Of a stretch of 64,000 nt of DNA, positions 1-64,000 are shown one piece after another. A program made the position numbers and the translations under genes. Within the stretch, counting starts at the first letter, position 1; each line of letters begins with the position of its first letter. The notes beneath the pieces are model-generated. The model saw only the letters and a list, made by a program, of their open reading frames with translations, was not told where the DNA came from and made no database searches. The stretch comes from Candidatus Hadarchaeota archaeon (GTDB lineage Archaea > Hadarchaeota > Hadarchaeia > Hadarchaeales > Hadarchaeaceae): NCBI GenBank assembly GCA_964514965.1, contig CAZETV010000001.1, positions 889,239 to 953,238 of the forward strand, given 5' to 3'.

Positions 1-270
1 GAGCTTGGGTATTATTGTTCCCCACCAATGGTTTTCCACGTTGTCTTGGATATTTTCGAATGTGACGTACGAAGCTTCGAGTGCGAGTATAATCCTAGAG
101 CCACCTATGATATCCACCCCAAAATGGAGACCACGTGTATACTGAGCTGGCCACCCCACCGCGGTTTCCGCTTTTGAATCAACCGCTTTCCAAGGGCTCC
201 AAACCAGCAAGGTACACAAGAAAACTGTGAATAGCAACAGTGCGATGCGGCGTTCTCTAAATACTGACAT
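1..270 (-). CDS. secD: Protein-export membrane protein SecD, N-terminal part (gene runs off the window start)
   Basis: Minus-strand frame starting at ATG 270..268 translates MSVFRERRIALLLFTVFLCTLLVWSPWKAV...GVDIIGGSRIILAL, a typical SecD N-terminus with signal anchor and GGxRI motif; overlaps the secF stop by 14 nt. Not in the supplied ORF track, which lists a different frame. Confidence 0.6.
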   Translation of the reverse strand, partial: MSVFRERRIALLLFTVFLCTLLVWSPWKAVDSKAETAVGWPAQYTRGLHFGVDIIGGSRIILALEASYVTFENIQDNVENHWWGTIIPKL

Positions 271-1129
271 GGTATTCCTTCCTCCTCTGTCGTTCTGCAT
301 GCCGCATAATGATTGCAGCGTTTAAGAACCAAGTGTTAAAAATGTCAATTATTATTCCAAAGATTATCACGGCTGTTAACTGGTAAAGCTGGGGGGCTGT
401 CGTTAGAATGTTGATGGCGAAGAGAGGGGTAAGTGTGCTGCCGCTCATCATCAAGCCCGTGCGCATCGCATCGACCACCTGCTCCTTGGGTTCGCCCCCG
501 ACCCGCTTGAGCACTCGGGTGGTGAGCAGGATGTTTGTGTCAACGGCGTATCCGATGAGCATCAGCAGACCTGCTACCGACGCCAGGCTGAGTTCGACAC
601 GGAACAGCGCCATACATCCGAAGACCCCCAGCAAGTCGAGCCCTACGGCGAGCAAGATTGCCCCCACCGTGACGCGGTGCCGGAAGGCGATGAAGATGAT
701 GACGCCCATCGCGATGAAGGCGCCGACCATAGCTCTTACGGCCTGCTCAGAATAGATGCTGGTGATGGTCGCTCCTCTCACCTCCACGGTGACGGAGTTC
801 TCAGGGATGCCAAATCGGGATAAAAGCATGCTTTTAATGAGGAGAGTTTCGTTTTCATTCAGTACGTTGCCGATCCCTATATCGAGACCATTTTCAACGA
901 TGTCAACATTAGCATTGTAGCCAGTTAGATTTTCAACGGAGATTTCAACAGCGCTAGCATCAGGGACATTTTCTACCCCCTGCACTCTTATTAAAGCACT
1001 TTCCCTGAAATCAGTACTGAATGGGACACTGAGCACTAACATGGAAATAGTCAGAACCGCAATCAGGGCTAGCGGAATCGCAGCTAATTGGCGGTTGCTT
1101 AAGTGCTTCTGAGGCCAAGCGAATTTCAT
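257..1129 (-). CDS. secF: Protein-export membrane protein SecF
   Basis: 290 aa multi-TM protein with SecF-like periplasmic domain and C-terminal TM bundle; adjacent to secD. Confidence 0.8.
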   Translation of the reverse strand: MKFAWPQKHLSNRQLAAIPLALIAVLTISMLVLSVPFSTDFRESALIRVQGVENVPDASAVEISVENLTGYNANVDIVENGLDIGIGNVLNENETLLIKSMLLSRFGIPENSVTVEVRGATITSIYSEQAVRAMVGAFIAMGVIIFIAFRHRVTVGAILLAVGLDLLGVFGCMALFRVELSLASVAGLLMLIGYAVDTNILLTTRVLKRVGGEPKEQVVDAMRTGLMMSGSTLTPLFAINILTTAPQLYQLTAVIIFGIIIDIFNTWFLNAAIIMRHAERQRRKEYHVSI

Positions 1130-1185
1130 CGTTAACCCTCTTGTTATTTTTAGTAGAGGATAAATAACTTGACGAGGTCGGACGA

Positions 1186-1941
1186 ATGATAGAGGAAAAC
1201 GAGCAAATCATCCTCATCGACGAGCGAGGCAGAAAATATCTTGTCAAAGCCGAGCGAAAACATCTCCACACGGATCTGGGGGTTATTGATTTGAGCGAAG
1301 CTATCAAACAAGAACCAGGAGCGAGGTTAAAATCTCATGTTGGCAAAGAATTCATTCTTCTGCGCCCGCGCATCGTTGATTACCTCCAGAAGCTCCGTCG
1401 CGTTCCCCAGATAATGCTGCCCAAAGATGCCGCACAGATCGTCGCGTATACCGGCGTGGGACCGGGAGATTTCGTCGTCGATGCAGGTGCGGGGTCTGGT
1501 GCACTGGCGATTTTTCTCGGCAACCTTGTTCGACCCAACGGACGTGTGGTGAGCTATGAGGTGCGGGAGGATTTCGCGTGCGTGGCGGAAGAGAACATCA
1601 ACATGGCAGGGCTCGGCGATATTGTGACGGTGAAGCTGAAAGATATCTATGAAGGAATTGACGAGCTTGATGTTGACTTGTTGACGCTTGACCTCCCCCA
1701 GCCCGAGCGAGTTTTGCCGCACGCGGAACGAGTCCTTAAACCTGGTGGGCACCTTGTGACATTTGCTCCCTGCGTTGAACATTTACAACGCCTCTATCGG
1801 GAGCTACCAAATTACCGCTTCGTACACTACAAGACTATCGAGTGTCTTGTTCGGGAATTCGAGGTCAAACCGAGTTGCACCCGCCCCAAGACGCGGATGA
1901 TTGCACACACAGGCTATTTAACATTCGCACGGCGCACGTAA
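1186..1941 (+). CDS. trmI: tRNA (adenine-N1)-methyltransferase, TrmI/Gcd14 family
   Basis: SAM-binding motif VVDAGAGSGALAIFL in a 251 aa protein with TrmI-like N-terminal domain. Confidence 0.7.
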   Translation: MIEENEQIILIDERGRKYLVKAERKHLHTDLGVIDLSEAIKQEPGARLKSHVGKEFILLRPRIVDYLQKLRRVPQIMLPKDAAQIVAYTGVGPGDFVVDAGAGSGALAIFLGNLVRPNGRVVSYEVREDFACVAEENINMAGLGDIVTVKLKDIYEGIDELDVDLLTLDLPQPERVLPHAERVLKPGGHLVTFAPCVEHLQRLYRELPNYRFVHYKTIECLVREFEVKPSCTRPKTRMIAHTGYLTFARRT

Positions 1942-1951
1942 CAAACAGTTT

Positions 1952-2350
1952 TTAAGACTTTATTAAGCGTCCTTTGAATCCGTAATAAATGACACCGTCT
2001 TGGCTCTCCTCGCCCATCCGCCTGAAGACTATTTCAACCTCATCGCCCATCTTGATCTCATCTATGTTGCAGTCGGTGATCTGCGCAGTCAAGCGTGGCC
2101 CATCTTCGAGTTCGATGATTGCGAGCACGTAGGGCACTTGATCTTCAAAACCTTCTGCAGCAACGTGTATCACCGTGTAAGAGAGAACCTTGCCTTGGCG
2201 TTTGAGCCGGTAAGGTTCGAGCTTACCCATCCTCCTGCAGAAGGGGCAGATTGAGCGGGGCGGAAATAAGATTTTGTTGCAATTTCCGCAGCGTGCCCCT
2301 ATGAGGTTATATCGGTTTGGTATCTCTCTCCAGAAACGCGGAACGGCCAT
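1952..2350 (-). CDS. DUF35 OB-fold/zinc-ribbon protein, partner of archaeal thiolase and HMG-CoA synthase
   Basis: CxxC...CxxC zinc ribbon (CGNCNK...CPFC) followed by OB-fold-like region; start set to ATG at 2350 (MAVPRFW), 2 nt after the thiolase stop, rather than the longer ORF-track start at 2407. Confidence 0.7.
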   Translation of the reverse strand: MAVPRFWREIPNRYNLIGARCGNCNKILFPPRSICPFCRRMGKLEPYRLKRQGKVLSYTVIHVAAEGFEDQVPYVLAIIELEDGPRLTAQITDCNIDEIKMGDEVEIVFRRMGEESQDGVIYYGFKGRLIKS

Positions 2351-2351
2351 A

Positions 2352-3515
2352 TTAGTCACCTCGCCTAAACACATGCACCACCGCAGTTCCTCCCGAGCCA
2401 CCGACATTGTGTGCTAACCCAATCTCCGCTCCATCGACTTGGCGCTTGCCCGCCTCGCTTCTAAGCTGTTGCGTGATTTCCACGGCTTGAGCGATGCCAG
2501 TAGCGCCCACGGGGTGCCCCTTACCCTTGAGCCCGCCACTCGTGTTTACAGGGATTCGTCCACCTATCGCGGTCTCGCCCTGCTCGGTCACTTTGCCACC
2601 TTCACCTTTCTTGCAAAACCCTAGATCCTCGATTGCCATGAGTTCGGCTATTGTGAAGCAGTCGTGAACCTCTGCTAGATCGATGTTATTCGGCTTGACA
2701 CCAGCCATTTTGTACGCTGTTCGTGCAGCTTCAATGGCAGCTTGTAGACTCGTGAGAGATGTACGGCTGTGGAGCGAGATAGTATCACTCGCTTGGCCGG
2801 TACCAACTACCAAGATTGGGGTATCTGTGAGTTTTCGCGCCTTCTCCGCGGAGGCGAGGATTACGCAGGCAGCGCCGTCGGTAATCGGGGAGCAATCGAG
2901 CAATTTCAGGGGCAGGGTAACGGGTGGAGACTTCATCACGTCATCGACTGTTACCTCCATCTGATATTGCGCGCAGGTGTTGAAACACGCGTTGTGGTGA
3001 TTTTTTACAGCCACTGCCGCCATTTGTTCTTCTGTGGTTCCAAATTCGTACATGTGGCGGCGAGCCATCAGCGCATAGAGACCTGGGAAGGTGGCACCTA
3101 CGAATACCTCCCATTCTTGGTCAGCTGCTGTCGCAAGTGCTCCGGTGGCTGCCCCTGTGAGAACATCAGTCATTTTCTCTATGCCAGCCGCGACGACGAT
3201 ATCGTGGAGGCCCGAGCCAACGTCGATTACCGCTTGGCGGAGTGCAAGTCCGCCTGACGCGCAGGCTCCCTCGACGCGCGTGGATGGGAGGGGTACAAGT
3301 CCAGCGTGGTCTGCGACAATTGAGGAAATATGTTCTTGGCGGATGAACTGACCAGAGGACATGTTTCCCACGTAAATCGCGCCTATCTGTTTTCCGTCGA
3401 TTCCAGCATCCTCAATCGCACGAGCACCTGCTTCCATCATCATCTCTCTAAAAGAGACATCCCAGAGTTCGCCGAACTTCGTCAGTCCAACGCCTATTAC
3501 TGCAACATCGCGCAT
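2352..3515 (-). CDS. Acetyl-CoA C-acetyltransferase (archaeal thiolase)
   Basis: 387 aa thiolase-fold protein with active-site Cys context (EGACASGG) and C-terminal thiolase motifs (HNVGGSG). Confidence 0.85.
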
Positions 3516-4571
3516 CTACTTCACCAGCAGTCTCCTGAATTTTGCGTAGGTGGCGTAGTCGATGTAAACCTTCCGATTCGAATAGTCGAGCACCTTGGGG
3601 GACGCATCACGTTTATCCTCAATACCGTCGCTCACGAGGATGCTGAAGGCATCGCTTCCTGCACCCGATCCATACGAAACAGCGAGTATCCGCTCCTTGG
3701 GCTTGGCTTGGTCGAGGACAGCGGCTAGGCCTATCATGGTTGATCCCGAGTAGGTGTTGCCTATTATAGGTGTCAGCAAGCCCGGTTTTACTTGCTCCCT
3801 CGAGAATCCCAAATCCGTGGCAGCATGCAAGGGGAATTTTCCATTTGGCTGGTGGAAAACTGCGTAGGCGAAATCTTTGGGAGTGAGCTGAAGTTGTCGG
3901 AGCAGACCGTTAGCCGCGGAGAGCACGTGTTTATAGTAAGCGGGCTTTCCAGTGAACCGCCCTCCGTGTTTGGGGTAAGGTCGCATATCCCGACGCCAGA
4001 AGTCGGGCGTATCAGTGGTGTAGGAGTAGGTACCTTCGATCTTTGCTATGGTCTTGCTTCCGTTCTTGCCCACAATGAAGGCGCCCCCTCCAGCTGCAGC
4101 GGTGTACTCGAGGCTATCTCCAGGGGCCCCTTGAGCTGTATCAGACCCGATTGCCATACCATATTTTATCATGCCAGCTTCAACTGCCCCCATACAGGTC
4201 TGAATCCCGGCTGTGCCCGCTTTGCACGCGAATTCGTAGTCGGCGGCTGTGAGGTCTGGGGTTGCTTCTATAGCTTCTGCTACAATCGTGGCCGTTGGTT
4301 TAACTGCGTAAGGATGGGACTCTGAGCCGATGTAGATTGCGCCTATATCTTGAGGGTCAATGTCCGCCTGCTTCACGGCGTTGCGCGCGGCTTCGACTGC
4401 TATGGTGGCGGTATCTTCATCAGGTCCAGGGACGGATTTTTCCCCGACCAAAAGCCCATGCTTAACGCGCTCGGGATTTTCCCCCCAGACTTTTGCTATC
4501 TCTTCTACCCGTATACGGTACCTAGGAATGTAAACGCCGTAACCGACTATGCCAACGTCCATTAGCGTCAC
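3516..4571 (-). CDS. Hydroxymethylglutaryl-CoA synthase (archaeal)
   Basis: 351 aa; N-terminus [17 protein letters not shown] and catalytic Cys context (EFACKAGT) typical of archaeal HMGCS; translationally coupled to thiolase and DUF35 genes. Confidence 0.85.
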
Positions 4572-4667
4572 CTTTTATTGAATGTTAATTTTTGTGTCAA
4601 TGCTCAAGCGAAAGCAATAAAAACCTTTCGATTGTCGGAAAAAACATCGGCAATTGTCGTGAGAAGG

Positions 4668-5381
4668 TCAGCGAACGCACTTTCGAAGCCCCTCGATTAG
4701 TTCCCTGACTGACGGAAGTTTAGAAATTACGAGTGGAACTCGTAGAACCTCGGCTATTTTTACCCCAAGCACATCGGCACGCTTGAGTTCGCCGTGTAAA
4801 ATTACCATCCCAGGGGTTATCCCGATCACCTTCACAGCTACCATGGGCGAGCGTCCCGTCGTTACACCAGTAAAGACAAGCGCCCGCTCAGTAGTTAATC
4901 CGTAGAGTCGCCTGAAATCGTCGGCGGAGAGACCCAGTACAGCTTTGTGGCTATCGATGATGGTATACCCAAAGAGCTTCTGGTCGAGCAGCTCCTTGTT
5001 CGCAACGACATTGCCGTCGACCACCTTACAGACGGTCTTCCCATCAGTTGGTTCGCCAAACTCTCGGATTTCAAGCACGACATCTGGCGGCAACTGAGTG
5101 CCGAACACATGAGAAAATATCCTAGACACTTCTCCCCCATGTTGTTCATCAAGCTTAAGGAAGGCGTCGACCACACGCTTGATAGTCGCTGCCCCAGGCG
5201 ATTTCCTCCGCCCGGCCTCGTAGTCGCTGATTACTGAGGAGGAAACGTTCATCATTTTGGCGAGCGAGGTCTGGTTAATCCCAAATCGCTCTCGCCAGCG
5301 CTTAAAAGCTCCTCCTGGGTCGTCGGAGAGGGTTATGTCGCCAGCTATCCATCGCGCGATCCTTTCTCTTACTTCAGCCAT
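4668..5381 (-). CDS. HTH-domain transcriptional regulator (XRE-like HTH plus C-terminal domain)
   Basis: Helix-turn-helix segment GINQTSLAKMMNVSSSVISDYEAGRR near the N-terminus; 237 aa. Confidence 0.5.
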   Translation of the reverse strand: MAEVRERIARWIAGDITLSDDPGGAFKRWRERFGINQTSLAKMMNVSSSVISDYEAGRRKSPGAATIKRVVDAFLKLDEQHGGEVSRIFSHVFGTQLPPDVVLEIREFGEPTDGKTVCKVVDGNVVANKELLDQKLFGYTIIDSHKAVLGLSADDFRRLYGLTTERALVFTGVTTGRSPMVAVKVIGITPGMVILHGELKRADVLGVKIAEVLRVPLVISKLPSVRELIEGLRKCVR

Positions 5382-5432
5382 AATGTACCAATATCTAATC
5401 TCGGGATCGGAGGATAAGAATATTGGGAATGC

Positions 5433-6014
5433 TCAGTTTTTTTTCTGCGGTTTTCCAGCTAGTTTAAATAAGTCTGCTTTGGTAACAATGCCGATTACTT
5501 TTCCGTGTTCAACGACGACAACCGCCGGTTCATGTTCGAGTAGGGGGTAAACGACATCAATATCGGTGTCCTTGCTCACGGTTGGAAACGAATTTTCCAT
5601 TATCTCGCTGACGTTGCGTTTAAGCAGTCTGTTCATGTTTTCGCCCGAGGCAATATTGCGCACAACTGTAGCTTCAGATATCGAGCCCACCTGCACTTCT
5701 TCATTAAGCACTGGAAGTTGCGAAATGTCGTATGATTTCATGAGGTGGATTGCTTTGTCTACGGCGTCATGAGACTTTAAAGCTACAATTGGCGAAGTCA
5801 TTATTTGTCCAACTGTTGCACGCTTCTCCATAGCAGTTGCCCGCTCAAGCGCTTTGGATATTTTTTCAAGGGTGGAAACCCGGGGGTCTGCGGCTTTTGC
5901 CTCGATTTTAGCGATATAAGCTTGGGTTACGCCTGCGAGTTCTGCTAGTTGCGCTTGGGTTAGTCCGAGCCTCGTGCGCATTACTTTGATTTCGGAAAGT
6001 CGTAGTATTCGCAT
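5433..6014 (-). CDS. HTH (XRE-type) regulator fused to a CBS domain
   Basis: N-terminal HTH (LGLTQAQLAELAGVTQAYIAKIE) followed by CBS-like region (VGQIMTSP...VVVEHGKVIGIVTKADL). Confidence 0.55.
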   Translation of the reverse strand: MRILRLSEIKVMRTRLGLTQAQLAELAGVTQAYIAKIEAKAADPRVSTLEKISKALERATAMEKRATVGQIMTSPIVALKSHDAVDKAIHLMKSYDISQLPVLNEEVQVGSISEATVVRNIASGENMNRLLKRNVSEIMENSFPTVSKDTDIDVVYPLLEHEPAVVVVEHGKVIGIVTKADLFKLAGKPQKKN

Positions 6015-6089
6015 AAAAATCTTCTATTCCTAGCAGTTATATTTTTGGCAAAACCTATAAATAGATAGCGGATTGAAAATCCGAGAGGC

Positions 6090-7307
6090 GTGAACTTGGC
6101 GCGTAATATAATAGTCGAGGAGTTTAAGCAAATTCCCCTCGAGAAACAAAAGCTGGAAATCGTTGAGCGAAAGGGGCTTGGCCATCCTGACTCTATGTGT
6201 GATGCGATTTTGGATCGAGTTTCAGTAGAGTTAAGCAAAGAGTATTTGAAAAAATTTGGCATGATTATGCACCACAATGCGGATAAATCTTTGCTCGTCG
6301 CTGGGGAGGTTGAGACAAGATTTGGTGGTGGCGAAGTGAAGCAACCAATGCTTTTGATTTTCGGCGACCGAGCGACTGAAGAGGTTGAGGGAACCAAAAT
6401 TCCGGTGAAGGATATCGCGATTAGTGCTGCGAAGAGCTGGATAAAAGAAAATTTGAGGTTTGTCGATCCGGAAAAGCACATGCGCTATCAAGTCGAGTTT
6501 AAACCTGGGTCTGCGGCGCTCACGGACATCTTCAAGCGCAAGGGTAAAGTGCTTAGCGCTAATGACACCTCGGCTGCAGTCGGCTATGCACCGATGACTT
6601 GGACAGAGCAGCTTGTGTTAAAGACAGAACGCTACTTGAATTCTCCGGAGTTAAAAAAGGAATTTCCTGAAGCTGGTGAGGATGTCAAGGTGATGGGCTT
6701 TCGTAAGAACGACGAGCTCTATCTAACTGTTGGGATGGCTTTCGTTGACCGGTTCGTAGAGAACGAGGACGATTACTTCAGAAAGAGGGAAGAAATCCTC
6801 AAGCAACTATACGAATTCGTGAAAGGGAATTCCGTCCTCAAAAAGATCAAGCTCAAACTTAACACTCTCGATGTGCGCGGGCGGGGTGTTGGAGGAACGT
6901 ATCTCACTGTGCTCGGAACGAGCGCTGATGGGGCGGACTCTGGTCAAGTCGGAAGAGGCAATCGTCCAAATGGAGTGATTCCGCTAAATCGTCATGTTGG
7001 TTCGGAGGCGGCAGCGGGCAAGAATCCAGTTAGTCACGTGGGCAAAATTTACAATTTGCTTACGCATCAAATCGCGAATGAAATTTACAGTCAAGTTTCA
7101 GGATTGGATGAGGTCTATGTTTGGATAGTTAGCCAAATAGGGAAATCTATTGATGAGCCAGCAATCGCAGTCGCTCGAGTCGTCACTAAGCCTGGCACAA
7201 CAATCGAGAGTGTCAGGAGGCAGATAGCGGAAGTAGTGGACGAAGAGCTTGGGCATATAGACAAAATCTGCATTAAGCTCGCCGAAGGAAAAATTCCAAT
7301 TTGTTGA
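6090..7307 (+). CDS. metK: S-adenosylmethionine synthetase, archaeal type
   Basis: 405 aa with the archaeal MAT signature GHPDSMCDAI; GTG start. Confidence 0.85.
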   Translation: MNLARNIIVEEFKQIPLEKQKLEIVERKGLGHPDSMCDAILDRVSVELSKEYLKKFGMIMHHNADKSLLVAGEVETRFGGGEVKQPMLLIFGDRATEEVEGTKIPVKDIAISAAKSWIKENLRFVDPEKHMRYQVEFKPGSAALTDIFKRKGKVLSANDTSAAVGYAPMTWTEQLVLKTERYLNSPELKKEFPEAGEDVKVMGFRKNDELYLTVGMAFVDRFVENEDDYFRKREEILKQLYEFVKGNSVLKKIKLKLNTLDVRGRGVGGTYLTVLGTSADGADSGQVGRGNRPNGVIPLNRHVGSEAAAGKNPVSHVGKIYNLLTHQIANEIYSQVSGLDEVYVWIVSQIGKSIDEPAIAVARVVTKPGTTIESVRRQIAEVVDEELGHIDKICIKLAEGKIPIC

Positions 7308-7394
7308 ATTTCGTATTTCAAGCGGAAAACCTTTGTAAGGATTATTCAAAGTTTTAGTGGTGATGTTATTTTTCGGATCTTACACCGCGATGGC

Positions 7395-8867
7395 ATGGGT
7401 CGAGTGAGCAGGCTTAGCACCCCACACGGTGATGTGACAACCCCCACTCTTATGCCTGTTATCAATCCATCGGATGTAATTTTATCGCCCAACCAGATGC
7501 GTCGTGAGTTCGGCTCTGAGTTAGTGATAACAAACGCTTACCTAACCCGTCGCTGCTTCGGAGAAAATGCGACCAAAAAAGGGATTCACGGCGTTCTTGA
7601 TTACGATGGCCCAATCGCAACCGATTCTGGAGGTTATCAGATTTTACGCTACGGTGACGTGGATGTCAGTCCTGAGGAAATTGTGCGCTACCAAGAAGCA
7701 ATCGCTCCTGATATCGCGACTATCCTCGATATCCCGACTGGTGTTCGAGCGACTAAGACGCATGCAGCAGAAACGGTGCGGATAACACTTGAGCGAGCCA
7801 AACAGGCGGTCGAACTCAGGTCCAACCCTAAAGTGATGTGGTGTGGACCGGTGCAGGGGGGTCTCTTCAGCGATTTGGTCGCCCAGAGTGCACGCGAGAT
7901 TGGGAAGCTCGACTTTCAGCTGCACGCGATAGGGAGCCCCGTCGAGTTGCTAGAGGGATATCGTTATGCGGAGCTTGTCGATCTCGTCATGACTGCGAAG
8001 CAGCACCTGCCACTCGATCGCCCCACGCATCTTTTCGGTGCAGGACATCCTATGATGTTTGCGCTCGCCGTGGCGATGGGCTGTGACTTCTTCGACTCCG
8101 CTGCGTACGTGCTCTACGCGCGTGATGGCCGTTACATGACATCGGATGGAACATTTTGTCTCGATGAGCTATCTTATCTGCCATGTGAGTGCCCTGTTTG
8201 TGTGGCGCATTTGCCAAATGAGTTCAGACATGTCTCGCAGGACGAGCGAATCAAACTCTTGGCTAGGCACAATCTTCATGTCGCTTTCGGTGAGCTGCGA
8301 CGCATCCGTCAGGCGATTGTTGAGGGAAGTTTATGGGCATATCTCGAGATGCGGTGTCGCGCCCATCCGCGACTGCTTGATGGGTTTCGAAGATTAGTGA
8401 AATATCGAGATTTCATCGAGCGGTTTGACCCAGTGACCAAGCCATCAGCATTCTGCTATCTTGGTGAAGGATCTGCGAATCGTCCGGAGGTCGTGCGCCA
8501 TAGAAGGAGGCTTGAGGAGCGTTATAGTCCACCTCCGTTGTCCACCCTAGCACTTCTACCGGCCTTTGAAGGCGAGCGCCCCAAGCTGGAGAAATTTGAG
8601 CAAACCCACCTCGTAAGACTAGTGCCTCCTTTCGGCATCGTCCCTGAGGAACTCGAAGAGGTTTACCCGCTCGGGCAATTTCAGATACCTCGAGAACTTG
8701 ACGCGGTACAGATTAAATCAGTGACCGAGGCCCTTTCTCGCTTTTTCGAGCGGTACGGTGAACACTACGAACGAGTCTTGCTGTTCAACGACGAACGACG
8801 ATGGGGCAACGCACTCGTTGATGCATGCGAAAAAGTTGAGGAAAAACTAAAAACAATTCAGCTCTGA
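7395..8867 (+). CDS. tgtA: Archaeosine tRNA-guanine transglycosylase
   Basis: 490 aa TIM-barrel TGT with zinc site CECPVCVAH and tRNA-guanine transglycosylase core motifs (TDSGGYQ). Confidence 0.7.
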   Translation: MGRVSRLSTPHGDVTTPTLMPVINPSDVILSPNQMRREFGSELVITNAYLTRRCFGENATKKGIHGVLDYDGPIATDSGGYQILRYGDVDVSPEEIVRYQEAIAPDIATILDIPTGVRATKTHAAETVRITLERAKQAVELRSNPKVMWCGPVQGGLFSDLVAQSAREIGKLDFQLHAIGSPVELLEGYRYAELVDLVMTAKQHLPLDRPTHLFGAGHPMMFALAVAMGCDFFDSAAYVLYARDGRYMTSDGTFCLDELSYLPCECPVCVAHLPNEFRHVSQDERIKLLARHNLHVAFGELRRIRQAIVEGSLWAYLEMRCRAHPRLLDGFRRLVKYRDFIERFDPVTKPSAFCYLGEGSANRPEVVRHRRRLEERYSPPPLSTLALLPAFEGERPKLEKFEQTHLVRLVPPFGIVPEELEEVYPLGQFQIPRELDAVQIKSVTEALSRFFERYGEHYERVLLFNDERRWGNALVDACEKVEEKLKTIQL

Positions 8868-8940
8868 TGTGCAAAATTGAGCCCACAAAAAATAAATAAT
8901 CTAAGCGCCTAACAAATTCGGGCTGGATTGGTGATAAAAC

Positions 8941-9381
8941 TTGGACAGTGTTGACATAAAACTTTTGAAAATGTTAAACAACGACGCACACGTTCCGTTG
9001 CGCAGAATGGGGCGCGAGGTTGGCCTCAGCACTTCAGGAGTGAGGCGGCGAATTAAGCAACTCGAGCGCTCTGGTCTGATTAAACAATACTCAGCGCTTA
9101 TAGACCCTAGAAAATTCGGCTATGGGGTGATGGCTTTCGTCAGTGTTGATGTCGATAACAGGAGCATGGACGAGCTCGTTCGTTCTTTGTCGCGCTGCCA
9201 TCAAGTATGTGAGATTCATCACACGACAGGAGGTCATGGGTTAATGATGAAGATACGTGCCCGTGATTTAGAAAGCCTGAAGAAGTTCGTTGATGACCGC
9301 ATCCAATCATTCGACTCGGTAAAGAGCGTCCAGACCATCGTGGCTATGGGGACCGTCAAGGAAACCATCTTGAATCTCTAG
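8941..9381 (+). CDS. Lrp/AsnC family transcriptional regulator
   Basis: N-terminal HTH (DIKLLKMLNNDAHVPLRRMGREVGLSTSGVRRRIKQLERSGLIKQY) and C-terminal RAM domain; TTG start in the ORF track. Confidence 0.7.
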   Translation: MDSVDIKLLKMLNNDAHVPLRRMGREVGLSTSGVRRRIKQLERSGLIKQYSALIDPRKFGYGVMAFVSVDVDNRSMDELVRSLSRCHQVCEIHHTTGGHGLMMKIRARDLESLKKFVDDRIQSFDSVKSVQTIVAMGTVKETILNL

Positions 9382-9389
9382 GTGCTAAG

Positions 9390-9620
9390 ATGCAGGAAGC
9401 CGAGGCAAAACTCATTCGAGATTCGTTCTCATCTGTTAGGCCTTATCTTGCGTACCCTCAGGAACTCCGAAGCTTGATCGAGCAGAATATTGATGAGAGC
9501 GCAAGCGTCGAGAAATTCATCGAGGAGCTCAAACAAAATATTTCTGAGAAATTAGATACTACGCGAAAAACAGATAAACAGATTTTCCTGAATGAGTTGC
9601 GCCGCCATCTTTCCAAATAA
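9390..9620 (+). CDS. Hypothetical small protein (76 aa)
   Basis: ORF immediately downstream of the Lrp gene; no recognisable motif. Confidence 0.25.
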   Translation: MQEAEAKLIRDSFSSVRPYLAYPQELRSLIEQNIDESASVEKFIEELKQNISEKLDTTRKTDKQIFLNELRRHLSK

Positions 9621-9667
9621 AATCTAAATTAGTTTAAATCTGGGGGATAATATAGAAATTAGGAACT

Positions 9668-10600
9668 ATGGTAAATGCTGAAATCAAGCAAATCGCGCAG
9701 GATATTCGAACGATGCGCATACGTGGTGCTGGTAGAATCGCTCGTGCTGCGGCTCGGGCCTTAAAAATCGTTGCAAAAACGAGCCGAGCTAAGGCACCTG
9801 CCGAGTTCACGAGAGAGCTCGGTCGCGTTTCAGAACTTTTGTTGGCAACCCGACCGACCGCGGTTTCGTTGTCAAACGCTGTTCGCTACGTCATTTTGGG
9901 TGTGAAGCGAGCAAAAGGGGTAGATACTAAAGCCCTGCGAAGGGCCGTCATTTCCCGCGCGGACGAGTTCATTCGCGGTTCAATGGGGGCCGTCGAGCAG
10001 ATAGGCGAGATAGGCGCGCGTCGTATCTCTGACGGCGACGTAATACTCACCCACTGCAACAGCGATTGTGCGCTCGCGATAATCAAGGCGGCTTTCAAAC
10101 AGGGCAAAAATATCCAAACATTCGCTACAGAATCCCGTCCGATGCGGCAGGGCTTAATAAGCGTGCGAGAGCTGAGGAAAGTTGGAATTCCCACCACACT
10201 CATCGTCGACTCGGCTGTGCGTCACTTTATTCGGGATATAGACAAGGTAATAGTTGGTGCAGACAGCATCGCGGCGAATGGAGCGGTAGTCAACAAAATA
10301 GGGACTTCCCAAATCGCCCTCATCGCTCACGAAGCTCGAGTGTTGTTTTTCGTTGCTGCGGAGAGCTATAAATTCCACCCTGAGACGCTAGTAGGGCGGC
10401 TGGTAGAGATCGAGGAGCGCCCGCCCAAAGAGATTGTTAATCCTAGGCGCTTTCCAGGCGTGAAAATCCGCAATCCAGTCTTCGATATCACGCCGCCAGA
10501 GTATGTAGACCTTATCATAACCGAGCACGGCATAATCCCGCCTTCAGCAGCTTACATGGTGATTCAGGAACTCTTTGAGTGGAAGCTTAGAAAAGGATGA
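9668..10600 (+). CDS. eIF-2B alpha/beta/delta family protein, probably ribose-1,5-bisphosphate isomerase
   Basis: 310 aa e2b2-family sequence (IRGAGRIARAAARAL...TRPTAVSL...SYKFHPETLVG...DITPPEYVDLIITEHGIIPP) resembling archaeal R15P isomerases. Confidence 0.55.
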   Translation: MVNAEIKQIAQDIRTMRIRGAGRIARAAARALKIVAKTSRAKAPAEFTRELGRVSELLLATRPTAVSLSNAVRYVILGVKRAKGVDTKALRRAVISRADEFIRGSMGAVEQIGEIGARRISDGDVILTHCNSDCALAIIKAAFKQGKNIQTFATESRPMRQGLISVRELRKVGIPTTLIVDSAVRHFIRDIDKVIVGADSIAANGAVVNKIGTSQIALIAHEARVLFFVAAESYKFHPETLVGRLVEIEERPPKEIVNPRRFPGVKIRNPVFDITPPEYVDLIITEHGIIPPSAAYMVIQELFEWKLRKG

Positions 10601-10730
10601 ATCTAAATCCATCTGAGTTAAATTTCCATTTCTAGGGAATAAGATTTTTTGCAGTGAGATGAAAATTTGTCAAAATCTTAATTATCTTAACATTCTTCAC
10701 GTAATTTTGGGGGCATGTTTAATGCTTTTT

Positions 10731-11669
10731 TCACTGTTGTGACAAGGAGAGAATCTGCATACGTGTATCGGAAAGTTTTCGCGCGATGAGTTCCGCTACC
10801 TTCATCATCACCAGATATCCTCGATGGTGATTTTTTTTGAAGATTTTATCTACCAATTCATCAGCGACAATAGTAACAACTTTTGCCTTGTCCAAACAGC
10901 GCGCGTGAGTAGTGAACTTGCGAGTGCGAAGTAGAGAGGGATAGCCAAAAAGCCTACCTTTGGTCATCGTATAGACGGAAATTCTCTTTCCAGGGTAAAT
11001 TTCTATTTCGATGGAAACCCTTCCTTCCAGGGACATGTATATTTTTTCTGCTTTGTCCCCCTCTTTGAAAATCAAGTCCCCCTGTTCGAACTCCTCGACT
11101 TTTGCCAGTTTGGCAATGTCTTTCAGTTCTTCCAATGTTAAAAACTCAAAAATATCCATTTCCTTCAAAATTTCCGGTTTCACTGCCATCTTACCCTCTT
11201 CTTGATTGTTTATTTCTTTTAAAACTTTTTCGGCTAGAGTAGGCAATTTTTTTTCGATGGTTTTGCTCAATCTGTCGCCCCATGAAACTTTCTTTGGTTG
11301 TATGCCGACAATTCTCACATTTTTAAAATCGTAACCAATTTTCTTCCCCACCTTGATGACATCGATTAAATCAATTTCATGTAGTGAAAATTTCTCGCTG
11401 CTTGGCATGGCGAGGATCTGCTCGGCGTCAAAGCTAGCAATATAGCCTGGTTCTTTTCCCATATCCGCGGCGTCTACTAGCACTACCTTTTCAAAGCCCT
11501 TCATCTCTTCCAGAAACTCGAATCCAAAAATAGCCCCATCTACAAGTTTTATCTTATTATCTAGGACTCTGCTCTTCAAGTACTCCACACATCTTATGCC
11601 CACACCTTCATCTTTCAGTAGGATATTTCCTAGGCCGACGATGAGTTTGCGCTCATTCAACGAAATCAA
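10731..11669 (-). CDS. Hydrogenase maturation endopeptidase (HycI/HybD family) fused to a C-terminal cyclic-nucleotide-binding (CAP-like) domain
   Basis: N-terminal 155 aa carry protease motifs (LIVGLGNILLKDEGVGI, VVLVDAADMG, SLHEIDL); C-terminal 150 aa carry a cNMP-binding beta-roll signature (FKEGDKAEKIYMSLEGRVSIE...KGRLFGYPSLL). Single uninterrupted ORF directly downstream of the hydrogenase large subunit. Confidence 0.7.
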   Translation of the reverse strand: MISLNERKLIVGLGNILLKDEGVGIRCVEYLKSRVLDNKIKLVDGAIFGFEFLEEMKGFEKVVLVDAADMGKEPGYIASFDAEQILAMPSSEKFSLHEIDLIDVIKVGKKIGYDFKNVRIVGIQPKKVSWGDRLSKTIEKKLPTLAEKVLKEINNQEEGKMAVKPEILKEMDIFEFLTLEELKDIAKLAKVEEFEQGDLIFKEGDKAEKIYMSLEGRVSIEIEIYPGKRISVYTMTKGRLFGYPSLLRTRKFTTHARCLDKAKVVTIVADELVDKIFKKNHHRGYLVMMKVAELIARKLSDTRMQILSLSQQ

Positions 11670-12984
11670 CTTTCAGCATGTGGGTTGAACATGAAATGCA
11701 TGGGTCATAAGCTCTGACTAGCATCTCCAATAAACGGGTGATCTCCTTTTTTGGTTTGTCTAGTATCTCCGGTACCAATCTCCGAATATCTCCTTCAATG
11801 TTGGCTAGATTTTGTGCCGTTGGAATGATGCAGTTCGCCGATTCGATTAGACCGCGATCATTAAGTTTGTACTCGTGGATTAGGAGCCCTCTAGGGGCCT
11901 CAACTATGCCTACACCCCAACTCCTTTTTATGTTGGGAAGTTTTACTGACCAACCTGCGATTGGCGGCCGTTTTTCCCTCTCATCCTTTATCCCCTGCGA
12001 TAATAACTCCTCAATCAATTCTACCATGGACTCCAGACAATGTACGAGTTCAACTATTTGGGCGAAAGTTATGTGGTAAGGATTATAGCTTAGGGTCTCC
12101 AATCCAAGTTCCTCCGCTGTTTCCCTCGCCTTTGGCGTCAGTTGCTTGAAGTTGTTGTTGAATCTGGAAAGGGCACCCACCATATACGGTTTCATAGGGC
12201 CTAATGCATGCTTTGCTGTGGAATAATCTACGACATTTTCGCGTATCTTGTGTTTGTAGTCTCTCTGTTGATATTTGTCAGTTTCAGAAGATTTTATCGT
12301 CCCATCGTAGAATGCGTACTCATCGGGGTGGGTAAAACAAACGTAGTCGGTTTTCCTTTCGAATTGGGGGGCTTTAAATTTAGAGAAAAATTTGACTGTA
12401 CTTGGAACATCTTTTTCTAAAAATTGTTTTATTTTGGAGAGTAGTTCCCGCATTTGGTCATTGGTCACCAAGTTAGTGAAGCCGTCCACGGTCATGGAGA
12501 TAGGATGTGTATGTCGACCCACAATTGTATCACAGATATCGTGGGCAAGTTTTTTCCAGCTGATGCCTGTTTTCACAACCTCTGGAGAGGTAGAAGCTAG
12601 GGGGATTATTGAGTGTGTTCCAACAAAATCTGGGGCAGCGAGGAAGAAGCAGTGGAGGGCATGAGAATCCATAATTTCTGCAGCTGTTAGAATTTTCCTC
12701 AAGGTCTCCGTTTGCCAAGTGGGTTTAATGCCAAGTGCATCTTCAATTGCCTTTATGGAGGCATTCGTGTGTGATATAGAACAGATGCCACAAATACGGC
12801 TGACGATGTGAACAGCTTCAGAAAAACGCCGGCCGGCCAGCATCGCTTCAAAAAAGCGAGGTGACTCGGCAATTTCGAGTTTGACCTCTTTCAACTCCCC
12901 TCTTTTTACATCTACAACGATGTTCCCGTGACCTTCAATTCTGGCGATATGATGGACATGAACGTTGATGTCTTTTCTACTCAT
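11653..12984 (-). CDS. hydA: [NiFe] hydrogenase large (alpha) subunit, sulfhydrogenase-like (group 3b-type)
   Basis: N-terminal RxCGxCxxxH motif (RICGICSISH) and C-terminal DPCxxCxxH motif (DPCISCSTH). Confidence 0.85.
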   Translation of the reverse strand: MSRKDINVHVHHIARIEGHGNIVVDVKRGELKEVKLEIAESPRFFEAMLAGRRFSEAVHIVSRICGICSISHTNASIKAIEDALGIKPTWQTETLRKILTAAEIMDSHALHCFFLAAPDFVGTHSIIPLASTSPEVVKTGISWKKLAHDICDTIVGRHTHPISMTVDGFTNLVTNDQMRELLSKIKQFLEKDVPSTVKFFSKFKAPQFERKTDYVCFTHPDEYAFYDGTIKSSETDKYQQRDYKHKIRENVVDYSTAKHALGPMKPYMVGALSRFNNNFKQLTPKARETAEELGLETLSYNPYHITFAQIVELVHCLESMVELIEELLSQGIKDEREKRPPIAGWSVKLPNIKRSWGVGIVEAPRGLLIHEYKLNDRGLIESANCIIPTAQNLANIEGDIRRLVPEILDKPKKEITRLLEMLVRAYDPCISCSTHMLKVDFVE

Positions 12985-13730
12985 CTTACCAACCCACTCA
13001 ACCCGTTGTACATACGATAAAACCTCAACTTATCTTCGGCGGATATTCCATATTTCTCCAAGACCTCTTCGAAAGCGTCCAAATTGGGGTCGGGGATTGG
13101 TCCTCGACATCCTTCACAAGCATTCCCCACAGATGGACAGGCCGCCCCGCAGCCTGCTCTCGTTATCGGTCCCATGCAAACAATAGGGTTCGGTTTATGG
13201 TATAGGCAGACGTTTCCTTTCATTTTACACTCAACGCAGATAGGATAATCCGGGACAAAAGGTTTCGTGCCGTTTAAAAGGGAGGCTGTGACACGCAAAA
13301 ACTCCTTTTTATCGATGGGACACTCCGGGATAAAGTAATCCACCTTAATGATCGCATCGACAGGCTGGGCCAATATGGAATCAAAAACCCATGCCTTGTC
13401 CCCGTAGACCCTCTTTCTGATCTCTAGCTGATTGTGAAAGTTTTTAATGGCGTTGATTCCAGCGATATGAGCGCATGCGCCCAATGCCACACATATTTTC
13501 GCCCTCTTTCTAATTTTCCTGACCCTCTCTATATCTTGAGAAGTAGAGATCGAACCTTCGATGAAAGCAATATCGTAATCCTGTCCCTTGTAACTAGATG
13601 CCTCACGAAAGTTTACTATATCCACCGATTCGAATAGGTCCAGAAGTTTTTCTCCTAAGGAAAGGACGGTCAACTGGCAACCTTCGCAGCAGGTGAAGTC
13701 AAAAAATGCCACTTTTGGTTTCTTCATCAT
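12981..13730 (-). CDS. hydD: [NiFe] hydrogenase small (delta) subunit
   Basis: 249 aa with proximal cluster cysteines (FFDFTCCEGCQL) and further Cys ligands. Confidence 0.8.
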   Translation of the reverse strand: MMKKPKVAFFDFTCCEGCQLTVLSLGEKLLDLFESVDIVNFREASSYKGQDYDIAFIEGSISTSQDIERVRKIRKRAKICVALGACAHIAGINAIKNFHNQLEIRKRVYGDKAWVFDSILAQPVDAIIKVDYFIPECPIDKKEFLRVTASLLNGTKPFVPDYPICVECKMKGNVCLYHKPNPIVCMGPITRAGCGAACPSVGNACEGCRGPIPDPNLDAFEEVLEKYGISAEDKLRFYRMYNGLSGLVR

Positions 13731-14542
13731 ATAGCCTCTGGCAAATTTTTAATTTGATTGTAGTTGAAAACTGGGCCATCTTGACAAACATAGATGTTGT
13801 TGATTTGGCAATGCCCGCATTTTCCTACTCCACATTTCATCTTGCGCTCCAATGATATCCAGATGTTTTCATCAGGAACTTTGCGATTTTTCAGTTCCCT
13901 GATGACAAAGCGATACATGACTGGTGGGCCGACAATGGCCGCTTGGGTTTTTCTAGGATCGAACTGAATATGGGGGAAAAGGTTGGTGATGACCCCTACG
14001 TTGCCCTGCCATGTTTCGTCTCCGACATCAACCGTTACATGATACTCGACATCATCTCTTTCTTCCCAGCTATTCAACTCCTCTTTGAAAAGAAGTTCCT
14101 GTGGTCTCCTCGAACCGTAGAGGATGTAGACTTTTCCATAATCTTCTCTGGAATTTAAAACGGTCCAGATGAAAGAACGAAGGGGGGCCAGCCCAAGCCC
14201 TCCTGCTATGAAGAGTATGTCTTTTCCCTTGAAATACTTAAGTTCAAACCCTTTACCGAAAGGACCTCGAATTCCAATTTTATCTCCTGATTTCCTGCTG
14301 TGCAGAGCTCTGGTGACATTCCCAATCGCCCGTACACATAGTTGAAATGTCGGTAAGCTGGAGGGAGCGGACGAGATGGAGATGGGAGCCTCTCCAACGC
14401 CAAAAACCGATACCTCCACAAATTGTCCTGGCTGATAGTTGAGATTTTTTCCTGACAGAAGCTCGATTTCAAACAAACGTTCCGTTTTGGTAAGTTGTTC
14501 TATTTTGTTTATTCTTGCTATCTCGGGCGCATAGATCGTCAT
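13727..14542 (-). CDS. hydG: Hydrogenase gamma subunit (FAD/NAD(P)-binding with 2Fe-2S)
   Basis: 271 aa ferredoxin-NADP-reductase-like fold with C-terminal Cys cluster (CGVGKCGHCQ). Confidence 0.75.
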   Translation of the reverse strand: MTIYAPEIARINKIEQLTKTERLFEIELLSGKNLNYQPGQFVEVSVFGVGEAPISISSAPSSLPTFQLCVRAIGNVTRALHSRKSGDKIGIRGPFGKGFELKYFKGKDILFIAGGLGLAPLRSFIWTVLNSREDYGKVYILYGSRRPQELLFKEELNSWEERDDVEYHVTVDVGDETWQGNVGVITNLFPHIQFDPRKTQAAIVGPPVMYRFVIRELKNRKVPDENIWISLERKMKCGVGKCGHCQINNIYVCQDGPVFNYNQIKNLPEAI

Positions 14543-15633
14543 ATCCGCTTCCTCTTCTCATAAAGTTCATTTTCGATGTCTAAAGGATCAACAATCTTCG
14601 TTAAGCAAGCTTTTCCACATCTTCCACATCCAGTGCAAAAAGACTTCCCCCATTTTTCAAAAAGGTACCAGTCCTTCCGGTTGGTTCTGTGACGCAATCG
14701 AGTACCCCTTTCTTCTCTGAATATCTCTCCTGAGGCCACCCTAGTGAAATCGGTAAGAAGACAACCGTCCCAGAAGCGAGAACGATTCCCCCGCTTCAAG
14801 TTTAACTCGATATAATCTCTTACATCAAAGCAGTAACAGGTGGGGCAGACCATGTTGCAAGACCCGCAGTTGAAACACTTTGCTCCATGCTCATCCCATA
14901 CACGGCTGTCGTAATTTTCTTTCAGTAGCTTGGGTAGGTCTTCAAGTTTGGGCTTAAGCTTTCGCTGCTGTTTATTAAAGAAATTGTCTCTTCTCCTTCG
15001 GATTTTTCCCAATTCCTTGGCATCTGATCGGGTCGCTTTTTTAGCAATCCCAGAAATAAGAGATTCTCCTCTTTTGGAACCTACTTCTACAAAGAAGTTG
15101 TCCCCCATATCGGTTAAGAAAAGGTCAAACCCCTCCCGCGGAAGTACGGACCCCTTGCGGTAGCAGAATGACTCTGGGGAGCAGGGGAGGAGACATTCCG
15201 CTCCGATTATAGTTAGATACCCCCGCTTCTTGAGATAATTTTCATCCAAATTTTTTTCCGAGAAAACTTTATCCAAAAGTGCAGTTCCATTTATGTCGCA
15301 AGGATGGATCCCGAGTAAAATCACCGGTTTTGCATCCATCTTGGCCTCTACCTTGACCTCATCGTCAACTTCGTATTCGGTCAATTCTTCTTCTTGTGGG
15401 AAAAGAAAAGTTTTTGGAGGGATGACTGTTTGAGGACCTTCCCAGAGAATCTCTTTCGTGGACTTTATCGGTTTAAAATTAGCTTGATTTTCCTGCTTCA
15501 CGGGGGCTACTACTTCTTTTCCGTCTCTAATTATTCTATCAATTAACTTTAAAAAATCTTTTTTGGTTATCGAATATTTCCCCATTTTTTCACCATTCTG
15601 GATTTCCAAATTCACTGCTATCCAAGCCATCAC
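14539..15633 (-). CDS. hydB: Hydrogenase beta subunit (iron-sulfur)
   Basis: 364 aa with multiple 4Fe-4S Cys motifs (CFNCGSCNMVCPTCYC, CTGCGRCGKAC). Confidence 0.75.
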   Translation of the reverse strand: MMAWIAVNLEIQNGEKMGKYSITKKDFLKLIDRIIRDGKEVVAPVKQENQANFKPIKSTKEILWEGPQTVIPPKTFLFPQEEELTEYEVDDEVKVEAKMDAKPVILLGIHPCDINGTALLDKVFSEKNLDENYLKKRGYLTIIGAECLLPCSPESFCYRKGSVLPREGFDLFLTDMGDNFFVEVGSKRGESLISGIAKKATRSDAKELGKIRRRRDNFFNKQQRKLKPKLEDLPKLLKENYDSRVWDEHGAKCFNCGSCNMVCPTCYCFDVRDYIELNLKRGNRSRFWDGCLLTDFTRVASGEIFREERGTRLRHRTNRKDWYLFEKWGKSFCTGCGRCGKACLTKIVDPLDIENELYEKRKRI

Positions 15634-15657
15634 CTTTATCAGGCTTATTTAATTAAT

Positions 15658-15672
15658 TATCGTATCGATAAT
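15658..15672. promoter_or_regulatory. Inverted repeat TTATCG-N3-CGATAA upstream of the hydrogenase operon
   Basis: Perfect 6-bp half-sites separated by 3 nt, about 25-40 bp upstream of the hydB start in an AT-rich intergenic region; a candidate operator or promoter element. Confidence 0.2.
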
Positions 15673-15847
15673 TTCTTGTTGAATCGCAATTCATGTTTAA
15701 TATTCCCCCGATAGAGAAATTTTTGTCCATGTTAAACCTTTTCGTTCTTTAATTAAGCAGCTCCAGCATTTGAAGTGCAAGTTAGTTTGTAATAGGCGTC
15801 GCGAAAGGAGTTGCCTTTCTTTTTCGAATTTAAGAGTGCAGATAGAA

Positions 15848-16114
15848 TTATCCCATCTTGTAGACGAGATCACCTTCACGCACGCGCTCTTGGACTCTCA
15901 ACCCAATTGATTGCCCCGCGCCAGCGCTCTGCACTTTTTCGTGCTCAATCTGTATTGAATCCACCGTCTGTTGGATATTGGTCGTCGCGCCTTCAATCGA
16001 TATTTTATCGCCTACTTTGACCTCGTCACTTAGGTCCACGACTCCAACCCCTATCTTTGTAAAGTAGTGGGATATTTTACCCACGAGTTTCTTCTCAACG
16101 GGTGCTTCTTCCAT
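15848..16114 (-). CDS. Hypothetical small protein (88 aa)
   Basis: ORF between the cbiO end and the hydrogenase operon; no diagnostic motif recognised. Confidence 0.35.
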   Translation of the reverse strand: MEEAPVEKKLVGKISHYFTKIGVGVVDLSDEVKVGDKISIEGATTNIQQTVDSIQIEHEKVQSAGAGQSIGLRVQERVREGDLVYKMG

Positions 16115-16202
16115 TCAATTCACCAGATTAAGATAAGTTGACCCTAATTTATGCCTTTTCCTCTTCCACCAGTTGACTTTAGTATCGACAATTGAGGGTC
16201 TC

Positions 16203-16877
16203 TCATTTGAAAATCTCACTTTTTTTGCCAATTTCCTTTACGATTTTTCCATCATTGATCAGATAAGTTCGGTTACATATTTTCATTAAATCTAAATCAT
16301 GTCCTGCCACTACCATCGTGTGGTGTTTTTTAAGTTCTTTTAAAAGTTTCATAAACTCTTTTTTTATCCAAGGGTCGAGAGCCAATGTTGGCTCATCAAG
16401 AACCAAAATCTCAGGCTTCATGGAGAGTACGGTTGCTATTGCGACTCTTTTCTTTTCCCCGTAGCTTAAGTGATGCGAGCTTCGGTTTTCTAACCTTTCA
16501 AGACCCACAGCTTTTAGTGCTTTTCTAACTCTCCTTTTTACTTCCCATTCACTGAGCCCCATATTTACTGGCCCAAACGCGACATCTTCGAAAACCGTCG
16601 GCATGAACATTTGGTCATCTGGATTTTGGAACACAAGCCCCACTTTGCTTCTGACTTCCCTTGTTTTTTTGCGTAAATCCATCCCGATAACGCGTACACG
16701 ACCTCTTTGTGGCTGTAGGATGCCGTTTAAGTGAAGAAGAAGAGTAGATTTTCCTGAGCCGTTGGGGCCTATTAAGCATATGCTCTCCTCTCTTTCGATA
16801 TCTAGGTTAATGCCATGTAACGCTTTCGTACCATCAGGATAGGTGTAGTGCAGATTTTTTATTTCAATAGCTTTCAT
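16203..16877 (-). CDS. cbiO: ECF/CbiO-type ABC transporter ATPase (cobalt/nickel)
   Basis: Walker A (GPNGSGKST), ABC signature (LSYGEKKR) and Walker B (LVLDEP). Confidence 0.8.
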   Translation of the reverse strand: MKAIEIKNLHYTYPDGTKALHGINLDIEREESICLIGPNGSGKSTLLLHLNGILQPQRGRVRVIGMDLRKKTREVRSKVGLVFQNPDDQMFMPTVFEDVAFGPVNMGLSEWEVKRRVRKALKAVGLERLENRSSHHLSYGEKKRVAIATVLSMKPEILVLDEPTLALDPWIKKEFMKLLKELKKHHTMVVAGHDLDLMKICNRTYLINDGKIVKEIGKKSEIFK

Positions 16878-17674
16878 ACCACCACTAATATTAGTATTAG
16901 AAGTAAGAAAAAGCTAGAGAAGAAGAAGGTATCCGATCTCTTGAATTCAAGTTTGTGTGTTAGCTTAATTTCCCCATTGAACCCTCTGGATCGCATTGCA
17001 GTATAAATGCGCTCTCCTCTTTCATAGCTTTTTGCGAACAATGTTCCAATCATGTATCCAAAGAGTTTTACATTTTGTAATCTGCTAAGACTAGGTGCCC
17101 TTGCATCGCGTGCCCTGCGCATTCGCTCGAACTCATCTATAGCGATGAAAATAAAGCGGTACATAAAAGAGAGAATCATTACGAAGATTTTTGGCAGTTT
17201 CAGTCTTTGAAATCCGTTTAGGAGTTTCGGAAACGGGGTTGTTGAAGTAAGAGCGATCATGGCAAGCACACAAAGCCACGATTTTACAAGCACGTTGAGA
17301 AAAATCAACAGGGCTGAGTGGGTTATTCTAAAAATGCCAATATTGTATGATCCAGCTGCGTCACCACCGCCTAAGAACGGCAACCCTATAGCAACGAGCA
17401 GCACAAATGGAACTATCACCGAGGATCTCTTCAGGATAAATCTAAGCGGAACTCGTGAGATTAGGATAATCGAGAAGACTAGTGCCCCGTAAAAGGCGAA
17501 TTTCGGGGCCTGAGTTATTGGAGTGAAAATTACGAAGAAAAGGAAGGAAAAAAGCGCGATTATTTTCACTCTTGGGTCTAAAACATGTATTGAACTATGC
17601 AAATTACTATGCTGGTCTAGAAAATGATGCTTCATATGCTGTTTCAGCGTCTCCGTTTTAAGATTGTACCCCAA
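16874..17674 (-). CDS. cbiQ: Cobalt/nickel ECF transporter transmembrane component CbiQ
   Basis: Multi-TM 266 aa protein translationally coupled to cbiO and cbiN. Confidence 0.7.
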   Translation of the reverse strand: MGYNLKTETLKQHMKHHFLDQHSNLHSSIHVLDPRVKIIALFSFLFFVIFTPITQAPKFAFYGALVFSIILISRVPLRFILKRSSVIVPFVLLVAIGLPFLGGGDAAGSYNIGIFRITHSALLIFLNVLVKSWLCVLAMIALTSTTPFPKLLNGFQRLKLPKIFVMILSFMYRFIFIAIDEFERMRRARDARAPSLSRLQNVKLFGYMIGTLFAKSYERGERIYTAMRSRGFNGEIKLTHKLEFKRSDTFFFSSFFLLLILILVVV

Positions 17675-17937
17675 CCCAGAGTTATACCGATAATGATAAA
17701 CACTCCGACTAGACCCGCTAGCGATGTGGCAAGTGCTTTATTTTCAATGCCGGGGATGGCATAGTCAGGCATCGGAGAGTGCATGGCTTCTTGTCCCTCA
17801 GCTTTCTCTGCGAATCCTTGATCCTCTGCAACTCGTTCGAGACCATCTGGCTCGGAGGAGGCGAAAAGCGATAGCACACATGCCATAGAGATCGCGATGA
17901 CAAGTCCGGCGATCCACCATTTTTCTTTGAGTTTCAT
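17644..17937 (-). CDS. cbiN: Cobalt/nickel transport protein CbiN-like small membrane protein
   Basis: 97 aa with two TM helices, located between cbiM and cbiQ. Confidence 0.55.
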   Translation of the reverse strand: MKLKEKWWIAGLVIAISMACVLSLFASSEPDGLERVAEDQGFAEKAEGQEAMHSPMPDYAIPGIENKALATSLAGLVGVFIIIGITLGWGTILKRRR

Positions 17938-17945
17938 TTTTTCAC

Positions 17946-18581
17946 CTAGATTTTTGGTAGCTTCAGCAAGTCTGGCCGCGTCTTTAGGACGAAGCTAATT
18001 ACCGAAATGGTGATGGCGGCCTCGATGATGCCGATTATTACGTGGATTCCTACCATTGCCGGCAGAGCTATCCCAAGAGGCGAAGTTCCTGAAGCTGCTA
18101 ACTCAAATGCGCATGCCGCCGACGCGAGCACCACAGCGATCCAAGCAGCGACGCCAGCTCCAATAATCATGCCTCTGTCCCCTTTCACAGCTTTTTTAAC
18201 ACCCTGGTAGATGAAATAGCCAAGGATGGTGCCAATAAGCCCCATGTTGATGATGTTCGCGCCCATCGTAGTTATCCCTCCATCTTGGAAGAATATTGCT
18301 TGTACACCAAAGATTGACCCCATTACAATCGATCCAGCCAGCGGGCCGACAAAAACAGCGATGAGTACTCCGCCGAGCATATGTCCGCTGGTGCCGCCAG
18401 CTACTGGCACGTTTAACATTTGTGCTGCGAAAATGAATGCTGCTAGCACGCCTAGTAGTGGAACGTGCCTATCTCCAAGTTTTTTATTAGTCCTCCAAAC
18501 TGCGACGACCAGAATCAGCATAGCGACTACCCACAATGGTGCCCATACCGCAACGCTTAGAAATCCATCTGGTATGTGCAT
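17946..18581 (-). CDS. cbiM: Cobalt/nickel ECF transporter substrate-capture component CbiM/NikM
   Basis: Start set to ATG at 18581 giving the N-terminus MHIPDGFLS; the ORF-track start at 18680 would abut the nikR start. Confidence 0.8.
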   Translation of the reverse strand: MHIPDGFLSVAVWAPLWVVAMLILVVAVWRTNKKLGDRHVPLLGVLAAFIFAAQMLNVPVAGGTSGHMLGGVLIAVFVGPLAGSIVMGSIFGVQAIFFQDGGITTMGANIINMGLIGTILGYFIYQGVKKAVKGDRGMIIGAGVAAWIAVVLASAACAFELAASGTSPLGIALPAMVGIHVIIGIIEAAITISVISFVLKTRPDLLKLPKI

Positions 18582-18597
18582 AATGGCCCCATCTGGG

Positions 18598-18627
18598 AGT
18601 AATACTTTTTGGTATAAAAATATTACT
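18598..18627. promoter_or_regulatory. Candidate NikR operator: AGTAATA-N16-TATTACT
   Basis: Perfect 7-bp inverted repeat with 16-bp spacer, in the 97-bp divergent intergenic region between cbiM (start 18581) and nikR (start 18679); the spacer contains a TATA-like GGTATAAAAATA. Confidence 0.45.
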
Positions 18628-18678
18628 GTCATAGATAACTTGAAAAACACTTGGCAACGAAGTTTGCAGGGAGTTGGC

Positions 18679-19083
18679 ATGCCGAAAAAGATAACGCGAG
18701 TGAGCTTGACGTTGCCTCAAGATTTGTTGGATGAGCTCGATTGCTCTCTTAAAGCTCAAGGTTATACAAGTCGTTCGGAGGCGATCCGTGATGCTTTACG
18801 AGATTTTTTGGCGAGCTACAAGTGGCGCAAGGAGCTTAAGGGCGAACGTATCGGGGTCGTAATACTAGTGTACGAGCACGATGTCCGAGGGCTGATTGAC
18901 GCACTCATGGATATCCAGCACGTGAGTTCGAGTATAATAAGCGCAGTCCAGCATTTGCATGTCGACGCCAAAAACTGCTTGGAAACACTGATTGTCAAGG
19001 GCCCCTCAGAGGAGATCCGCAAGCTTGTCGATCGCTTGGGCGCCCTGCGAGGCGTCAAACAGGTCAAGCTGGTGGTTGTTTGA
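18679..19083 (+). CDS. nikR: Nickel-responsive regulator NikR
   Basis: 134 aa; N-terminal ribbon-helix-helix (KITRVSLTLPQDLLDELD...GYTSRSEAIRDALRDFL) plus C-terminal ACT-like metal-binding domain with His/Cys (EHD...HVD..C). Start taken at ATG 18679, not the 285-aa ORF-track extension. Confidence 0.8.
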   Translation: MPKKITRVSLTLPQDLLDELDCSLKAQGYTSRSEAIRDALRDFLASYKWRKELKGERIGVVILVYEHDVRGLIDALMDIQHVSSSIISAVQHLHVDAKNCLETLIVKGPSEEIRKLVDRLGALRGVKQVKLVVV

Positions 19084-19667
19084 AATTAAATGAATTTTTG
19101 GAAAGGCTTAACAACCTCAAGCGAATCTCCCGCACGGGCTGGTTGATTTGCAACGTCCCACTCAGCGAGGTCGAGGATGTGGCGCAGCATACCTTCGACG
19201 TTACGGCAATAACCCTGTTACTTGCCGATGAACTCGAGCGTAAAGGCAAGAAACTTGACAGGGAGCGAGCTCTAAGCATGGCGGTCGTGCACGATTGGGC
19301 TGAGGTCGAAGTCGGAGATTTTCCCTACACGGCGTTGAAATACTTAGGTCCCGCTGGTACGAAGAAACGCATAGAGAGGGGAGTACTTGAGGATATTCTG
19401 AATGGGCTGCCGAATAAAGAAAAATACCTAAAGCTTTGGTTGGAATATAGCGAGAAACGCACTCTCGAGGCTAAGCTCGTTCATGTGGCAGATTATATAT
19501 CAATGCTCGTGCAGGCGGTCAAATATCGTGAGCGAGGCAATCGTTCTAAGGAACTCGATGAGCTTTGGCATGCGGTTCGCAAGGATATCAAGATTTATGG
19601 AAAGGAATTGCCGCCAATAATGGCGTTGATAAAAGAATTTGACAGACGCTATTCTAGTCTCCAATGA
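19080..19667 (+). CDS. HD-domain phosphohydrolase
   Basis: HD motif context (HTFDV...HDWAEVEVGD); TTG start overlapping the nikR stop. Confidence 0.6.
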   Translation: MKLNEFLERLNNLKRISRTGWLICNVPLSEVEDVAQHTFDVTAITLLLADELERKGKKLDRERALSMAVVHDWAEVEVGDFPYTALKYLGPAGTKKRIERGVLEDILNGLPNKEKYLKLWLEYSEKRTLEAKLVHVADYISMLVQAVKYRERGNRSKELDELWHAVRKDIKIYGKELPPIMALIKEFDRRYSSLQ

Positions 19668-19713
19668 ACAAAATTATTTCATTTTTTGGGGCTGGAATTT
19701 CTCACATTTAAGA

Positions 19714-21660
19714 TTAAGTTTTAACGGATTGTTTTTCTATCATTTTTCTGAATTCTTCATATTCACGTTTTACTTCCTCTACAGAAGCTCCATCCTCCAA
19801 TGTGGTGACATCACCTAATGGTATCTGTGAGGCGATTGCTTTCAAAACTCTTCTCATAATTTTTCCGCTTCTTGTCTTCGGAAGTTTTGAAACGAAGTGT
19901 ATTTCCTCTGGTTTCGCGACAGGCCCAACAGAATTTCTTAAGTGTTTTGTTATTTCTTTTTTAAGTTCTTCGCTGGGTTCATATTTTTTTCTTAAAATAG
20001 CGAAAACTACAATAACTTCTCCCTTAATTTCATCCGGTTTGCCGATCACTGCGGCCTCTGCTACCGCTGGGTGGGAAACAACTGCGCTTTCTAGTTCCAT
20101 GGTGCCTAACCTGTGTCCCGCGATTTTTAAAACCTCATCCGCCCTGCCGAGCAGCCAGAAGTATCCTTCTGAGTCTTTTATACAATAATCTCCCGTATAG
20201 TAAACATTTGGAAACTTAGACCAGTAAGTTTGCTTATAACGCTCGGGGTCCTTGTATATTGTCATAAACATGCCTGGCCAAGGCTTCTTTATAATGAGGT
20301 AACCTCTTACGCCTGGATTCGCAGGTGTGCCGTTTTCTTCCACCACATCGGCGTCAATGCCTGGTAACGGGAATGTTGCAGATCCAGGTTTAAGAGGGAC
20401 CAATCCTATACCTGGCGCGGGTGAAATCATCACACCTCCTGTTTCTGTCTGCCACCAAGTGTCGACTATGGGGCAACGTTCTCCGCCTATGTTTTTGAAA
20501 TACCATCTCCATGCCTCTGGGTTTATTGGCTCTCCTACAGTGCCTAAGATTGATAGGCTACTCAAATCGTGTTTTTTAGGCCATTCTTCTCCGTATCTCA
20601 TGAACATGCGTATGGCTGTTGGCGATGTGTAAAAGATTGTTACCTTATATTTTTCGATTATTTCCCACCACCTGTCTGGATTTGGATAATCAGGTGCTCC
20701 TTCGTGTACAACTATAGAAGCCCCGTGCATTAGTGGTGCGTAAACAATTGAGCTGTGCCCGGTCACCCATCCCACATCAGCAGTGCACCAATATACGCTG
20801 TCTTCTTTTATGTCGAAAACCCATTCATAGATGGAATTTATAAAGGTCAGGTAACCTCCTGTGCTGTGGACTATGCCTTTTGGTTTTCCTGTCGTGCCTG
20901 ACGTATATAGAATGTAAAGTGGATGAGTGCTTTCTACAAGCTCTGGGAGAATATATTCCCCGACATCTTTTTTCGTGATTTCGTGGTACCATAAGTCTCT
21001 CCCTTTCTTCATGTTAACCTCTTGGCCTGTTCTTTTCACCACTATTACTCTCTCAATTGAGGGGGTATTCTCCACGGCAGCGTCTACTATCTCTTTTAAT
21101 GGTATTTTTTTACCTCTTCTGAAGCTGCCATCTGCCGTTATGAGCACTTTTGCTCCCGTGTCGTTCACACGATCCGCGAGTGCTATTGAGCTGAATCCAG
21201 AAAATATCACGGTGTGTATTGCGCCTATTCTTGCTGCTGCCAACATAGCAATGGGTAGTTCGGGGATCATAGGCAAATAGAGGGCTACCTTATCCCCGAC
21301 TTTGACTCCGAGTTTTTGAAGTGCTGATCCTAAACGATTTACCATCCGCCCCAGTTGCGAGTAACTTAATGTTCTTTCCTCACCGCCCTCTCCTTCCCAG
21401 TATATTGCTACTTTGTTTCTCCTCCAAGTTTTCAAGTGTCTATCGATACACAAAGAAGAGGCGTTGAGCATTCCTCCAACGAACCATTTTGCAAATGGAG
21501 GATTCCATTCAAGTACCTTATCCCATGTTTTGAACCATTCAAGTTTTCTCGCTTCTTGTCCCCAAAACTCTTCTGGGTTATCTAAGGACTTTCGGTACAT
21601 ATCTTCATATTTCTTTATCGGCCAATATTTCAGCTCTGCCGGGAGAGATTCTGGTTGCAT
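19714..21660 (-). CDS. acs: Acetyl-CoA synthetase (AMP-forming)
   Basis: 648 aa with adenylate-forming motifs (YTSGTTGKPKG, YWCTADVGWVTGHS, TGDY, PKTRSGKIMRR). Confidence 0.9.
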   Translation of the reverse strand: MQPESLPAELKYWPIKKYEDMYRKSLDNPEEFWGQEARKLEWFKTWDKVLEWNPPFAKWFVGGMLNASSLCIDRHLKTWRRNKVAIYWEGEGGEERTLSYSQLGRMVNRLGSALQKLGVKVGDKVALYLPMIPELPIAMLAAARIGAIHTVIFSGFSSIALADRVNDTGAKVLITADGSFRRGKKIPLKEIVDAAVENTPSIERVIVVKRTGQEVNMKKGRDLWYHEITKKDVGEYILPELVESTHPLYILYTSGTTGKPKGIVHSTGGYLTFINSIYEWVFDIKEDSVYWCTADVGWVTGHSSIVYAPLMHGASIVVHEGAPDYPNPDRWWEIIEKYKVTIFYTSPTAIRMFMRYGEEWPKKHDLSSLSILGTVGEPINPEAWRWYFKNIGGERCPIVDTWWQTETGGVMISPAPGIGLVPLKPGSATFPLPGIDADVVEENGTPANPGVRGYLIIKKPWPGMFMTIYKDPERYKQTYWSKFPNVYYTGDYCIKDSEGYFWLLGRADEVLKIAGHRLGTMELESAVVSHPAVAEAAVIGKPDEIKGEVIVVFAILRKKYEPSEELKKEITKHLRNSVGPVAKPEEIHFVSKLPKTRSGKIMRRVLKAIASQIPLGDVTTLEDGASVEEVKREYEEFRKMIEKQSVKT

Positions 21661-21812
21661 TTACAAACCACCGAGGTTTAAATTCAATTTTATTGGATTA
21701 AAACTTTTTTACTACATTATATATTTATCTTTCCAAGCAAATTGGACCAATAGAGTCAGTTATTAAGACCTTTAGTCATGTCTAAATATCTACTAATTGA
21801 AAGTGCGTTAGA

Positions 21813-23681
21813 ATGGACCAGATTTCAATCGTCTTTCAGCCTTATGGCAAGAGGGTTCGCGCGTCTAACGATGATGACATACTGGAGATTGCAAATAGGG
21901 CTGGAATAAACATCAGGAGTATATGCGGCGGTAAGGGGAGCTGCGGCAAGTGCAAGGTGATAATAAGAAAAGGGAGGATCGATTTTAGATACAATCAAAA
22001 GGAAAAGCTTCTGACGGAGGAAGAACTCTCAAGCGGGTATGTGTTGGCTTGTTTAACCCGCTGCGAGTCGGACTGTGAAGTGCTGGTTCCACCTGAGTCT
22101 AGAATTGAGGGGCAAAAAATACTCTCGGACGCCACGATACCTGAAATCCAGATTGACCCCGCGGTTAAGAAATTCTTTATCCCGCCCAAGCAACTCCGCG
22201 GCCAATCCGCCGAACAGCTCATGAAGAGCTTTCAATCGTTTACCAAGGCGCGCAGCTTCTCGGACGAAGTCGGTTCAAAGCTAAAATCTATCGCTGACCG
22301 ATGCGGCGAGGAAGGAGCAACCCTGACCGTTTGGTTGTTGAAGCCTACGAAGATTTTGGATGTAGAGATCGGGGATACATCGAAAAGGAACTTCGGCCTT
22401 GCAATCGATATCGGGACAACAAAGCTTTCTGCATATCTTGTGGACCTAACGACGGGGAAAATCCTCGGAAGTGAATCCGATTACAATCGACAGCTGATGT
22501 ACGGTGAAGACTTGGTTTCGAGAATTGGGTATACGGTGGACAGAGAAGATGGGATAAAAAACATGCAGAGGGCGGTACTTAATACAGCTAATAACTTGAT
22601 CAAAAGGCTAGCCTCGAATCACGGTGTGGAAGCGAGTTGGATAACTGACGTGTGTACTGCAGGGAACACCGTGATGACCTATTTTTTCCTGAATAAGGAT
22701 GCATCTCCCCTCCTCGAACCGAACGCTGAGGTATCAAAGCAATCGATGATTACGGATGCTCAGTCCATAGGTCTTGGGGTTAATTCCGAGGCAAAAGTTT
22801 ACTGCCTGCCTTGCGTGAGCAGATTTTTAGGCGGGGACATCATTGGGGACGTCCTGCTCTCGCGAATCTACGCGTCTGAAGAAATCTCTTTGCTTTTAGA
22901 TATCGGAACAAACGTTGAGGTCATCTTCGGGAGCAAGGGATGGTTCCTTTCTACGACTGCGGCTGCGGGTCCGGCTTTTGAAGGGTGGGGAATAAAATTC
23001 GGAATGAGGTCGGTCGAAGGAGCAATAGACCATGTGAAGATTGACCCGGAGACTCTAAAGGCGAGCTTTACAGTTATCGGAGGGGTGAAACCGAGGGGGA
23101 TATGTGGTTCGGGCTTGATAGATGCGATGAGCGAGATGTTCAGGAATGGTATCTTAGATAGCTTGGGGAAGGTGAATATGAAGCTGGGCTCCCCCTACGT
23201 TCGGAGCGGCGAGGAAGGGTATGAATACGTTGTGGCGCCAGCTTCTGAAACGGACATCGGCAAGGATATAGTCATAACCAAAAAGGACATTCTAAACCTC
23301 ATCGATTCCAAGGCCGCGGCTTGCTCCTCCATCAGCGTTATAATGAAAAAAATGAATTTGTCCGTGCACGATGTTGCCAATGTGTATGTTTGTGGTGCGT
23401 TTGCCAACTACATGGACCTGAACAGCGCGATGGCGATAGGGCTCCTGCCGGAATTCCCAAAAGCCCAAATGAAGTTCCTCGGAAACGGTTCGGTAGCCGG
23501 GGCTTATTTGACATTAATTTCTCAGGAGCAGAGGAAAAAAGCAGATGAGATAGCAAGCTTGATGGCTTACTTCGATTTGCTCAAGGATGCGGACTTTATG
23601 GATGAATATACGGCGGCCTACATGCTTCCCGGAAAACGTGAGCTTTTCCCGACATGGTGGGAAGCGAGCCGGAAAAGGTAA
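21813..23681 (+). CDS. Reductive activator of corrinoid iron-sulfur protein (RACo-like): 2Fe-2S ferredoxin plus ASKHA ATPase
   Basis: N-terminal plant-type ferredoxin Cys motif (CGGKGSCGKCKV...C) followed by an ASKHA-like ATPase domain (DIGTTKL...); convergent with cdhE. Confidence 0.7.
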   Translation: MDQISIVFQPYGKRVRASNDDDILEIANRAGINIRSICGGKGSCGKCKVIIRKGRIDFRYNQKEKLLTEEELSSGYVLACLTRCESDCEVLVPPESRIEGQKILSDATIPEIQIDPAVKKFFIPPKQLRGQSAEQLMKSFQSFTKARSFSDEVGSKLKSIADRCGEEGATLTVWLLKPTKILDVEIGDTSKRNFGLAIDIGTTKLSAYLVDLTTGKILGSESDYNRQLMYGEDLVSRIGYTVDREDGIKNMQRAVLNTANNLIKRLASNHGVEASWITDVCTAGNTVMTYFFLNKDASPLLEPNAEVSKQSMITDAQSIGLGVNSEAKVYCLPCVSRFLGGDIIGDVLLSRIYASEEISLLLDIGTNVEVIFGSKGWFLSTTAAAGPAFEGWGIKFGMRSVEGAIDHVKIDPETLKASFTVIGGVKPRGICGSGLIDAMSEMFRNGILDSLGKVNMKLGSPYVRSGEEGYEYVVAPASETDIGKDIVITKKDILNLIDSKAAACSSISVIMKKMNLSVHDVANVYVCGAFANYMDLNSAMAIGLLPEFPKAQMKFLGNGSVAGAYLTLISQEQRKKADEIASLMAYFDLLKDADFMDEYTAAYMLPGKRELFPTWWEASRKR

Positions 23682-23698
23682 GGATACATTTTCGTCGT

Positions 23699-25117
23699 TT
23701 AGGAGTTTTTCCATTTCTCTTTGACGAATTTCGATATTCCCGAGGAGTCCCGGGGCCCTACCATAACTTCCCACCCGGTCTCGTCTTCGATCTCCCCCGA
23801 AAGCCTTGCGGCCATCCCCGGGATTATGAGCTTTTTGTGTTTGACCATTTTTTCTACGCCGGATTCCTTGACGACCTCGGCCACCTGCTTTGCGGTCAGC
23901 TTTCTACCGGCAACGGCGCTCTCAAGAGATATCCCTTCGGAGTCGGCCACGAGCAGGTAGCAATCGATTTTAGCGGCCTCGATATCCCCAGAGACGATAT
24001 AATATGTCAGGGCGAAGTTGCTCGTCACGAAAACGGGGGATGTTTCATTTGGATTGCCTATAGGCCTCAATCCGGGTTTGACCGAGACGGGCTTTCTAGG
24101 GTCTGTGTACATGTTGAATCTTAGCACGACGTTCGGCAATAGGGTCCAGCCCTCTAAACTGTGCATTATCAATATGTCTGTATACCTCTCTATCAGCATG
24201 GCCGCCACGAGCGCCTCTCGCCAAGCCTTCGATTGACCTTCCCCATTAGATGATGCCCACGCGGTTATCGGGGTTCCCATCAAGGGAAAACCGGATAGTT
24301 TATCTTCTTCGTTGCAAGCCTTCCATCGGAGCATCGTGAGCGCGTTTATGGTTGATGATAGACCTTCGCCGGAAAATGTGCCTGGGTCGATCACCAAGTT
24401 TTTCACACCATAGTCCAAGAGCGTTTTGGTCAGGGATCTTAACGTGCCCAAGTCATTCGGGCTGGAAACGGTCAAAGGACACTTATGCTTTAAAGAGAGC
24501 TCGGCCATCTCCTTCCAGTTATCCTTCGTTGCCGCGTAGAGAAGGGGGCTACTATCCCCGATTGCCGATAATCCTGCCTTCATGACTTCCGGGTTCAACG
24601 AACAGAGGACAAGGGGTAGGTTCGTGTTATTGCTCACAAATTTCACGATTTTCCCGAATTTTTTTGGTTCGTTTGAAACCGATCTAACGGCCAAGGCGTC
24701 GAGAGTTAGCTCCTTTCCTATGTAAGTGTAATCGAAATTTTCAACGAACTTGATTCTTTTCATCAACTCACTTTCACTCATTTCATCGGTTACATCGAGG
24801 GCGATCGTTGTGGGGTTAAAGTAAGTTAGTTCGTGCCTATGCATGACGAATTCTCCCCCGATCTTTGCCACTTTGCCCTTGTTCCCGAATTCCACCTCGT
24901 TCACGGATGGGCTCAGCATAACCTTCAACTCCGAGTAATTCTTCTTGTACTTTTCATCCTCCAAGAGCGGGGAGCACTTTTCGATTTTTGTCTCCATGTT
25001 CACGAGTCCCACTGCGAAGGCCATGCAGTTTTCCGCTCCGCACTTCTTGCAGTTGGTCCGCGGGAGCAGCGTGTAAACTTTGATTGGGCTAATGTTCTTC
25101 TTAGGCACTTCAACCAC
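23699..25117 (-). CDS. cdhE: CODH/ACS gamma subunit (corrinoid Fe-S protein large subunit)
   Basis: N-terminal 4Fe-4S motif (CKKCGAENCMAF) and TIM-barrel corrinoid-binding region; 472 aa. Confidence 0.85.
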   Translation of the reverse strand: MVEVPKKNISPIKVYTLLPRTNCKKCGAENCMAFAVGLVNMETKIEKCSPLLEDEKYKKNYSELKVMLSPSVNEVEFGNKGKVAKIGGEFVMHRHELTYFNPTTIALDVTDEMSESELMKRIKFVENFDYTYIGKELTLDALAVRSVSNEPKKFGKIVKFVSNNTNLPLVLCSLNPEVMKAGLSAIGDSSPLLYAATKDNWKEMAELSLKHKCPLTVSSPNDLGTLRSLTKTLLDYGVKNLVIDPGTFSGEGLSSTINALTMLRWKACNEEDKLSGFPLMGTPITAWASSNGEGQSKAWREALVAAMLIERYTDILIMHSLEGWTLLPNVVLRFNMYTDPRKPVSVKPGLRPIGNPNETSPVFVTSNFALTYYIVSGDIEAAKIDCYLLVADSEGISLESAVAGRKLTAKQVAEVVKESGVEKMVKHKKLIIPGMAARLSGEIEDETGWEVMVGPRDSSGISKFVKEKWKNS

Positions 25118-26294
25118 CTAATTTCGCCGATGTCCAGTCGGGGATCTCCCTCGCTACCCCATTTTTGAGTAGATAATCGACGATTTCTTTTACAGTTTTC
25201 ACGGATGTTGGATGAAGCATCATGAGGTAATCCGCGCCGGCCAAGAGCATGGACAAAGCCGTTATAGTTTCCCATATGGGCCCTCTGATTTCCTTCGGGC
25301 CCCATATTGGTTCCATCTCCAACCAGGCCTCTCTGGAAGCCCAAGCGTTCGATATCCCAGAGACCAATGGGTGCTGAAGTTCTTGGTCACCTTTCAGAGC
25401 TGCAAGCCTAGCCCGCTCCGCGATGGTGAACCCATATTCAAGACCATAACCTATCCCTGCGCAATTCGTGTCCATAACTATTTGGTTCTTTGATAGATAA
25501 TCGTATAGCCTTCGGTTGAGCTCTCTAGCCTTGTCCAAGTCCATCTGTGTGAAAGCGATGGCCACATGCCCATGCTCTTTGAATGGTTTGCTTGCTTTCT
25601 CGATATCCATGTCCAAGTTGAGAGAGTTTATCAGGAGCCTTTCGCCAGACCCCGCCTCGGCTACTTTTTCAAATACCTCAACATCTTTGGCGGGATTTCC
25701 AGAACCTCCCACGCATAGCGGAACCTTAATGGCTTGGAGAACTTCTTCGATTAACCTCGCCGAGTCTCGAGGAGAAGTGTCTTTAATGTACGGATCCGTG
25801 CTCACCAAGTGTAGGTTAACCATATCTGCGCCGTATTTTTCAACACATTGTTTGGCCCACTCAGGGGGATCTTCTAGCGCATCGCCGAAATAGCTCCTGA
25901 CCGCCCCGGGGAGTGTGATTTTCATGTCGAACACATCCATAGATATCACTGGACGGTGCACCATGGAGCCCTCGAACGTGTAGAATGCCGCTGTAGTCTC
26001 GCCCCCTATGATGTAATTCCTGTCCCGCGTCCCCTCATCGTTCACCTTGGCACCCAGTGTGACTTCGGGGATTTTTCCGACCCACTCGGTTTTCGGAAGA
26101 CTGAATTCGGCCTTGGCCAACTCAGTCGGTTTTACTTTGGTGGGGATAACTCTGTGGAGGGTTGGGAGCATTTTTAATGCTAGTTCTTTAACATCGATTG
26201 TAACGTCTTCCAGCTCAAGCTCTTCATACTTTGACAAATTTCCAACTAAACTGTCGCTGAGTTTTTTGGCGAGGTCATCTTCTTTTTTTGCCAT
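25110..26294 (-). CDS. cdhD: CODH/ACS delta subunit (corrinoid Fe-S protein small subunit)
   Basis: 394 aa TIM-barrel protein between cdhC and cdhE. Confidence 0.8.
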   Translation of the reverse strand: MAKKEDDLAKKLSDSLVGNLSKYEELELEDVTIDVKELALKMLPTLHRVIPTKVKPTELAKAEFSLPKTEWVGKIPEVTLGAKVNDEGTRDRNYIIGGETTAAFYTFEGSMVHRPVISMDVFDMKITLPGAVRSYFGDALEDPPEWAKQCVEKYGADMVNLHLVSTDPYIKDTSPRDSARLIEEVLQAIKVPLCVGGSGNPAKDVEVFEKVAEAGSGERLLINSLNLDMDIEKASKPFKEHGHVAIAFTQMDLDKARELNRRLYDYLSKNQIVMDTNCAGIGYGLEYGFTIAERARLAALKGDQELQHPLVSGISNAWASREAWLEMEPIWGPKEIRGPIWETITALSMLLAGADYLMMLHPTSVKTVKEIVDYLLKNGVAREIPDWTSAKLGG

Positions 26295-26315
26295 CTCATC
26301 CCTCTAAAGTAATGA

Positions 26316-27695
26316 TTACTCTTTTTTCTTTCGTCTTCGAATGATGACTTTTTCGGCATGGATTTTCGCGTTTTTAAGGATGATGGTAAAGCCGCCAGTC
26401 GTTGGTATTGCGATCTCCCCGGTCGATTCAGCAGGTACGGGCTCGTTGACCTCAGCTGGTGCAGCAACTTCTGGCGTGGCCTTCCAGCGCTCGGTGACTG
26501 GGTGTGTATGTGTCTCAAGGAACCCCTTTAAATCATCAATTGTTCCTACGTCTTTTTCGGTCGCGATTTTGTCCACAACCTCGGCAGGTATGAAATTCTT
26601 GACTCTCTCTTTTATCACCGCGGGCATCCAGACTATACGGTTCCATCCTCCGTCCACTTGGAGAAACTTGGGAGACCTCATGTACTCAATCGACACACCG
26701 TGGAAACCATCGACTTGCCGTCCCCCCGCAGTTGAATCAGCCATTGCCGAAAATGTCAATCCATTAACGGCCGATCCCCTGAAATCTCTGTGAATCAATC
26801 CAATCCCATCCACTTCAGGAATGTAGAACGCTGTCCCTTCAAAGCAGCCACATGATGTGTGAGGGTGATCAAATGCCGTGTATAACTGCACTCTGTCATA
26901 CTCCCCGAGCGTTTTTTCCTTCACTATTTTGTTAACACCTTCGAATTCGCCTGCAAACTCGTCGATGGTTTTTCCCTTTTTTATTTCAAAGATTGAACCC
27001 TTGGGATCAACTCGCGCGGCGGCCCTTCCATCGAACCAACTTATGGCACCGCAATTGGCGTATCTTTGTGGGGTTATTATGCAAACGTGAGTTGGAGCGA
27101 AGGATTGACAAAGTGTGCACCCGTAAAAAACCTCAACATCGCCGTCCTTCAATCCTCGAGCCCTAGCATCGCGGGCCTCGTAGATTTTGAGGGCCTCGGA
27201 GTGCATTTCCTGTACTTTCGAGGGGTCCGTGATGAAGGTGATTTGTATTTTTTCGATGATTGGCAATTCACTTCTGTATAACCTTTCCAAGACTTTTCCA
27301 ATCAATTGAAGAGTCAATCCTTTTTTGACTGACTTTTTGCTCACGCGGAACCAGATGTCATAACGCTGGTTTAGGTGCATGAACCCCTCGATGTAGTTGC
27401 AGAAATCGTGGATATGCCTCTCGAAGACTCCTTCCATCTCCTCATCGAGTTCATTGCCGGCAACTTCGATGTAGATTCCAAGTGGGACAGAACTCCCTTC
27501 CTTCAAATCCTTGAGTTCCGGGCCTATTACGGTGATTTTTCCGTCCTCAACATCATCCTTTACCCGCAAAAGTTCAAATTTATAATTTACTTTAGTTCCA
27601 CCGAACTCTACGTGCATGTCTGGCTTCCGGATTCTCTCTCCCTCGTATATCACTCCTACATCTACTGGGATGTCTGCAAACATGCCAGTTTTCAT
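26316..27695 (-). CDS. cdhC: CODH/ACS beta subunit (acetyl-CoA synthase, A-cluster)
   Basis: 459 aa with A-cluster cysteine region (CTLCQSF...C, HTSCGCFEG). Confidence 0.85.
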   Translation of the reverse strand: MKTGMFADIPVDVGVIYEGERIRKPDMHVEFGGTKVNYKFELLRVKDDVEDGKITVIGPELKDLKEGSSVPLGIYIEVAGNELDEEMEGVFERHIHDFCNYIEGFMHLNQRYDIWFRVSKKSVKKGLTLQLIGKVLERLYRSELPIIEKIQITFITDPSKVQEMHSEALKIYEARDARARGLKDGDVEVFYGCTLCQSFAPTHVCIITPQRYANCGAISWFDGRAAARVDPKGSIFEIKKGKTIDEFAGEFEGVNKIVKEKTLGEYDRVQLYTAFDHPHTSCGCFEGTAFYIPEVDGIGLIHRDFRGSAVNGLTFSAMADSTAGGRQVDGFHGVSIEYMRSPKFLQVDGGWNRIVWMPAVIKERVKNFIPAEVVDKIATEKDVGTIDDLKGFLETHTHPVTERWKATPEVAAPAEVNEPVPAESTGEIAIPTTGGFTIILKNAKIHAEKVIIRRRKKKE

Positions 27696-28228
27696 TTCCC
27701 TTCCACCTTTTGAGCAATTATTTCCAAATTTTCATGCCAATTTTTAAGCGAGAGATTTGGGAAAGACCAACTGCAATGTGGCTGATAAAATCTGTTTATG
27801 GAGATCGTCTTGAGGTTGGGAACAAAGGATTTGAGCCCAGATTCGATTACCCATTCCATATAATATGGGATTCCTAAGAGCAACGCGAGGTCGTGGGAAC
27901 TTCCTTCACCAGAAACGCTCCACTCCGGGTCGGTGAGTCTAGTACCTATATCCATCGCGGACATCCAGGCATCTGGCTGAAAATCCCTCTTAAGGAACTC
28001 CGCAACAGTTTGAGCAGTGGCAACTACAGGTATTTTCGCAGCTCTTGCGATGCGAATGACATAATCGATTGGCTTTTTATTCCCCAAATCTACTTCAGCA
28101 GCCTCATGCCCGACGATGAAAATCGGACGTTTGGCTTTCTTTATCATCGTGGAGGCAACTTCCGGATTTTTAATCACGAGGGCCTTTTTCGGACCAGGAA
28201 TTTCAGCTTTCTGCCAAGGCTCGGCCAT
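27692..28228 (-). CDS. cdhB: CODH/ACS epsilon subunit
   Basis: 178 aa protein between cdhA and cdhC, the conserved position and size of the epsilon subunit. Confidence 0.7.
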   Translation of the reverse strand: MAEPWQKAEIPGPKKALVIKNPEVASTMIKKAKRPIFIVGHEAAEVDLGNKKPIDYVIRIARAAKIPVVATAQTVAEFLKRDFQPDAWMSAMDIGTRLTDPEWSVSGEGSSHDLALLLGIPYYMEWVIESGLKSFVPNLKTISINRFYQPHCSWSFPNLSLKNWHENLEIIAQKVEGK

Positions 28229-28230
28229 GT

Positions 28231-30573
28231 TTATTCCTTCTTCGTTCTGATGAGTCTATGTATCAGTGTGGGATCTGGAATTTCGCTCTCCTTCCAGCCC
28301 TTCTCTTTGAGTACTCCTATTACCTCATCCTTCATCGTAATTGGGATGTCGCCGACTGAACGCACAAATAAGTGGATATCTTCGGGTAAGATTCTGTAAA
28401 GCCTCCTGTGCAGATCAATGTAATGATTCAGCTTTATTGCTCTACCTTTAGTTGTGTCGTTGGGCCTCATGCAAAGTTTGGGTATCATTACCATTGCTTC
28501 CTCTTTTGTCTCCGCCGTGCAGAATAAATGTTCAGGCGTCGGTCCTACATAAACGCGCTTCCCTGAGCGAGCGTCAAGCACATACCAGTCCTCCTCACGA
28601 TCTTCCCTCCCCAAGAGCATGCGTCTATATTTAGACCCGTGTGGGCCGACGATGACCGGAATACCCAGCCGCCAACAACCGCTGGCTATGGAAGCGGCCT
28701 TTTGGGACATAGCCCCCCAAGCTACACCAACCGCACCAACCCGATTGTGTATATAGTCTGCGATTTCCTCGTAATTTGCACGGAGCTTACGCTTAGCGAA
28801 AATGCTCGCTATCTTGATCGCGGCCCCTGTTATGTGAGAATTGGCGACACAAGAGCCAACGTTGACGAGCCCGCCGGCATCGAACACGCCGGAGTATGTT
28901 TCGTAAAGGCCGATCCCTTCCTCATTTTTATAATTCGCGATACTCATGGCGGAGCATCCCGAAGTTGTTATAATGTAGCGGCGCTTTGCGAATTCATTGA
29001 CCATGTTTCCAACATCTTTCCAGCTACCCGGATAGTTCGAGCAACCTACGAATGCCACGATTCCAGGTATCTCACCCAAGACTATTGGAGAACCCACCCG
29101 CCTTATTTCTACATCTTGGATCGCGCCCCTGCCAACCCGAATTTTACTCTTTTCCTCTTTGATCTTCGACCTCGATGCTCCGACTATCATGGTGTGTGGG
29201 AGCAAATTTTGGGGGCAGACCCACTCGCAACGCCCACAGCCTATGCAAGAATCGTAGAGGTCCGCGAACTTCTGTAAGTCCCTTTTAGCTGCTGCCTCCA
29301 TAGCTTCGGGAATGAGCAAATCGTTTGGACAGGCCCGCCTGCATGCATCGCACTTCGTGCATCGCTGTGCTGCCTTGATTATCTTCCCTTTCGCTGGAAC
29401 CACTTTGAACTTGTTTCGTTTTGGAGCTACTTCAATCGCTACTCTAACAGCTACTTCTCCAACCTTTTCTGGATCGACGATAAACGCGCCAGGGCTCTTC
29501 CCTTCCACGAGATCTCTCACTATTTCATCCGCTGGATCCAAAGTTCGGTTGGGCAACCCTTGAGAATTCTTGGGGTTCGTCGCAATCAGAGGTGCCTTGA
29601 CCTTCTGAGCTTCAATGAGCACATCCGCACGAATGCATTGCTCATCGGTCACGATAACATCCGGGATCCCGTTCCTCACGAATCTTAGTTGCCAAGAGAG
29701 TGGCCCAACTATCTTGGCCCTCGAATGATGTCTGGTGATATCATGAGCTGTACAGCATAGCCCACAGAGCTCTACGTTTTCCTCAAGCCCCCTTTCTTTT
29801 AAGTAATCCATTATCCCAATTGCAGGCGGGACGTTGTGTCCGATGACTAAGATAACTGGCTTGGATGCATCGATGGAACCCATGCCTATTTCAGCGAGCG
29901 GAGCTTCTGGGTCAGCTTTTGGAAAACCGTAGGTCGAAATTTGCGCTATATCTGCTATCTCCATGGCGACATGATCTATCATGCCAGCATGGAACACTTT
30001 GGACTCAAAATCTAGATTGTTGCCTTCTTGCCCCGTATGGGTGGCAGAAAGGAGTTGGACGATTTCAGTCTCGCAGTAATCGAGAGCATCCTCCAAGTCT
30101 CCAAGCCTTCTGGGCTTGATACCCGTTACCAAGCGGAGGTGAGGGGCCTCAACTTCAACATTTTCCTCCCCCACGTTGATTGGATAATCTCGGCCATATT
30201 TCTCCATCAAATGGTCGAATAAGTGTCTGGCGTGACCGCAATGGGTTGCTGCCCCTATGCAACACGCTAGCAAGACGATGCGTGACTGCTGTGCCGACAT
30301 GTCGAGCCCGCATGCCCCTCGCTTTCCTTGGCTCAGATCGCACTTACCCATCGTGCATAGGCAACAGAGATCGCAGAACGGTAGATAAAATGGTTTGTAT
30401 TTATTTAAGAGCTTGAGATCCCATTCCCTCAGGGCCTCCATCTCAGGCATAGGAGTTGGACCAGCCTCTTCCTCCCACTCCTCTATAATTTTTCCTATGG
30501 TTAACTCGAGGCCTTTTGCCTTCACGAGGCCTGTTTCAAGTTCATCAAGTTTGATTCGCGCTTTGGAGCCCAC
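28231..30573 (-). CDS. cdhA: CODH/ACS alpha subunit (Ni-Fe CO dehydrogenase catalytic subunit)
   Basis: 780 aa with N-terminal Cys-rich cluster region and internal two-4Fe-4S ferredoxin insert (CTKCDACRRACP, CIGCGRCEWVCP), typical of archaeal CdhA. Confidence 0.9.
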   Translation of the reverse strand: MGSKARIKLDELETGLVKAKGLELTIGKIIEEWEEEAGPTPMPEMEALREWDLKLLNKYKPFYLPFCDLCCLCTMGKCDLSQGKRGACGLDMSAQQSRIVLLACCIGAATHCGHARHLFDHLMEKYGRDYPINVGEENVEVEAPHLRLVTGIKPRRLGDLEDALDYCETEIVQLLSATHTGQEGNNLDFESKVFHAGMIDHVAMEIADIAQISTYGFPKADPEAPLAEIGMGSIDASKPVILVIGHNVPPAIGIMDYLKERGLEENVELCGLCCTAHDITRHHSRAKIVGPLSWQLRFVRNGIPDVIVTDEQCIRADVLIEAQKVKAPLIATNPKNSQGLPNRTLDPADEIVRDLVEGKSPGAFIVDPEKVGEVAVRVAIEVAPKRNKFKVVPAKGKIIKAAQRCTKCDACRRACPNDLLIPEAMEAAAKRDLQKFADLYDSCIGCGRCEWVCPQNLLPHTMIVGASRSKIKEEKSKIRVGRGAIQDVEIRRVGSPIVLGEIPGIVAFVGCSNYPGSWKDVGNMVNEFAKRRYIITTSGCSAMSIANYKNEEGIGLYETYSGVFDAGGLVNVGSCVANSHITGAAIKIASIFAKRKLRANYEEIADYIHNRVGAVGVAWGAMSQKAASIASGCWRLGIPVIVGPHGSKYRRMLLGREDREEDWYVLDARSGKRVYVGPTPEHLFCTAETKEEAMVMIPKLCMRPNDTTKGRAIKLNHYIDLHRRLYRILPEDIHLFVRSVGDIPITMKDEVIGVLKEKGWKESEIPDPTLIHRLIRTKKE

Positions 30574-30706
30574 CGAATCGCCTTGTTTAAATTTGTATCT
30601 ACCAATAATAACCCTTTTGAATTGTATGGAATTTCTTATTCATTTTTTTGGAAAAAATACTTAAAAAAAATAATAAAACTAGGTACAAACTGGAATATAG
30701 AAAAAA

Positions 30707-30997
30707 TTATTTTTCGGTTTTTGCACTTTTAGCTATTTTTTTAAGCTCTTTCGCCCTAGAAGGGGTTATAAGTTTTCGTTTTTCTAGATCTTCGATGCAT
30801 TTCAATGCATATCCACACCAGGTGACACATGAAGGCGTTGCCTCTCTATGCAACATTCGCCCACAATTATAACATTTTACTTCGGTCTCGTAGCCCAAGA
30901 ATTCTACTTCTTCACCGCAGGCTGGGCAAGTTCGCACTGTTATTTTTGGCTCCACGAGTTCCTTAGCACCCGGACATCTCTTCAGCATTTTTCCCAC
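30707..30997 (-). CDS. Cys-rich zinc-ribbon-like small protein (96 aa), unknown function
   Basis: Eight Cys in CxxC-type pairs (CPACGEE, KCYNCG, SCVTWCGYALKC) and a basic C-terminal tail; sits 133 bp upstream of cdhA on the same strand. Confidence 0.4.
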   Translation of the reverse strand: MGKMLKRCPGAKELVEPKITVRTCPACGEEVEFLGYETEVKCYNCGRMLHREATPSCVTWCGYALKCIEDLEKRKLITPSRAKELKKIAKSAKTEK

Positions 30998-31117
30998 TTT
31001 TGGATATAATTGTTTAATTAAACGATTTAAGCTTAATTTTTAAAATGAGCGAAAGAAAGTTACTGTTAAAGTCTTAGACGGCGAATAAGTTTTAGGACGG
31101 AAAATAAAGGTGTTCGA

Positions 31118-31897
31118 ATGGAAAAGAAGAGGTTGGTTTTAGCCATCTCAGGAAAGGGCGGGGTGGGCAAAACCACTTTGGCCGCTTTAATGCTGAAAAT
31201 CTTAACCGAAAAAAAACAAAAAAGTATCTTGGTCATCGATGCGAATCCCGACTCAAATCTCTCCAATCTCTTAGGGATTTCTAATGGTAAAAAAACAGTT
31301 GGGAACGTAACGGATGAGCTGAAGAGGTCCCTCTGGAAAGGCGAAATCCCGCCAAATGTGATGAAGAAGGATATTCTCGAATACCACATTTTTGAAATTT
31401 TGGAGGAAACTCCGAATTTTGATCTATTAGTAATGGGGAGGAGTGAGGGTGAAGGATGCTATTGTTTGTTGAACAAGCTCATCGCAGATATCATCGACAC
31501 GCTCTCTAAAAATTACGACTTGACGATAATGGACGAGCATGCGGGGCTAGAGCACCTAAGTCGAAGAACTGATCGGGATGTTGATGTAATGATAATCGTC
31601 ACAGATCCTAGCTCCATGGGATTTCAGACGGCGCGGAGGATAAAGGAGCTAGCTAAAGAGGTCCACATCGAGTTCAAAAAAATCTACCTCGTGGGGAACA
31701 AGTTCACGCCTGAGATGGAGCAGATGCTAGAGGACGAAGCAAATAAAATAGGCGTCGAATATGCTGGTAATATCCCGCACGACGACGATGTTCTCAGATA
31801 TAACCTCACCGGGCGACCGTTGGTTGAACTGCCGTCCATGAGCCCGGCCTTGGTGACGGCGAAAAACATCTTGATACGGATGGGGCTTTTGGGCTAA
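31118..31897 (+). CDS. cooC: CO dehydrogenase nickel-insertion ATPase CooC/AcsF
   Basis: Deviant Walker A (GKGGVGKTT) and MinD/ParA-like fold; divergent from the cdh operon. Confidence 0.8.
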   Translation: MEKKRLVLAISGKGGVGKTTLAALMLKILTEKKQKSILVIDANPDSNLSNLLGISNGKKTVGNVTDELKRSLWKGEIPPNVMKKDILEYHIFEILEETPNFDLLVMGRSEGEGCYCLLNKLIADIIDTLSKNYDLTIMDEHAGLEHLSRRTDRDVDVMIIVTDPSSMGFQTARRIKELAKEVHIEFKKIYLVGNKFTPEMEQMLEDEANKIGVEYAGNIPHDDDVLRYNLTGRPLVELPSMSPALVTAKNILIRMGLLG

Positions 31898-31952
31898 ACA
31901 AGAAGTCAAAAATTTGAACCAAAATTAAAGGATTCGGTTCGCATGAAGGGAT

Positions 31953-32681
31953 TTATTTTCTGAATTTTTGTAGTTTTTTTAGCAGCTCCTTGTCACCTTC
32001 ATAGTCTCCAGCGCAAGTCGCGATTATGCCATCTACAAGACCATCCAATTTCGCTGCGTATTCTTCAACACGATCCATAGTCGTTGTGCTTGGCCACCCG
32101 ATTATCTTTAAAATTTCCTTATTTTTGGGGGTTCCTACAAGGAAGTAAGAGTACAAGGGTTTGTTTAGACGTTTACACTCTTCAGCTATTCGCTCCAGTA
32201 TGGGGAAGGACTTATCTTCAAGTCTCATGAAACATATGAAATCCCATGCACCCCCCACTCGGGCAATACTTTCTTCCGCGGATCGGCGTGCTGTAATCAA
32301 GCAGCCTAACTTTAGATCTTTTATATGCACCGTTGTGCGTAAGAAATTTCGGGCTTCCTCGGAGGATTTTAACATTTTTATGGGCTCTCCGTGCTTGGGG
32401 ATGTCGCCCATAGAGAGCACGATTCCGTCAAGACCTATAGCATCTGCAGCTAGAGCCAGGCCCCCGGCTTCAACCGGGCCCTTATAGTGTAATATGAAGA
32501 TGGGTATCACCATTTTGTCTGGGTATTTAGTTTTGAGGATGCAGCCCACAACCGTCCCGCTGGGTGCCGGCATGCCTGCGGCGCTATCCGTGACGTTCCA
32601 TCCATCAACCAAATCATGAGTTTCTTCGGCAAGTTTCAGAAAATCGCGCGTTGGGACAAACTCGTGTAATATCCTCATCAC
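31953..32681 (-). CDS. MetF-like methylene-tetrahydrofolate/H4MPT reductase family protein (short form)
   Basis: Segments EFVPTRD, VTDSAAG and IVLSMGD align by eye with E. coli MetF segments EFFPPRT, VTYGANS and IVALRGD; only 242 aa, shorter than canonical MetF. Confidence 0.5.
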   Translation of the reverse strand: MMRILHEFVPTRDFLKLAEETHDLVDGWNVTDSAAGMPAPSGTVVGCILKTKYPDKMVIPIFILHYKGPVEAGGLALAADAIGLDGIVLSMGDIPKHGEPIKMLKSSEEARNFLRTTVHIKDLKLGCLITARRSAEESIARVGGAWDFICFMRLEDKSFPILERIAEECKRLNKPLYSYFLVGTPKNKEILKIIGWPSTTTMDRVEEYAAKLDGLVDGIIATCAGDYEGDKELLKKLQKFRK

Positions 32682-32951
32682 AATCCCTAAGAAGGATATT
32701 GGTTGGGATTAAAAAATCTTTTGGGCGCAATCACAATCGTTCTTTATAAACCTTGAGTGGTTCATGGCTTTGCTAATAAACTCCCCGATCACCCCGACTT
32801 TATTAGCAGAATCGACTTTATGAGCAAAGCCGTGGTTCATCCCTCCGAAATACGGGAAGGACCGCAAAGCCTACGATTCGGGAAAGCTGGGGGGGAAAGG
32901 CATAAGTCAACATACTTTACCACGCTCAAGTGAATAGGGTGGGCGTCTGCC

Positions 32952-33722
32952 ATGATGGCTAAAAGAAAAATCCTAAAAATCGACCTCAGAAAACGCAAAA
33001 AATCCGAAGAGGAGGATCTCCTAGCTGTTGACAAGCTTATTAACATCTTCGTTAACGGGGAGTATTTCGTCACCCTCATGGCAAGTCCAAGAAATATTCG
33101 GGAATTGGCGATCGGTCACTTGCTGGGGCAGGGCATCATTAGTACGCTGGAGGATATCGAGCATGTGAGCATAAGGGGAAAAAACGTCAACCTGAGGACA
33201 AAAGCTGAAATTCAACTTGGAGCCACCAAATTCCCGAAGGTAATCCCGACCGCTTGTGGTGCATCGGAGGACATTATTGAACTTCTAGGTAAATCGGGTG
33301 TACTGAAACTCAAGGTGAAATTTAGTGCAGAAAATATTGGGGGTGCGTTTAAATCACTTTACTCTGCGTCTAAGATTTTTAAAAAAAGCGGGGGCACCCA
33401 CGCAGCGGCTTTGTTCGCGTGGAATGGAAAAATGAAATTTTGCATAGAGGATGTCGGGAGGCATAACGCGGTAGACAAGGTCATCGGGAGAGGGCTGATT
33501 GAGGGCGTGAATTTTACAAGGAGCTTTATGATCTCGACGGGTAGGTTATCGGCGGATATGGTGATCAAGTGTGCGAGAGCCGGGATACCGCTCGCTGCAT
33601 CAAAAGCAGCCCCTCTTGAATCAGGCCTCCTAGCGGCTGAGATGAGCGGCTTGACGCTTGTCGGTTTCGTTAGGGGGAGCCGAATGAACGTGTACACGCG
33701 CCCTGAACGGGTGAAATTTTAG
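32952..33722 (+). CDS. fdhD: Formate dehydrogenase accessory sulfurtransferase FdhD
   Basis: 256 aa FdhD-like sequence (TACGASE...GGTHAAALF...GRHNAVDKVIG). Confidence 0.8.
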   Translation: MMAKRKILKIDLRKRKKSEEEDLLAVDKLINIFVNGEYFVTLMASPRNIRELAIGHLLGQGIISTLEDIEHVSIRGKNVNLRTKAEIQLGATKFPKVIPTACGASEDIIELLGKSGVLKLKVKFSAENIGGAFKSLYSASKIFKKSGGTHAAALFAWNGKMKFCIEDVGRHNAVDKVIGRGLIEGVNFTRSFMISTGRLSADMVIKCARAGIPLAASKAAPLESGLLAAEMSGLTLVGFVRGSRMNVYTRPERVKF

Positions 33723-34343
33723 ATGGGAAAGCTCGGCATTTTGGTTTTAGCGGGCGGGGGCAGCAAGAGGTTTGGTAGAGAGAAGCCCTTTTTCGAGATA
33801 AACGGGAAACCCATGATTCAGCACGTAGTAGGAAAGATCTCCAAACTATCCAAAGAATTAGTGATATCGTGTAGGTCTAGCCGAGAGAAACTGGCGAGAA
33901 TGTTTCCTAGCGCAAAAGTCATTGTGGACAAGGATGAGAGGAAAGGAGCATTAACGGGCCTAGTGAGCGTGCTTCCTGAGATCAGATCTGAGTACACGGC
34001 TTTGGTAACGTGCGACTGCCCGAAAATCAGGCTGGAAGTCATTGAGTTGTTATTTGAGAAAGCGAAAAACCATAGCGGTGCAGTCGCCAGATGGCCGAAT
34101 GGTTATGTGGAACCACTTCAAGCCGTTTACGAAACGGAAAAACTGCTAAAGGCCGTGAACGAGGTGTGGAAAAGGGGGGAAATGAGGTTAATGGAGGTCC
34201 TAAATATAGTCCCGGATATCGTTTACGTATCGACGGAGGAACTAAGGGGGATTGATCCAAAATTGGAATCATTCCTGAATGTGAACTCACCTGAGGACAT
34301 CGAGCTTCTGTCGGCGGGAAATCTAAATAGAGGATATAGGTAG
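33723..34343 (+). CDS. mobA: Molybdenum cofactor guanylyltransferase MobA
   Basis: N-terminal LAGGGSKRFG nucleotide-binding motif, 206 aa; start immediately after the fdhD stop. Confidence 0.75.
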   Translation: MGKLGILVLAGGGSKRFGREKPFFEINGKPMIQHVVGKISKLSKELVISCRSSREKLARMFPSAKVIVDKDERKGALTGLVSVLPEIRSEYTALVTCDCPKIRLEVIELLFEKAKNHSGAVARWPNGYVEPLQAVYETEKLLKAVNEVWKRGEMRLMEVLNIVPDIVYVSTEELRGIDPKLESFLNVNSPEDIELLSAGNLNRGYR

Positions 34344-34448
34344 GCGAGTTAACCCTGAAAACCTTCGACCATTCTATAAACAGCATTTACCAAAACCATG
34401 TTAATGGTGGTAATTACGTCAAGGCCCACTTTGCCTATTAATTCAATC

Positions 34449-35612
34449 ATGGTGGTCGGTGTCAACACCAGACCAATCGTCAAATCAGCGAAGGCCCTCG
34501 GCTTGAAAACTATTGCTGTAGATTGTTTTGGCGACATCGATTTGCGTGGATATGCAGATGATGTGTTTTCTGTCAGATCCGCCGAGTTGAAGGTTCAGCC
34601 TAAAAGCTCGAAAAGACCTAGTCTCTTTCATCTCTCGCTCCAAGCTCTTGAAACCCACAACGTCGATGCAATTATTTTAACATCGGGCATGGAGCACTAC
34701 TCAGCGTTTATTGAGGATCTTGGAAAGAGGGCAAAAATAATTGGAAATGACACGACAAGCTTGGAGACGTGCAAAAATAAAGAGAAACTTTTTCGCATAG
34801 CGGATAAACTTGGCATCCCCTACCCGCTCACACGTAGGGTTAGAAAGCTAGATGAAGCGTTAGAGGCCGCACGGGATATCGGGTACCCCGTTGTTTTGAA
34901 GCCGGCTTTTGGAGGCGGCGGCATCGGGATAAGGCTTGCTAGGTCACCGGATGAGTTGGTGCGATTCTTTGGAAGGGTGTTGTCAGCGGGTGATAAAAAG
35001 AATTTGTACGTGCAAAAGTACATTCAAGGCATCGATGCTAGCACATCTATCTTGTCGAACGGTGATGAGGCCAAGTGTCTAACAATTAACGAGCAAATCA
35101 TAGGCGACAAACGGTTGGGCGTGCCCAGGCCATTTGGTTACTGTGGCAACGTGATACCTCTAAACAAAACCGAGTTTGAAAACCAAATCGCCGAGACATC
35201 GAAAGCGATTTGTGAGGAAATCGGATTGGTGGGCTCGAATGGGGTCGATTTCGTCCTTTCTGACAAGCCATACCTGATGGAGATAAATCCCAGATTTCAG
35301 AATACGATTGATTGCGTCGAAGGACTTCTCGGGATAAACCTTGTTTGGGAACATATCCAATCTTGTCTGGGTGAGCTAGGCAGATACAAGCAACCCAGCG
35401 GTTACTCCGCTAAGCTAATCCTGTATGCTAAGAGAGATTCTAGAATTCCGGACCTCAGAGGAACACCAAGTATTGTTGATGTGCCCGCACCCAAAACAAC
35501 GGTTAGAAAAGGAAAACCAATTTGCTGCGTCTTAAAGTTTGGTGGAGACAGACGCAGGCTAATCGTCGATGCGTATAGAGCGGCGGGTAAGCTCTACGAG
35601 AAAATATATTAA
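34449..35612 (+). CDS. ATP-grasp family ligase, unassigned (adjacent to methanofuran biosynthesis genes)
   Basis: ATP-grasp fold features (VVLKPAFGGGGIGIRLA, nucleotide-binding and Mg-binding regions EINPRFQ); start chosen at ATG 34449 (MVVGVNTRP). Confidence 0.6.
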   Translation: MVVGVNTRPIVKSAKALGLKTIAVDCFGDIDLRGYADDVFSVRSAELKVQPKSSKRPSLFHLSLQALETHNVDAIILTSGMEHYSAFIEDLGKRAKIIGNDTTSLETCKNKEKLFRIADKLGIPYPLTRRVRKLDEALEAARDIGYPVVLKPAFGGGGIGIRLARSPDELVRFFGRVLSAGDKKNLYVQKYIQGIDASTSILSNGDEAKCLTINEQIIGDKRLGVPRPFGYCGNVIPLNKTEFENQIAETSKAICEEIGLVGSNGVDFVLSDKPYLMEINPRFQNTIDCVEGLLGINLVWEHIQSCLGELGRYKQPSGYSAKLILYAKRDSRIPDLRGTPSIVDVPAPKTTVRKGKPICCVLKFGGDRRRLIVDAYRAAGKLYEKIY

Positions 35613-36334
35613 CACAGCTTCAACCGATTAATGTCTTCTCTTGTAATCACTCCTTTGTGAAGTGATGTTGCAACAAGGACGCCTGCTGCGCCATGGTCAC
35701 GCAACAAGCGAATATCTTCGATGCTTATCACCCCGCCCCCCACAAGCACTGGCATATTTGTGCATTGCAAAGCTAAGTTCAACGATTCAAAATCCGGCCC
35801 CCCTTGGGTGCCTACCCTATCTAAGGACAGAAGAATTATCTCAGAAGCCCCCTCACCCTCAAATTTTCGAATGAGTTCTTCTAGTCGTAGCCGCATCAAG
35901 TCCGACCTAGCAACCACATGTCCAAATTTAACATCGATACTGGCCGCCACGGGCATTTTATGAGCGTTTATTAATTTGGGAATTTCCTCGAAGGATTCAA
36001 GCGTCTCCGTAGCGAGCACAATTTTTTCCACACCTTTTTCCACGTATTTATCAACTTCATCAGCTCGTCTGAAGCCCGCATCCACCATGATTTTCATCCC
36101 GGTTTCGGCCACGATTTGGCCTATCACACGGTGATTGTGGCCGATTCGACGAATGGCATCCAGATCTGCGATGTAGAGTTCTTCTAGGCCGAGCTTTTGG
36201 AACGCCCTTGCCACTGATAGGGGATCAGAATTCCCCACGAGGACACTTCGAACCGCTTTGTATCTCTCTCGTTCACCTGCAATCGCATGGACGACTTTGC
36301 TGTGCATGATGTCAATGACTGGAATAACCCTCAT
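35609..36334 (-). CDS. HisA/HisF-family TIM-barrel protein, unassigned
   Basis: 241 aa with (beta/alpha)8 HisA/HisF-like phosphate-binding segments (VIPVIDI...YIADLD...VLVGGGVISIEDI); translationally coupled to mfnE. Confidence 0.6.
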   Translation of the reverse strand: MRVIPVIDIMHSKVVHAIAGERERYKAVRSVLVGNSDPLSVARAFQKLGLEELYIADLDAIRRIGHNHRVIGQIVAETGMKIMVDAGFRRADEVDKYVEKGVEKIVLATETLESFEEIPKLINAHKMPVAASIDVKFGHVVARSDLMRLRLEELIRKFEGEGASEIILLSLDRVGTQGGPDFESLNLALQCTNMPVLVGGGVISIEDIRLLRDHGAAGVLVATSLHKGVITREDINRLKLC

Positions 36335-36972
36335 AGCGAGACCTCCGGTAATATCGTTGTGCAGGTAGTTTCCTTTCCACTTAGTATTTTTTTGATTCGA
36401 TCAGGATGCCTTCCGTTCACCACCCAGCAGGTTATACCCGTGTGCTCTAAAGTCTGCGACAGTTTTGGATCCACACAGGATTGGTCAATTTTCCTAAGCT
36501 TCTGGATGGAGATAGATTTCTGAAGTCGCCCCTGTTCGAGAATTCCGTCAATCATTTTAACCAAAAGGAGTTTTTTACAACCAATCTTTTCGGTGACCCA
36601 TGCTGCAATTGAATCTGAGGTTACCTTCCATGTGGGTTCAAGTTCCGGAGAGCAACCCAAAGTTCTATACGGAAGAAATATCGAACACCCCCGCGCTTCC
36701 CTTTTAGGGATATCCGTTAAGGTCGAGCCATCGATTAGATCGTGGAACATCAACCCATAGAGATTCATGCTAAGAATCGCCATTTGGTGGGCAACTTGAT
36801 CGGAGAACTCGTGCTTCATCTGCAGCTTACGCACGAGATTCGCAAAATCACCACCGCCTGGGATAATGAGTAAGCCGTGGCGATTGGATATCTCCTTTAA
36901 AGTTCTGCATAAGTTCCTCAGGGCAGGGGGGTCAGCTTGTAAGCCTCCACCCACCTTAATCACGACATCCAT
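36331..36972 (-). CDS. mfnE: Amino-acid-kinase-family kinase, probable MfnE (methanofuran biosynthesis)
   Basis: 213 aa with kinase N-terminus VVIKVGGGL and IIPGGGDFAN; position inside the mfn cluster. Assignment by family and context. Confidence 0.5.
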   Translation of the reverse strand: MDVVIKVGGGLQADPPALRNLCRTLKEISNRHGLLIIPGGGDFANLVRKLQMKHEFSDQVAHQMAILSMNLYGLMFHDLIDGSTLTDIPKREARGCSIFLPYRTLGCSPELEPTWKVTSDSIAAWVTEKIGCKKLLLVKMIDGILEQGRLQKSISIQKLRKIDQSCVDPKLSQTLEHTGITCWVVNGRHPDRIKKILSGKETTCTTILPEVSL

Positions 36973-38002
36973 GCTTGAGCGCCTCCGCAGCCAGTAGACT
37001 GGCGCCGAATGCGGGCGCCATCAACGCCGCCTCCTCACCATACAGAGTTGCGAAATCGATGACTTCATTGAATCCCAAGGCCCGAACAGCTTTTTCAGCG
37101 AGAATCCTCCTACCGAGGCCTGCCACTACAATCTTCGAACTCTTTGGAAGCTTATGTAATCTAATGACTTTTTCAAGTACTTTGGCCACGAGGTCTATTT
37201 GTTTCTCATGGAAGGCTTTCGCAGCCATGATGATTTGCCTTTTCCCGATCTCATCCACATCACTGCAGAAAACCCTTGCGATACGTTGCATACAGCTCGC
37301 TCTATCCTTTTTCCTGCCGTCGGGAGTTTCGCACATATAATCCTCCTCTTCAATCATCCCAAGCACTCTATAGACATCGGCTGTGATGGCAAAGTTTTCG
37401 GCGGCAATCCTCGTTTTTTTGCCGCTGAGCGACACTTCTGAGCAAATAAATGGCAGCGGGGTGCGGAGAACCCCCATATAAAGAAGTTCGCCAGTCCTCA
37501 ATCTCTGAAGGTCGGTCTGTCCCAGAGGGGAGGGCCTGACTTTCTTTAAGGGAATTATGTCTGTGGTAGTGCTTCCGACGTCCATGAAAATGCAATTAGG
37601 ATATTTCCTTCCCACGATCGAGGTGCTGGCAATCCAATTGGCTGCTGCGAGCTTTCCCGGGAAAGCAAGCGATTGTTCGCGCGTAAACAAGGCACCATCT
37701 AACGACACAAACAAACAGACCTTTTTCCCAAATGCACCACATGTGACTTCAACTATCTCAGCTACTCCTTCATGTTTGGTCCGAAAGATATCGCAGAGTT
37801 CCCCAGTTAAGGTAACTCCAACGACTTGTGGGCGGGTGAATTCGGCGAGATTTCTAAGGAATCGGTCGAGCGCTTCCTTGTTCTTCCATAGCGGAATGTA
37901 CTTGAGCCAGCATCTTTGTACTTTCTCGTCCTCAAGCAGAACGGCTTTTGTGTTTGCCCCGCCTATGTCAAGACCAAGCGATCGCATCCCCACCGACCCC
38001 AA
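36956..38002 (-). CDS. mfnF: Hydantoinase-A-like ASKHA protein, probable MfnF (methanofuran biosynthesis)
   Basis: 348 aa ASKHA-like protein with LGLDIGGANTK and FMDVGSTTTDIIP motifs, matching the H4MPT-linked C1 pathway family to which MfnF belongs. Confidence 0.5.
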   Translation of the reverse strand: MGSVGMRSLGLDIGGANTKAVLLEDEKVQRCWLKYIPLWKNKEALDRFLRNLAEFTRPQVVGVTLTGELCDIFRTKHEGVAEIVEVTCGAFGKKVCLFVSLDGALFTREQSLAFPGKLAAANWIASTSIVGRKYPNCIFMDVGSTTTDIIPLKKVRPSPLGQTDLQRLRTGELLYMGVLRTPLPFICSEVSLSGKKTRIAAENFAITADVYRVLGMIEEEDYMCETPDGRKKDRASCMQRIARVFCSDVDEIGKRQIIMAAKAFHEKQIDLVAKVLEKVIRLHKLPKSSKIVVAGLGRRILAEKAVRALGFNEVIDFATLYGEEAALMAPAFGASLLAAEALKHGCRD

Positions 38003-39116
38003 TCAAAGTAGCAACCTCGTTTAACGTGCTTTCGAGCCTGTGTTCAGCGCTTCTGGCGGTGATTCCAGATTCCACGATGATTGAAAGCGGGCGCCCTTTC
38101 TGGATACTCCCATTGGACGGGATGGGTGGAGAGATAACTCCTGGGATTTCCCGGAGTTTGCCCAGCTTTTTGACATTCATTCTGATGTTCTTTCCAGCTT
38201 TGGGGATTTTCATCAAAGAATATCCCTCAAGCTTTGGGTTGGGCATGGTTGCTCCGTCGATGAGCACCCTCACCAAGATTTCTCCTAGATTTGCTTGGAG
38301 TACTCGAGCTAATGCGACGAAGGATGTAGTTATCCGAGGGTTTAACTCTATGAAAAAAGGCGAAGTTCCGACAACTAGGTCGACCCCACAATAACCGCGC
38401 AAACCTAGACTTTCGGCAGCTTTGAGAGCGATCTCGGCGCATTTTTCTTTTAGCGGATGATCAAGCGGGACTGCTCCGCCAACATACATGAATCGGCCTT
38501 TTTGAATTGCTATCTCCTGTCGGTTTACAGATAGTACAGTTCCTCCCTCTTCCCCCATCATCAAACAACAACTTGCATGTTCACCCTCAAGGAATTCCTG
38601 AAAAATCACACCCGCGGCGCCACGTGATGACGTAGCAAATTTGATTCCTTCGCAGCCAATCCCATCCACAGGTTTGATAAGGACTCTTCCGGTGCCGCGC
38701 GGTTTTTTCCATGTCTTCGGCTGTGGAACAATCCCTTGGAGCATGCGATGCGTGAGCCATTTGTTTGCGCAAATCCGAATGATTTCTGCTTGGGACCCGA
38801 GCACCTTTATACTCCTTTTTCTTAGTTTCGTGCTTATCTCCTCAAGCTCGCGTCCTTTCTCAGGTGCTATAACCAATGCTGCATCGGGCCTGCATTTCAA
38901 AGCTGCATTTAATCCATTTCGATTTGGGAACACATCTGCATCTAACCAATCAGCTAGCCCCCTAAGCCTTTTGTCGAGAACCGTGATGATGTCGAAGCCG
39001 CTACCGCTGAACTCGCTCACCATGGTTCTCAACATGGCGAAGCCTTCGGAGAGAAGTTGAGCGTTAGTCTCTGGATGAAGGCCCCCAGCCACACTTTCAA
39101 GTATTAAGACGCGCAT
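37968..39116 (-). CDS. mfnD: ATP-grasp ligase, probable tyramine--L-glutamate ligase MfnD
   Basis: 382 aa ATP-grasp protein (KPVDGIGCEGI, ELNPRITTSF) between mfnB and mfnF. Confidence 0.5.
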   Translation of the reverse strand: MRVLILESVAGGLHPETNAQLLSEGFAMLRTMVSEFSGSGFDIITVLDKRLRGLADWLDADVFPNRNGLNAALKCRPDAALVIAPEKGRELEEISTKLRKRSIKVLGSQAEIIRICANKWLTHRMLQGIVPQPKTWKKPRGTGRVLIKPVDGIGCEGIKFATSSRGAAGVIFQEFLEGEHASCCLMMGEEGGTVLSVNRQEIAIQKGRFMYVGGAVPLDHPLKEKCAEIALKAAESLGLRGYCGVDLVVGTSPFFIELNPRITTSFVALARVLQANLGEILVRVLIDGATMPNPKLEGYSLMKIPKAGKNIRMNVKKLGKLREIPGVISPPIPSNGSIQKGRPLSIIVESGITARSAEHRLESTLNEVATLIGVGGDAIAWS

Positions 39117-39118
39117 AA

Positions 39119-39850
39119 CTAAGCCCTCAGAATTTTTTTCAGCCGCCGAACGAGTCTCTCGGATACTCTGCCATTTTTTCTGTCCCCACCCTCACAGACC
39201 ACTCCCCTAACCCCGATTACGTCTGGATTCAGCGACTTCAGCGTCTGTACTTCTTTAAGCCCTAACGAACCGGCGAGAGAAGCCCATAGACCGTATGAAT
39301 GTGAATTGTTAACGAAATTCTCCAAATCTTCTCTCCGAAGGAAATCTGTGAGGGGCCGGCCGTCCTTGATTGCCGTATCTATCATTGCAATGTCAGCTTC
39401 ACATTCGCCCGCTATTTCAGGTATGAGCAGGGGATTTATTGTTCCAGACCTCTCAAAGTCCCCATAAGTACATACAGCAACCTTTGCCGATCCATAAGTG
39501 CCTTTAACCGCCCTTACCACCTGCTTTACAAAGTATATGGCACTTTTCACATCTTTTGGACCTTTCAGTCCGACTTTTATTATATTAGCCCCCGCTTTAA
39601 GGGCACCAAACGCCGCTAGGGCAGCACTTCCCGGAAGGTCAGGGAAATCGCCAATGGCCGCGCTGAGAGGTATGTTCGCGGGTACGGATTGCCTCACGTT
39701 AGCTATGACCCATGGGAAGTTTGCACCGAGCGATCCCTCTTCAGGGTTCTTAATGTCGAGAATATCGGCTCCCCCTCTGATAGCGGCCAATGCCTCCTCG
39801 ATGTCTCTAGGGCTGACAAGAAGTAGGGTCAAGTTAGGTCCTCCAGGCAT
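39119..39850 (-). CDS. mfnB: DUF556/MfnB-type (5-formylfuran-3-yl)methyl phosphate synthase
   Basis: 243 aa class I aldolase-like TIM barrel with LLLVSPRDIEEALAAIRGGADILDIKNP N-terminus and catalytic Lys context (IIKVGLKG). Confidence 0.65.
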   Translation of the reverse strand: MPGGPNLTLLLVSPRDIEEALAAIRGGADILDIKNPEEGSLGANFPWVIANVRQSVPANIPLSAAIGDFPDLPGSAALAAFGALKAGANIIKVGLKGPKDVKSAIYFVKQVVRAVKGTYGSAKVAVCTYGDFERSGTINPLLIPEIAGECEADIAMIDTAIKDGRPLTDFLRREDLENFVNNSHSYGLWASLAGSLGLKEVQTLKSLNPDVIGVRGVVCEGGDRKNGRVSERLVRRLKKILRA

Positions 39851-40959
39851 TCGTCGAAATCAGCCAAAAATGAAGTTATGTGTTTTAGACGATGATGGGG
39901 CATGACCACAAGTCTGATGCTCCGCGGCTGACTATTCATAGATACGAGCCACCCTCTTGCTTCCAGTTTATCGCAGACATCGCTTAAATTGACAGTATCC
40001 GATTTGACGGCAACGATGTTGAGTTCGGGCTCCACTATGAGGTCCACGGCGTCCATCTTTCTGATGCCTATCGCCAGCTTTTGCGTTAGGTCCATGCAGC
40101 GCTTAACTATCTTTTGGTAGCCTTTGTACCCTAATGAGTTAAGAAGGGCCCAAACTGCGGCTACGGACGCGCCCGATCTCGTGCCCAAGAGAGTTGAGTT
40201 TGGGCTGTTCAGATAGGGCGGATTCATTTCGATTTTTTTAAGCCAATTTCCATTGCGGAAAAGGATGGACCCCGCTGGTATGGGGGCAAGCCCCATCTTA
40301 TGAGGGTCTAGGGTGATGGATGATACCGAACCTATGCTAAAATCCCAAGGGGGAGGATTTTTAATGAAGGGTAAGACAAAACCTCCAAACGATGCATCTA
40401 CGTGAAGAAAACAGCCAAGATCCTCAGCAATTTCAGCGATCTCCTCGATTGGATCTACCAAACCAAGTGCCACCGTGCCAGCAGTGGCCGTAATGGCTAG
40501 AGTCTCTTTGCTGGCTTTTTCTTGTATGCTGTCGACGCTTGCACGGTAAGTCTCATCGAGTGCTATGTGAGTAAGATTCAGCTGTTGAAGATTACATGCC
40601 TTAGTTACAGAATAATGAGCAGAAACAGGCGCGATTACATTTTTTCGGTTTAGTAGTTTTCTGGCAACCCACAAGGTAACTATGTTCCCTTCAGTTCCTC
40701 CCGAAGTTATGTAGCCAGCTGCCTCAGGTCTTGAAGTCAATGTACCGATTTTTCTTATCGCCTCTTCTTCCAGTGATTTCACGCTTGGGAAAATTCGGGG
40801 GTCCAATAGATTCGTTTCAAGAAACATCAAATATGCATCAACGGCTACCTTCAATGGTTTTGAACACATGGAGCAAAAAACTCTGCCAGAATCATAGCTC
40901 CAATCCTGGCTCCGTCTGTCCTCAAGCGATTTCAACAGCTCTTTGGCGGAGCCAGTCAT
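39829..40959 (-). CDS. mfnA: L-tyrosine decarboxylase MfnA (PLP-dependent, group II decarboxylase)
   Basis: 376 aa with PLP-lysine motif context (SITLDPHKMGLAPIPAG) and SGGTEGN segment typical of archaeal MfnA. Confidence 0.8.
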   Translation of the reverse strand: MTGSAKELLKSLEDRRSQDWSYDSGRVFCSMCSKPLKVAVDAYLMFLETNLLDPRIFPSVKSLEEEAIRKIGTLTSRPEAAGYITSGGTEGNIVTLWVARKLLNRKNVIAPVSAHYSVTKACNLQQLNLTHIALDETYRASVDSIQEKASKETLAITATAGTVALGLVDPIEEIAEIAEDLGCFLHVDASFGGFVLPFIKNPPPWDFSIGSVSSITLDPHKMGLAPIPAGSILFRNGNWLKKIEMNPPYLNSPNSTLLGTRSGASVAAVWALLNSLGYKGYQKIVKRCMDLTQKLAIGIRKMDAVDLIVEPELNIVAVKSDTVNLSDVCDKLEARGWLVSMNSQPRSIRLVVMPHHRLKHITSFLADFDECLEDLT

Positions 40960-41030
40960 AGAATCCCAAGCGTAAATTTTTGGTCTGAATTTATAAATGC
41001 GAGAGTGCCAATAAATTTGGAGGTTTGGTC

Positions 41031-41858
41031 ATGGTTCAAAGGGTGAGAGTAGGATTAGTTAAGATGGGCAACCTCGGCACTTCTGCCATGTTAGATCTGA
41101 TGCTCGATGAGCGGGCGGAAAGGGAGGACATCGACTTTAGGGTTGTGGCATCTGGGCCGAAAATAACCGAGGAGGACTGTAAAGGGGTTTCTGAAAAAAT
41201 TCTTGATTTCAATCCCGAACTAATCATAGCAATAAGCCCAAATCCTTCCGTTCCGGGACCTTCGAAGGCCAGAGAAATCCTCAAGAAATCTGGCAAGCCT
41301 TGCATAATCATCGGCGATGCCCCAGGTACTAAAATCGCCGGAGAACTTGAGAAGACAGGTTTTGGCTACATATTCGTCGAGGCGGATTCCATGCTTGGCG
41401 CAAGAATGGAATTTCTTGACCCTATCGAGATGTCGCTCTTTAATGCGGATGTAATCAAGGTTCTTTCAGTAACCGGCGCTTTCCGAGTTGTTTATGAGGA
41501 GGTTGATAAAGCAATCGAGGGCGTGAAGTCTAGCAAGCCCTATTTGCCGAAGATAATTATCGACCGTGATAAAGCTGTAAACGCCGCCGAATTTGAAAAT
41601 CCCTATGCGCGTGCGAAGGCCATGGCAGCTTTTGAAATAGCGAAAAAAGTTGCAGACGTAAGCGTTGAGGGCTGTTTTAGGGTCAAGGAGAAAGAGAGGT
41701 ACATACCGATTGTGGCGGCGGCGCATGAGATGATGAGGACGGCCGCAAAGTTATGTGACGAAGCTCGCGAAATAGAAAAAAGCGAGGACTCTGTGCTAAG
41801 GAGGCCGCATGGAAGAAAAGGCGAACTCCTCTCGAAACGAAAGCTTATGGGAATCTAG
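41031..41858 (+). CDS. mtd: F420-dependent methylene-tetrahydromethanopterin dehydrogenase
   Basis: N-terminus MVQRVRVGLVKMGNLGTSAMLDLMLDERAERED matches the Mtd family; GGAGGT Shine-Dalgarno 8 nt upstream of ATG 41031 (ORF track began at an upstream TTG). Confidence 0.85.
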   Translation: MVQRVRVGLVKMGNLGTSAMLDLMLDERAEREDIDFRVVASGPKITEEDCKGVSEKILDFNPELIIAISPNPSVPGPSKAREILKKSGKPCIIIGDAPGTKIAGELEKTGFGYIFVEADSMLGARMEFLDPIEMSLFNADVIKVLSVTGAFRVVYEEVDKAIEGVKSSKPYLPKIIIDRDKAVNAAEFENPYARAKAMAAFEIAKKVADVSVEGCFRVKEKERYIPIVAAAHEMMRTAAKLCDEAREIEKSEDSVLRRPHGRKGELLSKRKLMGI

Positions 41859-41860
41859 AA

Positions 41861-42967
41861 TTGGCACTCCTCGGTACTAAGTGCGGGGATTCTTGTACGC
41901 TCATTAATAGAGGGGCACTAAAATTGTTTGGAATAGGGATGAAAGGAAAACCGCTGGAAGGTGACATGGTAGAAACGGCGGATAACATTATTTTCGATGT
42001 TAGAGGACATACCCATCCGCCCGGAAGGGTCATTGCTTATCCCAAGTACGTGTCAGATTTGAGAGGGAACTTGAGGCGTGGCGAAACCACTTTTCGGAGG
42101 GTCCGCACCTTTCAAGATTTGCATGATGCAATTGAGCAGTTGGATTCAAAGTATTTGATTTACGATCCTGTTTTCGGCGAAAAATTATGCGAAGTTTCGG
42201 AGGAAGGTATAAACTATCACTATAGACCCAGCGACTGTCTGTCAGAGCTGCGACGTAAAAAGGAGCTGGACAAAGTCGAAAATGAGGCACTTTCCCTGCT
42301 TCAGCTCATGAAAACGGAAGCCAAAGTTCCGTGGAACAAGCTAGGACTTTCTGGGTCAATACTTACGAAGCTCTACACAATCTCGTCTGACATTGATCCC
42401 GTTGTTTATGGATTGAAGAACTGCTGCCGAGTATACGCGAGCATAATGCAGTTGTTGGAGGATGGGGAAATAGAATTAGAGAAGGTGAAGGAGGAAGAGA
42501 AGAAGGAAGATTATAAAAAAGAAATTCGTTCCGGAGAGTTGGATAAATCTGTAGTCTCTTATGAAGATTACATGCGCGTGGAAATGAGAAAAACCTTTGT
42601 GGGGCGGTTTGGCGGTCGGAAGTACTCCATAAAATTCGTCAAGGATTGGGGTGAGGTAGAGAGTACCTATGGGGTGGTTAAGTGTACTCCAAGAGGAAGT
42701 GTTAGAATAAAGGCCAAAATCGAGGACGATTCGGATGCAATCTTCATGCCAGGCGCCTATAAGATTTGTAACGTCAAGCTCTTGGAGGGGCCAGATTTTG
42801 TGCCAGTGGAGATTTTATCAGTTCACTTAAGGTTCTGTGAACAGGCAAAAAGGGGCGAAACTGTTATCGCGCGGGGAAAGCTTGAATCTGTACAGCGGAG
42901 AAGTGGGGACGAATATTATAGGCTCGTCCTTGGGAACGAGGCTTCAGACTACATGATTTTAGTTTGA
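41861..42967 (+). CDS. Uncharacterized protein with central Pol-beta-superfamily nucleotidyltransferase motif
   Basis: 368-aa ORF starting 3 nt after the mtd stop; contains GS-x9-DxD signature (LGLSGSILTKLYTISSDIDPVVYG) about 150 aa from the N-terminus, flanked by unrecognised N- and C-terminal domains. Confidence 0.4.
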   Translation: MALLGTKCGDSCTLINRGALKLFGIGMKGKPLEGDMVETADNIIFDVRGHTHPPGRVIAYPKYVSDLRGNLRRGETTFRRVRTFQDLHDAIEQLDSKYLIYDPVFGEKLCEVSEEGINYHYRPSDCLSELRRKKELDKVENEALSLLQLMKTEAKVPWNKLGLSGSILTKLYTISSDIDPVVYGLKNCCRVYASIMQLLEDGEIELEKVKEEEKKEDYKKEIRSGELDKSVVSYEDYMRVEMRKTFVGRFGGRKYSIKFVKDWGEVESTYGVVKCTPRGSVRIKAKIEDDSDAIFMPGAYKICNVKLLEGPDFVPVEILSVHLRFCEQAKRGETVIARGKLESVQRRSGDEYYRLVLGNEASDYMILV

Positions 42968-43004
42968 GGTTCAAAAATCAGGTTTCTAAAACTAAGATTA
43001 AAAT

Positions 43005-43877
43005 TCAATGAGTTAAAACGTGATCGATTATCTTTTTGGTTATACTTACTTTTGTCGTGGATTGGAGACCTTTCCACCCAGGAATGGCGTTGACCTCAGT
43101 AATGAAGAACTCGTCATCCCGTTCAACGATGTCCACCCCGGCGTACTCACATCTCAAGATTTCTGCCGACTTTATCGATGCTTCTTCTAGCTCTCCACGT
43201 AATTCACATGGCTCGACTCTCGCTCCCTTTGAAAAGTTAGTCTTCCAGCTTTCGCCGACTCTCTTCATTGCCGCTATAACTTCATCCCCGATAATGAAAG
43301 CCCTTATATCCTCGTTGCGATGAGGAATGAACTCTTGGACGTAATACACATACCTTCCAAATTCAAGGGCCGTAAAAACTCTATATGCTAGGTCCCGATC
43401 ACTCACTCGTACCATCCCCGCACCCAAAGAGCCGAAGAGGGGCTTGACTATCACGTCCTTGAACTCCTCGAAGGCCTTCATGGCATCGTCATGCTTTTCG
43501 GTAACGATAGTCTTGGGGGTCGGGATTCCCGCATCTTCCAACAAAGAGCACGTATAGAACTTATCCGCACATCGCTCTATGGCGATTGCAGGGTTCAGTA
43601 CCTTTACTCCCAAATTCTCCAGCCTGTGAAGCGTATCCATTCTGAATATCAGCTGTTCCGCTGATCCTTTCGGCACCCATCTGACAATTAATGAGTCGAA
43701 CTCATCAAGATCGTGACCACAACATGAGACGCGTGGCTTTCCGCTCAACTTTGCGACTAGGTAAGAAAGAGGAAAGGTAAAACAGCTGATTTTTCTGCTT
43801 TCTATTTCTTCCCTCAACTGCTCAACATTCCAGTCATTTTTACCTGAGGTAAAAATTCCGATTTTCTTCACACGCAT
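43005..43877 (-). CDS. mptN: RimK-like ATP-grasp glutamate ligase, probably tetrahydromethanopterin:alpha-L-glutamate ligase (MptN) or CofF-like
   Basis: 290 aa RimK-type ATP-grasp (VIVKPLFGSLGAGM, EVNAIPGWKG); last gene of the fwd-ftr-mch operon. Confidence 0.55.
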   Translation of the reverse strand: MRVKKIGIFTSGKNDWNVEQLREEIESRKISCFTFPLSYLVAKLSGKPRVSCCGHDLDEFDSLIVRWVPKGSAEQLIFRMDTLHRLENLGVKVLNPAIAIERCADKFYTCSLLEDAGIPTPKTIVTEKHDDAMKAFEEFKDVIVKPLFGSLGAGMVRVSDRDLAYRVFTALEFGRYVYYVQEFIPHRNEDIRAFIIGDEVIAAMKRVGESWKTNFSKGARVEPCELRGELEEASIKSAEILRCEYAGVDIVERDDEFFITEVNAIPGWKGLQSTTKVSITKKIIDHVLTH

Positions 43878-44809
43878 GCACCCAGTGATTTCGCCAGCAC
43901 TTCCTCGTCAATGCTTCCGGCATGAAAAACTCTTCCGGTCCTCAGGTTGTTTATCGTTACTTCGGCGGGGGAGAAAAGTTTTGGATCGATCTTGAAGAAG
44001 TCCCTATCATATTTTTCGAAGAGTTCAAGGAATGGCAGGCCGTAGTCCTTGGAGGCGCGTGAGGGAATTTCATCGATCACCTTCTCAACCTCAGAGTCGT
44101 CAGCATCCACGAAGTACATCGTCCTCCCACCGTAGAGCACACAGTCGTTGGTTTTCCCCATCGCTTCTAGATCGTTTTTGGTCACTGGCGCTACGGGAGC
44201 ACTTCCGCTCCCGCAGATTATCTCGCCTATATCGAACCCGACCTCATGTAGCTTGTGCACGCCGGTTTCCACAATTCTCGCTGATATCTGGATGCTCCCA
44301 ACAATGCTTGCAGTCGGGGCAGCCAAGATGTAGAGACTATCGGGCTTCACCTTGCATTTTTGGGCGATGAAATCCGCTACCTTTTCGTTTGGTATTTTTC
44401 TAGTCTCGAGCGTGATGACCGCTTTCTCACACCTATCTTCATATTTCAATTCTCGGAACAGCTTTTCCTCCACCCTCGCCAGCGCCCTCGCGGGACCCGA
44501 ACCCATCGCGAAGTAATCTTCAACTTTTATCGCCCACCCAGCAAATTGAGAAGCCATGCATGATATCGCGGGATGGTCCACGTTCACATGGACATAGGGC
44601 CTTTTCTCCATGCAAAGACTAACGCCGCCAAGACCCCCTAGACACGCCTCTGAAAAAAGTTTGCCAGCTTTAAGGCTCCCCTGCACCTTGATTCCAGAGT
44701 CGATCACTACTGCCCCATTTTTTAGTTTGAGGACTTTGACCCCCAGTTCTTCCTCACTTTGAGTCATCGCGTCTGCTATTTTTGAAGCTCTTTCGTTCAC
44801 GCTTATCAT
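43868..44809 (-). CDS. mch: Methenyl-tetrahydromethanopterin cyclohydrolase
   Basis: 313 aa with the Mch family N-terminus (ISVNERASKIADAM) and conserved core. Confidence 0.85.
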   Translation of the reverse strand: MISVNERASKIADAMTQSEEELGVKVLKLKNGAVVIDSGIKVQGSLKAGKLFSEACLGGLGGVSLCMEKRPYVHVNVDHPAISCMASQFAGWAIKVEDYFAMGSGPARALARVEEKLFRELKYEDRCEKAVITLETRKIPNEKVADFIAQKCKVKPDSLYILAAPTASIVGSIQISARIVETGVHKLHEVGFDIGEIICGSGSAPVAPVTKNDLEAMGKTNDCVLYGGRTMYFVDADDSEVEKVIDEIPSRASKDYGLPFLELFEKYDRDFFKIDPKLFSPAEVTINNLRTGRVFHAGSIDEEVLAKSLGACV

Positions 44810-45627
44810 GTCGCGCCTCCTTTCCAGATCAGTATCTCCCCCTTCCCTAGGGCGGCAATATCTCCGTTATACCTATCGTAGAAACCCTCGATGTGTTCTT
44901 TTTTGACAGGTAAATCATATTTTTCCAGTCTTTTTAGGAAGGCTCTGATGAAAGTCGGTTTGTAGGTGCAACTATATCTGAAGGTCGGCAGTAGCTTCGG
45001 GGGATTGAAGGCTATGATGGTTCCCCTATCCATCCCGGCTCCCGCTTTCTCCCCGATATCGCCGGAACAGACTATTGACCCACCTGTCATGAGTGCGCCG
45101 GTTAAGTTTCCTAGTTTGCCTTTGATGACGATTGCGCCCCTTCTCATCAGTTCTCCGACCTCGCGTCCGGCATCGCCTTCAATTATAATCATTCCGCCCT
45201 TCATTCCGACTTTAGAACCCCGGTAACCCGAACCAACGAGGTTTCGGGCGTTCCCTCTGACCCTTATCAGCCCCCCTTTCATCTCGGCCCCGAGCCAATC
45301 CCCAGCGTTTCCGTGAACGAGTATCTCTCCTCCTTGCATCTCCCGACCAAGGTGCATTCCAGCACTCCCCTCGATTACCAACTTGCCTTTGCTCATCCTT
45401 GCCCCAATATGCTTGACCGCGCTGACATCGCCAGTGATAACTATCTTCTCAGTTCCATCCGATTCCTGTTCGATATTGAAGATATCAGTCAATCTTTTCC
45501 TTCGGTTTCCCCACAAAAGCTCGAGACTTTTTAGCTCCGCCACAGACTTACCAGAAAATACATCGGGTGAGATGCATTCGGCCTCAACCGGCACCTTAAA
45601 TTTGACTTTAGGTTTGAGGATGATCAT
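44806..45627 (-). CDS. fwdC: Formylmethanofuran dehydrogenase subunit C
   Basis: 273 aa beta-helix protein with repeated G-x-x-G-x-x-M/L-x-x-G repeats (GNAGDWLGAEMKGG, GDAGREVGELMRRG). Confidence 0.8.
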   Translation of the reverse strand: MIILKPKVKFKVPVEAECISPDVFSGKSVAELKSLELLWGNRRKRLTDIFNIEQESDGTEKIVITGDVSAVKHIGARMSKGKLVIEGSAGMHLGREMQGGEILVHGNAGDWLGAEMKGGLIRVRGNARNLVGSGYRGSKVGMKGGMIIIEGDAGREVGELMRRGAIVIKGKLGNLTGALMTGGSIVCSGDIGEKAGAGMDRGTIIAFNPPKLLPTFRYSCTYKPTFIRAFLKRLEKYDLPVKKEHIEGFYDRYNGDIAALGKGEILIWKGGAT

Positions 45628-46520
45628 CGGTTGCCCTCGAAGAGTTTGTGGAGGTAGACCAAGTGTTTGCCCAGCTTGCCCCCATAGTTTCCGGCAGTTA
45701 TGAGCTTTATCCCGTCCACACTACAGGCTTCTTCGATTCCCGCCTTCGTGGCTTTTTTCACGCTTTCTCCGTCCAATCCGTTTATCACTATTTCTAGGAC
45801 GGAGTTGACATCCTGCGGTATCTTGCTTTCCACTACAGATCTCAGGGTCGGACAATATGCGGTATTCGTCGAAGCCCTTAGGAACTTGTACTTCGACCCG
45901 ACCTTGCTACCGCTCCTTACTACACCGCCGGGAAATGGAGTTATCACATTTTTGATTCCTTTTATAGCTTCGACTGCTTTCTCCGCGGCCTCAAGCACGC
46001 AGTCGGCATCTCTCCCCAAGATGAGGAAGTTACCTCCTCCCACGGCTTTTCGGACTTTGAACTTTTCCTCAACTAAAAATTCACCCTCCATGGCGGGGAT
46101 TCTCCAAAACCTCCTGCCGTCGATCCGCTTGGCAATTTGATAGCCGTCCCCGAAAAATCTCAACTTCCCACCAATGTTTATTTCCTTCTCCCCTTCCAAG
46201 TTGTTGAAACAGGCCGTTGTGGGACAAGTCATTATGCATTGACCAACCCTCCGCATGAGCTGGTCCTCGAGGGTCTTTTCGGACATGGCTAAAACTAGAA
46301 TGTTCGCCCCCGGTCTTCCATCTGGGGTTTCTTTGACTCTCACAAGATTCTCTATCCCAGCTTCAGCCCCGCACGCTATGACTGAAGTGGCAAATCCCGT
46401 GGTGGTGTTCGTAGCGTGCAAAGCCCATTTTTTGTTTTTCGCCGTTATCAACAAGCGTGCCGCTACCATATCGAAGGCTTCGGCAAATGTATCTTCTATT
46501 TCCACTCCGTTTATCTGCAT
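45624..46520 (-). CDS. ftr: Formylmethanofuran--tetrahydromethanopterin N-formyltransferase
   Basis: 298 aa with the Ftr N-terminus (MQINGVEIEDTFAEAFDMVAARLLITA) and length typical of Ftr. Confidence 0.9.
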   Translation of the reverse strand: MQINGVEIEDTFAEAFDMVAARLLITAKNKKWALHATNTTTGFATSVIACGAEAGIENLVRVKETPDGRPGANILVLAMSEKTLEDQLMRRVGQCIMTCPTTACFNNLEGEKEINIGGKLRFFGDGYQIAKRIDGRRFWRIPAMEGEFLVEEKFKVRKAVGGGNFLILGRDADCVLEAAEKAVEAIKGIKNVITPFPGGVVRSGSKVGSKYKFLRASTNTAYCPTLRSVVESKIPQDVNSVLEIVINGLDGESVKKATKAGIEEACSVDGIKLITAGNYGGKLGKHLVYLHKLFEGNR

Positions 46521-48118
46521 GGTATCATCTCTCCTCTGGGCAGGTACTCGTCCTGCACGGGGTAGTTTTCTAAGGCGACCGTATAGTACTTAGCGAAATC
46601 TTCCCTCATCTCATCGGTCACCTCGCCTCCAGCGTTTACCCAGTAAGTTCTCCCTTGGGGTGATTCAACTATTTTCCCATCCTTCAACACAATTTTCCCA
46701 TCCTTGATCACGTATTTAGCCCTCGAGAAAGAGCGTTTTATATCGTTCTCTTTGAACTCGTAAATTGCTACATCGGCATCGGCTCCCACACCTAGATGTC
46801 CTTTTTGCGTGAGTCCCAAGAGCTTGGCAGCGGCTGCCCTCGTTATTATGGCAATTTCGAACAGCGAATATTCCCTGTCTATCCCTCCGAGACCAGTTCT
46901 AGACGAAGCGGCGCGATGAACGGACTGAAGCATCTGATCGCGCGCCTGCTTGTTCATCAACCAAGAGATGACTTCTGGGTAGTGGTAGAATGGGCCCCCG
47001 TTGGGGTGATCGGTGGTCATGAAGAACTTCCACGGATCTTTAACTAGCAGAGCCATCTCCAACCCGATTGCCCACTGAACGGCATTGACGGGGCTCTTAG
47101 CTTTGTAAACATGCGGGACTATGCCAGCGCCCTCTTCCATCTCCACATCTGCATTGTACCACTTGTTCCCGGTCATCTTGTAAAGGCTGTGTTGCATTGG
47201 ACCGTCGGCCGTCATTGTGGTAGCGTCGTCGAATATGACTTGCCCCATATCACAAGTCACGTTTTCGCGCTGGTTTATCCGCTTCGCGAGCTCGGCTGCC
47301 CCCGAGGCTAATTTCGCCCAACTGTCCCCCGCGTAAGAGTTAAACTGGATGTGAGTGATGTGAATCCTTCCTTTGACTGCATTTATCGATTCTGCGGTCG
47401 TCTCGAAATTCCCGGGTGTCCCAAGGTTGTTGCAGTGAACGTGAATGGGGTGGGGGAGTTTCAACTCTTCGTTGACCTTCGCTAGACCAGTGAGTATCTC
47501 TCGGGGGGTTACTTCGTAATTATCGACCCTGTCATTGATGCTTTTTACGTTCCTGCCCCACTTCCAGTTTTCCACTCCACCTGGATTCACTATTTTTACG
47601 ACGCACCCCCTTGTCGCCTTTAAGAGCCATGCAACGAAGTTCTTGAGCTTTTCAAAGTCCTTCTCCTTGACGTACCTCAAGACGAAGTGGTTATTGCCCA
47701 TGAGTGTGTAACACCCCTTGTCCACGATTGGGATGTCGTTTAGCTCCTCGTGTGTGTGCCTCGCCCCTAGTGGAGGTACAGCAGCTTCCATCAGGGTCGT
47801 GTAACCAAGCTTCACGTACCTATACCCTGTCACAAACGTTGTGGGGACAGTGTATCCGACCCCGCCTCTCGTGATTTCTGTTTTCGAAACGGGGTCCTTT
47901 CTGTGGTCTTCAGGTCTGAACAACCTGCCGAGGTTAACCTTAGAACCAGCGATGTGGGTGTGGATCTCCACGCCTCCAGGTAGGACGATCAGCCCAGAGG
48001 CATCTATTTCCTTTCCATCAGCTTCCTCGACTATTTTCCCGTTTTTGATGAACAGATCTTTCTTTTCTCCGTTTATCCCGTTCAAGGGGTCGTAGATGGT
48101 GCCATTCTTGATAATCAA
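46511..48118 (-). CDS. fwdA: Formylmethanofuran dehydrogenase subunit A (amidohydrolase)
   Basis: 535 aa amidohydrolase fold with metal-binding HxH (GGVEIHTHIAG) and downstream His/Asp ligands. Confidence 0.85.
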   Translation of the reverse strand: MIIKNGTIYDPLNGINGEKKDLFIKNGKIVEEADGKEIDASGLIVLPGGVEIHTHIAGSKVNLGRLFRPEDHRKDPVSKTEITRGGVGYTVPTTFVTGYRYVKLGYTTLMEAAVPPLGARHTHEELNDIPIVDKGCYTLMGNNHFVLRYVKEKDFEKLKNFVAWLLKATRGCVVKIVNPGGVENWKWGRNVKSINDRVDNYEVTPREILTGLAKVNEELKLPHPIHVHCNNLGTPGNFETTAESINAVKGRIHITHIQFNSYAGDSWAKLASGAAELAKRINQRENVTCDMGQVIFDDATTMTADGPMQHSLYKMTGNKWYNADVEMEEGAGIVPHVYKAKSPVNAVQWAIGLEMALLVKDPWKFFMTTDHPNGGPFYHYPEVISWLMNKQARDQMLQSVHRAASSRTGLGGIDREYSLFEIAIITRAAAAKLLGLTQKGHLGVGADADVAIYEFKENDIKRSFSRAKYVIKDGKIVLKDGKIVESPQGRTYWVNAGGEVTDEMREDFAKYYTVALENYPVQDEYLPRGEMIPCR

Positions 48119-49386
48119 GCTTTCACCTTCTCAATAATTCTTTTCAAAATTTCTCTATCGGGTAAGAACTCCGAATCGATTACTTTTTTGAGCCTTAGGG
48201 GGATTCCGTCCATTCTGTAGGCAGTTCCATCGCACTCTATCCCAGCTATCGCTGAGGGAATTACAATCCTGGCAATTAAGGAAGTAAGGCTGATTTTTGG
48301 ATCGATAACGATTGTTGGGATCGTAGTCAAATGCTTGGAAGCTTGGGCGGGGAAATGCGCAACGGGGTCGGAGGCTATTATGAGAGCGGCATCACATTCT
48401 CCACGAGCCAAGATATCCACAGCAGAAAATTCACCTGGATTGTAAACCGGATAACCTTTGGAGAAATTGACCGCATAAGGGTAGCCAGTGCACCAAGTCA
48501 TCACATCGTTGGCACCAGACACGTTATAGTGGCCCCTCATCGGGATTATGGCGAATTTGGTGTGGTCATTCAAATCCCTGACGAGGCGGAGAGCCGCGTC
48601 GACGTTCATGTGCTTTCCCCCAGTCATCGTAAGACCTAGGCCGAAGAATATCACCCCAAATTTGCAACTCTTCATTTTCTCCGCAAGTTGTTTGATGGTT
48701 TCAGAAGGTACCCCTGCAACATCCCCCACATCATATCCCTTGACCACAGCTCTGAATGCCGAAAGCAACTCGTAGTCTTGGCCGGGCTTAACTTTTACAA
48801 AAAGATTGGCCATCTTCGAGGTCTTCGTTTCTCTCACATCAATGTGCACTATCTCCCGACCTTTCTTTCCACTTTCTGTGTAGAGGCCTCTAGGGGTTAT
48901 CGAGTATCGCGTTGCGTGCTTGATATGGGCCTCCGCTGGGTTACACCCCCAGAAAATCACCAAATCGGCCCTGTTTTTGACTTCCCCTAGTGTACATTTT
49001 GCAGCTCCACAATCTTGGGCTGCTTGAATGGTTGGTCCGTGGCAGACGGAGCTCGTGTTATCAATGGATGCTCCAGTCAATTCGGCGAGCTCGACAGCCA
49101 GTCTCTGGGCGTCGGTTTCGGTAGAGCTCAGGCCGTATATCAATGGAAAATCGGCTTTCTTCAAAATCTCCGCTGTTTTCTCCAAAGTTCTTTCTATTGA
49201 CACTTCAACGAGTTTCCTTTTTTTCTTTATTTGAGGTTTAGCTCTGTCTTTAGCGTGGTTCAGAAATTTACTTTTGGAGAATGCGCAAGCATTTTTAACA
49301 TCGACTACCCTTCCATCTTCCGTTACAACTTCTATATCATCACAAAGACATCCACAAAGAGGACACACGATATTTTTGTAATTCAT
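48115..49386 (-). CDS. fwdB: Formylmethanofuran dehydrogenase subunit B (molybdo/tungstopterin catalytic subunit, Cys-type)
   Basis: N-terminal 4Fe-4S motif CPLCGCLCDD; catalytic Cys-His dipeptide in SSVCHGP (Cys, no in-frame TGA), so not a selenoprotein. Confidence 0.85.
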   Translation of the reverse strand: MNYKNIVCPLCGCLCDDIEVVTEDGRVVDVKNACAFSKSKFLNHAKDRAKPQIKKKRKLVEVSIERTLEKTAEILKKADFPLIYGLSSTETDAQRLAVELAELTGASIDNTSSVCHGPTIQAAQDCGAAKCTLGEVKNRADLVIFWGCNPAEAHIKHATRYSITPRGLYTESGKKGREIVHIDVRETKTSKMANLFVKVKPGQDYELLSAFRAVVKGYDVGDVAGVPSETIKQLAEKMKSCKFGVIFFGLGLTMTGGKHMNVDAALRLVRDLNDHTKFAIIPMRGHYNVSGANDVMTWCTGYPYAVNFSKGYPVYNPGEFSAVDILARGECDAALIIASDPVAHFPAQASKHLTTIPTIVIDPKISLTSLIARIVIPSAIAGIECDGTAYRMDGIPLRLKKVIDSEFLPDREILKRIIEKVKA

Positions 49387-49772
49387 TTAATCCCTTTTAT
49401 TTGTGTTATGGCATTTACTATTTTCAATATATCTTTGTCCGTCGCTAAAATCTCCGCTTCAACGCCTTTAGAATCTGGCATCCCGGTTCCTTGAGTATCC
49501 GCGCTTATCACCATATTTGCCCAAGGCCCGTAGGGCATGAAAGCGATTCCGTGGTCTATTCTCGACTCTTTACACCTAACGACGGTTGAACCGAATTTGG
49601 TGCTAACTTCTACATTTTCACCCTCTTTAGCACCGATTTCTTTCATATCGTTTTCATTCATCATGACCATGGCGACATTTTTAGAATATTCCTCAGAAGT
49701 TTTGCTAATTTCTAGACTTGTCCCCTGTTCTACCGTCCTTCCACTGATTAAAATCACTTTCATGTGATTCAT
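49383..49772 (-). CDS. fwdD: Formylmethanofuran dehydrogenase subunit D
   Basis: 129 aa molybdopterin-dinucleotide-binding-domain-like small subunit, first gene of the operon. Confidence 0.75.
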   Translation of the reverse strand: MNHMKVILISGRTVEQGTSLEISKTSEEYSKNVAMVMMNENDMKEIGAKEGENVEVSTKFGSTVVRCKESRIDHGIAFMPYGPWANMVISADTQGTGMPDSKGVEAEILATDKDILKIVNAITQIKGIK

Positions 49773-49876
49773 CTAGCTCTTTTCTAGTTCTAATATTAAA
49801 GCGGGACATTTTAACTTTTTGTAAAAAATATTTGTGTAGATATGGAAAAAGTTGTAGGCAGAAGATTTAAACAAAA

Positions 49877-50941
49877 ATGAAACATACGCAAACTTGTAGC
49901 GACGATGGAAAGGTAAAGTTGATGAATATACCATATGGGGAACTTAAAACGACCGTGGTCGGGAGCTTTCCCTTACAGCACTCTATAGAAAACATGCGTA
50001 GGACATTTTCAGATCAGATCGAAGCTGGGATAAATTTCCCATGTTATGGGCAACTTTTGGATATGAATTTAATGTTTCTAGAACCTTTGGCAAAAGAAAA
50101 ATGTGGAATCGATATAATTGCGGGGGAGGCGTGGATCACCGGTTTATTAGAGGTTCCTAAGAGGCCCATATCTCTCGAGTTCTTGGAACTAGCTCAAGAG
50201 TACCTCAAAAAGAACCCCTCCGAAGAGGTTGACGGGATTAAAGTCCCCATCACAGGCCCAATCACCTTATCATCCGCGACGAAGGTTTCTGAAAAACATC
50301 TTGCTATAGAACACCCAGATTTTATTCTAGATTTTTCCAATATCGTGGCTGAAATCGCGAAATGGTACGACAAAGCAGGGGCGGGGCTGATAATGATTGA
50401 TGAGCCTTCTTTGAGTTATGCCAAATGGTTTGGGACGGAGCCCGATGTTCTAATCGAAGCGATTAATAAACCCATGAAAGCGATAAAGAACGCCCTATCT
50501 TCGGTTCACGTATGTGGTGACATTTCCGCGGTCACGGACATCCTCATCCAATCGGAAGCTCCAATATTAGATCACAGCTTCAGTGACTTTCCAGCCAACT
50601 TAGGATTTTATTCCAGAGGCGTTTTAGAGAGAGCCGATAAGATGATAGGGTTTGGCTGTGTGAGTTCAACACCAGACCCACAGCTTCTGTTAGACATCAG
50701 CGCGGGAAAGGCTCAATGGACGGAAGCGGTAGAATCCGTGGATAAAATAGAAAAGTTGATTCTTGAGGGAGGGAAGAGGTTCGGACTTGAGAGATTAATT
50801 ATAGACCCAGATTGCGGGTTTGGCGGGATGAGAGAATATTTTAAAGACGACACTGGGCAGAGGATAGCAACTGGAAAGCTGAGAAATATGGTCGGGGCTG
50901 TAAGGGGTGCTAGGAAAAAATTGGGAATGCCCCATAGTTAG
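49877..50941 (+). CDS. metE: Cobalamin-independent methionine synthase (MetE C-terminal domain) family protein
   Basis: VVGSFP motif, IMIDEP, and zinc-ligand contexts HVCGD and DPDCGFG characteristic of the MetE catalytic domain; archaeal short form. Confidence 0.6.
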   Translation: MKHTQTCSDDGKVKLMNIPYGELKTTVVGSFPLQHSIENMRRTFSDQIEAGINFPCYGQLLDMNLMFLEPLAKEKCGIDIIAGEAWITGLLEVPKRPISLEFLELAQEYLKKNPSEEVDGIKVPITGPITLSSATKVSEKHLAIEHPDFILDFSNIVAEIAKWYDKAGAGLIMIDEPSLSYAKWFGTEPDVLIEAINKPMKAIKNALSSVHVCGDISAVTDILIQSEAPILDHSFSDFPANLGFYSRGVLERADKMIGFGCVSSTPDPQLLLDISAGKAQWTEAVESVDKIEKLILEGGKRFGLERLIIDPDCGFGGMREYFKDDTGQRIATGKLRNMVGAVRGARKKLGMPHS

Positions 50942-50968
50942 TGATTATTTTCAGATGAGTGTGATATT

Positions 50969-51922
50969 TTGAGAATTCACATCAAAACACCATCGCGGTT
51001 GCATTTTGGGATAATCGATCTCAGCAGAAGCTTAGGCCGCAGCTATGGTTCAATGGGTTTAGCGATAGAGGGGCGTGGGTATGAAATCCTTGCCGAGAAA
51101 GGCGAGGAGCTAGAGGTACTTGGGCCGGGGGAGGATGCAGAGCAAGCAAGAAAGATTGCCGAAAAAGTTACGCAAATTTACAAAATTCCACGTCAGGTCA
51201 AAATAAACATACTTGAGAACATCCCGATGCATGTAGGGCTGGGCTCCACGACCCAACTGACGCTGGCGGTGGCAACGGCTATCACGAAACTTTATGGTGT
51301 GAAGGCTTCATCCGTTGAGCTTGCGGAGAAAATGGGCAGGGGGAAAAATTCTGGTGTGGGGGCCTACGCTTTCATGAAGGGGGGTTTCATTGTTGGTGGA
51401 GGGATTAAGAGAAGAGGATTTCCGCCGATGATTTTCAGACACGATTTTCCTGAAGAATGGCGCTTCGTAATCGTTATACCGCAAATTGGGAGGGGACTCG
51501 ATGAAAAAACTGAAGAGGGGCTGTTCAAGCGAATAACAGCTTCTACTGATGTTGCCCGAAGAATTTGCCACTCACTCGTCATGAAAATGCTGCCCTCTAT
51601 TGTGGAACATGACGTAGAGAGTTTTGGACAGGTTTTGACTGAGGTTCAGAGGCTCGTTGGGGAAGCTTTTTCCCCCTACCAAGGAGGCGTGTTCGGGGGT
51701 CAGATAGTTTCTGATATCGTTAATCGGATGCTGGAGGAGGGGGCATATGGTGCTGGGCAGAGTTCTTGGGGTCCGACGGTTTATGGGTTGGTTGAGGATA
51801 ATGCCCAAGCGGAGGAACTAAAAGAAAAAATTTTGGAGTTCTTAAAGGGTAAAAGTTACAAAGCTGGCTTAATGGTGGTCAGACCAAACAATGAAGGAGC
51901 TAAGGTAGAAATCGAGGACTAA
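50969..51922 (+). CDS. mptG: Beta-ribofuranosylaminobenzene 5'-phosphate synthase (GHMP-kinase fold), methanopterin biosynthesis
   Basis: N-terminus PSRLHFGIIDL and GHMP motif (PMHVGLGSTTQL) typical of beta-RFAP synthase. Confidence 0.7.
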   Translation: MRIHIKTPSRLHFGIIDLSRSLGRSYGSMGLAIEGRGYEILAEKGEELEVLGPGEDAEQARKIAEKVTQIYKIPRQVKINILENIPMHVGLGSTTQLTLAVATAITKLYGVKASSVELAEKMGRGKNSGVGAYAFMKGGFIVGGGIKRRGFPPMIFRHDFPEEWRFVIVIPQIGRGLDEKTEEGLFKRITASTDVARRICHSLVMKMLPSIVEHDVESFGQVLTEVQRLVGEAFSPYQGGVFGGQIVSDIVNRMLEEGAYGAGQSSWGPTVYGLVEDNAQAEELKEKILEFLKGKSYKAGLMVVRPNNEGAKVEIED

Positions 51923-53063
51923 ATGGGATTTTCTCTTCCAACTTTTGTTTCACGCTTTTTCCTTTTGGATGATAAATATGGTCCAATGCTGTACCTTTTG
52001 AATTTTTGATGCCCATCCACTCGATGAGCTTGGCAAATTTGCTCCTTGTCAAACCATCAGCGACCATTGCGTACCCTTGAGCCGATTCTTTGACCCTTCT
52101 CGCCCCCTGAAGCCACCCGATTCTCCTCACTGGCGCGAATTTGGCGAGTCTCTCTAGCAGTTCATCCTTAACTCTTTCGATTCTCGTTAATCTACCTGAA
52201 AGCAGGATTTCTTTGGGATGGGGAACCGTGACCATCATTGAAGCGACGCCCTTTACTATATCCTCGATCATTGTCTCCCACGCCACTTCGCAGTGCTTAT
52301 CAGAATTTGCGCATCCAATCAGCTCTTCAGGGGAAAGCTTGCCAGACACGGAAATTCCACCACCCGTGAAAATATCCATTTTTTCCCATTTCCCGACTAG
52401 CTGTGTGAGTTCCGCGTCCATGCCGCCTGAAGTTAGAAATCCGATTCCCCCCATAGTTCCGCCGATTCCATCGACAATTTTTCCTTCGCTTATGCCAAGA
52501 ACTGCGTTATACCCAAAGCCCATCTCAACGAGGATGAAGGAGACCTCGGAGTATGGAATGTTTAGCTTTTGGGCCTGATCGTAAACTCCGAGGACGCCAA
52601 TGCACATCTTGTCGACTGTCCCCATGTCAAGCTTGTTGATTTTTCTGTGCGCGGGCACTGTGGGAAGCTCAATCACGCCTGGGATGTAACAAACCGGCCA
52701 ACCCCTGCGCTTCATTTCCATTGCTGTTTCGGTCATAGCTGAATAGACCATTATTCCGATGTCACCTTTTGTTAAAGCGGCCTCCAAGTCCTCTTTCTTC
52801 AGGAGGAGTATGTAGGTAAGGTACCAGTCCCTAAGGGTCTGGATGTTCAAATCTCTCAGATACGTTAATTCAACGCCGTATCCAGAGGGACCAGCTATCA
52901 AATCTAGCGGCATCGCTTTTTCGGTAGCTTCGATTAACAGCTTTGGGTTTTTGGCAACCTCAGGAGTTTCTAAAATTTCCTCAAAGTACACTTCTCCATT
53001 TTCCAGCCCGCATAAATCAAAACTCTTTGTACCGGGGTCTATACCCAAAACCCTGACTTTCAT
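51900..53063 (-). CDS. ASKHA-superfamily protein (DUF1464-like), unknown function
   Basis: N-terminal phosphate-1 motif (VLGIDPGTKSFD) of the actin/sugar-kinase fold; last gene of the H4MPT biosynthesis operon. Confidence 0.4.
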   Translation of the reverse strand: MKVRVLGIDPGTKSFDLCGLENGEVYFEEILETPEVAKNPKLLIEATEKAMPLDLIAGPSGYGVELTYLRDLNIQTLRDWYLTYILLLKKEDLEAALTKGDIGIMVYSAMTETAMEMKRRGWPVCYIPGVIELPTVPAHRKINKLDMGTVDKMCIGVLGVYDQAQKLNIPYSEVSFILVEMGFGYNAVLGISEGKIVDGIGGTMGGIGFLTSGGMDAELTQLVGKWEKMDIFTGGGISVSGKLSPEELIGCANSDKHCEVAWETMIEDIVKGVASMMVTVPHPKEILLSGRLTRIERVKDELLERLAKFAPVRRIGWLQGARRVKESAQGYAMVADGLTRSKFAKLIEWMGIKNSKGTALDHIYHPKGKSVKQKLEEKIPFSPRFLP

Positions 53064-53110
53064 CGATTCATCCTTCCGTGAGGTCTATTCCATTTTCCAT
53101 TGTGTGCGAT

Positions 53111-54676
53111 TTAGAAAAGCTCTTTCTCCTGCAGATAGCTCCTGCCAGTTCTCAGAGCAATCTCGGCTTTCTGGAGTTCGCGCCCCAAGTATGCGGCATG
53201 TTCGATATCACTAATCAATCCTTTTTCTATAATTTCATAGCATATCTCCTCGGCGGTTTTCCCTCTTATCACGATTTTTGGGTCCCTTCCAGCGTACATG
53301 ACGGCGACTATCTCATATTTGTCAACGAAAATTTTGAAGAAACCTGTTTGATCGAGCTTAAACTTTCTCTTTGCCGATGCGTGGATTGCACTTGCTACCT
53401 TCTCGACATTTTTATCGTATAGGTCGAAAACCTTTCTCTTTTCCTTTAGGATTAGCAGGTCCAATCCTAAATCCTTGGGGACGGTGGACCTTATCTTCGA
53501 TATCGTCGTCATCTCCCTCGCCTTTCTGACCTCTGCAACATTTCCCTGCGTTTTATCGCTCGCTTCCACGGTGAGCACGAAACTTGTCCCTAGTTCGCTT
53601 GCGGCTCCAACTAACAAAGCTGTCATACCCACTGAATCTGCATCGTAAAGCTCAACCACGTTTCCTATCCCCATCAAGATCGGAAGTTCGGGATCAAGTC
53701 CCCTCAACTCGTAAAAGGACAACAGGGAGGCAACGAATCCACGGTTAACGGGTTCTAGGATGGGGTCGGCTATCACCCGTTTGTATCCGAGTTTCTCCGA
53801 TTTTTTCACCAGTTTCATCAAATACTCTACCTTTTCTCTTGGTGCACGCGGGTAATAGCCGCGCTTCGTGTTTAATGGAACGAGGACAGCGGGCACTTCA
53901 AGATTTTGAAATTCATTGATGGTGGCGCCGTTTATGCTCAGGATCAAATCAATTTCGCACTCGATGGCCTTTTTGATCTCAGTTTTGTTTAAAGTGTCAA
54001 TGCTTATCGGGACATCGAAATTATCTTTTAGTGTGGACACAAGCCTCGGAACTTCATCGACCATCTCCCTTCCCGCGAGCATTCCGATATCGATGATTTC
54101 AGCTCCGCTTTCGAAGTATCGTTTGGCGACTTCAATGATTTTCTCGTCAGAAAAGAGTGGCGCATCAGCTATTTCTCCGATGACCCTCGGCGGAAAATCT
54201 CTGCCAGCGGGAACCGCCGTCTTGCCCTTCCCAATCAAGAAATTGTGAGGTTCAGAAAGCCTTTTTTTAGCAGCTTCCTCGGCGATTTTAAGTTGTTTTT
54301 TTATAGAGGCTTTAATCTCAGAGTTTAGGAGCTCGCATGCTGGTTTCTCTTTCGAAAGCTCTATTTTATCTAAATTGTCCAGCACAATGGGGATGTCTGC
54401 AGCGTACTTTGGCCCCTTAAAAGTGGGTATCCCAAGTTTATTTTCTATCATCTTCAAGTCAAATCTAACTAGCCCTGGAACGAGGAGCATCGAGAAGTTG
54501 TTCAAGTTGATTTTTTTTAATTCATTTATCAAAAGTTCTGGAGTCATGAATGATGCAACGGAGAGTGGCAGGACTTTTACATCAGAAGGTATAGTGCTTT
54601 CGACGGCATACCTTCGAACTAACTTTTCAGCGAGTTCAGCCGTTACCAGCAGTATTCTCTTGCCCATCGGCACCAC
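53111..54676 (-). CDS. Dihydropteroate-synthase-like protein with C-terminal extension (methanopterin biosynthesis)
   Basis: 521 aa; pterin-binding TIM-barrel segments (EIIDIGMLAG, ISIDT) resembling the DHPS homologues that condense dihydropterin-PP with beta-RFAP in methanogens. Confidence 0.6.
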   Translation of the reverse strand: MVPMGKRILLVTAELAEKLVRRYAVESTIPSDVKVLPLSVASFMTPELLINELKKINLNNFSMLLVPGLVRFDLKMIENKLGIPTFKGPKYAADIPIVLDNLDKIELSKEKPACELLNSEIKASIKKQLKIAEEAAKKRLSEPHNFLIGKGKTAVPAGRDFPPRVIGEIADAPLFSDEKIIEVAKRYFESGAEIIDIGMLAGREMVDEVPRLVSTLKDNFDVPISIDTLNKTEIKKAIECEIDLILSINGATINEFQNLEVPAVLVPLNTKRGYYPRAPREKVEYLMKLVKKSEKLGYKRVIADPILEPVNRGFVASLLSFYELRGLDPELPILMGIGNVVELYDADSVGMTALLVGAASELGTSFVLTVEASDKTQGNVAEVRKAREMTTISKIRSTVPKDLGLDLLILKEKRKVFDLYDKNVEKVASAIHASAKRKFKLDQTGFFKIFVDKYEIVAVMYAGRDPKIVIRGKTAEEICYEIIEKGLISDIEHAAYLGRELQKAEIALRTGRSYLQEKELF

Positions 54677-55414
54677 TTAGAGAACTTCATTTAGAGTTTT
54701 TGGAATTTTTTTCGGACTATCGATTACAACATAGTTTTTATTTTTCTGCATTTTCTTGACATTTTCGATATCAATTTTTCTGAGAGTAACTTTGACTTCT
54801 TGGCCGAAGGTAACCGCGCCATAAGGGCACTTTTTGAGGCAAATGCCGCACCCTTCACACTTGGTGAGGTCTATTTTTGAATGTCCGTCAGAGAGAACTA
54901 TCGCTTCAAATAGGCAAAGGTCGATTATCGAACAAGCTTCGCAATTCAGACAAATTTCTCGGTTTATCAGGTACGGAAGTCTCGTTCTTTTCTTAATCCC
55001 AATTTGATCGCTCGGAACAATTATTATCGGTACTTTTCCCTTCTCGGCCTGTGCTATGGCGTTTGTAACTAAGGTGTCGGTGATTCCAGCAATAGTTTTT
55101 GCAACCGTGTTTGCACTCGCCGGTGAAATGATCAGAGCATCGTAGGTTCCTCTTAATAAACGTCCTGCAAGCGGGAAGTCGGGGCCCTGCTGGACTTCAA
55201 GGATCACTTCTCGGTAATAATTACCCGGGCAAATCTTGCTCAGTTTTTGCCAAAGCCCATAAACGCGAACGACCCTTTCTCCAGCTGAGGAAACGAAGCA
55301 TGATACCACATGCTCTCTCGCTAATTTCTCCATAACGTCGAATGTCTCTTGAAGAAAATGTCCGGCTCCTGTTATGCCCCACCCTATTTTTACCAATTCA
55401 CTACCCCATCTCAT
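54677..55414 (-). CDS. dmrX: Flavoprotein with two 4Fe-4S ferredoxin motifs, DmrX-like dihydromethanopterin reductase
   Basis: N-terminal flavoprotein fold (IGWGITGAGH, IISPASANT) plus C-terminal CLNCEAC...CEGCGICLKKCP motifs. Confidence 0.55.
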   Translation of the reverse strand: MRWGSELVKIGWGITGAGHFLQETFDVMEKLAREHVVSCFVSSAGERVVRVYGLWQKLSKICPGNYYREVILEVQQGPDFPLAGRLLRGTYDALIISPASANTVAKTIAGITDTLVTNAIAQAEKGKVPIIIVPSDQIGIKKRTRLPYLINREICLNCEACSIIDLCLFEAIVLSDGHSKIDLTKCEGCGICLKKCPYGAVTFGQEVKVTLRKIDIENVKKMQKNKNYVVIDSPKKIPKTLNEVL

Positions 55415-56087
55415 TTTTGAAGAGACCCTTAATTTTTATCATCAGGTTTAGCTCCACTGAGTGAGGAGCGATTCGCCGACATTTTTCCAAATATTCACTA
55501 ATCTCAAGGAATTTCTTTTTTGCCACGTCATATTTACCATTTTTTAACGCTTCCTTTACCCGAGTTGCCAGTATTGCGGATTCGGTCACGAAGAACTCGG
55601 ACCTTTTGAACGGATAGATGGACGGAGTAATTAACTCAATATTTTTCACCCTTGCAGTAATGTGGGCCACTTCCGAACTGCCGATCTCATCCGAAATCTT
55701 TGCTCGTTCTACCTTTTCAACCTCAATCTCCACATGGGCATCGCTTTTCGCCAGTTTGGGCGCGTTCACGTTTCTCGATTTTTCGAATTCTATTGCGATT
55801 TTACCGAAGCTGGTGAATTCTTTTAGAGCAAGAGATACCAGGAGTTCCACATCTCTTACGATGTTTATAACCGCGGCCTTCGAATGGAGGAGATTCTGGA
55901 AAGTTCTGGTGTTAGTGAAAATTCTTAGAAACAACTTTGATTGATTTATTGTCTTGATACCAACAACCGATGCGTGCGGTCTTTTATCAGGTGAGAAGGT
56001 AGTCAAAATGATTTCCGCTGGGGATTGCTCAGATAGCCCAGTTTCTGCTAATGAGGACATAACAGGCATCTTCATTTCAACATGCAT
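55401..56087 (-). CDS. DUF447-like protein associated with methanopterin biosynthesis
   Basis: 228 aa protein between dmrX-like and CitG-like genes; the same gene set (DUF447 plus CitG-like) accompanies H4MPT biosynthesis in methylotrophs. Confidence 0.45.
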   Translation of the reverse strand: MHVEMKMPVMSSLAETGLSEQSPAEIILTTFSPDKRPHASVVGIKTINQSKLFLRIFTNTRTFQNLLHSKAAVINIVRDVELLVSLALKEFTSFGKIAIEFEKSRNVNAPKLAKSDAHVEIEVEKVERAKISDEIGSSEVAHITARVKNIELITPSIYPFKRSEFFVTESAILATRVKEALKNGKYDVAKKKFLEISEYLEKCRRIAPHSVELNLMIKIKGLFKNEMG

Positions 56088-56120
56088 ATGTTTTTCTCAC
56101 ACATAAAACTCTCAAAGATT

Positions 56121-57104
56121 TCAAGGTATCAACCCATCGAGGATTGCCAGCATTAGGGAGGATGCGGTGAGGTCAGCCGTTGTTCCTGGATTTATTCTTT
56201 TTTTTCTCAGCTCCTCATCAAATTTTTTGATAAGGGTTCTCCCCGCACTTGTTAACATTCCTCCTTTCTTGATGATCGACCTTGCCTCCCCCGATACGTT
56301 TTCCGAGATTTCTTTGCCGTGTATCCTTTGCACGAAGGTATCGGGATATTTTGAGAGTATCTCGAGAAAGCTCTGGACGGTCGTCGTGTTCATGGTTTTA
56401 GTCTTTTCGTACAATTTTTTCACGAGTGGATAGCCGAATTCAAAAGTTATCTCCATGCCGGTGACCCATTCTCTGGATATGTTATCCCACTTTGAGCTGA
56501 TATTCATTATCTCATAGAGCGAGATATGCTCTTTCTTTATCCTATCCTTTGATGTCTCATTCTTTACATCGAGTTCATCCACTCCCTCAAGGCCTGCCGG
56601 GTCCGCAATCAAGATCGCATCGTAGACATTCAGCGCGTCCTCAGGAGTCGTGGATTTCAAGACATTTGAGAGGTTTGCCCTAAGCTTTTTCATTTCAATT
56701 TTACCTTCCCTGCCCAGCGTTATTCCTGCTGCTGCTGCAAGCGGTGTTAAGAGCAGCACTACGCCCAGATTTGTGTTTCCGTCTCTTTGCCATTTCATCG
56801 TGTTTTCAATTGCACTTTTTATTGCTCTTCCAACTCCGATATGAGTCGTTTTGACCCCTCTCTTTCCAACCCTGAACCCTCTCTTGGCCACATCGAGCAA
56901 AATGGGGCCTATCGCTATGGAGCTTGCTATGAAATGCTCAAACGTCATTTCCTTTATATCCGCAGTTCTGTGAACATTTCCCGGCTTTGGGTACCCGCTA
57001 ACCTCTAGCGCTGACGCGAGTTGTGCGGCTCTTGCTATATCTTCGATATCCATCAAGATTACCTGCGCGGCCTTGCTTATTTTTCGTGTTGTATCATTTA
57101 ACAA
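56121..57104 (-). CDS. Triphosphoribosyl-dephospho-CoA synthase (CitG)-like protein, methanopterin biosynthesis associated
   Basis: CitG-family motif GYPKPGNVHR and 327 aa length. Confidence 0.6.
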   Translation of the reverse strand: MLNDTTRKISKAAQVILMDIEDIARAAQLASALEVSGYPKPGNVHRTADIKEMTFEHFIASSIAIGPILLDVAKRGFRVGKRGVKTTHIGVGRAIKSAIENTMKWQRDGNTNLGVVLLLTPLAAAAGITLGREGKIEMKKLRANLSNVLKSTTPEDALNVYDAILIADPAGLEGVDELDVKNETSKDRIKKEHISLYEIMNISSKWDNISREWVTGMEITFEFGYPLVKKLYEKTKTMNTTTVQSFLEILSKYPDTFVQRIHGKEISENVSGEARSIIKKGGMLTSAGRTLIKKFDEELRKKRINPGTTADLTASSLMLAILDGLIP

Positions 57105-57107
57105 CGT

Positions 57108-57578
57108 TTATGAGAGATGTTTGAGGTTACCAGACTTGGCTCGTTTTTTCTTCACGAGTTTTCCGAGCCCACGTTTTTGGAGCATCGCTTCGATCTCTCG
57201 CTCGGACGGTTGCGGGAGTAAGGTAGGAGCAGGGGTTCGGGACAGTTTCATCCTGAACGCTCCAATTATTTTGCTTGCAGCGAGCGTATACGCAAGCACT
57301 ACCGCGCAGAAGTAGAGCGGTTCAAGCGCGAGCGCCATGGATGTGAAGATTGCGGGTCCGACGATTGCGACCCCGACCGCTAGGGCAATCACGATCGTTT
57401 TGACCTTTCGACGGCGATAAATTACCGTGAGCTTGCCGCCCAGACCTAAGAGCAGCGCCTCCAGCCCAAAAGCCAAAGAACCGAAGAGGAGAATTATATA
57501 GAGGATTTCGATGGTGCTCAAGCAGGTCACCAATCGAGCTAGGTTGACAAACGATTTAAAATGTGAGCGGCGCCGCAT
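57108..57578 (-). CDS. Small membrane protein (start uncertain)
   Basis: Hydrophobic helices (ILYIILLFGSLAFGLEALLLGL, IVIALAVGVAIVGPAIF); longest ORF overlaps the nth start, so the true start is probably internal (TTG at 57521 or ATG at 57338). Confidence 0.35.
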   Translation of the reverse strand: MRRRSHFKSFVNLARLVTCLSTIEILYIILLFGSLAFGLEALLLGLGGKLTVIYRRRKVKTIVIALAVGVAIVGPAIFTSMALALEPLYFCAVVLAYTLAASKIIGAFRMKLSRTPAPTLLPQPSEREIEAMLQKRGLGKLVKKKRAKSGNLKHLS

Positions 57579-58227
57579 GGTGGCAATTTTGGGACGTTTG
57601 GGTGCTGAGTTCGAGCTCTGGCGCCGTTACACTAATGACCCGTTTCTCCTATTGGTTGGGACGGTGCTCTCGCAGAACACCAACTGGCGCAACACCCGTG
57701 CAGCCTATAACCGGCTCATCGCTAAGTTTCGAACACCCGAACAGCTCGCGAGGGCGAGAATAAGGGATATTCAACAGTTAATCAAACCTGCTGGCCTGTA
57801 CAGGATGAAATCTAAACACCTGAAGGAGCTAGCGCGCATAGTGCTCGAGCGATATCACGGGGACCTAAGCACTTTGCTCCGAAAGCCGCCCGAAAAGGCG
57901 CGCCAAGAGTTGCTCTCTTTGCCCGGAATCGGCTACAAGACCGCTGATGTGCTGCTGGTCTTCGGGGCAGGGCGTGACGTGCTGCCGGTTGACACCCACA
58001 TTTTCAGGATCTCAAAACGTCTTGGGTTTGCTTCACCTAAGGCCAACTACGAAAAAGTAAGACTCAAACTTGAGGAACTCACACCTAGCGGCCGTCGCGG
58101 CGAGGCGCATGTGCTGTTGATTCAACACGGTCGGCGTTACTGTCTCGCTCGCAACCCGCTTTGCGATGAATGCCCGATCAAAGACCTCTGCCCAATTGGA
58201 ATTAGTCGTGTAAAGCACGCGCCATAG
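57511..58227 (+). CDS. nth: Endonuclease III (DNA glycosylase/AP lyase)
   Basis: HhH-GPD fold (LPGIGYKTADVLL) and C-terminal 4Fe-4S motif (CLARNPLCDECPIKDLC). Confidence 0.8.
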   Translation: MVLKQVTNRARLTNDLKCERRRMVAILGRLGAEFELWRRYTNDPFLLLVGTVLSQNTNWRNTRAAYNRLIAKFRTPEQLARARIRDIQQLIKPAGLYRMKSKHLKELARIVLERYHGDLSTLLRKPPEKARQELLSLPGIGYKTADVLLVFGAGRDVLPVDTHIFRISKRLGFASPKANYEKVRLKLEELTPSGRRGEAHVLLIQHGRRYCLARNPLCDECPIKDLCPIGISRVKHAP

Positions 58228-58292
58228 CGGAGTTGACGACCACGAGCTTGTCACGCTTTGTATCGAAAAAATGAACTTGATAAATTAACTGT

Positions 58293-58646
58293 TCATCTTT
58301 CTTCAGATTCGATTACATAGTATCTATCTAGCAACTCACAGACGGCTTTAGAAAGAGCATGATAGCACATGTCGGCATCAACTTTTTCTGTGGAGATGCT
58401 AAGAACGTAGTCTCTACAGGTGCAGAAAGTGCGGAAAACTTCATACTCGTCTGATTTCCCCCGCACGAACCATCGCCTACCCCGCCTTATAACGCAATGG
58501 TGCTTGATGGCCTCTAAAGCACGCTTCCCTCGTCCGCTGTAGGCGTCAATTATCGCTCGCTCAAGTTGCGGAGTCAAAATTTCGCCTCGCTTGAGCTGCT
58601 TGAACAGTTCATTCTTTTTGCGGAGGAAAGTTTCCGAGACCACCAC
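58293..58646 (-). CDS. Hypothetical Cys/His-containing small protein (SWIM-zinc-finger-like)
   Basis: 117 aa with CTCRDY...CYH pattern; no firm family assignment. Confidence 0.35.
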   Translation of the reverse strand: MVVSETFLRKKNELFKQLKRGEILTPQLERAIIDAYSGRGKRALEAIKHHCVIRRGRRWFVRGKSDEYEVFRTFCTCRDYVLSISTEKVDADMCYHALSKAVCELLDRYYVIESEER

Positions 58647-58692
58647 ATCCCTATTTCTAAAGGCACGAGAGAGCTATAAAAAATGGAGGCAC

Positions 58693-59523
58693 ATGCTCGA
58701 GCAAACTTTAAGCCTGTTGCGCAAGCAGGGCATAAGACTCAGTAAGCGTGCTGGGCAGCATCAAGTTATAGATTCAACCATTTTGAAACAGATGGTTGGT
58801 TACGCCGAACTCTCCCGTGATGACATGGTGCTGGAGATAGGTGCCGGGATAGGAAATTTAACGCTTTTACTCGTCGCGAATGCGGGTAGAGTGATAGCGA
58901 TAGAGCGAGATAGAAAGCTCGTGAAAGTTCTGGGGGAACGATTGAGGGGGCACTCAAATTTTGAGTTGTTGTGCGGGGATGCGTTGCACATCGAGCTCCC
59001 CAAGTTTAACAAGGTAGTCGCGAACCTCCCCTATGGCATCTCCTCGGACATCACGTTCAAATTACTCGAGCATGGTTTCGAGTCAGCCGTACTTATGTAC
59101 CAACGGGAGTTCGCCGAGCGGCTCGTGGCAAAGCCGGGGTCCGATGATTACAGCCGCCTGACGGTGAATGCTTATTACCGGGCAAGCGTCGAGTTGTTGG
59201 AGGAAGTGTTACCCGAGGCATTTTTCCCCCAACCGAAGGTCACGTCGGCGATCGTCAGGTTCAGGCCGCGAGAGCCCCCATTCAAAGTTAAAAACGAGCA
59301 AGTTTTTTTTGATGTTGTTCGAGCGCTCTTTCAGCATCGGCGCCAGCGGGTGAGGAACGCAATGTACCATTCGTTCGGGGAAATATTCCAGGGGAGGCGC
59401 CCCCCGAAAGCTGAGCGCAGGGCGTTTATCGATAGGAAACTTACAAAGAAGCTTGCGGAGGCCCGTGTGATGGACCTACCGCCCGAGAAATTTGGGGAAA
59501 TAGCGAATTGTTTGGTTAGCTAA
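58693..59523 (+). CDS. rsmA: 16S rRNA (adenine1518/1519-N6)-dimethyltransferase KsgA/Dim1
   Basis: SAM-binding motif LEIGAGIGNLT and catalytic ANLPYGISS; start set at ATG 58693 (MLEQTLSLL) rather than the longer ORF. Confidence 0.8.
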   Translation: MLEQTLSLLRKQGIRLSKRAGQHQVIDSTILKQMVGYAELSRDDMVLEIGAGIGNLTLLLVANAGRVIAIERDRKLVKVLGERLRGHSNFELLCGDALHIELPKFNKVVANLPYGISSDITFKLLEHGFESAVLMYQREFAERLVAKPGSDDYSRLTVNAYYRASVELLEEVLPEAFFPQPKVTSAIVRFRPREPPFKVKNEQVFFDVVRALFQHRRQRVRNAMYHSFGEIFQGRRPPKAERRAFIDRKLTKKLAEARVMDLPPEKFGEIANCLVS

Positions 59524-59609
59524 TCTTCTTTTTTCCTTGTGTTCGTTAAGAAAATGTAGTGAATAGTGAACGGCGAGGATAGCAGCCGCCTGTTCCATTT
59601 TGTCCGGTC

Positions 59610-61805
59610 TTACTCCATAAAGTCTTCAGGCTTGGGCGGCTCCAGTTTTAATCCTTTGCGTTTTCGCGTGTCCCGAACGACTTGTTCTTGAAGCTCCTTT
59701 GGCAGTTGTTCGAATTTTTCGAATTCTGTTCCCCAGATTGCCCTCCCCTCGGTCTCCGAACGCATCTCTGCCGCGAGTCCGAAGGAATTTGCTACTGGCA
59801 GCGAAGCTTTGATGATCGCGATGTCTTCTTCTGACTCCATGGTGGTGATTCGGCCCCGGCGCCCTTGGATGACCTTGGTGGCGCCACCCATGAACTCCTG
59901 CGGCACCCGTACCTCGAGTTTGAGCAAGGGTTCGAGCACCACTGGATTGGCGAGAAGGACCCCAGCCTGAATTGGGCGCCTGACCGCCGGGATGATCTGC
60001 GCTGGCCCGCGGTGCACCGAGTCTTCGTGCAACGATGCGTCGGTGATGAGTAACTTGAGCCTGCGTATGGGCTCACGCATCAGCGGTCCCTCTTCGACTA
60101 CCTCTTTGAAAGCCTCGATAGCATAGTCTTCGACTTCGCGCATGTACTGCACGCCTTTTGTAGCATCAACGAAAATGTTTGAACCGATTATCGAGAGTAC
60201 ATTCCGAGCGGTGTGGGTCTCCCAGCCCAGCTCCCGGAGCACGTTTGCGCGCTCCTTTTTGTCTTGTTTTTCAGCAACTTTGCCCTCCTCGATTGCTTTT
60301 ATAACCTCCGGCTTGAGGGGTTCGGCTGTAATAAAAAAGCGATTGTGTTTGTTTGGGGACTTTCCCTCGACATGTTCGGCCTTACCAAGAATCGTCTCGC
60401 GATAGACGACTATGGGTTCAGATGATTTCACTTCCAGTCCGGCTTCCTTAAGTTTGTATTCGACTATCTCGAGATGAACTTCACCCATCCCCGAAACTAG
60501 GTACTCCCCAGTCTCCTCGTTGATTTTTATCTTTATGTTTGGGTCCTCGCGGGAAATTTTCTTGAGTTCGTTGATGAGCTTTGGCAGATCTTGGAAGTTC
60601 TTCGGCTCGACAGCAACGGTAACTACAGGTTCACTGATGTAGCGGAGCTCCTCGAAGCCCTTACCCTCCGCCCCAACTTCTACTAGCGTCTCTCCCACGT
60701 AGGCCTCTTTCATCCCGATGAGCGCGGCGATGTTGCCAGCGGGCACCTTGTCGACCATCTCGCGCTTAGGCCCTATGTAAATACCGACCTGCTGGATGCG
60801 CGCGTCCTGCCCAGCACTCACCAGTTTGACTGTTTTGCCCTTTTCAAGTGTGCCGGAGAAGACTCGGCCCGTCGAGATGACTCCCGCCTGCTCGTCGACG
60901 ATGACATCGGTGACTATCATGCAAATTTTGCCCTCAGGATTGCAGGAGAACATGTCCTTACCGAGTTCACTCTCCACGTCTCCCTTCCATATAATTGGGA
61001 TTCGGTTCGCCTGTGCCTGTTTTGGGTTGGGAAGGTGGCGAATAACCATATCGAGCACGACCTCGTAAAGTGGGCTTTTCTTCGCCAGCTCCGCTATGTT
61101 GTTCGTCTGGTAAGCGTTGATGATGTCCTTGAAGCTGATGTTTCTGGCCTTCATCTGGGGAATCGAGAGGGCCCACTTCTCTTTCGCCGACCCAAAGGCG
61201 ACTGAACCCTTCTCAACACTTACCCGCCATTTTTCGGCGATGTCAGGAGAAGCGTACCTCCCGATTAGCTGGTTGAACCTAGTTATGAGTTTGACGAACC
61301 GTGCTTGCATCCCATCGGGGGTTAGTTTGAGCTCGTCAATGAGGCGATCCACCTTGTTGATGAATAGTATGGGTCTCGCTCGCTCGCGCAGCGCTTGGCG
61401 GAGCACGGTTTCGGTCTGTGGCATGACGCCCTCGACTGCATCCACAACTACAATCACACCATCGATTGCGCGCAGGGCTCGCGTGACATCACCGCTGAAG
61501 TCGACATGACCCGGGGTGTCAAGCAAGTTGATGAGGTGCTCCTTCCCCCCGAAAGCATGCGCCAGACTCACTGCCGCAGTCTGCACGGTTATCCCGCGCT
61601 GCTGTTCGATTTCAAGATAATCTGTGAAAAGTTGCTCACCCGCCAGCTCGAAACTTATGATTCCCGAAGCGGCGACTAAGCTGTCTGTGAGCGTCGTCTT
61701 GCCGTGATCGACGTGGGCAACTATACCTATGTTTCGGACATGTTCTGGCGTCCACATTATCTTGGCCACGTCGCCTAAGTGTTTGTAACGTCGCATATCC
61801 ACCAC
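59610..61805 (-). CDS. fusA: Translation elongation factor 2 (aEF-2)
   Basis: 731 aa; GTPase motifs AHVDHGKTT, DTPGHVDF, NKVD, and diphthamide-region GRRG...H context (RGPAQIIPAVRR). Confidence 0.9.
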   Translation of the reverse strand: MVDMRRYKHLGDVAKIMWTPEHVRNIGIVAHVDHGKTTLTDSLVAASGIISFELAGEQLFTDYLEIEQQRGITVQTAAVSLAHAFGGKEHLINLLDTPGHVDFSGDVTRALRAIDGVIVVVDAVEGVMPQTETVLRQALRERARPILFINKVDRLIDELKLTPDGMQARFVKLITRFNQLIGRYASPDIAEKWRVSVEKGSVAFGSAKEKWALSIPQMKARNISFKDIINAYQTNNIAELAKKSPLYEVVLDMVIRHLPNPKQAQANRIPIIWKGDVESELGKDMFSCNPEGKICMIVTDVIVDEQAGVISTGRVFSGTLEKGKTVKLVSAGQDARIQQVGIYIGPKREMVDKVPAGNIAALIGMKEAYVGETLVEVGAEGKGFEELRYISEPVVTVAVEPKNFQDLPKLINELKKISREDPNIKIKINEETGEYLVSGMGEVHLEIVEYKLKEAGLEVKSSEPIVVYRETILGKAEHVEGKSPNKHNRFFITAEPLKPEVIKAIEEGKVAEKQDKKERANVLRELGWETHTARNVLSIIGSNIFVDATKGVQYMREVEDYAIEAFKEVVEEGPLMREPIRRLKLLITDASLHEDSVHRGPAQIIPAVRRPIQAGVLLANPVVLEPLLKLEVRVPQEFMGGATKVIQGRRGRITTMESEEDIAIIKASLPVANSFGLAAEMRSETEGRAIWGTEFEKFEQLPKELQEQVVRDTRKRKGLKLEPPKPEDFME

Positions 61806-61845
61806 GTTAGAAAATATCTATATGTCTCATCGTTTAAAAGTAGAG

Positions 61846-63036
61846 CTAACGTAAAGGTAGGAAATCAGATTCAAGTTCATCCTTATTTTTCTCGGGTGGT
61901 GAGGGAAATTCCGTTGGTAACTCCTCGACGCGCTGTCCTATCCCAATCGTATTTCCTATACCGGCGACAATAACCACGTCACCCGGTTTAGTCCGCTCCC
62001 GCACCGCTCGCTTGATTCGTTCGACAGCTACATCGACAGCGCGTACGAGACGTTTGTTGAGGGGTTTTATAGCTTCCTTGAATGACTCCTTGATTATGAT
62101 CGCATCGAGCGGCACCTTGCGCTTTACCGATATTTCCTCGATCTTGTATTTCTCCGTGGGGGGTCCACCTATCGCAGCCCCGACGCCCTCGACCACCTGT
62201 CCGCTCACGTCTCCCTCAAGCTTCAGGGCGGCATCTATCATGATGATTCTGTTCACCTTGCGTTGTGCTACCAAGTGCTTGATTAATTCGCCGGGTTTGC
62301 CGACCCGCCCCCCAGGCCCTTTTGCCTTGACTACAAGCAGTTTTCGCCCCTCGAACTTTGTCTCAGCGTAGACGGTATCTTCGATGGGTTCCCGGCAGGA
62401 GGCCTTCCCGATCAACTGCGTCGCTGTCATTGCCCCAACTCCGTCACCTATCGGTTTTCCGGCAACGAAGGTTTTCGTCGCATCCACGAACGCTTTCGCA
62501 TACTCTTTCAGGAAGGGTAGTTGCATCTGGAGGATCATGACGAGTTGATAACTCTTCGTCTTCTCGGCCAGCAACGTGAAGTGGCGCACCAAGCGATAGA
62601 GGCTGTAGCTCGCCATCGTTCCCTCGATAGTCATCTCCAAATTGGCGGCAGCTTCGGATTCGGCGTTTGGAGCCAAGCGTGTGACGATGTCCTCGAACCT
62701 TTTCTTCCGCACATCCAACACATGTTCAAGTCTGCTAAGCACTCCCGCTGGGTCATCGCTAACTGGCGAAATTGCGAAGAATTCGAGAAAATTGTTGAGC
62801 TCCTGCTCGACATCACGTTTTGGTTTGCCGTGTTTTGTTATCTCCCGGAGCGCGACTCTTTTGCTCTCTTTCGCCCAGCCCTCGAGCTCGTGGACCGACT
62901 TGCGCAGCTGTCCCATCCCCATGCGGGCTTGTAGCCCTATCATGCGGGGCGTGATGAATATGGAGATAGCGAAGAAGACAAAGGCGAAGAGTATCCACGT
63001 AAATATGTCTATGTCGAACGGCATAGCAATCCCCAA
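61846..63036 (-). CDS. Conserved archaeal membrane-anchored protein (DUF1512-like)
   Basis: N-terminal TM helix (IFTWILFAFVFFAISIFI) followed by a soluble domain; 396 aa. Confidence 0.45.
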   Translation of the reverse strand: MGIAMPFDIDIFTWILFAFVFFAISIFITPRMIGLQARMGMGQLRKSVHELEGWAKESKRVALREITKHGKPKRDVEQELNNFLEFFAISPVSDDPAGVLSRLEHVLDVRKKRFEDIVTRLAPNAESEAAANLEMTIEGTMASYSLYRLVRHFTLLAEKTKSYQLVMILQMQLPFLKEYAKAFVDATKTFVAGKPIGDGVGAMTATQLIGKASCREPIEDTVYAETKFEGRKLLVVKAKGPGGRVGKPGELIKHLVAQRKVNRIIMIDAALKLEGDVSGQVVEGVGAAIGGPPTEKYKIEEISVKRKVPLDAIIIKESFKEAIKPLNKRLVRAVDVAVERIKRAVRERTKPGDVVIVAGIGNTIGIGQRVEELPTEFPSPPEKNKDELESDFLPLR

Positions 63037-63111
63037 TCTTGATTGTTCTCTTTTTTCATATAAGTTTGCCGTCGAAAAATTAAAGCCATTCGGTAGTGAA
63101 GTTTGTTAGCT

Positions 63112-63218
63112 GCGGGGGTAGCCAAGTCAGGTCAAAGGTCTAACGACCGGCTGAAGGCGTACGGTTCAGGGCCGTATCCCGTAGGGGTTCGGGGGTTCGA
63201 ATCCCCTCCCCCGCACCA
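63112..63218 (+). tRNA. tRNA-Leu (anticodon CAG) with a 19-nt insertion between the D-arm and the anticodon stem (probable non-canonical intron); CCA encoded
   Basis: Acceptor stem GCGGGGG/CCCCCGC, discriminator A and CCA; D-arm GCC-AAGTCAGGTCAAA-GGT; perfect 5-bp anticodon stem TACGG/CCGTA (63160..63164 with 63172..63176) enclosing loop TTCAGGG (anticodon CAG at 63167..63169); long variable arm CCCGTAGGGGTTC; T-arm GGGGG-TTCGAAT-CCCCT. Nineteen extra nt (about 63140..63158) lie between the D-stem and the anticodon stem. Confidence 0.7.
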
Positions 63219-63307
63219 AATGCGCAATGAGTAAGAAGGTCTATGGAGGTATTTGCGGGCTTTATAGACAAAAATAAGGCAGGAAAACAGGAATTTACAG
63301 TTGCTGC

Positions 63308-63448
63308 CTATTTTCCGAGGAAATTTCGTATTTGCTCTCTCAACCATTCAGCCTTTGAATTATAACCAGATGCCTTCAGTTTTGCTTCAAAAGCTTCAAG
63401 AATCTCCTTTTCAATTTGGGCTTTGATTTCAATAATATCCTGCATCAT
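63308..63448 (-). CDS. Putative ribbon-helix-helix (CopG/antitoxin-like) mini-protein, 46 aa
   Basis: Translated by hand: MMQDIIEIKAQIEKEILEAFEAKLKASGYNSKAEWLREQIRNFLGK; the GYNSKAEWLREQIRNFL segment resembles the RHH helix-2 of NikR and CopG (compare GYTSRSEAIRDALRDFL in the nikR product here). Below the ORF-track length cutoff. Confidence 0.3.
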   Translation of the reverse strand: MMQDIIEIKAQIEKEILEAFEAKLKASGYNSKAEWLREQIRNFLGK

Positions 63449-63501
63449 GATCACTAACGAACAATAAGTTTATAAATATAAGAATATTCTAATATGTTAA
63501 T

Positions 63502-63807
63502 ATGAAAGAGATATATAAAATCCATGCTGAGATGTGTAAAGTTTTTTCAAATCCAACTAGATTGGAAATTCTTAATCTATTAAGAGACAATGAACTGACT
63601 GTTTCTGAATTGACTAATAAGTCAGAATTTACTCAAGTTAACATTTCTCAGCATTTGTCAATAATGAAAAATAAAGGAATAGTCTCATCAAGACGAAAAG
63701 GGAAAAACGTTTACTACAAACTTACTAATCCCAAGATAATCAAAGCATTTGATATAATTAAAGAAGTGTTGGCTGAAAGGTTGAAGAAGAATGGAACGCT
63801 TGTTTAA
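63502..63807 (+). CDS. arsR: ArsR/SmtB family transcriptional regulator
   Basis: 101 aa winged-helix regulator (FSNPTRLEILNLLRDNELTVSELTNKSEFTQVNISQHLSIMKNKGIV). Confidence 0.75.
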   Translation: MKEIYKIHAEMCKVFSNPTRLEILNLLRDNELTVSELTNKSEFTQVNISQHLSIMKNKGIVSSRRKGKNVYYKLTNPKIIKAFDIIKEVLAERLKKNGTLV

Positions 63808-63825
63808 GTGCTATGAGGTGGAAAA

Positions 63826-64000
63826 ATGAGAAAAACTTTCACAATTTTGATTTTTAGTATGTTGTTGTTAAGTGTAAGTCTAGTGTCTGCACATGAATAC
63901 AATTTTAATGAGACAAAGCAACTTATAGATTCAGGAATAAATTGCGATAAACTCACAGACGAGCAGCTTGAAGCCATTGGAGATTATTATATGGAACAAA
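63826..64000 (+). CDS. Secreted or membrane-anchored hypothetical protein (5' part; continues beyond window)
   Basis: ATG preceded by GAGGTG ribosome-binding site; N-terminal signal peptide MRKTFTILIFSMLLLSVSLVSA. Confidence 0.4.
   Translation, partial: MRKTFTILIFSMLLLSVSLVSAHEYNFNETKQLIDSGINCDKLTDEQLEAIGDYYMEQ

Follow-up and report, generated by a model that had tools for sequence, protein, structure and literature searches.

A short MetF-like protein encoded near the CODH/ACS operon as a candidate methylene-H4MPT reductase in archaea without mer

A conserved, single-subunit protein of 241 aa, encoded close to the CODH/ACS operon in a 64-kb stretch of archaeal DNA (the window, that is, the whole stretch that was analysed), is a candidate non-orthologous methylene-H4MPT reductase that probably replaces Mer in Bathyarchaeia and related lineages without mer. 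In anoxic sediments and hot springs, Bathyarchaeia rank with the most abundant archaea, and the claims made for their CO2 fixation and acetate production depend on the Wood-Ljungdahl pathway, in which the enzyme of the methylene-to-methyl step is unrecognised in many lineages. The short protein, which has been overlooked by annotation pipelines (no Pfam, KO or NCBIfam call), and its family lead the candidates for the step missing in mer-less Bathyarchaeia, a proposal open to direct testing, and its acceptance would change the pathway-completeness scores of hundreds of MAGs. A sequence-only reading of the window had already put the gene forward for this step, and the proposal is supported by the homology of its product to MetF, by a mer-free window, by the comparative context in related genomes and by three MAGs that carry the gene and were scored mer = 0. 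The relevant features of the window are the following.

31953 to 32678, minus strand: gene of the short MetF-like protein (MTHFR superfamily; 241 aa, ATG start)
32679 to 32951, no strand assigned: divergent intergenic region between the short gene and fdhD, read off the sequence, putative promoter region
31118 to 31897, plus strand: cooC-type Ni-insertion ATPase (Pfam CbiA/ParA-type P-loop), convergent with the short gene
23699 to 30573, minus strand: CODH/ACS operon cdhA-B-C-D-E (Pfam Prismane, CO_dh, CdhC, CdhD twice), consumer of methyl-H4MPT
41025 to 41858, plus strand: mtd, F420-dependent methylene-H4MPT dehydrogenase (Pfam MTD, 2.8e-126), which makes the proposed substrate
43868 to 49386, minus strand: mch (43868-44809), ftr (45624-46520) and fwdC, fwdA, fwdB (within 44806-49386), earlier steps of the H4MPT methyl branch (Pfam MCH, GXGXG, FTR/FTR_C, Amidohydro_3, weak Molybdopterin)
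49877 to 50941, plus strand: MetE-like gene (Pfam Meth_synt_2, 6.4e-11), possible second consumer of the methyl-pterin

The open reading frame as listed (31953..32681, minus strand) encodes 242 aa from a GTG at 32681. The real product is most likely the 241-aa protein (31953..32678), since its homologs are mostly 241 aa long, with alignments that begin at residue 2 of the longer frame, since the identical sequence, present on a 45-kb metagenome contig of a public assembly, was independently called there with a start at the ATG at 32678, and since a Shine-Dalgarno-like GGGA motif can be read upstream of that ATG. Two TATA-like boxes can also be read from the intergenic region, TTTTTTAA some 35 nt before the ATG and TTTATAAA some 70 nt before it, and may act as promoter elements. 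Conservation of the protein is strong: it has 632 homologs, and across the same loci its identity (74-87%) exceeds that of cdhA (67-71%).

All the genes that had been listed for the window (mtd, mch, ftr, fwd and cdh, with mer missing) were confirmed by Pfam, and every other step of the H4MPT Wood-Ljungdahl pathway is present; RACo is encoded in the window too. No Bac_luciferase/Mer-type gene was found among the window ORFs of at least 150 aa, tblastn with validated Mer and MetF probes detected neither mer nor a canonical metF in the 64 kb, and MetV is likewise absent from them. A 96-aa protein with eight Cys residues, encoded upstream of cdhA, was considered as MetV and rejected, because the MetV motif is missing from it and it recurs in one other locus only. 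In the proposed scheme, Mtd would make methylene-H4MPT and the short protein would reduce it to methyl-H4MPT, which would pass through the CdhDE corrinoid protein of CODH/ACS to acetyl-CoA, or through MetE-like enzymes to methionine. The substrate would thus be an H4MPT-bound C1 unit, and the chemistry would be that of MetF, Mfr and Mer, namely protonation to the 5-iminium cation followed by hydride transfer. In the acs clusters of acetogens metF lies next to CODH/ACS, a placement parallel to that of the short gene.

The relationship to MetF exceeds chance at the profile level only, given that the single sequence matches no curated model: searches against Pfam, NCBIfam and PDB sequences returned nothing even at E <= 10, none of its 120 closest homologs carries a precomputed Pfam domain, and E. 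coli MetF finds no match in the window by tblastn. Among 68 family members, 38 match PF02219 (MTHFR), the best at 2.8e-17, without any other family recurring, and the family profile matches Thermus MTHFR at 1e-5. Profile-profile alignment by hhalign joins the short family to a MetF alignment over 172 columns, from beta1 to beta7, at 98.7% (E 3.6e-16), while a Mer/luciferase-like alignment, used as the control, reaches 1.0% (E 0.053), with no detectable relationship. PF00296, the Mer/luciferase-like family, is matched neither by the short protein nor by family members. The AlphaFold (AF2) model is a complete (beta-alpha)8 barrel with eight strands (pLDDT 97, pTM 0.93), superposable on MTHFR, and its top Foldseek matches are Mfr and MetF. 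The MetF-like identity first suggested from the letters is therefore retained, with no better match to another TIM-barrel family found. Judged from its sequence, the protein is best described as a branch of the MetF/MTHFR superfamily that has diverged deeply and become shorter, homologous to MetF and not to Mer (1f07, 8qpl; TIGR03555/PF00296), which belongs to another superfamily and is about 80-100 residues longer.

The three MetF segments named in the sequence-only reading are the ones that align between the profiles: HEFVP corresponds to SFEFFPP of E. coli MetF (E7 to Glu28), NVTDSAAG to SVTYGANS (T31 to Thr59) and GIVLSMGD to HIVALRGD (G92-D93 to Gly119-Asp120). E7, the equivalent of the catalytic general acid Glu28, occurs in 64 of 65 main-family sequences and in all members of the clade to which the short protein belongs, and D93, the equivalent of the pterin-binding Asp120, is near-invariant. 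A catalytic role of the corresponding Glu and Asp has been shown by mutagenesis for MetF, Mfr and Mer (PMC11094777). G92-D93, D147-F148, Y179 and R141, the last a basic residue aligned with the invariant Lys172 of MetF, are conserved throughout the short family. Compared with the bacterial FAD-dependent enzymes (E. coli 1zp3/1b5t, Thermus 1v93/3apt; PF02219), the short protein thus keeps Glu28 and Asp120, has Arg for Lys172, and would carry out the same chemistry, from methylene- to methyl-tetrahydropterin.

The differences from bacterial MetF are equally clear. The protein falls below all Pfam and NCBIfam thresholds, and the length deficit of about 50 residues noted earlier is borne out as 54-55 residues relative to E. 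coli MetF (296 aa), accounted for by an N-terminal extension of 21 residues, by the beta5 loop and by a portion of the insert between alpha7 and beta8. Thr182-Gln183 is replaced by F151-M152 (family consensus V-L), followed by R153; in E. coli MetF, Gln183 is a ligand of pterin N1/N8, and its mutation raises the Km for folate more than 250-fold (PMC11094777). The beta5-loop motif around Pro157 is not kept either, the loop being cut to S/T-x-R in the short family. Equivalents of His88 and Arg118, which we take to be FAD contacts of MetF, are lost in the clade of the short protein, and both positions vary in archaeal MetF as well. In an alignment of the kind recommended in the sequence-only reading to check the FAD-binding residues, the canonical flavin/folate-site motifs are partly retained: Lys172 survives as R141, whereas His88, Arg118, Thr182-Gln183 and the beta5 loop do not. 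FAD binding by the short protein appears doubtful, and its likely substrate is H4MPT instead of H4F. A search for a redox partner (MetV, Hdr or ferredoxin) in the neighbourhoods found none, and this, together with the loss of Thr182-Gln183 and the beta5 loop, makes the classical FAD/NADH ping-pong mode of MetF, or that of a MetFV complex, unlikely.

A precedent for an MTHFR-like barrel that works without flavin, taking hydride straight from a dissociable cofactor, is set by the mycobacterial methylene-H4F reductase Mfr (7wmz, 8bgr), which uses NADH and is independent of flavin. It is the best structural match by Foldseek and shares the catalytic Glu (Glu9), but it is a bacterial, H4F-specific enzyme of about 290 aa in which Gln177 (position C) is conserved, where the short family has Leu or Met, and it shows no specific sequence affinity to the short protein beyond the common superfamily. 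Another structural neighbour, Cthe_2304 of Clostridium thermocellum (PDB 3ijd; 285 aa), is a bacterial, uncharacterised protein that binds 5-methyl-THF and gives no sign of closer kinship.

That 3ijd simply binds its ligand leads to a different possibility, in which the short protein has lost reductase chemistry and either takes part in H4MPT or methanofuran biosynthesis or binds the methyl-pterin and hands it to CODH/ACS without a redox step. Both the window and the Ignisphaera loci place the gene amid genes for methanofuran and H4MPT biosynthesis (mfnA/B/D-like, RimK-like, HisA/F-like and ATP-grasp), and the loss of canonical MetF motifs fits such a role. So do the substitutions by which the clade of the short protein departs from residues that hardly vary elsewhere in the family (P31T, P34A, H61I, R63I, D66Y and Q196W), which may reflect a shift in function and not one in substrate or donor. 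However, a binding protein would have no need of the catalytic Glu, which is all but invariant in the family, and the window already holds two genes of kinds typical of H4MPT biosynthesis, one for a DmrX-like flavoprotein with Fer4 and one for an MptH-like pterin-binding protein. The neighbours of distant members, which are MetE-like and MTHFS-like, point to the turnover of C1-loaded pterins and not to cofactor assembly, so that a non-redox or biosynthetic role seems quite improbable.

Related loci were gathered from 47 species genomes, with a 5-sequence alignment and the single protein as queries, and their gene content favours a role in the methylene-to-methyl step. CODH/ACS lies within 10 kb of the short gene in 25 of the 47 loci, and cooC-like genes stand between it and cdhA in 27. 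Genes for mtd, ftr, mch or fwd are near in 6 loci; in Ca. Hecatella (L024) the short gene is placed between cdhCDE-cooC-cooC and ftr/mtd/fwd/mch. A split MetE pair adjoins it in 7 loci, and 13 have no informative neighbour, some of them on short contigs. In the distant main family (24-32% identity), a split MetE is followed by the short-family gene in 6 loci, and in 9-10 the gene precedes a homolog of 5-formyl-THF cyclo-ligase; MetE-like pairs are the class of neighbour common to both deep branches of the family. This wider family may account for the methyl donor of methionine synthesis in many Thermoproteota. A 64-aa ORF adjoins the short gene in 19 loci; it looks, on reading its sequence, like an eL38-type ribosomal protein and was rejected as a functional partner for that reason.

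Genes of coenzyme F420 biosynthesis form a further group of neighbours. cofE lies within 3 kb of the short gene in 20 of 47 loci (cofE and/or cofD in 21), 8 loci have cofD nearby and 7 a nitroreductase-family gene, and 7-8 species share the order cofE(-), short gene(+), nitroreductase-family gene(-), cofD(+). In L025 and L093/L094 the arrangement short gene-cofE(-cooC-cooC-cdhA) runs on one strand. The linkage is limited to one sub-lineage of Bathyarchaeia; it is absent from the window and from the Ignisphaera and Hadarchaeales relatives, and no cof gene was found in 21 main-family loci. As the short gene sits amid cofE, cofD and the nitroreductase-family gene in many species, and as Mtd of the same pathway uses F420, direct transfer from F420H2 is the putative hydride source that we tentatively favour, possible on grounds of synteny; other options are NAD(P)H, as in Mfr, or a loosely bound flavin. 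The cofE/short gene/nitroreductase/cofD sandwich and the adjacency of cofE in 20 loci would fit equally well with an enzyme of F420 biosynthesis or repair, whose barrel binds the deazaflavin head group instead of a C1-pterin and which perhaps performs a step still unassigned in archaea. The archaeal step for which no enzyme has been identified is the lactate kinase CofB (PMC8498797), but a kinase is implausible for a (beta-alpha)8 MTHFR-like fold, and the adjacent nitroreductase-family protein already covers the dehydro-F420-0 reductase. As the conserved residues are those with which MetF acts on its pterin substrate, and as the linkage is confined to a single sub-lineage, the probability of this role appears very small.

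If the short protein is a methylene-H4MPT reductase, the debate on convergence versus divergence among MetF, Mfr and Mer would gain a new branch, and F420 or NAD(P)H might occupy the former FAD site. The most far-reaching version is speculative and rather doubtful: a third, independent route to methylene-tetrahydropterin reduction, in which an MTHFR-derived barrel without FAD or MetV takes hydride from F420H2, combining the cofactor of Mer with the scaffold of MetF, while its conservative Thermoproteota relatives are the unrecognised MetF of archaeal methionine synthesis.

The sequence-only reading had pointed to MetF-like proteins proposed as substitutes for Mer in some archaea. Such a MetF has indeed been proposed, in ANME-1 and other uncultured archaea including Bathyarchaeia (PMC9012536; PMC10322722), but the short protein forms a separate family of about 240 aa without MetV. 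The two share the MTHFR superfamily, a proposed replacement of Mer on H4MPT-bound C1 units and the ability to adjoin mtd. The ANME-1-type protein has 307 aa, is PF02219-positive and is always preceded by MetV (PF12225, CPKxxxNGPCGG motif), and in Bathyarchaeia its gene often stands beside NfnAB-like genes. The short protein, with 241 aa and no Pfam match, was rejected as a member of this type, MetV being present in just one of the 47 loci, beside a truncated chimera.

Evidence on Mer itself comes from published KO tables for three MAGs that carry the short gene, JZ_bin_7, DGJ8_bin_44_34 and DRTY-6_2_bin_115 (L009, L010 and L039), which are 83-95% complete and in which mer (K00320) was counted as 0 (PMC8407382). 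Its authors state that mer 'was not recovered' and propose 'an alternative and unknown complex' (PMC8407382). At the family level, counts of mer are far below those of other pathway genes in families 7.2-7.4. The short protein might still be a redundant or anabolic paralog that supplies methyl-pterin to MetE only, the Wood-Ljungdahl step being left to Mer, a Mer-like F420 enzyme or MetVF encoded elsewhere. Some Bathyarchaeia do have Mer (PMC7886697), in others MetVF adjoins mtd, and the MetE pair is the sole neighbourhood shared by both deep family branches. The metF = 0 of the same KO tables (PMC8407382) also looks unreliable, archaeal MetF having apparently been missed, since a MAG with accession JAGTQF, of the same series although not established as one of the 35 in that study, has canonical MetVF. 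In one locus (L003), a Mer-like luciferase-class protein is encoded 2 kb from the short gene, but its score of 136 bits falls short of the Mer cut-off (276), none of the other 46 loci has such a protein, and it was rejected as a conserved partner. Among the best 120 homologs per search, neither this protein nor archaeal MetF has a relative on the 1.45-Mb, 1.34-Mb or other long contigs bearing the short gene, as judged by contig-length fingerprints, and the assembly accessions of short-gene and MetF carriers do not overlap, although this is a weak comparison. The clade of the short protein is linked mainly to CODH/ACS and not to MetE, and three of its MAGs were scored without mer; a purely anabolic role is therefore improbable, and it would differ mainly in flux, the reaction being the same either way.

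In the single locus with MetV (L047), a canonical metV-metF pair stands beside a short gene reduced to a half-barrel and fused to an Mtd fragment; the locus was accordingly rejected as a case of an intact short gene with MetVF, which occurs in none of the 47, and the truncation beside metV-metF hints at displacement of the short gene.

Annotation of every ORF of 150 aa or more in the window reveals a route from CO2 to acetyl-CoA in which the conversion of methylene- to methyl-H4MPT is the sole enzymatic step absent. The genes concerned are the following:

31953..32681 (-): short MetF-like gene
C1 pathway: fwdB-A, ftr, fwdC, mch, mtd, cdhA-E, RACo, cooC, acetyl-CoA synthetase
Methanofuran biosynthesis: mfnA, mfnB, mfnD-like
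H4MPT biosynthesis: MptH-like, DmrX-like, GHMP kinase, DUF1464, CitG
Other: Ni/Co transport with NikR; four-subunit NAD(P)-linked [NiFe] hydrogenase

The sequence-only reading had listed mtd, mch, ftr, fwd and cdh but no mer, and this is borne out by the annotation, in which no Bac_luciferase protein occurs among these ORFs, and by a validated Mer probe, which finds no match in the window. Its proposal that the short gene serves the methylene-to-methyl step is supported by the lack of mer in the window, the MetF homology and the C1, CODH/ACS and MetE neighbours; a candidate methylene-H4MPT reductase feeding CODH/ACS and MetE is the best-supported reading of the short protein, and one that we consider moderately probable.

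Read from its GTG, the minus-strand ORF encodes 242 aa, as previously noted. The product most likely has 241 aa, since nearly all homologs have this length and align from query residue 2, since an independent gene call starts at ATG 32678 on a 45-kb metagenome contig (run SRR14802574) that carries the identical sequence, and since a GGGA Shine-Dalgarno-like motif and TATA-like boxes lie upstream of this ATG. The homologs number 632 at E <= 1e-3, and the best 120 of them share 79-92% identity. Over the same loci, the short gene is more conserved (74-87%) than CdhA (67-71%) and CdhC (63-70%), and is under strong constraint. Some JGI records automatically label the protein "5,10-methylenetetrahydrofolate reductase", while NCBI names it hypothetical.

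Searched as a single sequence, the protein has no match up to E = 10 in Pfam, NCBIfam or PDB sequences, and the window gives no match to a validated E. coli MetF probe. When 1.8 billion cluster representatives were searched exhaustively, only 104 related clusters came up, about 60 of them full-length (all 221-263 aa); the short proteins form a small, separate family of their own. In A1, an alignment of 68 family members, 38 match Pfam MTHFR individually (best 2.8e-17), the only family to recur; the A1 profile retrieves Thermus MTHFR at 1e-5. In profile-profile comparison, the family aligns with E. coli MetF and 19 archaeal MetFs over 172 columns (beta1 to beta7) at 98.7% probability (E 3.6e-16), versus 1.0% for the control of Mer and 16 luciferase-like F420 enzymes. 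Because these matches all point to MTHFR, no better-matching TIM-barrel family displaces the MetF-like assignment.

The three MetF segments named earlier align as proposed, E7, T31 and G92-D93 of the short protein corresponding to Glu28, Thr59 and Gly119-Asp120 of E. coli MetF, and R141 aligns with the invariant MetF Lys172. Glu28 serves MetF as general acid and Asp120 as anchor of the pterin, and the residues equivalent to these two have catalytic roles in MetF, Mfr and Mer (PMC11094777). In the proposed mechanism, Glu7 would assist formation of the 5-iminium cation, after which hydride transfer would take place. The invariant MetF Thr182-Gln183 pair is not kept (F151-M152 in the query, V-L in the family consensus, with a conserved Arg next), nor is the beta5-loop motif around Pro157, which gives way to a shorter S/T-x-R. 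Roughly 55 residues are missing, close to the 50 first estimated, and comprise the N-terminal extension, the beta5 loop and part of the alpha7-beta8 insert. The family-wide core consists of E7, P10, D26, G36, G92, D93, P95, G126, R141, D147, F148, Y179, T184 and N187. Scored against the other 65 clusters, the query clade (49 sequences from Bathyarchaeia, Ignisphaera and Hadarchaeales) has the fixed switches P31T, P34A, H61I, R63I, D66Y, Q196W and S222T, natural candidates for residues that may determine substrate or donor specificity.

Scanning one genome per GTDB species gives 47 related loci, mostly from hot-spring and subsurface Bathyarchaeia (74-87% identity), together with two from Ignisphaera and one from Thermoproteota (~60%); the nearest outgroup cluster is from Hadarchaeales (55%).

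Gene classes near the short gene in the 47 related loci
CODH/ACS, within 10 kb: 25/47
cooC-like genes: 27/47
cofE (F420-0:gamma-glutamyl ligase, 3e-79), within 3 kb: 20/47
cofD: 8/47
Nitroreductase-family gene: 7/47
Split MetE pair, adjacent: 7/47
mtd/ftr/mch/fwd: 6/47
At least one of these classes: 34/47

Three layouts are typical. In one, cdhCBA-cooC-cooC-(DS-like x2)-MBL-cofE is divergent from the short gene; in another, the order short gene-cofE-cooC-cooC-cdhA lies on a single strand (L025, L093 and L094); and Ca. Hecatella orcuttiae has cdhCDE-cooC-cooC-short gene, then ftr, mtd, fwdBAC and mch. Among 21 metagenome loci of the distant main family (24-32% identity), two operon types are found, namely split MetE followed by the short-family gene (6/21) and UbiA-like, short-family gene and a 5-formyl-THF cyclo-ligase homolog (9-10/21). 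None of the 21 main-family loci has cof genes. The association spanning the whole family is therefore with C1-pterin turnover, MetE in particular, and the CODH/ACS and F420 links are confined to the query clade. Some other H4MPT- or methanofuran-related or non-redox role of the short protein is quite unlikely.

In L007 (6012-9849, -) and about 14 other Bathyarchaeia loci, cofE, a metallo-beta-lactamase-fold gene, two tandem deoxyhypusine-synthase-family paralogs and two cooC-like genes precede CODH/ACS, a conserved set of odd passengers of the cdh operon. A stand-alone nitroreductase-family gene adjoins cofD and cofE in L007 (10743-12370) and 6-7 other loci; it would fit a separate reductase of the PEP/dehydro-F420-0 route, not the classical 2-phospholactate route.

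MetF of ANME-1 and uncultured archaea always adjoins MetV and has been proposed to replace Mer (Chadwick et al., PMC9012536), a proposal echoed by Zehnle et al. (PMC10322722), and the idea of such a replacement is thus already known. The ANME-1 type is also found in Bathyarchaeia, as a 307-aa, PF02219-positive protein with 60-64% identity to the Syntrophoarchaeum and Asgard versions and an upstream MetV carrying the CPKGMLNGPCGG motif; its gene is divergent from mtd and has NfnAB-like genes after it. In L070 (10950-13199, -) and L071-L077, these encode NfnB-like (Fer4_20 + Pyr_redox_2, 465 aa) and NfnA-like (282 aa) proteins, convergent to metF, and may be an electron-supply module for canonical MetVF in Bathyarchaeia. 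The short protein differs from this MetF in every respect compared, and with the 307-aa length, PF02219 and MetV features all absent, it is ruled out as a literature-known archaeal MetF; the precedent invoked earlier holds for the MetVF type, to which it does not belong. MetV is absent from the window and present in only one of the 47 loci. A classical FAD enzyme or a MetFV complex is disfavoured by the lost canonical motifs and by the absence of a MetV, Hdr or ferredoxin partner. No description of the short family was found in the full-text literature, whose coverage leaves out most subscription-journal papers; neither the family itself nor its missing MetV, its lost motifs and its neighbourhoods of CODH/ACS, F420 and MetE genes seem to have been described so far.

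For a methylene-H4MPT reductase of this kind, F420H2 is the favoured candidate hydride donor, because cofE, cofD or nitroreductase genes flank the short gene in ~20 species, Mtd of the same cluster is F420-dependent, and Mfr provides a precedent in which a dissociable cofactor takes up the former FAD site (bioRxiv 10.1101/2022.11.18.516900). NAD(P)H is also plausible, since an NAD(P)-linked hydrogenase is encoded in the window. That the short protein is itself an F420-biosynthesis enzyme is highly improbable: only the lactate kinase CofB lacks an assignment in archaea (PMC8498797), and an MTHFR-like fold is unlikely as a kinase.

Three short-gene loci belong to MAGs of Qi et al. 2021, JZ_bin_7 (L009), DGJ8_bin_44_34 (L010) and DRTY-6_2_bin_115 (L039), which are 83-95% complete and have mer (K00320) counts of 0 (Data Set S2, columns 30, 32 and 33; PMC8407382). 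The authors recovered no mer and suggest an unknown alternative. Judged by the order of the columns and the family sizes given in the paper, the three MAGs belong to Family-7.4, and the counts for families 7.2/7.3/7.4 (fwdA 18/11/22, cdhA 18/15/16, mer 4/7/5) show the same mer gap. The count of metF (K00297) is 0 for all 35 MAGs (PMC8407382). KO-based calls appear to miss the archaeal MetF type, since L073 (JAGTQF010000006.1, GCA_018396655.1), of the same accession series but unconfirmed as one of the 35, carries a clear canonical metV-metF pair. None of the best 120 archaeal-MetF or best 120 Mer-like homologs lies on the 1.45-Mb and 1.34-Mb short-gene contigs, which weakly supports the absence of mer. 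A purely anabolic or redundant paralog is an unlikely reading of the short gene. In L003 (6844-7875, -), a full-length F420-dependent luciferase-like oxidoreductase has Mer as its best NCBIfam match, scoring 136 bits where the cut-off is 276 bits. Most of its homologs come from Asgard archaea (Helarchaeota, Freyarchaeia), and it may itself represent a divergent Mer-like enzyme.

The lineage of L047 and L078-L082 has a canonical metV-metF pair next to the short gene, which is here a 234-240-aa chimera; separate assemblies show it on four distinct contigs:

L080:146-868 (-): chimera
L078:8420-9142 (-): chimera
L047:9677-10399 (+): chimera
L079 and L082: chimera

Divergent from the metV-metF pair, it joins Mtd residues ~22-131 (55% identity to the window Mtd) to the C-terminal 132 residues of the short protein (73% identity), with an "ARxFL" microhomology at the junction, and a sister lineage has an intact mtd at its position. 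Its form suggests that the short gene decays once MetVF is available, as non-orthologous displacement predicts; alternatively, the chimera may be a new functional fusion.

Directly after mtd in the window, a 368-aa ORF (41861-42967, +) has no Pfam, NCBIfam or PDB-sequence match; in two Ignisphaera MAGs, L041 and L042, a homolog (29% identity) adjoins genes for MfnB and RimK-like proteins, which suggests a methanofuran- or H4MPT-related function. Between cooC and cdhA lies a 96-aa protein (30707-30997, -) with eight cysteines in CPxC-type pairs, kept only in the closest relative (L001); it has weak sub-threshold Pfam matches, none to MetV, and no MetV motif. Downstream of the hydrogenase (11653-15633), an unusual fusion of a HycI maturation protease domain to a cyclic-nucleotide-binding domain (10731-11669, -) hints at cNMP control of hydrogenase maturation. 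The NikR ORF as listed (18226-19083, +) overlaps CbiM (17946-18680, -) by ~450 bp, and its true start is probably much later, since the NikR domains begin at residue 158.

What the first reader, a model, noticed from the sequence alone, without database searches (positions are those of the whole stretch)
34449..40959. Methanofuran biosynthesis cluster with two extra unassigned enzymes (ATP-grasp ligase and HisA/HisF-like barrel)
mfnA (Tyr decarboxylase), a DUF556 MfnB-type synthase, an ATP-grasp (MfnD-like), a hydantoinase-like ASKHA protein (MfnF-like) and an amino-acid-kinase-fold protein (MfnE-like) are translationally coupled on the minus strand (36331..40959). A HisA/HisF-family TIM barrel (35609..36334) is coupled to them, and a second ATP-grasp ligase (34449..35612) converges on the cluster. 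The enzymes that add the extra gamma-glutamyl residues and the distal carboxylate moiety of methanofuran are not assigned in the characterised pathway. A second ATP-grasp ligase and a sugar-phosphate-type barrel in this cluster are therefore plausible candidates for those steps, or for a variant side chain.
Basis: partly seen in the sequence, partly recalled or inferred. Interest (0 to 1): 0.7.

Follow-up and report, generated by a model that had tools for sequence, protein, structure and literature searches.

The report
Methanofuran operon with MyfA/Orf17 counterparts
An uncultured Hadarchaeota archaeon carries a methanofuran-cofactor operon whose two "extra" genes match two bacterial genes already shown to be essential for the related cofactor methylofuran, so they are testable candidates for unassigned steps in archaea rather than a new kind of system.

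Summary
Seven genes lie at the stated coordinates: mfnA, mfnB, an MfnD-type ATP-grasp, an MfnF-type and an MfnE-type gene, and a HisA/HisF-like barrel. They overlap head to tail on the minus strand. A second ATP-grasp gene converges on the barrel.

The two extras are not orphans. The second ATP-grasp is the reciprocal best match, over its full length, of bacterial MyfA (OrfY). The barrel is the reciprocal best match of bacterial Orf17 and belongs to the MJ0703-type family (TIGR00734). Hemmann et al. 2021 showed both bacterial genes are essential for methylofuran. A myfA mutant accumulates the cofactor with zero or one glutamate. An orf17 mutant accumulates no glutamylated intermediate.

New here:
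- The barrel sits next to mfn genes in 19 of 21 informative archaeal metagenome contigs.
- The MyfA-type ligase is found in Hadarchaeota, Bathyarchaeia, Asgard archaea, ANME and methanogens. It lies beside mfn genes only in Hadarchaeota; elsewhere it sits near fwd, ftr or mtd.

Most likely the ligase adds the second gamma-glutamate. The barrel probably acts early in making the core, by unknown chemistry. This is a new member of a known kind, of moderate interest.

The parts
34398..35612 (+). MyfA/OrfY-type ATP-grasp ligase ('grasp2'). Alternative starts are 34404, 34446 and 34449. Proposed glutamate ligase that starts the gamma-glutamyl tail of methanofuran.
   Evidence: - Family: Pfam ATP-grasp_3, 114.5 bits. 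No NCBIfam cut-off is reached; MfnD_Meth scores 41.6 against 400.
- Match to MyfA: reciprocal best BLAST with Azospirillum and Ancylobacter MyfA, 105 and 90 bits, full length. hhalign against the MyfA family gives E 7e-41 over 357 columns. The MyfA HMM hits only this ORF in the window, 149 bits. An NJ split placing it with MyfA has 84% bootstrap support.
- Catalytic residues: K152, E279, N281 and R283 are invariant or nearly so.
- Structure: AF2 pLDDT 92.9, with a three-domain fold like biotin carboxylase, TM 0.79.
35609..36334 (-). HisA/HisF-like (beta/alpha)8 barrel of the Orf17 / MJ0703 (TIGR00734) type. The last gene of the mfn operon.
   Evidence: - Family: Pfam His_biosynth, 159 bits. 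TIGR00734 is the best NCBIfam hit, 159.5 against a cut-off of 179.9. HisA models score 123 against 243, and HisF 58 against 295.
- Match to Orf17: reciprocal best hit of Ancylobacter Orf17, 33% identity, full length, 100 bits.
- Residues: D8, D85, G87, E110, D134, G200-G201 and H226 are conserved in 98% or more of 82 family members. D8 and D134 align with the catalytic D11 and D130 of PriA.
- Context: an mfn gene is nearby in 19 of 21 metagenome loci that have 2 kb or more on both sides.
36331..36972 (-). MfnE-type amino-acid-kinase-fold protein (kinase for [5-(aminomethyl)furan-3-yl]methyl phosphate).
   Evidence: NCBIfam MfnE is the best hit, 142 bits, full length, but below the cut-off of 300. 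Pfam AA_kinase. 39% identical to the Azospirillum homologue that sits in an operon with MfnB. Overlaps the barrel gene by 4 nt.
36956..38002 (-). MfnF-type hydantoinase-like protein, which couples F1-PP to gamma-glutamyltyramine.
   Evidence: TIGR03123, 348.6 bits against a cut-off of 244.1. The MfnF equivalog scores 271 against 520. Reciprocal best hit of bacterial Orf9, 145-157 bits.
37968..39116 (-). MfnD-type ATP-grasp (tyramine--L-glutamate ligase type). A long form with a C-terminal domain of about 100 residues.
   Evidence: MfnD_Meth is by far the best NCBIfam hit, 133 bits, covering model positions 12-269 of 288, but below the cut-off of 400. The best PDB sequence match is 3df7, 95 bits. 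Reciprocal best hit of bacterial Orf1/MfnD, 82 bits. The median length of this neighbour in metagenome loci is 401 residues.
39119..39850 (-). MfnB, (5-formylfuran-3-yl)methyl phosphate synthase.
   Evidence: Pfam 4HFCP_synth, 256.7 bits. NCBIfam equivalogs score 289.6 against 341 and 287.4 against 304.
39829..40959 (-). MfnA, tyrosine decarboxylase. The first gene of the operon.
   Evidence: TIGR03812, 422.9 bits against a cut-off of 299.4.
32952..34343 (+). Context: fdhD (32952..33722) and mobA (33723..34343), which mature the Mo/W-pterin cofactor. They run in the same direction as the MyfA-type ligase and lie upstream of it.
   Evidence: TIGR00129, 208.5 bits. The MobA model scores 132 against 164. 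The fdhD-mobA-ligase order is kept in L001, L085, L086 and L087; L004 and L005 keep fdhD and L002 keeps mobA upstream of the ligase. L001, L002 and L004 lack the mfn operon at this site.
41025..49772 (.). Context: genes for enzymes that use methanofuran or H4MPT.
- mtd 41025..41858(+)
- unknown nucleotidyltransferase-like gene 41861..42967(+)
- RimK/MptN-type ligase 43005..43877(-)
- mch 43868..44809(-)
- fwdC 44806..45627(-)
- ftr 45624..46520(-)
- fwdA 46511..48118(-)
- fwdB 48115..49386(-)
- fwdD 49383..49772(-)
   Evidence: ORFs. The RimK-type ligase scores 292.8 bits against MptN_Meth (cut-off 350). fwdA matches Amidohydro_3. mtd, mch, fwdC and ftr were named from their sequences; homologues recur next to each other in related loci, and Pfam MCH and FTR label the bacterial counterparts. 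fwdB and fwdD are named from their position and my own reading of the sequence, not from a family search.

Best explanation
The stretch 34398..40959 is the methanofuran (MFR) biosynthesis locus of a Hadarchaeota archaeon. The operon mfnA-mfnB-mfnD-mfnF-mfnE builds the known core. MfnA gives tyramine. MfnD gives gamma-glutamyltyramine. MfnB gives the furan aldehyde phosphate. MfnE and MfnF activate the furan unit and couple it. The aminotransferase MfnC is not encoded in the cluster.

The two extra genes are the archaeal counterparts of two bacterial methylofuran genes.

1. The convergent ATP-grasp is a MyfA (OrfY)-type ligase. I infer the following mechanism. It activates the gamma-carboxylate of free L-glutamate as an acyl phosphate. 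It then transfers it to the free alpha-amino group of the first glutamate, on gamma-glutamyltyramine or on APMF-Glu. That makes the second gamma-glutamyl residue found in every methanofuran, and possibly further ones. This is the same chemistry as MfnD with a different amine acceptor.

2. The HisA/HisF-like barrel is the Orf17/MJ0703-type protein. It is a conserved additional component of furan-cofactor synthesis that acts before or at formation of the core. It keeps the HisA/PriA acid-base aspartate pair and the C-terminal phosphate-binding GG loop, but has a remodelled N-terminal half. I infer, weakly, an acid-base isomerisation or ring reaction on a singly phosphorylated intermediate of the furan branch.

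Shown here: homology, reciprocal best matches, conserved residues and conserved gene neighbourhoods. Shown in bacteria by others: that both genes are genetically essential, and which intermediates accumulate. Inferred: the archaeal substrates and the chemistry of the barrel.
For: MyfA assignment of the ligase:
- Reciprocal best BLAST with the bacterial ATP-grasp that lies between mtdB and mch: Azospirillum 105 bits (E 1e-28), Ancylobacter 90 bits, both full length. The window's MfnD-type protein instead pairs with bacterial Orf1/MfnD.
- Profile-profile comparison with the MyfA family gives E 7e-41 over 357 columns, including the N-terminal domain. Against the MfnD-type family it gives E 2e-29 over 292 columns.
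- The split (ligase family + MyfA) has 84% NJ bootstrap support.
- The MyfA HMM hits only this ORF in the window.

That the bacterial protein really is MyfA:
- In Ancylobacter it lies five genes from the MfnD-type gene. This matches Snov_0751 (MyfA) and Snov_0746 (MfnD) in Table S4 of PMC8141765.

Function of MyfA and Orf17 in bacteria (PMC8141765):
- The myfA mutant accumulates methylofuran with 0 or 1 glutamate.
- The orf17 mutant lacks methylofuran, shows no glutamylated intermediates, is complemented by orf17 on a plasmid, and still makes dH4MPT.

The barrel:
- Reciprocal best hit of Orf17 at 33% identity. TIGR00734 is its best NCBIfam model.
- In 19 of 21 metagenome loci with 2 kb or more on both sides, an mfn gene is nearby, and in 18 it is within 500 bp. 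mfnB is the commonest neighbour.
- D8 and D134 are invariant and align with the catalytic D11 and D130 of PriA.

Context of the ligase:
- It converges on the mfn operon in 11 further Hadarchaeota-type loci.
- In L008 it heads an operon ligase-fwdDBA-ftr-fwdC-mch-rimK.
- It lies 3-6 kb from ftr or mtd in about 27 Bathyarchaeia loci.
- Family members occur in Methanohalophilus, Methanosalsum, Methanobacteriaceae, Methanocellales, ANME-1, ANME-2 and Archaeoglobi.
Against: - MyfA has never been assayed in vitro. Its role rests on the intermediates seen in one M. flagellatus mutant, which also accumulated the core with no glutamate at all.
- Identity between the archaeal and bacterial ligases is only 24-27%, and 84% NJ bootstrap support is moderate.
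- The ligase is not next to mfn genes outside part of the Hadarchaeota. In L001, L002 and L004 a transporter gene takes the place of the mfn operon.
- In Syntrophoarchaeum the ligase follows an OMP-decarboxylase-fold gene, and in ANME-2 an M42 peptidase gene.
- One family member is labelled Methanofastidiosia. To my knowledge that group lacks the MFR-dependent pathway.
- All six core steps were reconstituted from M. jannaschii enzymes without MJ0703 (my own knowledge of Wang et al. 2015, which I could not read here). No gap in the known chemistry therefore demands the barrel.
- The side chain of Hadarchaeota methanofuran is unknown.
Confidence: 0.6

Rival explanations
1. The HisA/HisF-like barrel works in tetrahydromethanopterin biosynthesis, as once proposed for MJ0703. 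It would catalyse a HisA/TrpF-like Amadori rearrangement of the N-aryl ribosylamine phosphate (RFA-P or its pterin adduct) on the way to the ribityl chain.
For: - It keeps the HisA/PriA catalytic aspartate pair and one phosphate-binding loop.
- PMC8141765 notes that MJ0703 had been suggested for H4MPT biosynthesis.
- The same window carries a set of H4MPT biosynthesis genes at 50.9-57.1 kb.
Against: - The M. extorquens orf17 mutant still makes methenyl-dH4MPT but has no methylofuran.
- In archaeal contigs the neighbours are mfnB, mfnD, mfnF, mfnE and mfnA in 19 of 21 informative loci. They are not mptG or pterin genes.
- In the window the gene overlaps mfnE by 4 nt and lies about 15 kb from the H4MPT genes.
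Confidence: 0.12
2. The second ATP-grasp has nothing to do with methanofuran. It would be a carboxylase or ligase of another pathway (carbamoyl-phosphate-synthase-like, biotin-carboxylase-like or PylC-like) that merely happens to abut the mfn operon in some Hadarchaeota.
For: - Its top NCBIfam and PDB sequence hits are CPSase and biotin carboxylase (84 and 79.5 bits).
- The best whole-chain fold match is biotin carboxylase.
- The adjacency to mfn genes is lost in L001, L002 and L004, in Bathyarchaeia and in Asgard archaea.
- Neighbours in Syntrophoarchaeum and ANME-2 are unrelated genes.
- One family member is labelled Methanofastidiosia.
Against: - Those hits are far below any family cut-off (84 against 1027) and reflect the shared ATP-grasp fold.
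- The only family that matches it over the full length, N-terminal domain included, is MyfA.
- There is no biotin carrier or carboxyltransferase gene nearby.
- Where it is not beside mfn genes, it is beside fwd, ftr or mtd.
- The taxa that carry it use H4MPT and MFR.
Confidence: 0.15
3. The second ATP-grasp glutamylates, or otherwise extends, a different C1 cofactor such as H4MPT/sarcinapterin or F420, rather than methanofuran.
For: In Bathyarchaeia it lies near mtd, an MtdB-like gene, an FrhB-like gene and ftr. These enzymes use H4MPT and F420.
Against: - A RimK/MptN-type ligase is already present at 43005..43877 (293 bits to MptN_Meth).
- The known tail ligases for H4MPT and F420 are of the RimK or CofE type.
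- The bacterial counterpart MyfA affects methylofuran specifically.
- Ftr and Fwd, also neighbours, use methanofuran.
Confidence: 0.1
4. The barrel is simply the organism's histidine-pathway HisA or HisF.
For: Pfam His_biosynth scores 159 bits. The closest solved structures are HisA and PriA at E 1e-22 to 1e-20.
Against: - It falls below all HisA and HisF equivalog cut-offs: 123 against 243, and 58 against 295.
- Family-invariant changes occur in the HisA phosphate and substrate loops: SGG becomes DAG, GTAA becomes ATET, GKA becomes ATS.
- There are no other his genes nearby, and it overlaps mfnE.
- Its bacterial counterpart coexists with true hisA and hisF.
- HisIE pairs are reported in Hadesarchaea. 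That suggests a separate histidine pathway exists.
Confidence: 0.03

Closest known systems
MyfA (OrfY) of methylotrophic bacteria (Methylobacillus flagellatus Mfla_1659, Methylorubrum extorquens Mext_1830; Hemmann et al. 2021, PMC8141765)
   Same: Homologous over the full length, with the same three-domain ATP-grasp_3 architecture. The N-terminal 'V-x-(G/A)-x-(N/S)-x-R...G-L...(A/V)-D-x-F-x-D' segment and the C-terminal 'G-x-P-(I/V)-C-(S/T)-V' segment are both shared. It is the reciprocal best match. It coexists with a separate MfnD-type ligase and a RimK-type ligase, and is embedded among H4MPT/MFR genes.
   Different: Only 24-27% identical. The host is an archaeon whose cofactor should be methanofuran with a gamma-linked tail, not the large branched polyglutamate of methylofuran. 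In bacteria the gene lies between mtdB and mch; here it follows fdhD-mobA and converges on the mfn operon. Activity has not been shown in vitro for either protein.
Orf17 of Methylorubrum extorquens and MJ0703 of Methanocaldococcus jannaschii (NCBIfam TIGR00734, 'HisA/HisF family protein')
   Same: Reciprocal best hit of Ancylobacter Orf17 (33% identity, full length). TIGR00734 is its best model. It shares the invariant residues D8, DAG, E110, D134, GG and H226. It is encoded next to mfnD and mfnF homologues, as in bacteria.
   Different: It scores 159.5 bits, just under the curated cut-off of 179.85. Here it is translationally coupled to mfnE at the end of the operon, whereas in most other archaeal contigs it is transcribed divergently from the mfn genes. 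Its reaction is unknown in every organism.
MfnD (MJ0815), tyramine--L-glutamate ligase
   Same: The same ATP-grasp_3 superfamily, and the same inferred chemistry: activation of the gamma-carboxylate of glutamate and transfer to an amine. hhalign gives E 2e-29 between the two window families.
   Different: The second ATP-grasp scores only 41.6 bits on the MfnD model, over about 100 residues. Its N-terminal domain does not align with that of MfnD. A separate MfnD-type gene is present in the same locus.
HisA / PriA (ProFAR isomerase) and HisF
   Same: A (beta/alpha)8 barrel with both catalytic aspartates and the C-terminal GG phosphate loop.
   Different: The N-terminal phosphate loop and the beta-4 loop are replaced by family-specific residues (DAG, T-E). 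The HisA and HisF equivalog cut-offs are not met. The genomic context is mfn genes, not his genes.
MptN (MJ0620) / MyfB (Orf5), RimK-type glutamate ligases
   Same: The neighbouring gene 43005..43877 belongs here. It scores 293 bits on MptN_Meth and is 34% identical to bacterial Orf5. It follows mch, as orf5 does in bacteria.
   Different: The second ATP-grasp of the finding is not of this type. Its RimK-family hits are 34-49 bits and partial. Whether the RimK-type gene acts as an MptN or a MyfB could not be decided.

Membership tests
MyfA/OrfY-type ATP-grasp (second ATP-grasp, 34398..35612) | Full-length homology to MyfA, including the N-terminal pre-ATP-grasp domain and the C-terminal domain | tested here: met
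   BLASTP aligns residues 1-388 with 13-370 of Azospirillum MyfA, E 1e-28. hhalign gives E 7e-41 over 357 columns.
MyfA/OrfY-type ATP-grasp (second ATP-grasp, 34398..35612) | Closer to MyfA than to the paralogous MfnD-type and RimK-type ligases (reciprocal best match and tree) | tested here: met
   Reciprocal best hits. The MyfA HMM hits only this ORF in the window. The NJ split with MyfA has 84% support, against 14% for a split with MfnD. This support is moderate, not strong.
MyfA/OrfY-type ATP-grasp (second ATP-grasp, 34398..35612) | ATP-grasp catalytic residues: the ATP-binding lysine, the Mg-binding E-x-N motif and the arginine | tested here: met
   K152 is nearly invariant. E279, N281 and R283 are invariant in 16 family members.
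MyfA/OrfY-type ATP-grasp (second ATP-grasp, 34398..35612) | Encoded among genes of the H4MPT/MFR-dependent C1 pathway | tested here: met
   Next to the mfn operon in Hadarchaeota. Heads a fwd-ftr-mch operon in L008. Lies near ftr or mtd in about 27 Bathyarchaeia loci. This does not hold in Syntrophoarchaeum or ANME-2.
MyfA/OrfY-type ATP-grasp (second ATP-grasp, 34398..35612) | Needed to add glutamate to the furan cofactor that carries 0 or 1 glutamate | not testable with these tools
   Known only from the M. flagellatus mutant. No in vitro assay exists.
MfnD (tyramine--L-glutamate ligase), tested on the second ATP-grasp | NCBIfam NF040722 equivalog score of at least 400 | tested here: not met
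   41.6 bits, covering residues 201-305 only.
MfnD (tyramine--L-glutamate ligase), tested on 37968..39116 | NCBIfam NF040722 equivalog score of at least 400 | tested here: inconclusive
   133.4 bits, below the cut-off. It is nevertheless the best hit by about 100 bits and covers model positions 12-269 of 288. It is the reciprocal best hit of bacterial Orf1/MfnD.
TIGR00734 hisAF_rel / Orf17 (barrel, 35609..36334) | Curated model score of at least 179.85 | tested here: inconclusive
   159.5 bits over the full length (residues 1-230 on model positions 1-221 of 221). This is the best of all models but under the cut-off.
TIGR00734 hisAF_rel / Orf17 (barrel, 35609..36334) | Reciprocal best match to Orf17, the protein with the genetic phenotype | tested here: met
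   33% identity, 100 bits, full length, in both directions. It is the only hit in the window.
TIGR00734 hisAF_rel / Orf17 (barrel, 35609..36334) | Encoded next to furan-cofactor genes | tested here: met
   19 of 21 informative metagenome loci have an mfn gene nearby, 18 within 500 bp. In bacteria it lies beside the MfnD-type and MfnF-type genes.
HisA (EC 5.3.1.16) / HisF | Equivalog model cut-offs (HisA 229-243, HisF 294.55) | tested here: not met
   HisA models score 122.9 and 121.9. HisF scores 57.9.
HisA (EC 5.3.1.16) / HisF | Two phosphate-binding loops for the bis-phosphorylated substrate | tested here: not met
   The N-terminal loop 'SGG' of PriA is an invariant 'DAG' here. The C-terminal 'GG' is kept, but the 'GKA' that follows is 'ATS'.
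HisA (EC 5.3.1.16) / HisF | The catalytic aspartate pair | tested here: met
   D8 and D134 align with PriA D11 and D130. Both are present in 100% of 82 family sequences.
MfnA / MfnB / MfnE / MfnF (core methanofuran enzymes) | Curated family models | tested here: inconclusive
   - MfnA is met (422.9 against 299.4).
- TIGR03123 is met for the MfnF-type protein (348.6 against 244.1).
- Pfam 4HFCP_synth is met for MfnB.
- The narrower equivalogs for MfnB (289.6 against 341), MfnE (142 against 300) and MfnF (271 against 520) are not reached.
- Synteny with one another is conserved.

The most novel reading that the evidence does not exclude
The six-enzyme MfnA-F route to the methanofuran core is incomplete in vivo. 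The HisA/HisF-like barrel (the Orf17/MJ0703 family) would carry out an essential, still undescribed reaction common to archaeal methanofuran and bacterial methylofuran synthesis. The MyfA-type ATP-grasp would be the missing archaeal ligase that starts the gamma-glutamyl tail, present from Hadarchaeota to cultured methanogens.
Probability: 0.35. Interest if true: 0.7.

Novelty: new member of a known kind. Interest (0 to 1): 0.45.

Why it matters
Methanofuran is the first C1 carrier in methanogenesis and in the archaeal Wood-Ljungdahl pathway. Its biosynthesis is considered solved only up to the core carrying one glutamate. Who adds the further gamma-glutamates, and what the HisA-like protein does, are open questions.

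This locus and its relatives carry the 2021 bacterial genetic leads over to archaea. They name concrete archaeal genes, including orthologues of the ligase in cultured methanogens such as Methanohalophilus. They also show that the barrel is the most faithfully mfn-linked gene that still has no assigned reaction. Both questions thereby become directly testable by enzyme assay and by knockout.

The result does not reveal a new kind of system.

Tried and rejected
Papers I could not read:
- The three primary papers that would define OrfY, Orf17 and the MfnE/F work are not held (PMC1151760, PMC1065231, PMC4524034). That orfY lies between mtdB (orfX) and mch in M. extorquens AM1 therefore rests on my memory, plus the five-gene spacing argument.

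A wrong guess:
- I guessed that bacterial Orf19 might be the ligase's counterpart. The second Azospirillum cluster holds dihydroneopterin aldolase, an amino-acid kinase, DUF6513, DUF447 and MfnB, but no ATP-grasp.

Searches that gave little or failed:
- A search of plasmids with MfnB returned mostly Streptomyces furan-metabolite genes and was not useful.
- The first bootstrap calculation compared rooted clades against unrooted replicates and gave meaningless support values. I redid it on bipartitions.
- Apparent mfnE-barrel and mfnF-mfnE 'fusions' in L018 and L011 are probably artefacts of my ORF caller. For L018 I checked the tblastn coordinates: the two genes are in different reading frames.
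- Looking up the contig of P0241 found nothing on record.
- The afdb50 fold library was unavailable.
- Literature searches for COG2232, MfnG/MfnH and combinations of HisF with methanofuran found nothing beyond PMC8141765.

Other points:
- No MfnC-like aminotransferase recurs in the clusters. I had no MfnC query sequence; the check was by clustering of neighbouring ORFs.
- The fold match of the ligase to biotin carboxylase reflects the shared architecture and says nothing about its substrate.

Full report
**1. Observation.**
On the minus strand lie mfnA (39829..40959), mfnB (39119..39850), an MfnD-type ATP-grasp (37968..39116), an MfnF-type hydantoinase-like gene (36956..38002), an MfnE-type amino-acid-kinase-fold gene (36331..36972) and a HisA/HisF-like barrel (35609..36334). 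They are joined by overlaps of 22, 35, 17 and 4 nt and one 2-nt gap. A second ATP-grasp gene on the plus strand ends at 35612, so its 3' end overlaps that of the barrel gene by 4 nt. Its start is ambiguous. ATG 34398 lies 19-25 nt after a TATA-like 'ctataaa', and 34404, 34446 and 34449 are also possible.

**2. Family scans.**
- MfnA passes its equivalog cut-off (423 against 299).
- The MfnF-type protein passes TIGR03123 (349 against 244).
- MfnB matches Pfam 4HFCP_synth at 257 bits.
- The narrower MfnB, MfnD, MfnE and MfnF equivalogs are each the best hit and full length, but below the curated cut-offs.

This fits a divergent lineage.

**3. Organism and setting.**
The closest homologues of the second ATP-grasp that carry names come from Hadarchaeaceae and Hadesarchaea MAGs. 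MSBL1, Bathyarchaeia and Asgard archaea follow. The window is a large C1 island:
- cdh genes upstream;
- fdhD and mobA directly before the ligase;
- after the operon, mtd, an unknown gene, a RimK/MptN-type ligase, mch, fwdC, ftr and fwdABD;
- further on, a set of H4MPT biosynthesis genes: GHMP-type mptG-like, DUF1464, DUF6513-Pterin_bind-DUF4346, flavoprotein with Fe-S domain, DUF447 and CitG-like.

This mirrors the 'archaeal-like' gene cluster of methylotrophic bacteria.

**4. The key literature.**
Hemmann et al. 2021 (PMC8141765) studied that bacterial cluster. They state that for archaeal methanofuran the enzymes adding further glutamates and the terminal moieties are unidentified. They then show that three bacterial genes are essential for methylofuran.
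- orfY, renamed myfA, is an ATP-grasp with partial similarity to MfnD. Its mutant accumulates the cofactor with 0 or 1 glutamate.
- orf5, renamed myfB, is RimK/MptN-like. Its mutant stalls at 2 glutamates.
- orf17 belongs to Pfam PF00977, the HisA/HisF family, and is 26% identical to MJ0703. Its mutant has no methylofuran and no glutamylated intermediates, but still makes dH4MPT.

**5. The second ATP-grasp is a MyfA-type ligase.**
I obtained bacterial clusters from an Azospirillum plasmid and from the Ancylobacter terrae chromosome. In Ancylobacter the gene order is:

fhcCDAB, mptG-like, mtdB, a 383-residue ATP-grasp, mch, RimK (orf5), CitG (orf7), His_biosynth (orf17), a 319-residue MfnD-type gene (orf1), MfnF (orf9).

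The five-gene spacing between the two ATP-grasps matches Snov_0751 (MyfA) and Snov_0746 (MfnD) in the paper's Table S4. It also matches my recollection that orfY lies between mtdB and mch.

Reciprocal BLAST pairs every window gene with one bacterial gene:

| Window gene | Bacterial partner | Score |
|---|---|---|
| second ATP-grasp | MyfA | 105 and 90 bits, full length |
| MfnD-type | Orf1/MfnD | 82 bits |
| RimK-type | Orf5 | 161-166 bits |
| barrel | Orf17 | 100 bits, 33% identity |
| MfnF-type | Orf9 | 145-157 bits |

Further tests agree.
- Profile-profile comparison gives E 7e-41 over 357 columns against MyfA. Against the MfnD-type family it gives E 2e-29 over 292 columns, without the N-terminal domain.
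- An NJ tree puts the ligase family with MyfA in 84% of 300 bootstraps.
- A MyfA HMM hits only this ORF in the window.
- The ATP-grasp catalytic residues are conserved.
- The AF2 model is confident (pLDDT 92.9). It has the generic three-domain fold of biotin carboxylase, which says nothing about substrate.

**6. Distribution and context of the ligase.**
Relatives occur in 372 GTDB species genomes. A search of 1.84 billion cluster representatives found 145 at E 1e-30 or better. Named members include Methanohalophilus, Methanosalsum, Methanobacteriaceae, Methanocellales, ANME-1, ANME-2, Syntrophoarchaeum and Archaeoglobi. The members tested against the three family HMMs (Methanohalophilus, Methanosalsum, Methanobacteriaceae, ANME-2, Syntrophoarchaeum and three unnamed or Odinarchaeota-cluster sequences) score 250-352 bits on the ligase-family HMM, against 49-77 bits on the MfnD-type HMM.

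The convergent arrangement with the mfn operon is kept in 11 other Hadarchaeota-type loci. It is not kept elsewhere.
- In L001, L002 and L004 a solute-symporter gene occupies the place of the operon.
- In L008 the ligase heads an operon ligase-fwdDBA-ftr-fwdC-mch-rimK.
- In about 27 Bathyarchaeia loci it lies 3-6 kb from ftr or mtd.
- In Syntrophoarchaeum and ANME-2 the neighbours are unrelated genes.

So the link to methanofuran-using enzymes is broad, while the link to the mfn operon itself is lineage-specific.

**7. The barrel is an Orf17/MJ0703-type protein, and its link to mfn genes is general.**
TIGR00734 is its best model (159.5 against 179.85). The HisA and HisF models fall far short. 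I scanned metagenome contigs with a family alignment and kept the 80 best loci, at 35-74% identity. Of the 21 loci with 2 kb or more on both sides, 19 carry an mfn gene, 18 of them within 500 bp. The usual layouts are:
- mfnE-mfnF-mfnD-mfnA-mfnB, transcribed divergently from the barrel gene;
- mfnB, then mfnE-mfnF-mfnD on the other strand, then the barrel gene.

mfnB is the commonest neighbour overall, present in 38 of 79 loci. No aminotransferase recurs.

Across 82 sequences D8, R22, D85, G87, E110, D134, G175, G179 and G200-G201 are invariant, and H226 is present in 98%. The motif at residues 52-61 is conserved too, but it was the search pattern, so that conservation is not independent evidence.

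Aligned with S. coelicolor PriA, D8 and D134 are the catalytic D11 and D130. The N-terminal phosphate loop SGG has become DAG, GTAA has become ATET, and GKA has become ATS. The protein therefore looks catalytic but built for a different substrate, probably one with a single phosphate.

**8. Mechanism proposed.**
The ligase most likely activates the gamma-carboxylate of free glutamate and joins it to the alpha-amino group of the first glutamate. This is the N-terminal direction of growth required by the all-gamma-linked archaeal tail, and it is what Hemmann et al. propose for MyfA. It is MfnD chemistry with a different acceptor, which fits the family relationship.

The barrel most likely acts in forming the core, on the furan branch, by acid-base catalysis. 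The exact reaction is not known, and I rate any specific proposal at about 0.2. A caveat is that the M. jannaschii core pathway was reconstituted without MJ0703. That is from my own knowledge of a paper I could not read.

**9. Rivals.**
- A role for the barrel in H4MPT synthesis is contradicted by the bacterial mutant and by its mfn-only neighbourhoods.
- A true HisA is excluded by model scores, loop changes and context.
- A ligase unrelated to methanofuran, or one acting on another cofactor, remains possible at roughly 0.1-0.15 each. MyfA has not been assayed, and the ligase's mfn linkage is lineage-specific.

**10. Verdict.**
Both 'unassigned' genes, however, have bacterial counterparts with published phenotypes, and the barrel probably does not build the side chain. 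This is a new (archaeal) member of a known kind. The useful additions are two. First, the barrel's strong linkage to mfn genes across archaea. Second, the recognition of MyfA-type ligases in archaea, cultured methanogens included.

Noticed in passing
window 41861..42967 (+); the true start is probably near 41939: A conserved protein of about 340 residues with no Pfam, NCBIfam or PDB sequence match.

- Motif: an invariant Pol-beta nucleotidyltransferase motif, G-x-S-G-S...S-D-x-D.
- Structure: the AF2 model is confident (pLDDT 91). It shows a beta domain, a nucleotidyltransferase domain and an OB-like barrel, and has only weak partial PDB fold matches.
- Context: homologues, mostly from Bathyarchaeia, sit inside ftr-fwdC-mch-rimK operons, next to mfnB, or next to the CitG-like gene and the radical-SAM pterin methylase.
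- Idea: it could be a CitX-like partner of the CitG-like enzyme in building the phosphodiester side chain of H4MPT. The bacterial clusters I read lack such a gene, and those bacteria make dephospho-H4MPT. This is untested.
   Followed up: partly
L167:3118-4173 (ANME-2) and about 24 Bathyarchaeia loci, e.g. L016:12168-13211: An M42-family aminopeptidase gene recurs beside the MyfA-type ligase. In ANME-2 it ends 4 nt before the ligase gene. In Bathyarchaeia it lies about 1.5 kb downstream. The two peptidases are 46% identical. It could be a trimming enzyme for the glutamyl tail, or a coincidence. The window has no such gene.
   Followed up: partly
45 Bathyarchaeia/Asgard loci, e.g. L045:11191-11925 (-): A 244-residue protein that looks multi-pass membrane-spanning, with no NCBIfam match, converges on the MyfA-type ligase gene. 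It occupies the position that the barrel gene holds in Hadarchaeota. In L001, L002 and L004 a solute:sodium-symporter-like gene sits there instead.
   Followed up: no
window 43005..43877 (-): A RimK-type ligase whose gene overlaps the end of mch. It scores 293 bits on MptN_Meth (cut-off 350) and is 34% identical to bacterial Orf5/MyfB. It follows mch exactly as orf5 does in bacteria. Whether it glutamylates H4MPT (like MptN) or the furan cofactor (like MyfB) could not be decided.
   Followed up: partly
window 49877..57104: A block of H4MPT biosynthesis-type genes: MetE-like, GHMP-type mptG-like, DUF1464, DUF6513-Pterin_bind-DUF4346, flavoprotein with 4Fe-4S domain (DmrX-like), DUF447 and CitG-like. 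Together with the mfn operon and the fwd, ftr, mch and mtd genes, roughly 25 kb of this genome collects most of the genes of the bacterial 'archaeal-like' cluster.
   Followed up: partly
window 31953..32681 (-): A 242-residue protein with no Pfam or NCBIfam match. It is conserved at 85-88% identity between cooC and fdhD in related Hadarchaeota contigs (L085, L086).
   Followed up: no
window 37968..39116 (-) and metagenome loci L084-L163: The MfnD-type ligase here is a long form of 382 residues. The median of this neighbour in the metagenome loci is 401 residues, whereas the NCBIfam MfnD model is 288 positions long. The extra C-terminal domain of about 100 residues resembles that of the MyfA-type ligase.
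   Followed up: partly
L166:7339-9089 (Ca. Syntrophoarchaeum): Here the ligase homologue overlaps the end of an OMP-decarboxylase-fold gene by 22 nt. This pairing was not seen in any other lineage I examined.
   Followed up: no

Follow-up and report, generated by a model that had tools for sequence, protein, structure and literature searches.

A previously undescribed family of SH3-like/nucleotidyltransferase/OB-fold proteins as a candidate for a missing enzyme of H4MPT biosynthesis in archaea

Within a 64,000-nucleotide stretch of a Candidatus Hadarchaeota genome (the window), the gene downstream of mtd encodes a member of a nucleotidyltransferase (NTase) family that is previously undescribed, with no solved relative and no Pfam or NCBIfam model. 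Because the family recurs among tetrahydromethanopterin (H4MPT) genes in several phyla, it is a good candidate for a missing enzyme of that pathway, and we strongly infer a role in H4MPT biosynthesis. The best overall explanation, to which we assign a probability of roughly 0.55, is that the window protein (subfamily A) is an H4MPT biosynthesis enzyme that may perform a CitX-like step from a CitG-made intermediate; the specific step and donor named here are more tentative. Methanogenesis, the anaerobic oxidation of alkanes and methane, and the archaeal Wood-Ljungdahl pathway all use H4MPT as their central C1 carrier. A large conserved family in Asgard, Bathyarchaeial, and Hadarchaeal mpt operons is thus a concrete candidate for an old pathway gap.

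The ORF listing of the window contains, as originally predicted, a 368-aa open frame with a TTG start (41861..42967, + strand) 3 nt past the mtd stop codon (TAG, 41856-41858). That prediction also read the gene as translationally coupled to mtd, and this proved unsupported. The NCBI protein model (P0001) has the identical sequence with 342 aa, beginning at M27 (ATG 41939). Homologs from outside the Hadarchaeota are ∼335 to 350 aa long, their first residue lies at or near the same Met, and the 26-aa N-terminal extension is absent from all of them in the alignment. In one close relative (L005), a 1-nt deletion within the 78-nt stretch 5' of the ATG shifts the upstream frame; thus, the TTG-initiated N terminus is not conserved. 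Taken together, these observations indicate that the true start is probably ATG 41939, 80 nt 3' of mtd, giving the following features:

41861..41938, + strand: 78 nt of open frame between the TTG and the ATG, probably not translated and serving as a spacer between mtd and the gene
41939..42967, + strand: likeliest coding sequence of the subfamily-A SH3-like/NTase/OB-fold protein (342 aa plus stop; identical to P0001)
41939..42256, + strand: N-terminal domain (aa 1-106 of 342), composed of an SH3-like barrel rich in beta structure and a small alpha/beta unit
42257..42676, + strand: Pol-beta NTase core with a helical insertion, containing GS...DID
42677..42964, + strand: C-terminal OB-fold domain (aa 247-342), with conserved F.P..Y, EI.S.R.RFCEQA, and GK.E

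The possibility had been raised that the N-terminal 150 aa are not translated. The first 26 aa do seem untranslated, and the rest of that region does not. By inspection of the sequence, the spacer carries a TATA-like element (TTAATA, 41907-41912). A riboswitch or other structured RNA in the spacer was considered and rejected (no Rfam match; fold z-score of −0.05). HMM and BLAST searches found no second copy or paralog of the NTase gene within the window.

The catalytic signature is well preserved. The segment LGLSGSILTKLYTISSDIDPVVYG was confirmed, placing G165-S166 at nt 42353-42358, D177 at 42389-42391, and D179 at 42395-42397. The motif had been described as GS-x9-DID; it is present and invariant across the family, with a spacing of x10 rather than x9. 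G165-S166-x10-D177-I-D179 matches the Pol-beta superfamily pattern, in which hG[GS] is followed 9 to 13 residues on by Dh[DE]h. G162, S164, G165, S166, S176, D177, and D179 are invariant in alignments of 26 and 120 sequences, and G..GS...SDxD is invariant in all four paralogous subfamilies, including in a 36-sequence alignment. Judged from these alignments, GS...DID is a genuine Pol-beta NTase signature and not a chance match. The Pfam models agree: PF01909 matches 34/36 diverse family members (best E value, 1.1e-7) and PF18765 matches 23/36. The window protein itself scores 15.3 bits against PF01909, below the gathering cutoff of 21, while its paralogs reach 22.5 to 25.2 bits against the Pfam NTase model, above that cutoff. 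Within the segment FVKDWGE, D262 and E265 are nearly invariant, as is an acidic residue at this site across subfamilies A to D, and either is a candidate for the third catalytic carboxylate. The NTase core is thus predicted to be catalytically intact. The invariant motif and the PF01909 matches bear out the original assignment to the Pol-beta superfamily, with a central motif and a domain on either side.

The AF2 model of the 342-aa protein (pLDDT of 94.1; pTM of 0.91) displays the alpha/beta NTase core fold. An N-terminal domain does precede the core, as had been proposed, and given the start at ATG 41939 it spans ∼110 to 125 aa rather than 150. Its conserved motifs are EGD..ET..IFDV.G..HPP and DPVF.E.LCEV, and its structural matches are weak and KOW- or Sm-like. 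The best structural matches of the core are the noncanonical poly(A)/poly(U) polymerases GLD-2, Cid1, TUT1, and CutA, and the C-terminal domain resembles the OB folds of SSB and of aminoacyl-tRNA synthetase anticodon-binding domains. None of the solved structures matched the full-length SH3-like/NTase/OB arrangement. Pfam and NCBIfam (zero families) contain no family for the protein, and sequence and profile searches of the PDB returned only a spurious match to the FapR hot-dog fold (E values of 0.04 to 0.5). A confident match to a housekeeping family, which would have spoken against the original prediction, was not found in Pfam, NCBIfam, or the PDB.

These folds bear on one alternative, namely, that the protein acts on RNA or tRNA, as a terminal nucleotidyltransferase or an RNA-modifying enzyme, that its OB and SH3-like domains bind RNA, and that its C1-cofactor context is incidental. 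As modeled, the combination of a PAP-like NTase, an OB fold, and an SH3/KOW-like barrel would be a module set typical of RNA-acting enzymes, and this counts against a role in H4MPT synthesis. The family differs from known Pol-beta NTases (GLD-2, Cid1, and CutA; Pol X; cGAS-like CD-NTases) in that its core sits between an SH3-like N-terminal domain and an OB fold, that it has no PAP-associated, neck/body, or HEPN partner domain, and that its genes occur in a context of cofactor biosynthesis, not RNA, DNA, or defense. We regard an RNA substrate as very improbable. The original prediction had set the protein apart from CCA-adding enzyme and TiaS, and this distinction holds. Both are missing from the matches listed for Pfam, NCBIfam, PDB sequences, and structures, and the protein matches no curated family. 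Class I CCA-adding enzyme is also a Pol-beta NTase, and in TiaS an OB fold likewise adjoins a catalytic domain that uses a nucleotide, but the domains come in a different order and the family does not occur in a tRNA-related context. Neither the head-neck-body-tail arrangement of CCA-adding enzyme nor the kinase-like domain and Zn ribbon of TiaS is found in the window protein. A defense-system NTase was also considered and rejected, as PADLOC gave only weak matches (E values of 0.0077 to 0.0005) to ∼100-aa minimal-NTase models and the surrounding genes serve cofactor biosynthesis.

In the window, the gene lies between mtd and an mptN-like gene, inside a supercluster of ∼25 kb that combines methanofuran and H4MPT biosynthesis genes with C1 enzymes:

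35609..40959, − strand: methanofuran-type block by Pfam and NCBIfam (HisA/F-related, MfnE-like amino acid kinase, Hydantoinase_A-like, ATP-grasp_3, MfnB [4-HFC-P synthase], and MfnA-like decarboxylase)
39829-40959, − strand: the putative MfnA-like decarboxylase of that block, assigned by reading the translation
41025..41858, + strand: mtd, F420-dependent methylene-H4MPT dehydrogenase, the upstream neighbor (PF01993, 2.8e-126; NF002162, 411.8 bits, cutoff 297)
43005..43877, − strand: MptN-like RimK-family glutamate ligase, the convergent downstream neighbor (TIGR00768 above cutoff; NF040720 MptN_Meth, 2.2e-87 and 292.8 bits, below the cutoff of 350)
43868..49772, − strand: C1 enzyme block mch-fwdC-ftr-fwdA-fwdB-fwdD, assigned from ORF translations and clustering with Pfam-annotated genes of a related locus, L004 (MCH, FTR, Amidohydro_3, Molybdopterin)
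50969..57104, both strands: H4MPT biosynthesis block of six genes by Pfam and NCBIfam (TIGR00144 and TIGR00284 above cutoff), comprising the next six entries
50969-51922, + strand: MptG-like RFAP synthase
51900-53063, − strand: DUF1464
53111-54676, − strand: MptH-like
54677-55414, − strand: DmrX (TIGR02700 above cutoff)
55401-56087, − strand: DUF447
56121-57104, − strand: CitG-like (CitG PF01874, 4e-79)

Proximity to a core C1 enzyme had been called unexpected, which it is not for a gene embedded in such a block. Nor is there support for the mtd link itself as the meaningful association. Mtd is adjacent in 3/82 related loci, all three of them from Hadarchaeota, and also lies near one locus outside the 82 (L088). 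A conserved mtd link was consequently rejected.

The association with H4MPT genes, in contrast to that with mtd, recurs widely. Members of the family cluster with mpt genes in Hadarchaeota, three Asgard groups, Bathyarchaeia, two further loci (L087 and L088), and one bacterial lineage, in at least five different gene orders. In two Promethearchaeota loci (L085 and L086), DUF447 is divergently oriented and is followed by DUF1464-Flavoprotein-MptH-MptA-A on one strand, where A denotes the subfamily-A gene. A Baldrarchaeia-type locus (L094) carries DUF447-MptG-DUF1464-DmrX-MptH-MptA-A-D on one strand, with D the paralog. In a Helarchaeota locus (L093), the A-D pair adjoins MptA and MptH, with DUF1464, DHNA (MptD), and DUF447 nearby. 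Among Bathyarchaeial loci with at least 2.5 kb of upstream sequence, a CitG-like gene (PF01874) lies within the flank in 56/70; Fwd and Mch occur in ∼30/52 Bathyarchaeial loci, and two loci also carry DUF447-DmrX-MptH-DUF1464-MptG. L087 presents CitG, then A-D, with Ftr farther on, and L088 presents CitG, RimK, A-D, Ftr, and Mtd, followed by FwdDBAC-Mch. Finally, a bacterial protein (P0150) is a fusion of the pathway enzyme HPPK (PF01288, 3e-40) to subfamily A (349 bits against the A HMM); the fusion occurs in three independent assemblies, and behind it come genes for an AfpA-like flavoprotein and an MptH-like protein. The original suggestion of a cofactor-modifying enzyme fits the Asgard operons, the HPPK fusion, and the CitG-like, fwd, and mch neighbors in Bathyarchaeia. 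The family shares operons or superclusters with the H4MPT and methanofuran enzymes MptA, MptG, MptH, DmrX, and MptN-like and with the pathway-associated orphans DUF447, DUF1464, and CitG-like, but it is homologous to none of the known enzymes (MptA, MptB, MptD, MptE, MptG, MptH, MptN, and DmrX; MfnA to MfnF).

In 50/70 Bathyarchaeial loci, a gene for an ∼300-aa multipass membrane protein lies ∼20 nt upstream of A on the same strand. An HMM of this protein matches ECF S-component genes located 4.4 kb from A in Promethearchaeota. If the enzyme processed a cofactor precursor imported through such an ECF-S-component-like protein, its role would be in salvage or uptake. We consider this very improbable. 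The window has no such membrane gene, nor is there one beside A in the Helarchaeota-type or Baldrarchaeia-type loci, L087, or L088, and the usual partners elsewhere are the de novo genes MptA, MptG, and MptH.

What step the enzyme might catalyze is suggested by the CitG-like partner, which in the window belongs to the same supercluster at a distance of 13 kb. CitG is the known type of enzyme that makes alpha-ribosyl 5-triphosphate from ATP. Specifically, CitG makes triphosphoribosyl-dephospho-CoA, which CitX joins to a serine hydroxyl with release of pyrophosphate; MdcB and MdcG do likewise. The CitG-like gene of the window scores 70 bits against a CitG/MdcB equivalog cutoff of 282, and no citrate-lyase, malonate-decarboxylase, or CitX gene is among the genes annotated around it. 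It thus represents a CitG-like gene without its canonical partner. H4MPT reportedly contains an alpha-ribofuranosyl 5-phosphate esterified to hydroxyglutarate. To our knowledge, no genes have been assigned to the addition of the ribose phosphate or to the ATP-dependent addition of hydroxyglutarate, and we likewise know of none for the ribitol formation step.

In the reaction that we propose for the CitX-like step, the CitG-like enzyme would convert ATP to a 5''-triphospho-alpha-ribosyl intermediate that serves as the donor for the NTase. A hydroxyl of the substrate would attack the alpha-phosphate of this intermediate through two-metal catalysis by D177, D179, and a third acidic residue, with pyrophosphate (or AMP) as the leaving group. 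The product would be the side-chain phosphodiester of H4MPT, linking alpha-ribosyl 5-phosphate to (S)-2-hydroxyglutarate or a lineage-specific alcohol. Spelled out in full, the scheme is speculative and we hold it to be rather doubtful: the CitG-like enzyme may transfer 5-triphospho-alpha-ribose from ATP to the aminophenyl-ribitol of the H4MPT precursor, after which the SH3-NTase-OB enzyme, with or without paralogs, may couple 2-hydroxyglutarate or lineage-specific head groups with release of pyrophosphate. This would constitute a second, hitherto unrecognized use of triphosphoribosyl chemistry. If correct, it would fill two methanopterin steps that have been without genes since the pathway outline of 1996. 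A full-text literature search retrieved no paper that deals with the NTase family or that links CitG or an NTase of this kind to the synthesis of methanopterin.

The parallel to CitX and MdcG consists of the pairing with a CitG-family gene (56/70 Bathyarchaeial loci, L087, L088, and the window supercluster), a similar SG...DIDV pattern in CitX, and the proposed chemistry, in which a hydroxyl would attack the alpha-phosphate of a 5''-triphosphoribosyl compound and displace pyrophosphate. In contrast, alignment of the family profile with Escherichia coli CitX by hhalign gave a probability of 0.3% and an E value of 0.2, so the analogy rests on chemistry and gene pairing; this weighs against the specific step. 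Neither CitX nor MdcG is among the Pfam matches listed for the family, the family protein is twice the size of these enzymes with its extra SH3-like and OB domains, and its partner falls far below the equivalog cutoffs that define CitG and MdcB. No ACP, citrate-lyase, or malonate-decarboxylase gene appears in the window annotations or the Pfam calls of related loci, and 2-hydroxyglutarate, a small molecule, is predicted as the acceptor instead of a protein serine. The searched text of Kuchta et al. (2009) contains no mention of CitX or MdcG.

The last of these differences separates the CitX-like synthesis of H4MPT from a strict analogue of CitX, which would place a phosphoribosyl-linked prosthetic group on a protein serine (e.g., a C1 carrier tethered to Fwd or Ftr). 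In a related variant, the enzyme would regulate a C1 enzyme by nucleotidylation. The CitG-like pairing beside fwdDBAC in Bathyarchaeia is compatible with such an activity, an OB fold could dock a protein, and in every case known to us, products of the CitG family are transferred to carrier proteins. Nonetheless, protein modification is highly improbable: the neighborhoods contain no acyl-carrier-like or CitD/MdcC-like gene, the Asgard context is biosynthetic (MptA, MptH, MptG, and DmrX) and not one of C1 enzymes, and the HPPK fusion points to small-molecule biosynthesis. We also know of no covalently bound H4MPT or methanofuran. For the regulatory role that the original prediction entertained, we found nothing in support.

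A further alternative keeps the enzyme in the H4MPT pathway and assigns it another step. In one version, it would act in the pterin arm between MptA and MptH, as a RelA/SpoT-like pyrophosphokinase or by nucleotidylating a pterin or neopterin intermediate. In the other, ATP would activate the side-chain ribose 5-phosphate by adenylylation, and a second enzyme (paralog D, B, or C) would add hydroxyglutarate. The position of A directly after MptH and MptA in Asgard operons and its fusion to HPPK, the maker of pterin diphosphate, fit a pterin-arm step as well as they fit the CitX-like one, which counts against the latter; tandem A-D pairs would be in keeping with activation and transfer in two steps. 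CitG is absent within ±8 kb of A at all four Asgard loci (L085, L086, L093, and L094), also in favor of another step. On the other hand, fusion to HPPK would make an HPPK-like role redundant, the Helarchaeota locus has the MptD-type aldolase (DHNA) as a separate gene, and the tightest Bathyarchaeial neighbor is CitG, not a pterin-arm gene. Another step is unlikely, if less so than any of the alternatives outside H4MPT synthesis. The Bathyarchaeial adjacency to CitG comes largely from one class and is therefore partly inherited synteny, a point that also weighs against the CitX-like reading, as do the lack of CitG around the Asgard operons and the 13 kb that separate it from the NTase gene in the window.

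The distribution of the family has consequences for that reading as well. The family comprises ∼1,345 clusters at 50% identity, and the named members among the matches listed derive from Hadarchaeota, Bathyarchaeia, other Thermoproteota MAGs, Methylarchaceae, and Asgard groups, with one Aenigmarchaeota-labeled MAG and one Thermoleophilia MAG in addition. All of these named members come from MAGs or single-cell genomes. Cultured methanogens are not represented among the matches listed, the best of which are from Bathyarchaeia, Hadarchaeota, and Asgard archaea. Classical methanogens make the same linkage; thus, either another enzyme would be needed there or the family makes a lineage-specific variant, and this counts against the proposed step. 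Were classical methanogens truly to lack the family, this would hint at nonorthologous enzymes, or at a cofactor with another side chain, in these lineages. A role in H4MPT synthesis would improve metabolic reconstructions of uncultured archaea, which are now scored from incomplete marker sets, and would give the Pol-beta NTase superfamily a function in building a small-molecule cofactor.

The family has four paralogous subfamilies (A to D). Within the 64-kb window and up to 10 kb of flank in its relatives, subfamily A occurs alone in Hadarchaeota. Outside the Hadarchaeota, its partners are either paralog D or both B and C, an arrangement suggestive of hetero-oligomers or of differing acceptors. 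Should the CitG-like/NTase reading be true, the A/B/C/D paralogs could explain side-chain diversity.

The open reading frame (ORF) that follows the gene for F420-dependent methylene-tetrahydromethanopterin (methylene-H4MPT) dehydrogenase, mtd, exists as originally predicted, but the protein that it encodes is likely shorter. The features concerned are as follows:

41025-41858: mtd, the upstream neighbor (PF01993, 2.8e-126; NF002162, above cutoff)
41861-42967, plus strand: target ORF, 368 aa, with a TTG start in the ORF listing
41939-42967, plus strand: likely coding sequence of the putative nucleotidyltransferase (NTase), with an ATG start

A TTG does lie 3 nt past the end of the mtd TAG stop codon (41858), but three lines of evidence favor M27 (ATG at 41939) as the likely start. 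The identical NCBI protein (P0001) has 342 aa, with 100% identity across 93% of the 368-aa query. Homologs from outside Hadarchaeota are ∼335 to 350 aa long, and their alignments begin no more than a few residues from M27. Finally, of three close relatives whose DNA is 88 to 90% identical to the window in the mtd/target-gene region, one (L005, Hadarchaeota) has lost 1 nt (∼1509, aligned to window ∼41879) within the 78-nt extension, which places the stretch upstream of the deletion in a different frame. Gene callers consequently give a 385-aa ORF reaching back into mtd, an example of over-extended start calls in this lineage. With M27 as the start, the coding sequence would begin 80 nt past mtd; thus, the proposed translational coupling is unsupported. 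A TATA-like TTAATA (41907-41912), identified by sequence inspection only, lies ∼27 to 32 nt ahead of the ATG, a placement compatible with a leaderless transcript. The spacer had no Rfam match, and its folding was unremarkable (z-score, −0.05).

The predicted NTase motif is present in the segment LGLSGSILTKLYTISSDIDPVVYG, although with GS-x10-DID rather than x9 spacing. G162, S164, G165, S166, S176, D177, and D179 (368-aa numbering) show no variation in either the 26- or the 120-homolog alignment, and G..GS...SDxD is invariant in all four paralogous subfamilies, A to D. Judged from these alignments, a chance match can be dismissed. Searched singly, the window protein gave only a sub-threshold Pfam match (NTP_transf_2, 15.3 bits), no NCBIfam match, and a spurious FapR match in PDB sequence and profile searches. 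At the family level, PF01909 was matched by 34/36 diverse members (best, 1.1e-7) and PF18765 by 23/36. The likely candidate for the third catalytic carboxylate is a nearly invariant acidic residue, D262 or E265. Motif, fold, and family-level profiles all place the protein in the Pol-beta NTase superfamily.

Identification as a CCA-adding enzyme, TiaS, CD-NTase, or CitX/MdcG homolog was rejected. The SG...DIDV pattern of Escherichia coli CitX resembles the motif, but the family profile lacks similarity to CitX. A defense-system NTase was likewise rejected, PADLOC returning weak minimal-NTase matches only. Neither Pfam nor NCBIfam, nor any solved structure or paper that the searches recovered, covers the three-domain architecture, the four-paralog family, or the cofactor-biosynthesis context. 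Within a known superfamily, the protein defines what we take to be a new family with a new architecture and, probably, a new role. Two cysteines, C110 (42188-42190, LCEV motif) and C326 (42836-42838, RFCEQ motif; both in 368-aa numbering), are invariant in the 26-sequence subfamily A alignment, whereas B, C, and D lack them; their function, specific to A, may be in catalysis, metal binding, or redox chemistry.

Among 1.84 billion cluster representatives, the family profile matched 1,345 clusters at E ≤ 1e-3 (417 at E ≤ 1e-30), almost all of them over the full length. Relatives occurred in 568 stretches when one genome per GTDB species was scanned, the top matches being from Hadarchaeota (84% and 76% identity), to which the window is thereby assigned, and then Bathyarchaeia. 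Further named members come from Promethearchaeota, Helarchaeota, Baldrarchaeia, Wukongarchaeota, Methylarchaceae, other Thermoproteota MAGs, and one Thermoleophilia bacterium MAG. All named members are from MAGs or single-cell genomes, and JGI labels them “predicted nucleotidyltransferase” or “hypothetical protein.” When sorted with HMMs, the window protein fell into subfamily A, the most widely distributed; D is also widespread (452 matches), while B and C were found in Bathyarchaeial loci only. In Bathyarchaeia, convergent B and C usually follow A, and at least three family copies occur in 53/69 loci with enough downstream flank. Tandem A-D pairs occur in Hel-type and Baldr-type Asgard loci, in loci L087 and L088, and in L095, a short unassigned metagenome contig whose cluster includes Tara Oceans members. 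The window carries subfamily A alone, with no B, C, or D paralog.

The target gene lies inside a ∼25-kb cofactor-biosynthesis and C1 block, ordered as follows:

32952-57578, whole block: FdhD and MobA-like (Fwd-cofactor genes); ATP-grasp, HisA/F-related, MfnE-like kinase, Hydantoinase_A-like, ATP-grasp_3, MfnB, and MfnA-like; Mtd, target gene, and MptN-like; Mch, FwdC, Ftr, FwdA, FwdB, and FwdD; MetE-like; MptG-like RFAP synthase, DUF1464, MptH-like dihydropteroate-synthase-like protein, DmrX, DUF447, and CitG-like
56121-57104, minus strand: CitG-like gene (Pfam CitG, 4e-79)
57108-57578, minus strand: 156-aa ORF directly downstream of the CitG-like gene

Fwd-cofactor, methanofuran, C1-enzyme, and H4MPT genes are thus co-localized with unusual completeness. 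The CitG-like protein scored 63 to 70 bits against the NCBIfam CitG and MdcB equivalogs (cutoffs, 272 to 282), mainly through its C-terminal third, and appears from these scores to be a distinct archaeal CitG subfamily. The 156-aa ORF, which had no Pfam or NCBIfam match, could be a further orphan member of the H4MPT operon.

Clustering of ORFs over 83 loci, most of one class (Bathyarchaeia), did not bear out a general link to mtd, adjacency being confined to three Hadarchaeota relatives. A CitG-family gene (PF01874) lay in the flank of 56/70 loci whose upstream sequence spanned 2.5 kb or more, and FwdD, FwdB, FwdA, FwdC, and Mch were present in about 30/52 loci for which that span was 8 kb or more, counts that are inflated by shared ancestry. 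DUF447, DmrX, MptH, DUF1464, and MptG also occurred in two Bathyarchaeial loci. Independent linkage in other lineages therefore weighs more:

L085 and L086 (Promethearchaeota): DUF447 divergent, then same-strand DUF1464-Flavoprotein-MptH-MptA-A
L094 (Baldr-type): DUF447-MptG-DUF1464-DmrX-MptH-MptA-A-D, single strand
L093 (Helarchaeota): A-D adjoining MptA and MptH, with DUF1464, DHNA (MptD), and DUF447 near
L088: CitG, F420-ligase gene, and RimK gene, then A-D, Ftr, Mtd, and FwdDBAC-Mch
L087: CitG, then A-D, with Ftr further along
L089 5626-7143, L090 1559-3076, and L091 1592-3109: HPPK fused to A

In the last three, independent assemblies, HPPK (PF01288, 3e-40) is fused in frame to subfamily A as a 505-aa protein. 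An AfpA-like flavoprotein gene and an MptH-like gene follow downstream, and the neighbors look bacterial (MacB/FtsX, GntR); this arrangement hints at an uncultured bacterium with an H4MPT-type pathway. Methylotroph H4MPT islands likewise contain orf19-orf20-afpA-orf21-orf22 (PMC3615186), and DmrX and AfpA are flavoprotein dihydromethanopterin reductases (PMC6193120).

Given this recurrent, variously ordered linkage across phyla and the HPPK fusion, a role in H4MPT biosynthesis is the best-supported reading. The original suggestion of a cofactor-modifying enzyme is upheld in spirit, and that of a regulatory one found no support. The H4MPT side chain reportedly terminates in an α-ribofuranosyl 5-phosphate esterified to (S)-2-hydroxyglutarate; to our knowledge, no genes are assigned to addition of the ribose phosphate or to ATP-dependent addition of the hydroxyglutarate. 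CitG-family enzymes use ATP to form α-linked 5-triphosphoribosyl compounds, which CitX or MdcG couples to a hydroxyl with release of PPi. No citrate lyase or malonate decarboxylase partner genes were seen near the CitG-like genes. Because of this and the scores far under the equivalog cutoffs, it would be chemically economical for the CitG-like protein and the NTase to build the ribosyl-phosphate-hydroxyglutarate link as a pair, a specific step that we infer by analogy. Against such a pair, the family profile shows no similarity to that of CitX; CitG was not found in the Asgard operons; cultured methanogens, which form the same linkage, had no family member among the matches listed; and the modules of the protein (PAP-like core, OB fold, and SH3-like barrel) are a set typically seen in enzymes that act on RNA. 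Other possible steps in the pathway include one on the pterin arm, near MptA and HPPK, and one in which the NTase adenylylates the ribose phosphate and a paralog then carries out the transfer. In Asgard, Bathyarchaeial, and Hadarchaeal lineages, the protein is a candidate, amenable to testing, for a part of H4MPT biosynthesis that has long been missing.

Other proteins recur beside the family. In Bathyarchaeia, 50/70 loci encode, ∼20 nt upstream of A and on the same strand, a multi-pass membrane protein of ∼300 aa that lacks a Pfam match (e.g., L024 9099-9977 and L015 9055-9984, both plus strand). Its HMM matches Promethearchaeota ECF S-component genes 4.4 kb from A (L085 13521-14162 and L086 13479-14096), a similarity that may point to precursor uptake. 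Two Asgard loci have a PurM-like AIRS/AIRS_C protein next to DUF447 (L093 4664-6037 and L094 469-1830) and a weakly CooT-like small protein next to the A-D pair (L093 10159-10485 and L094 10369-10689).
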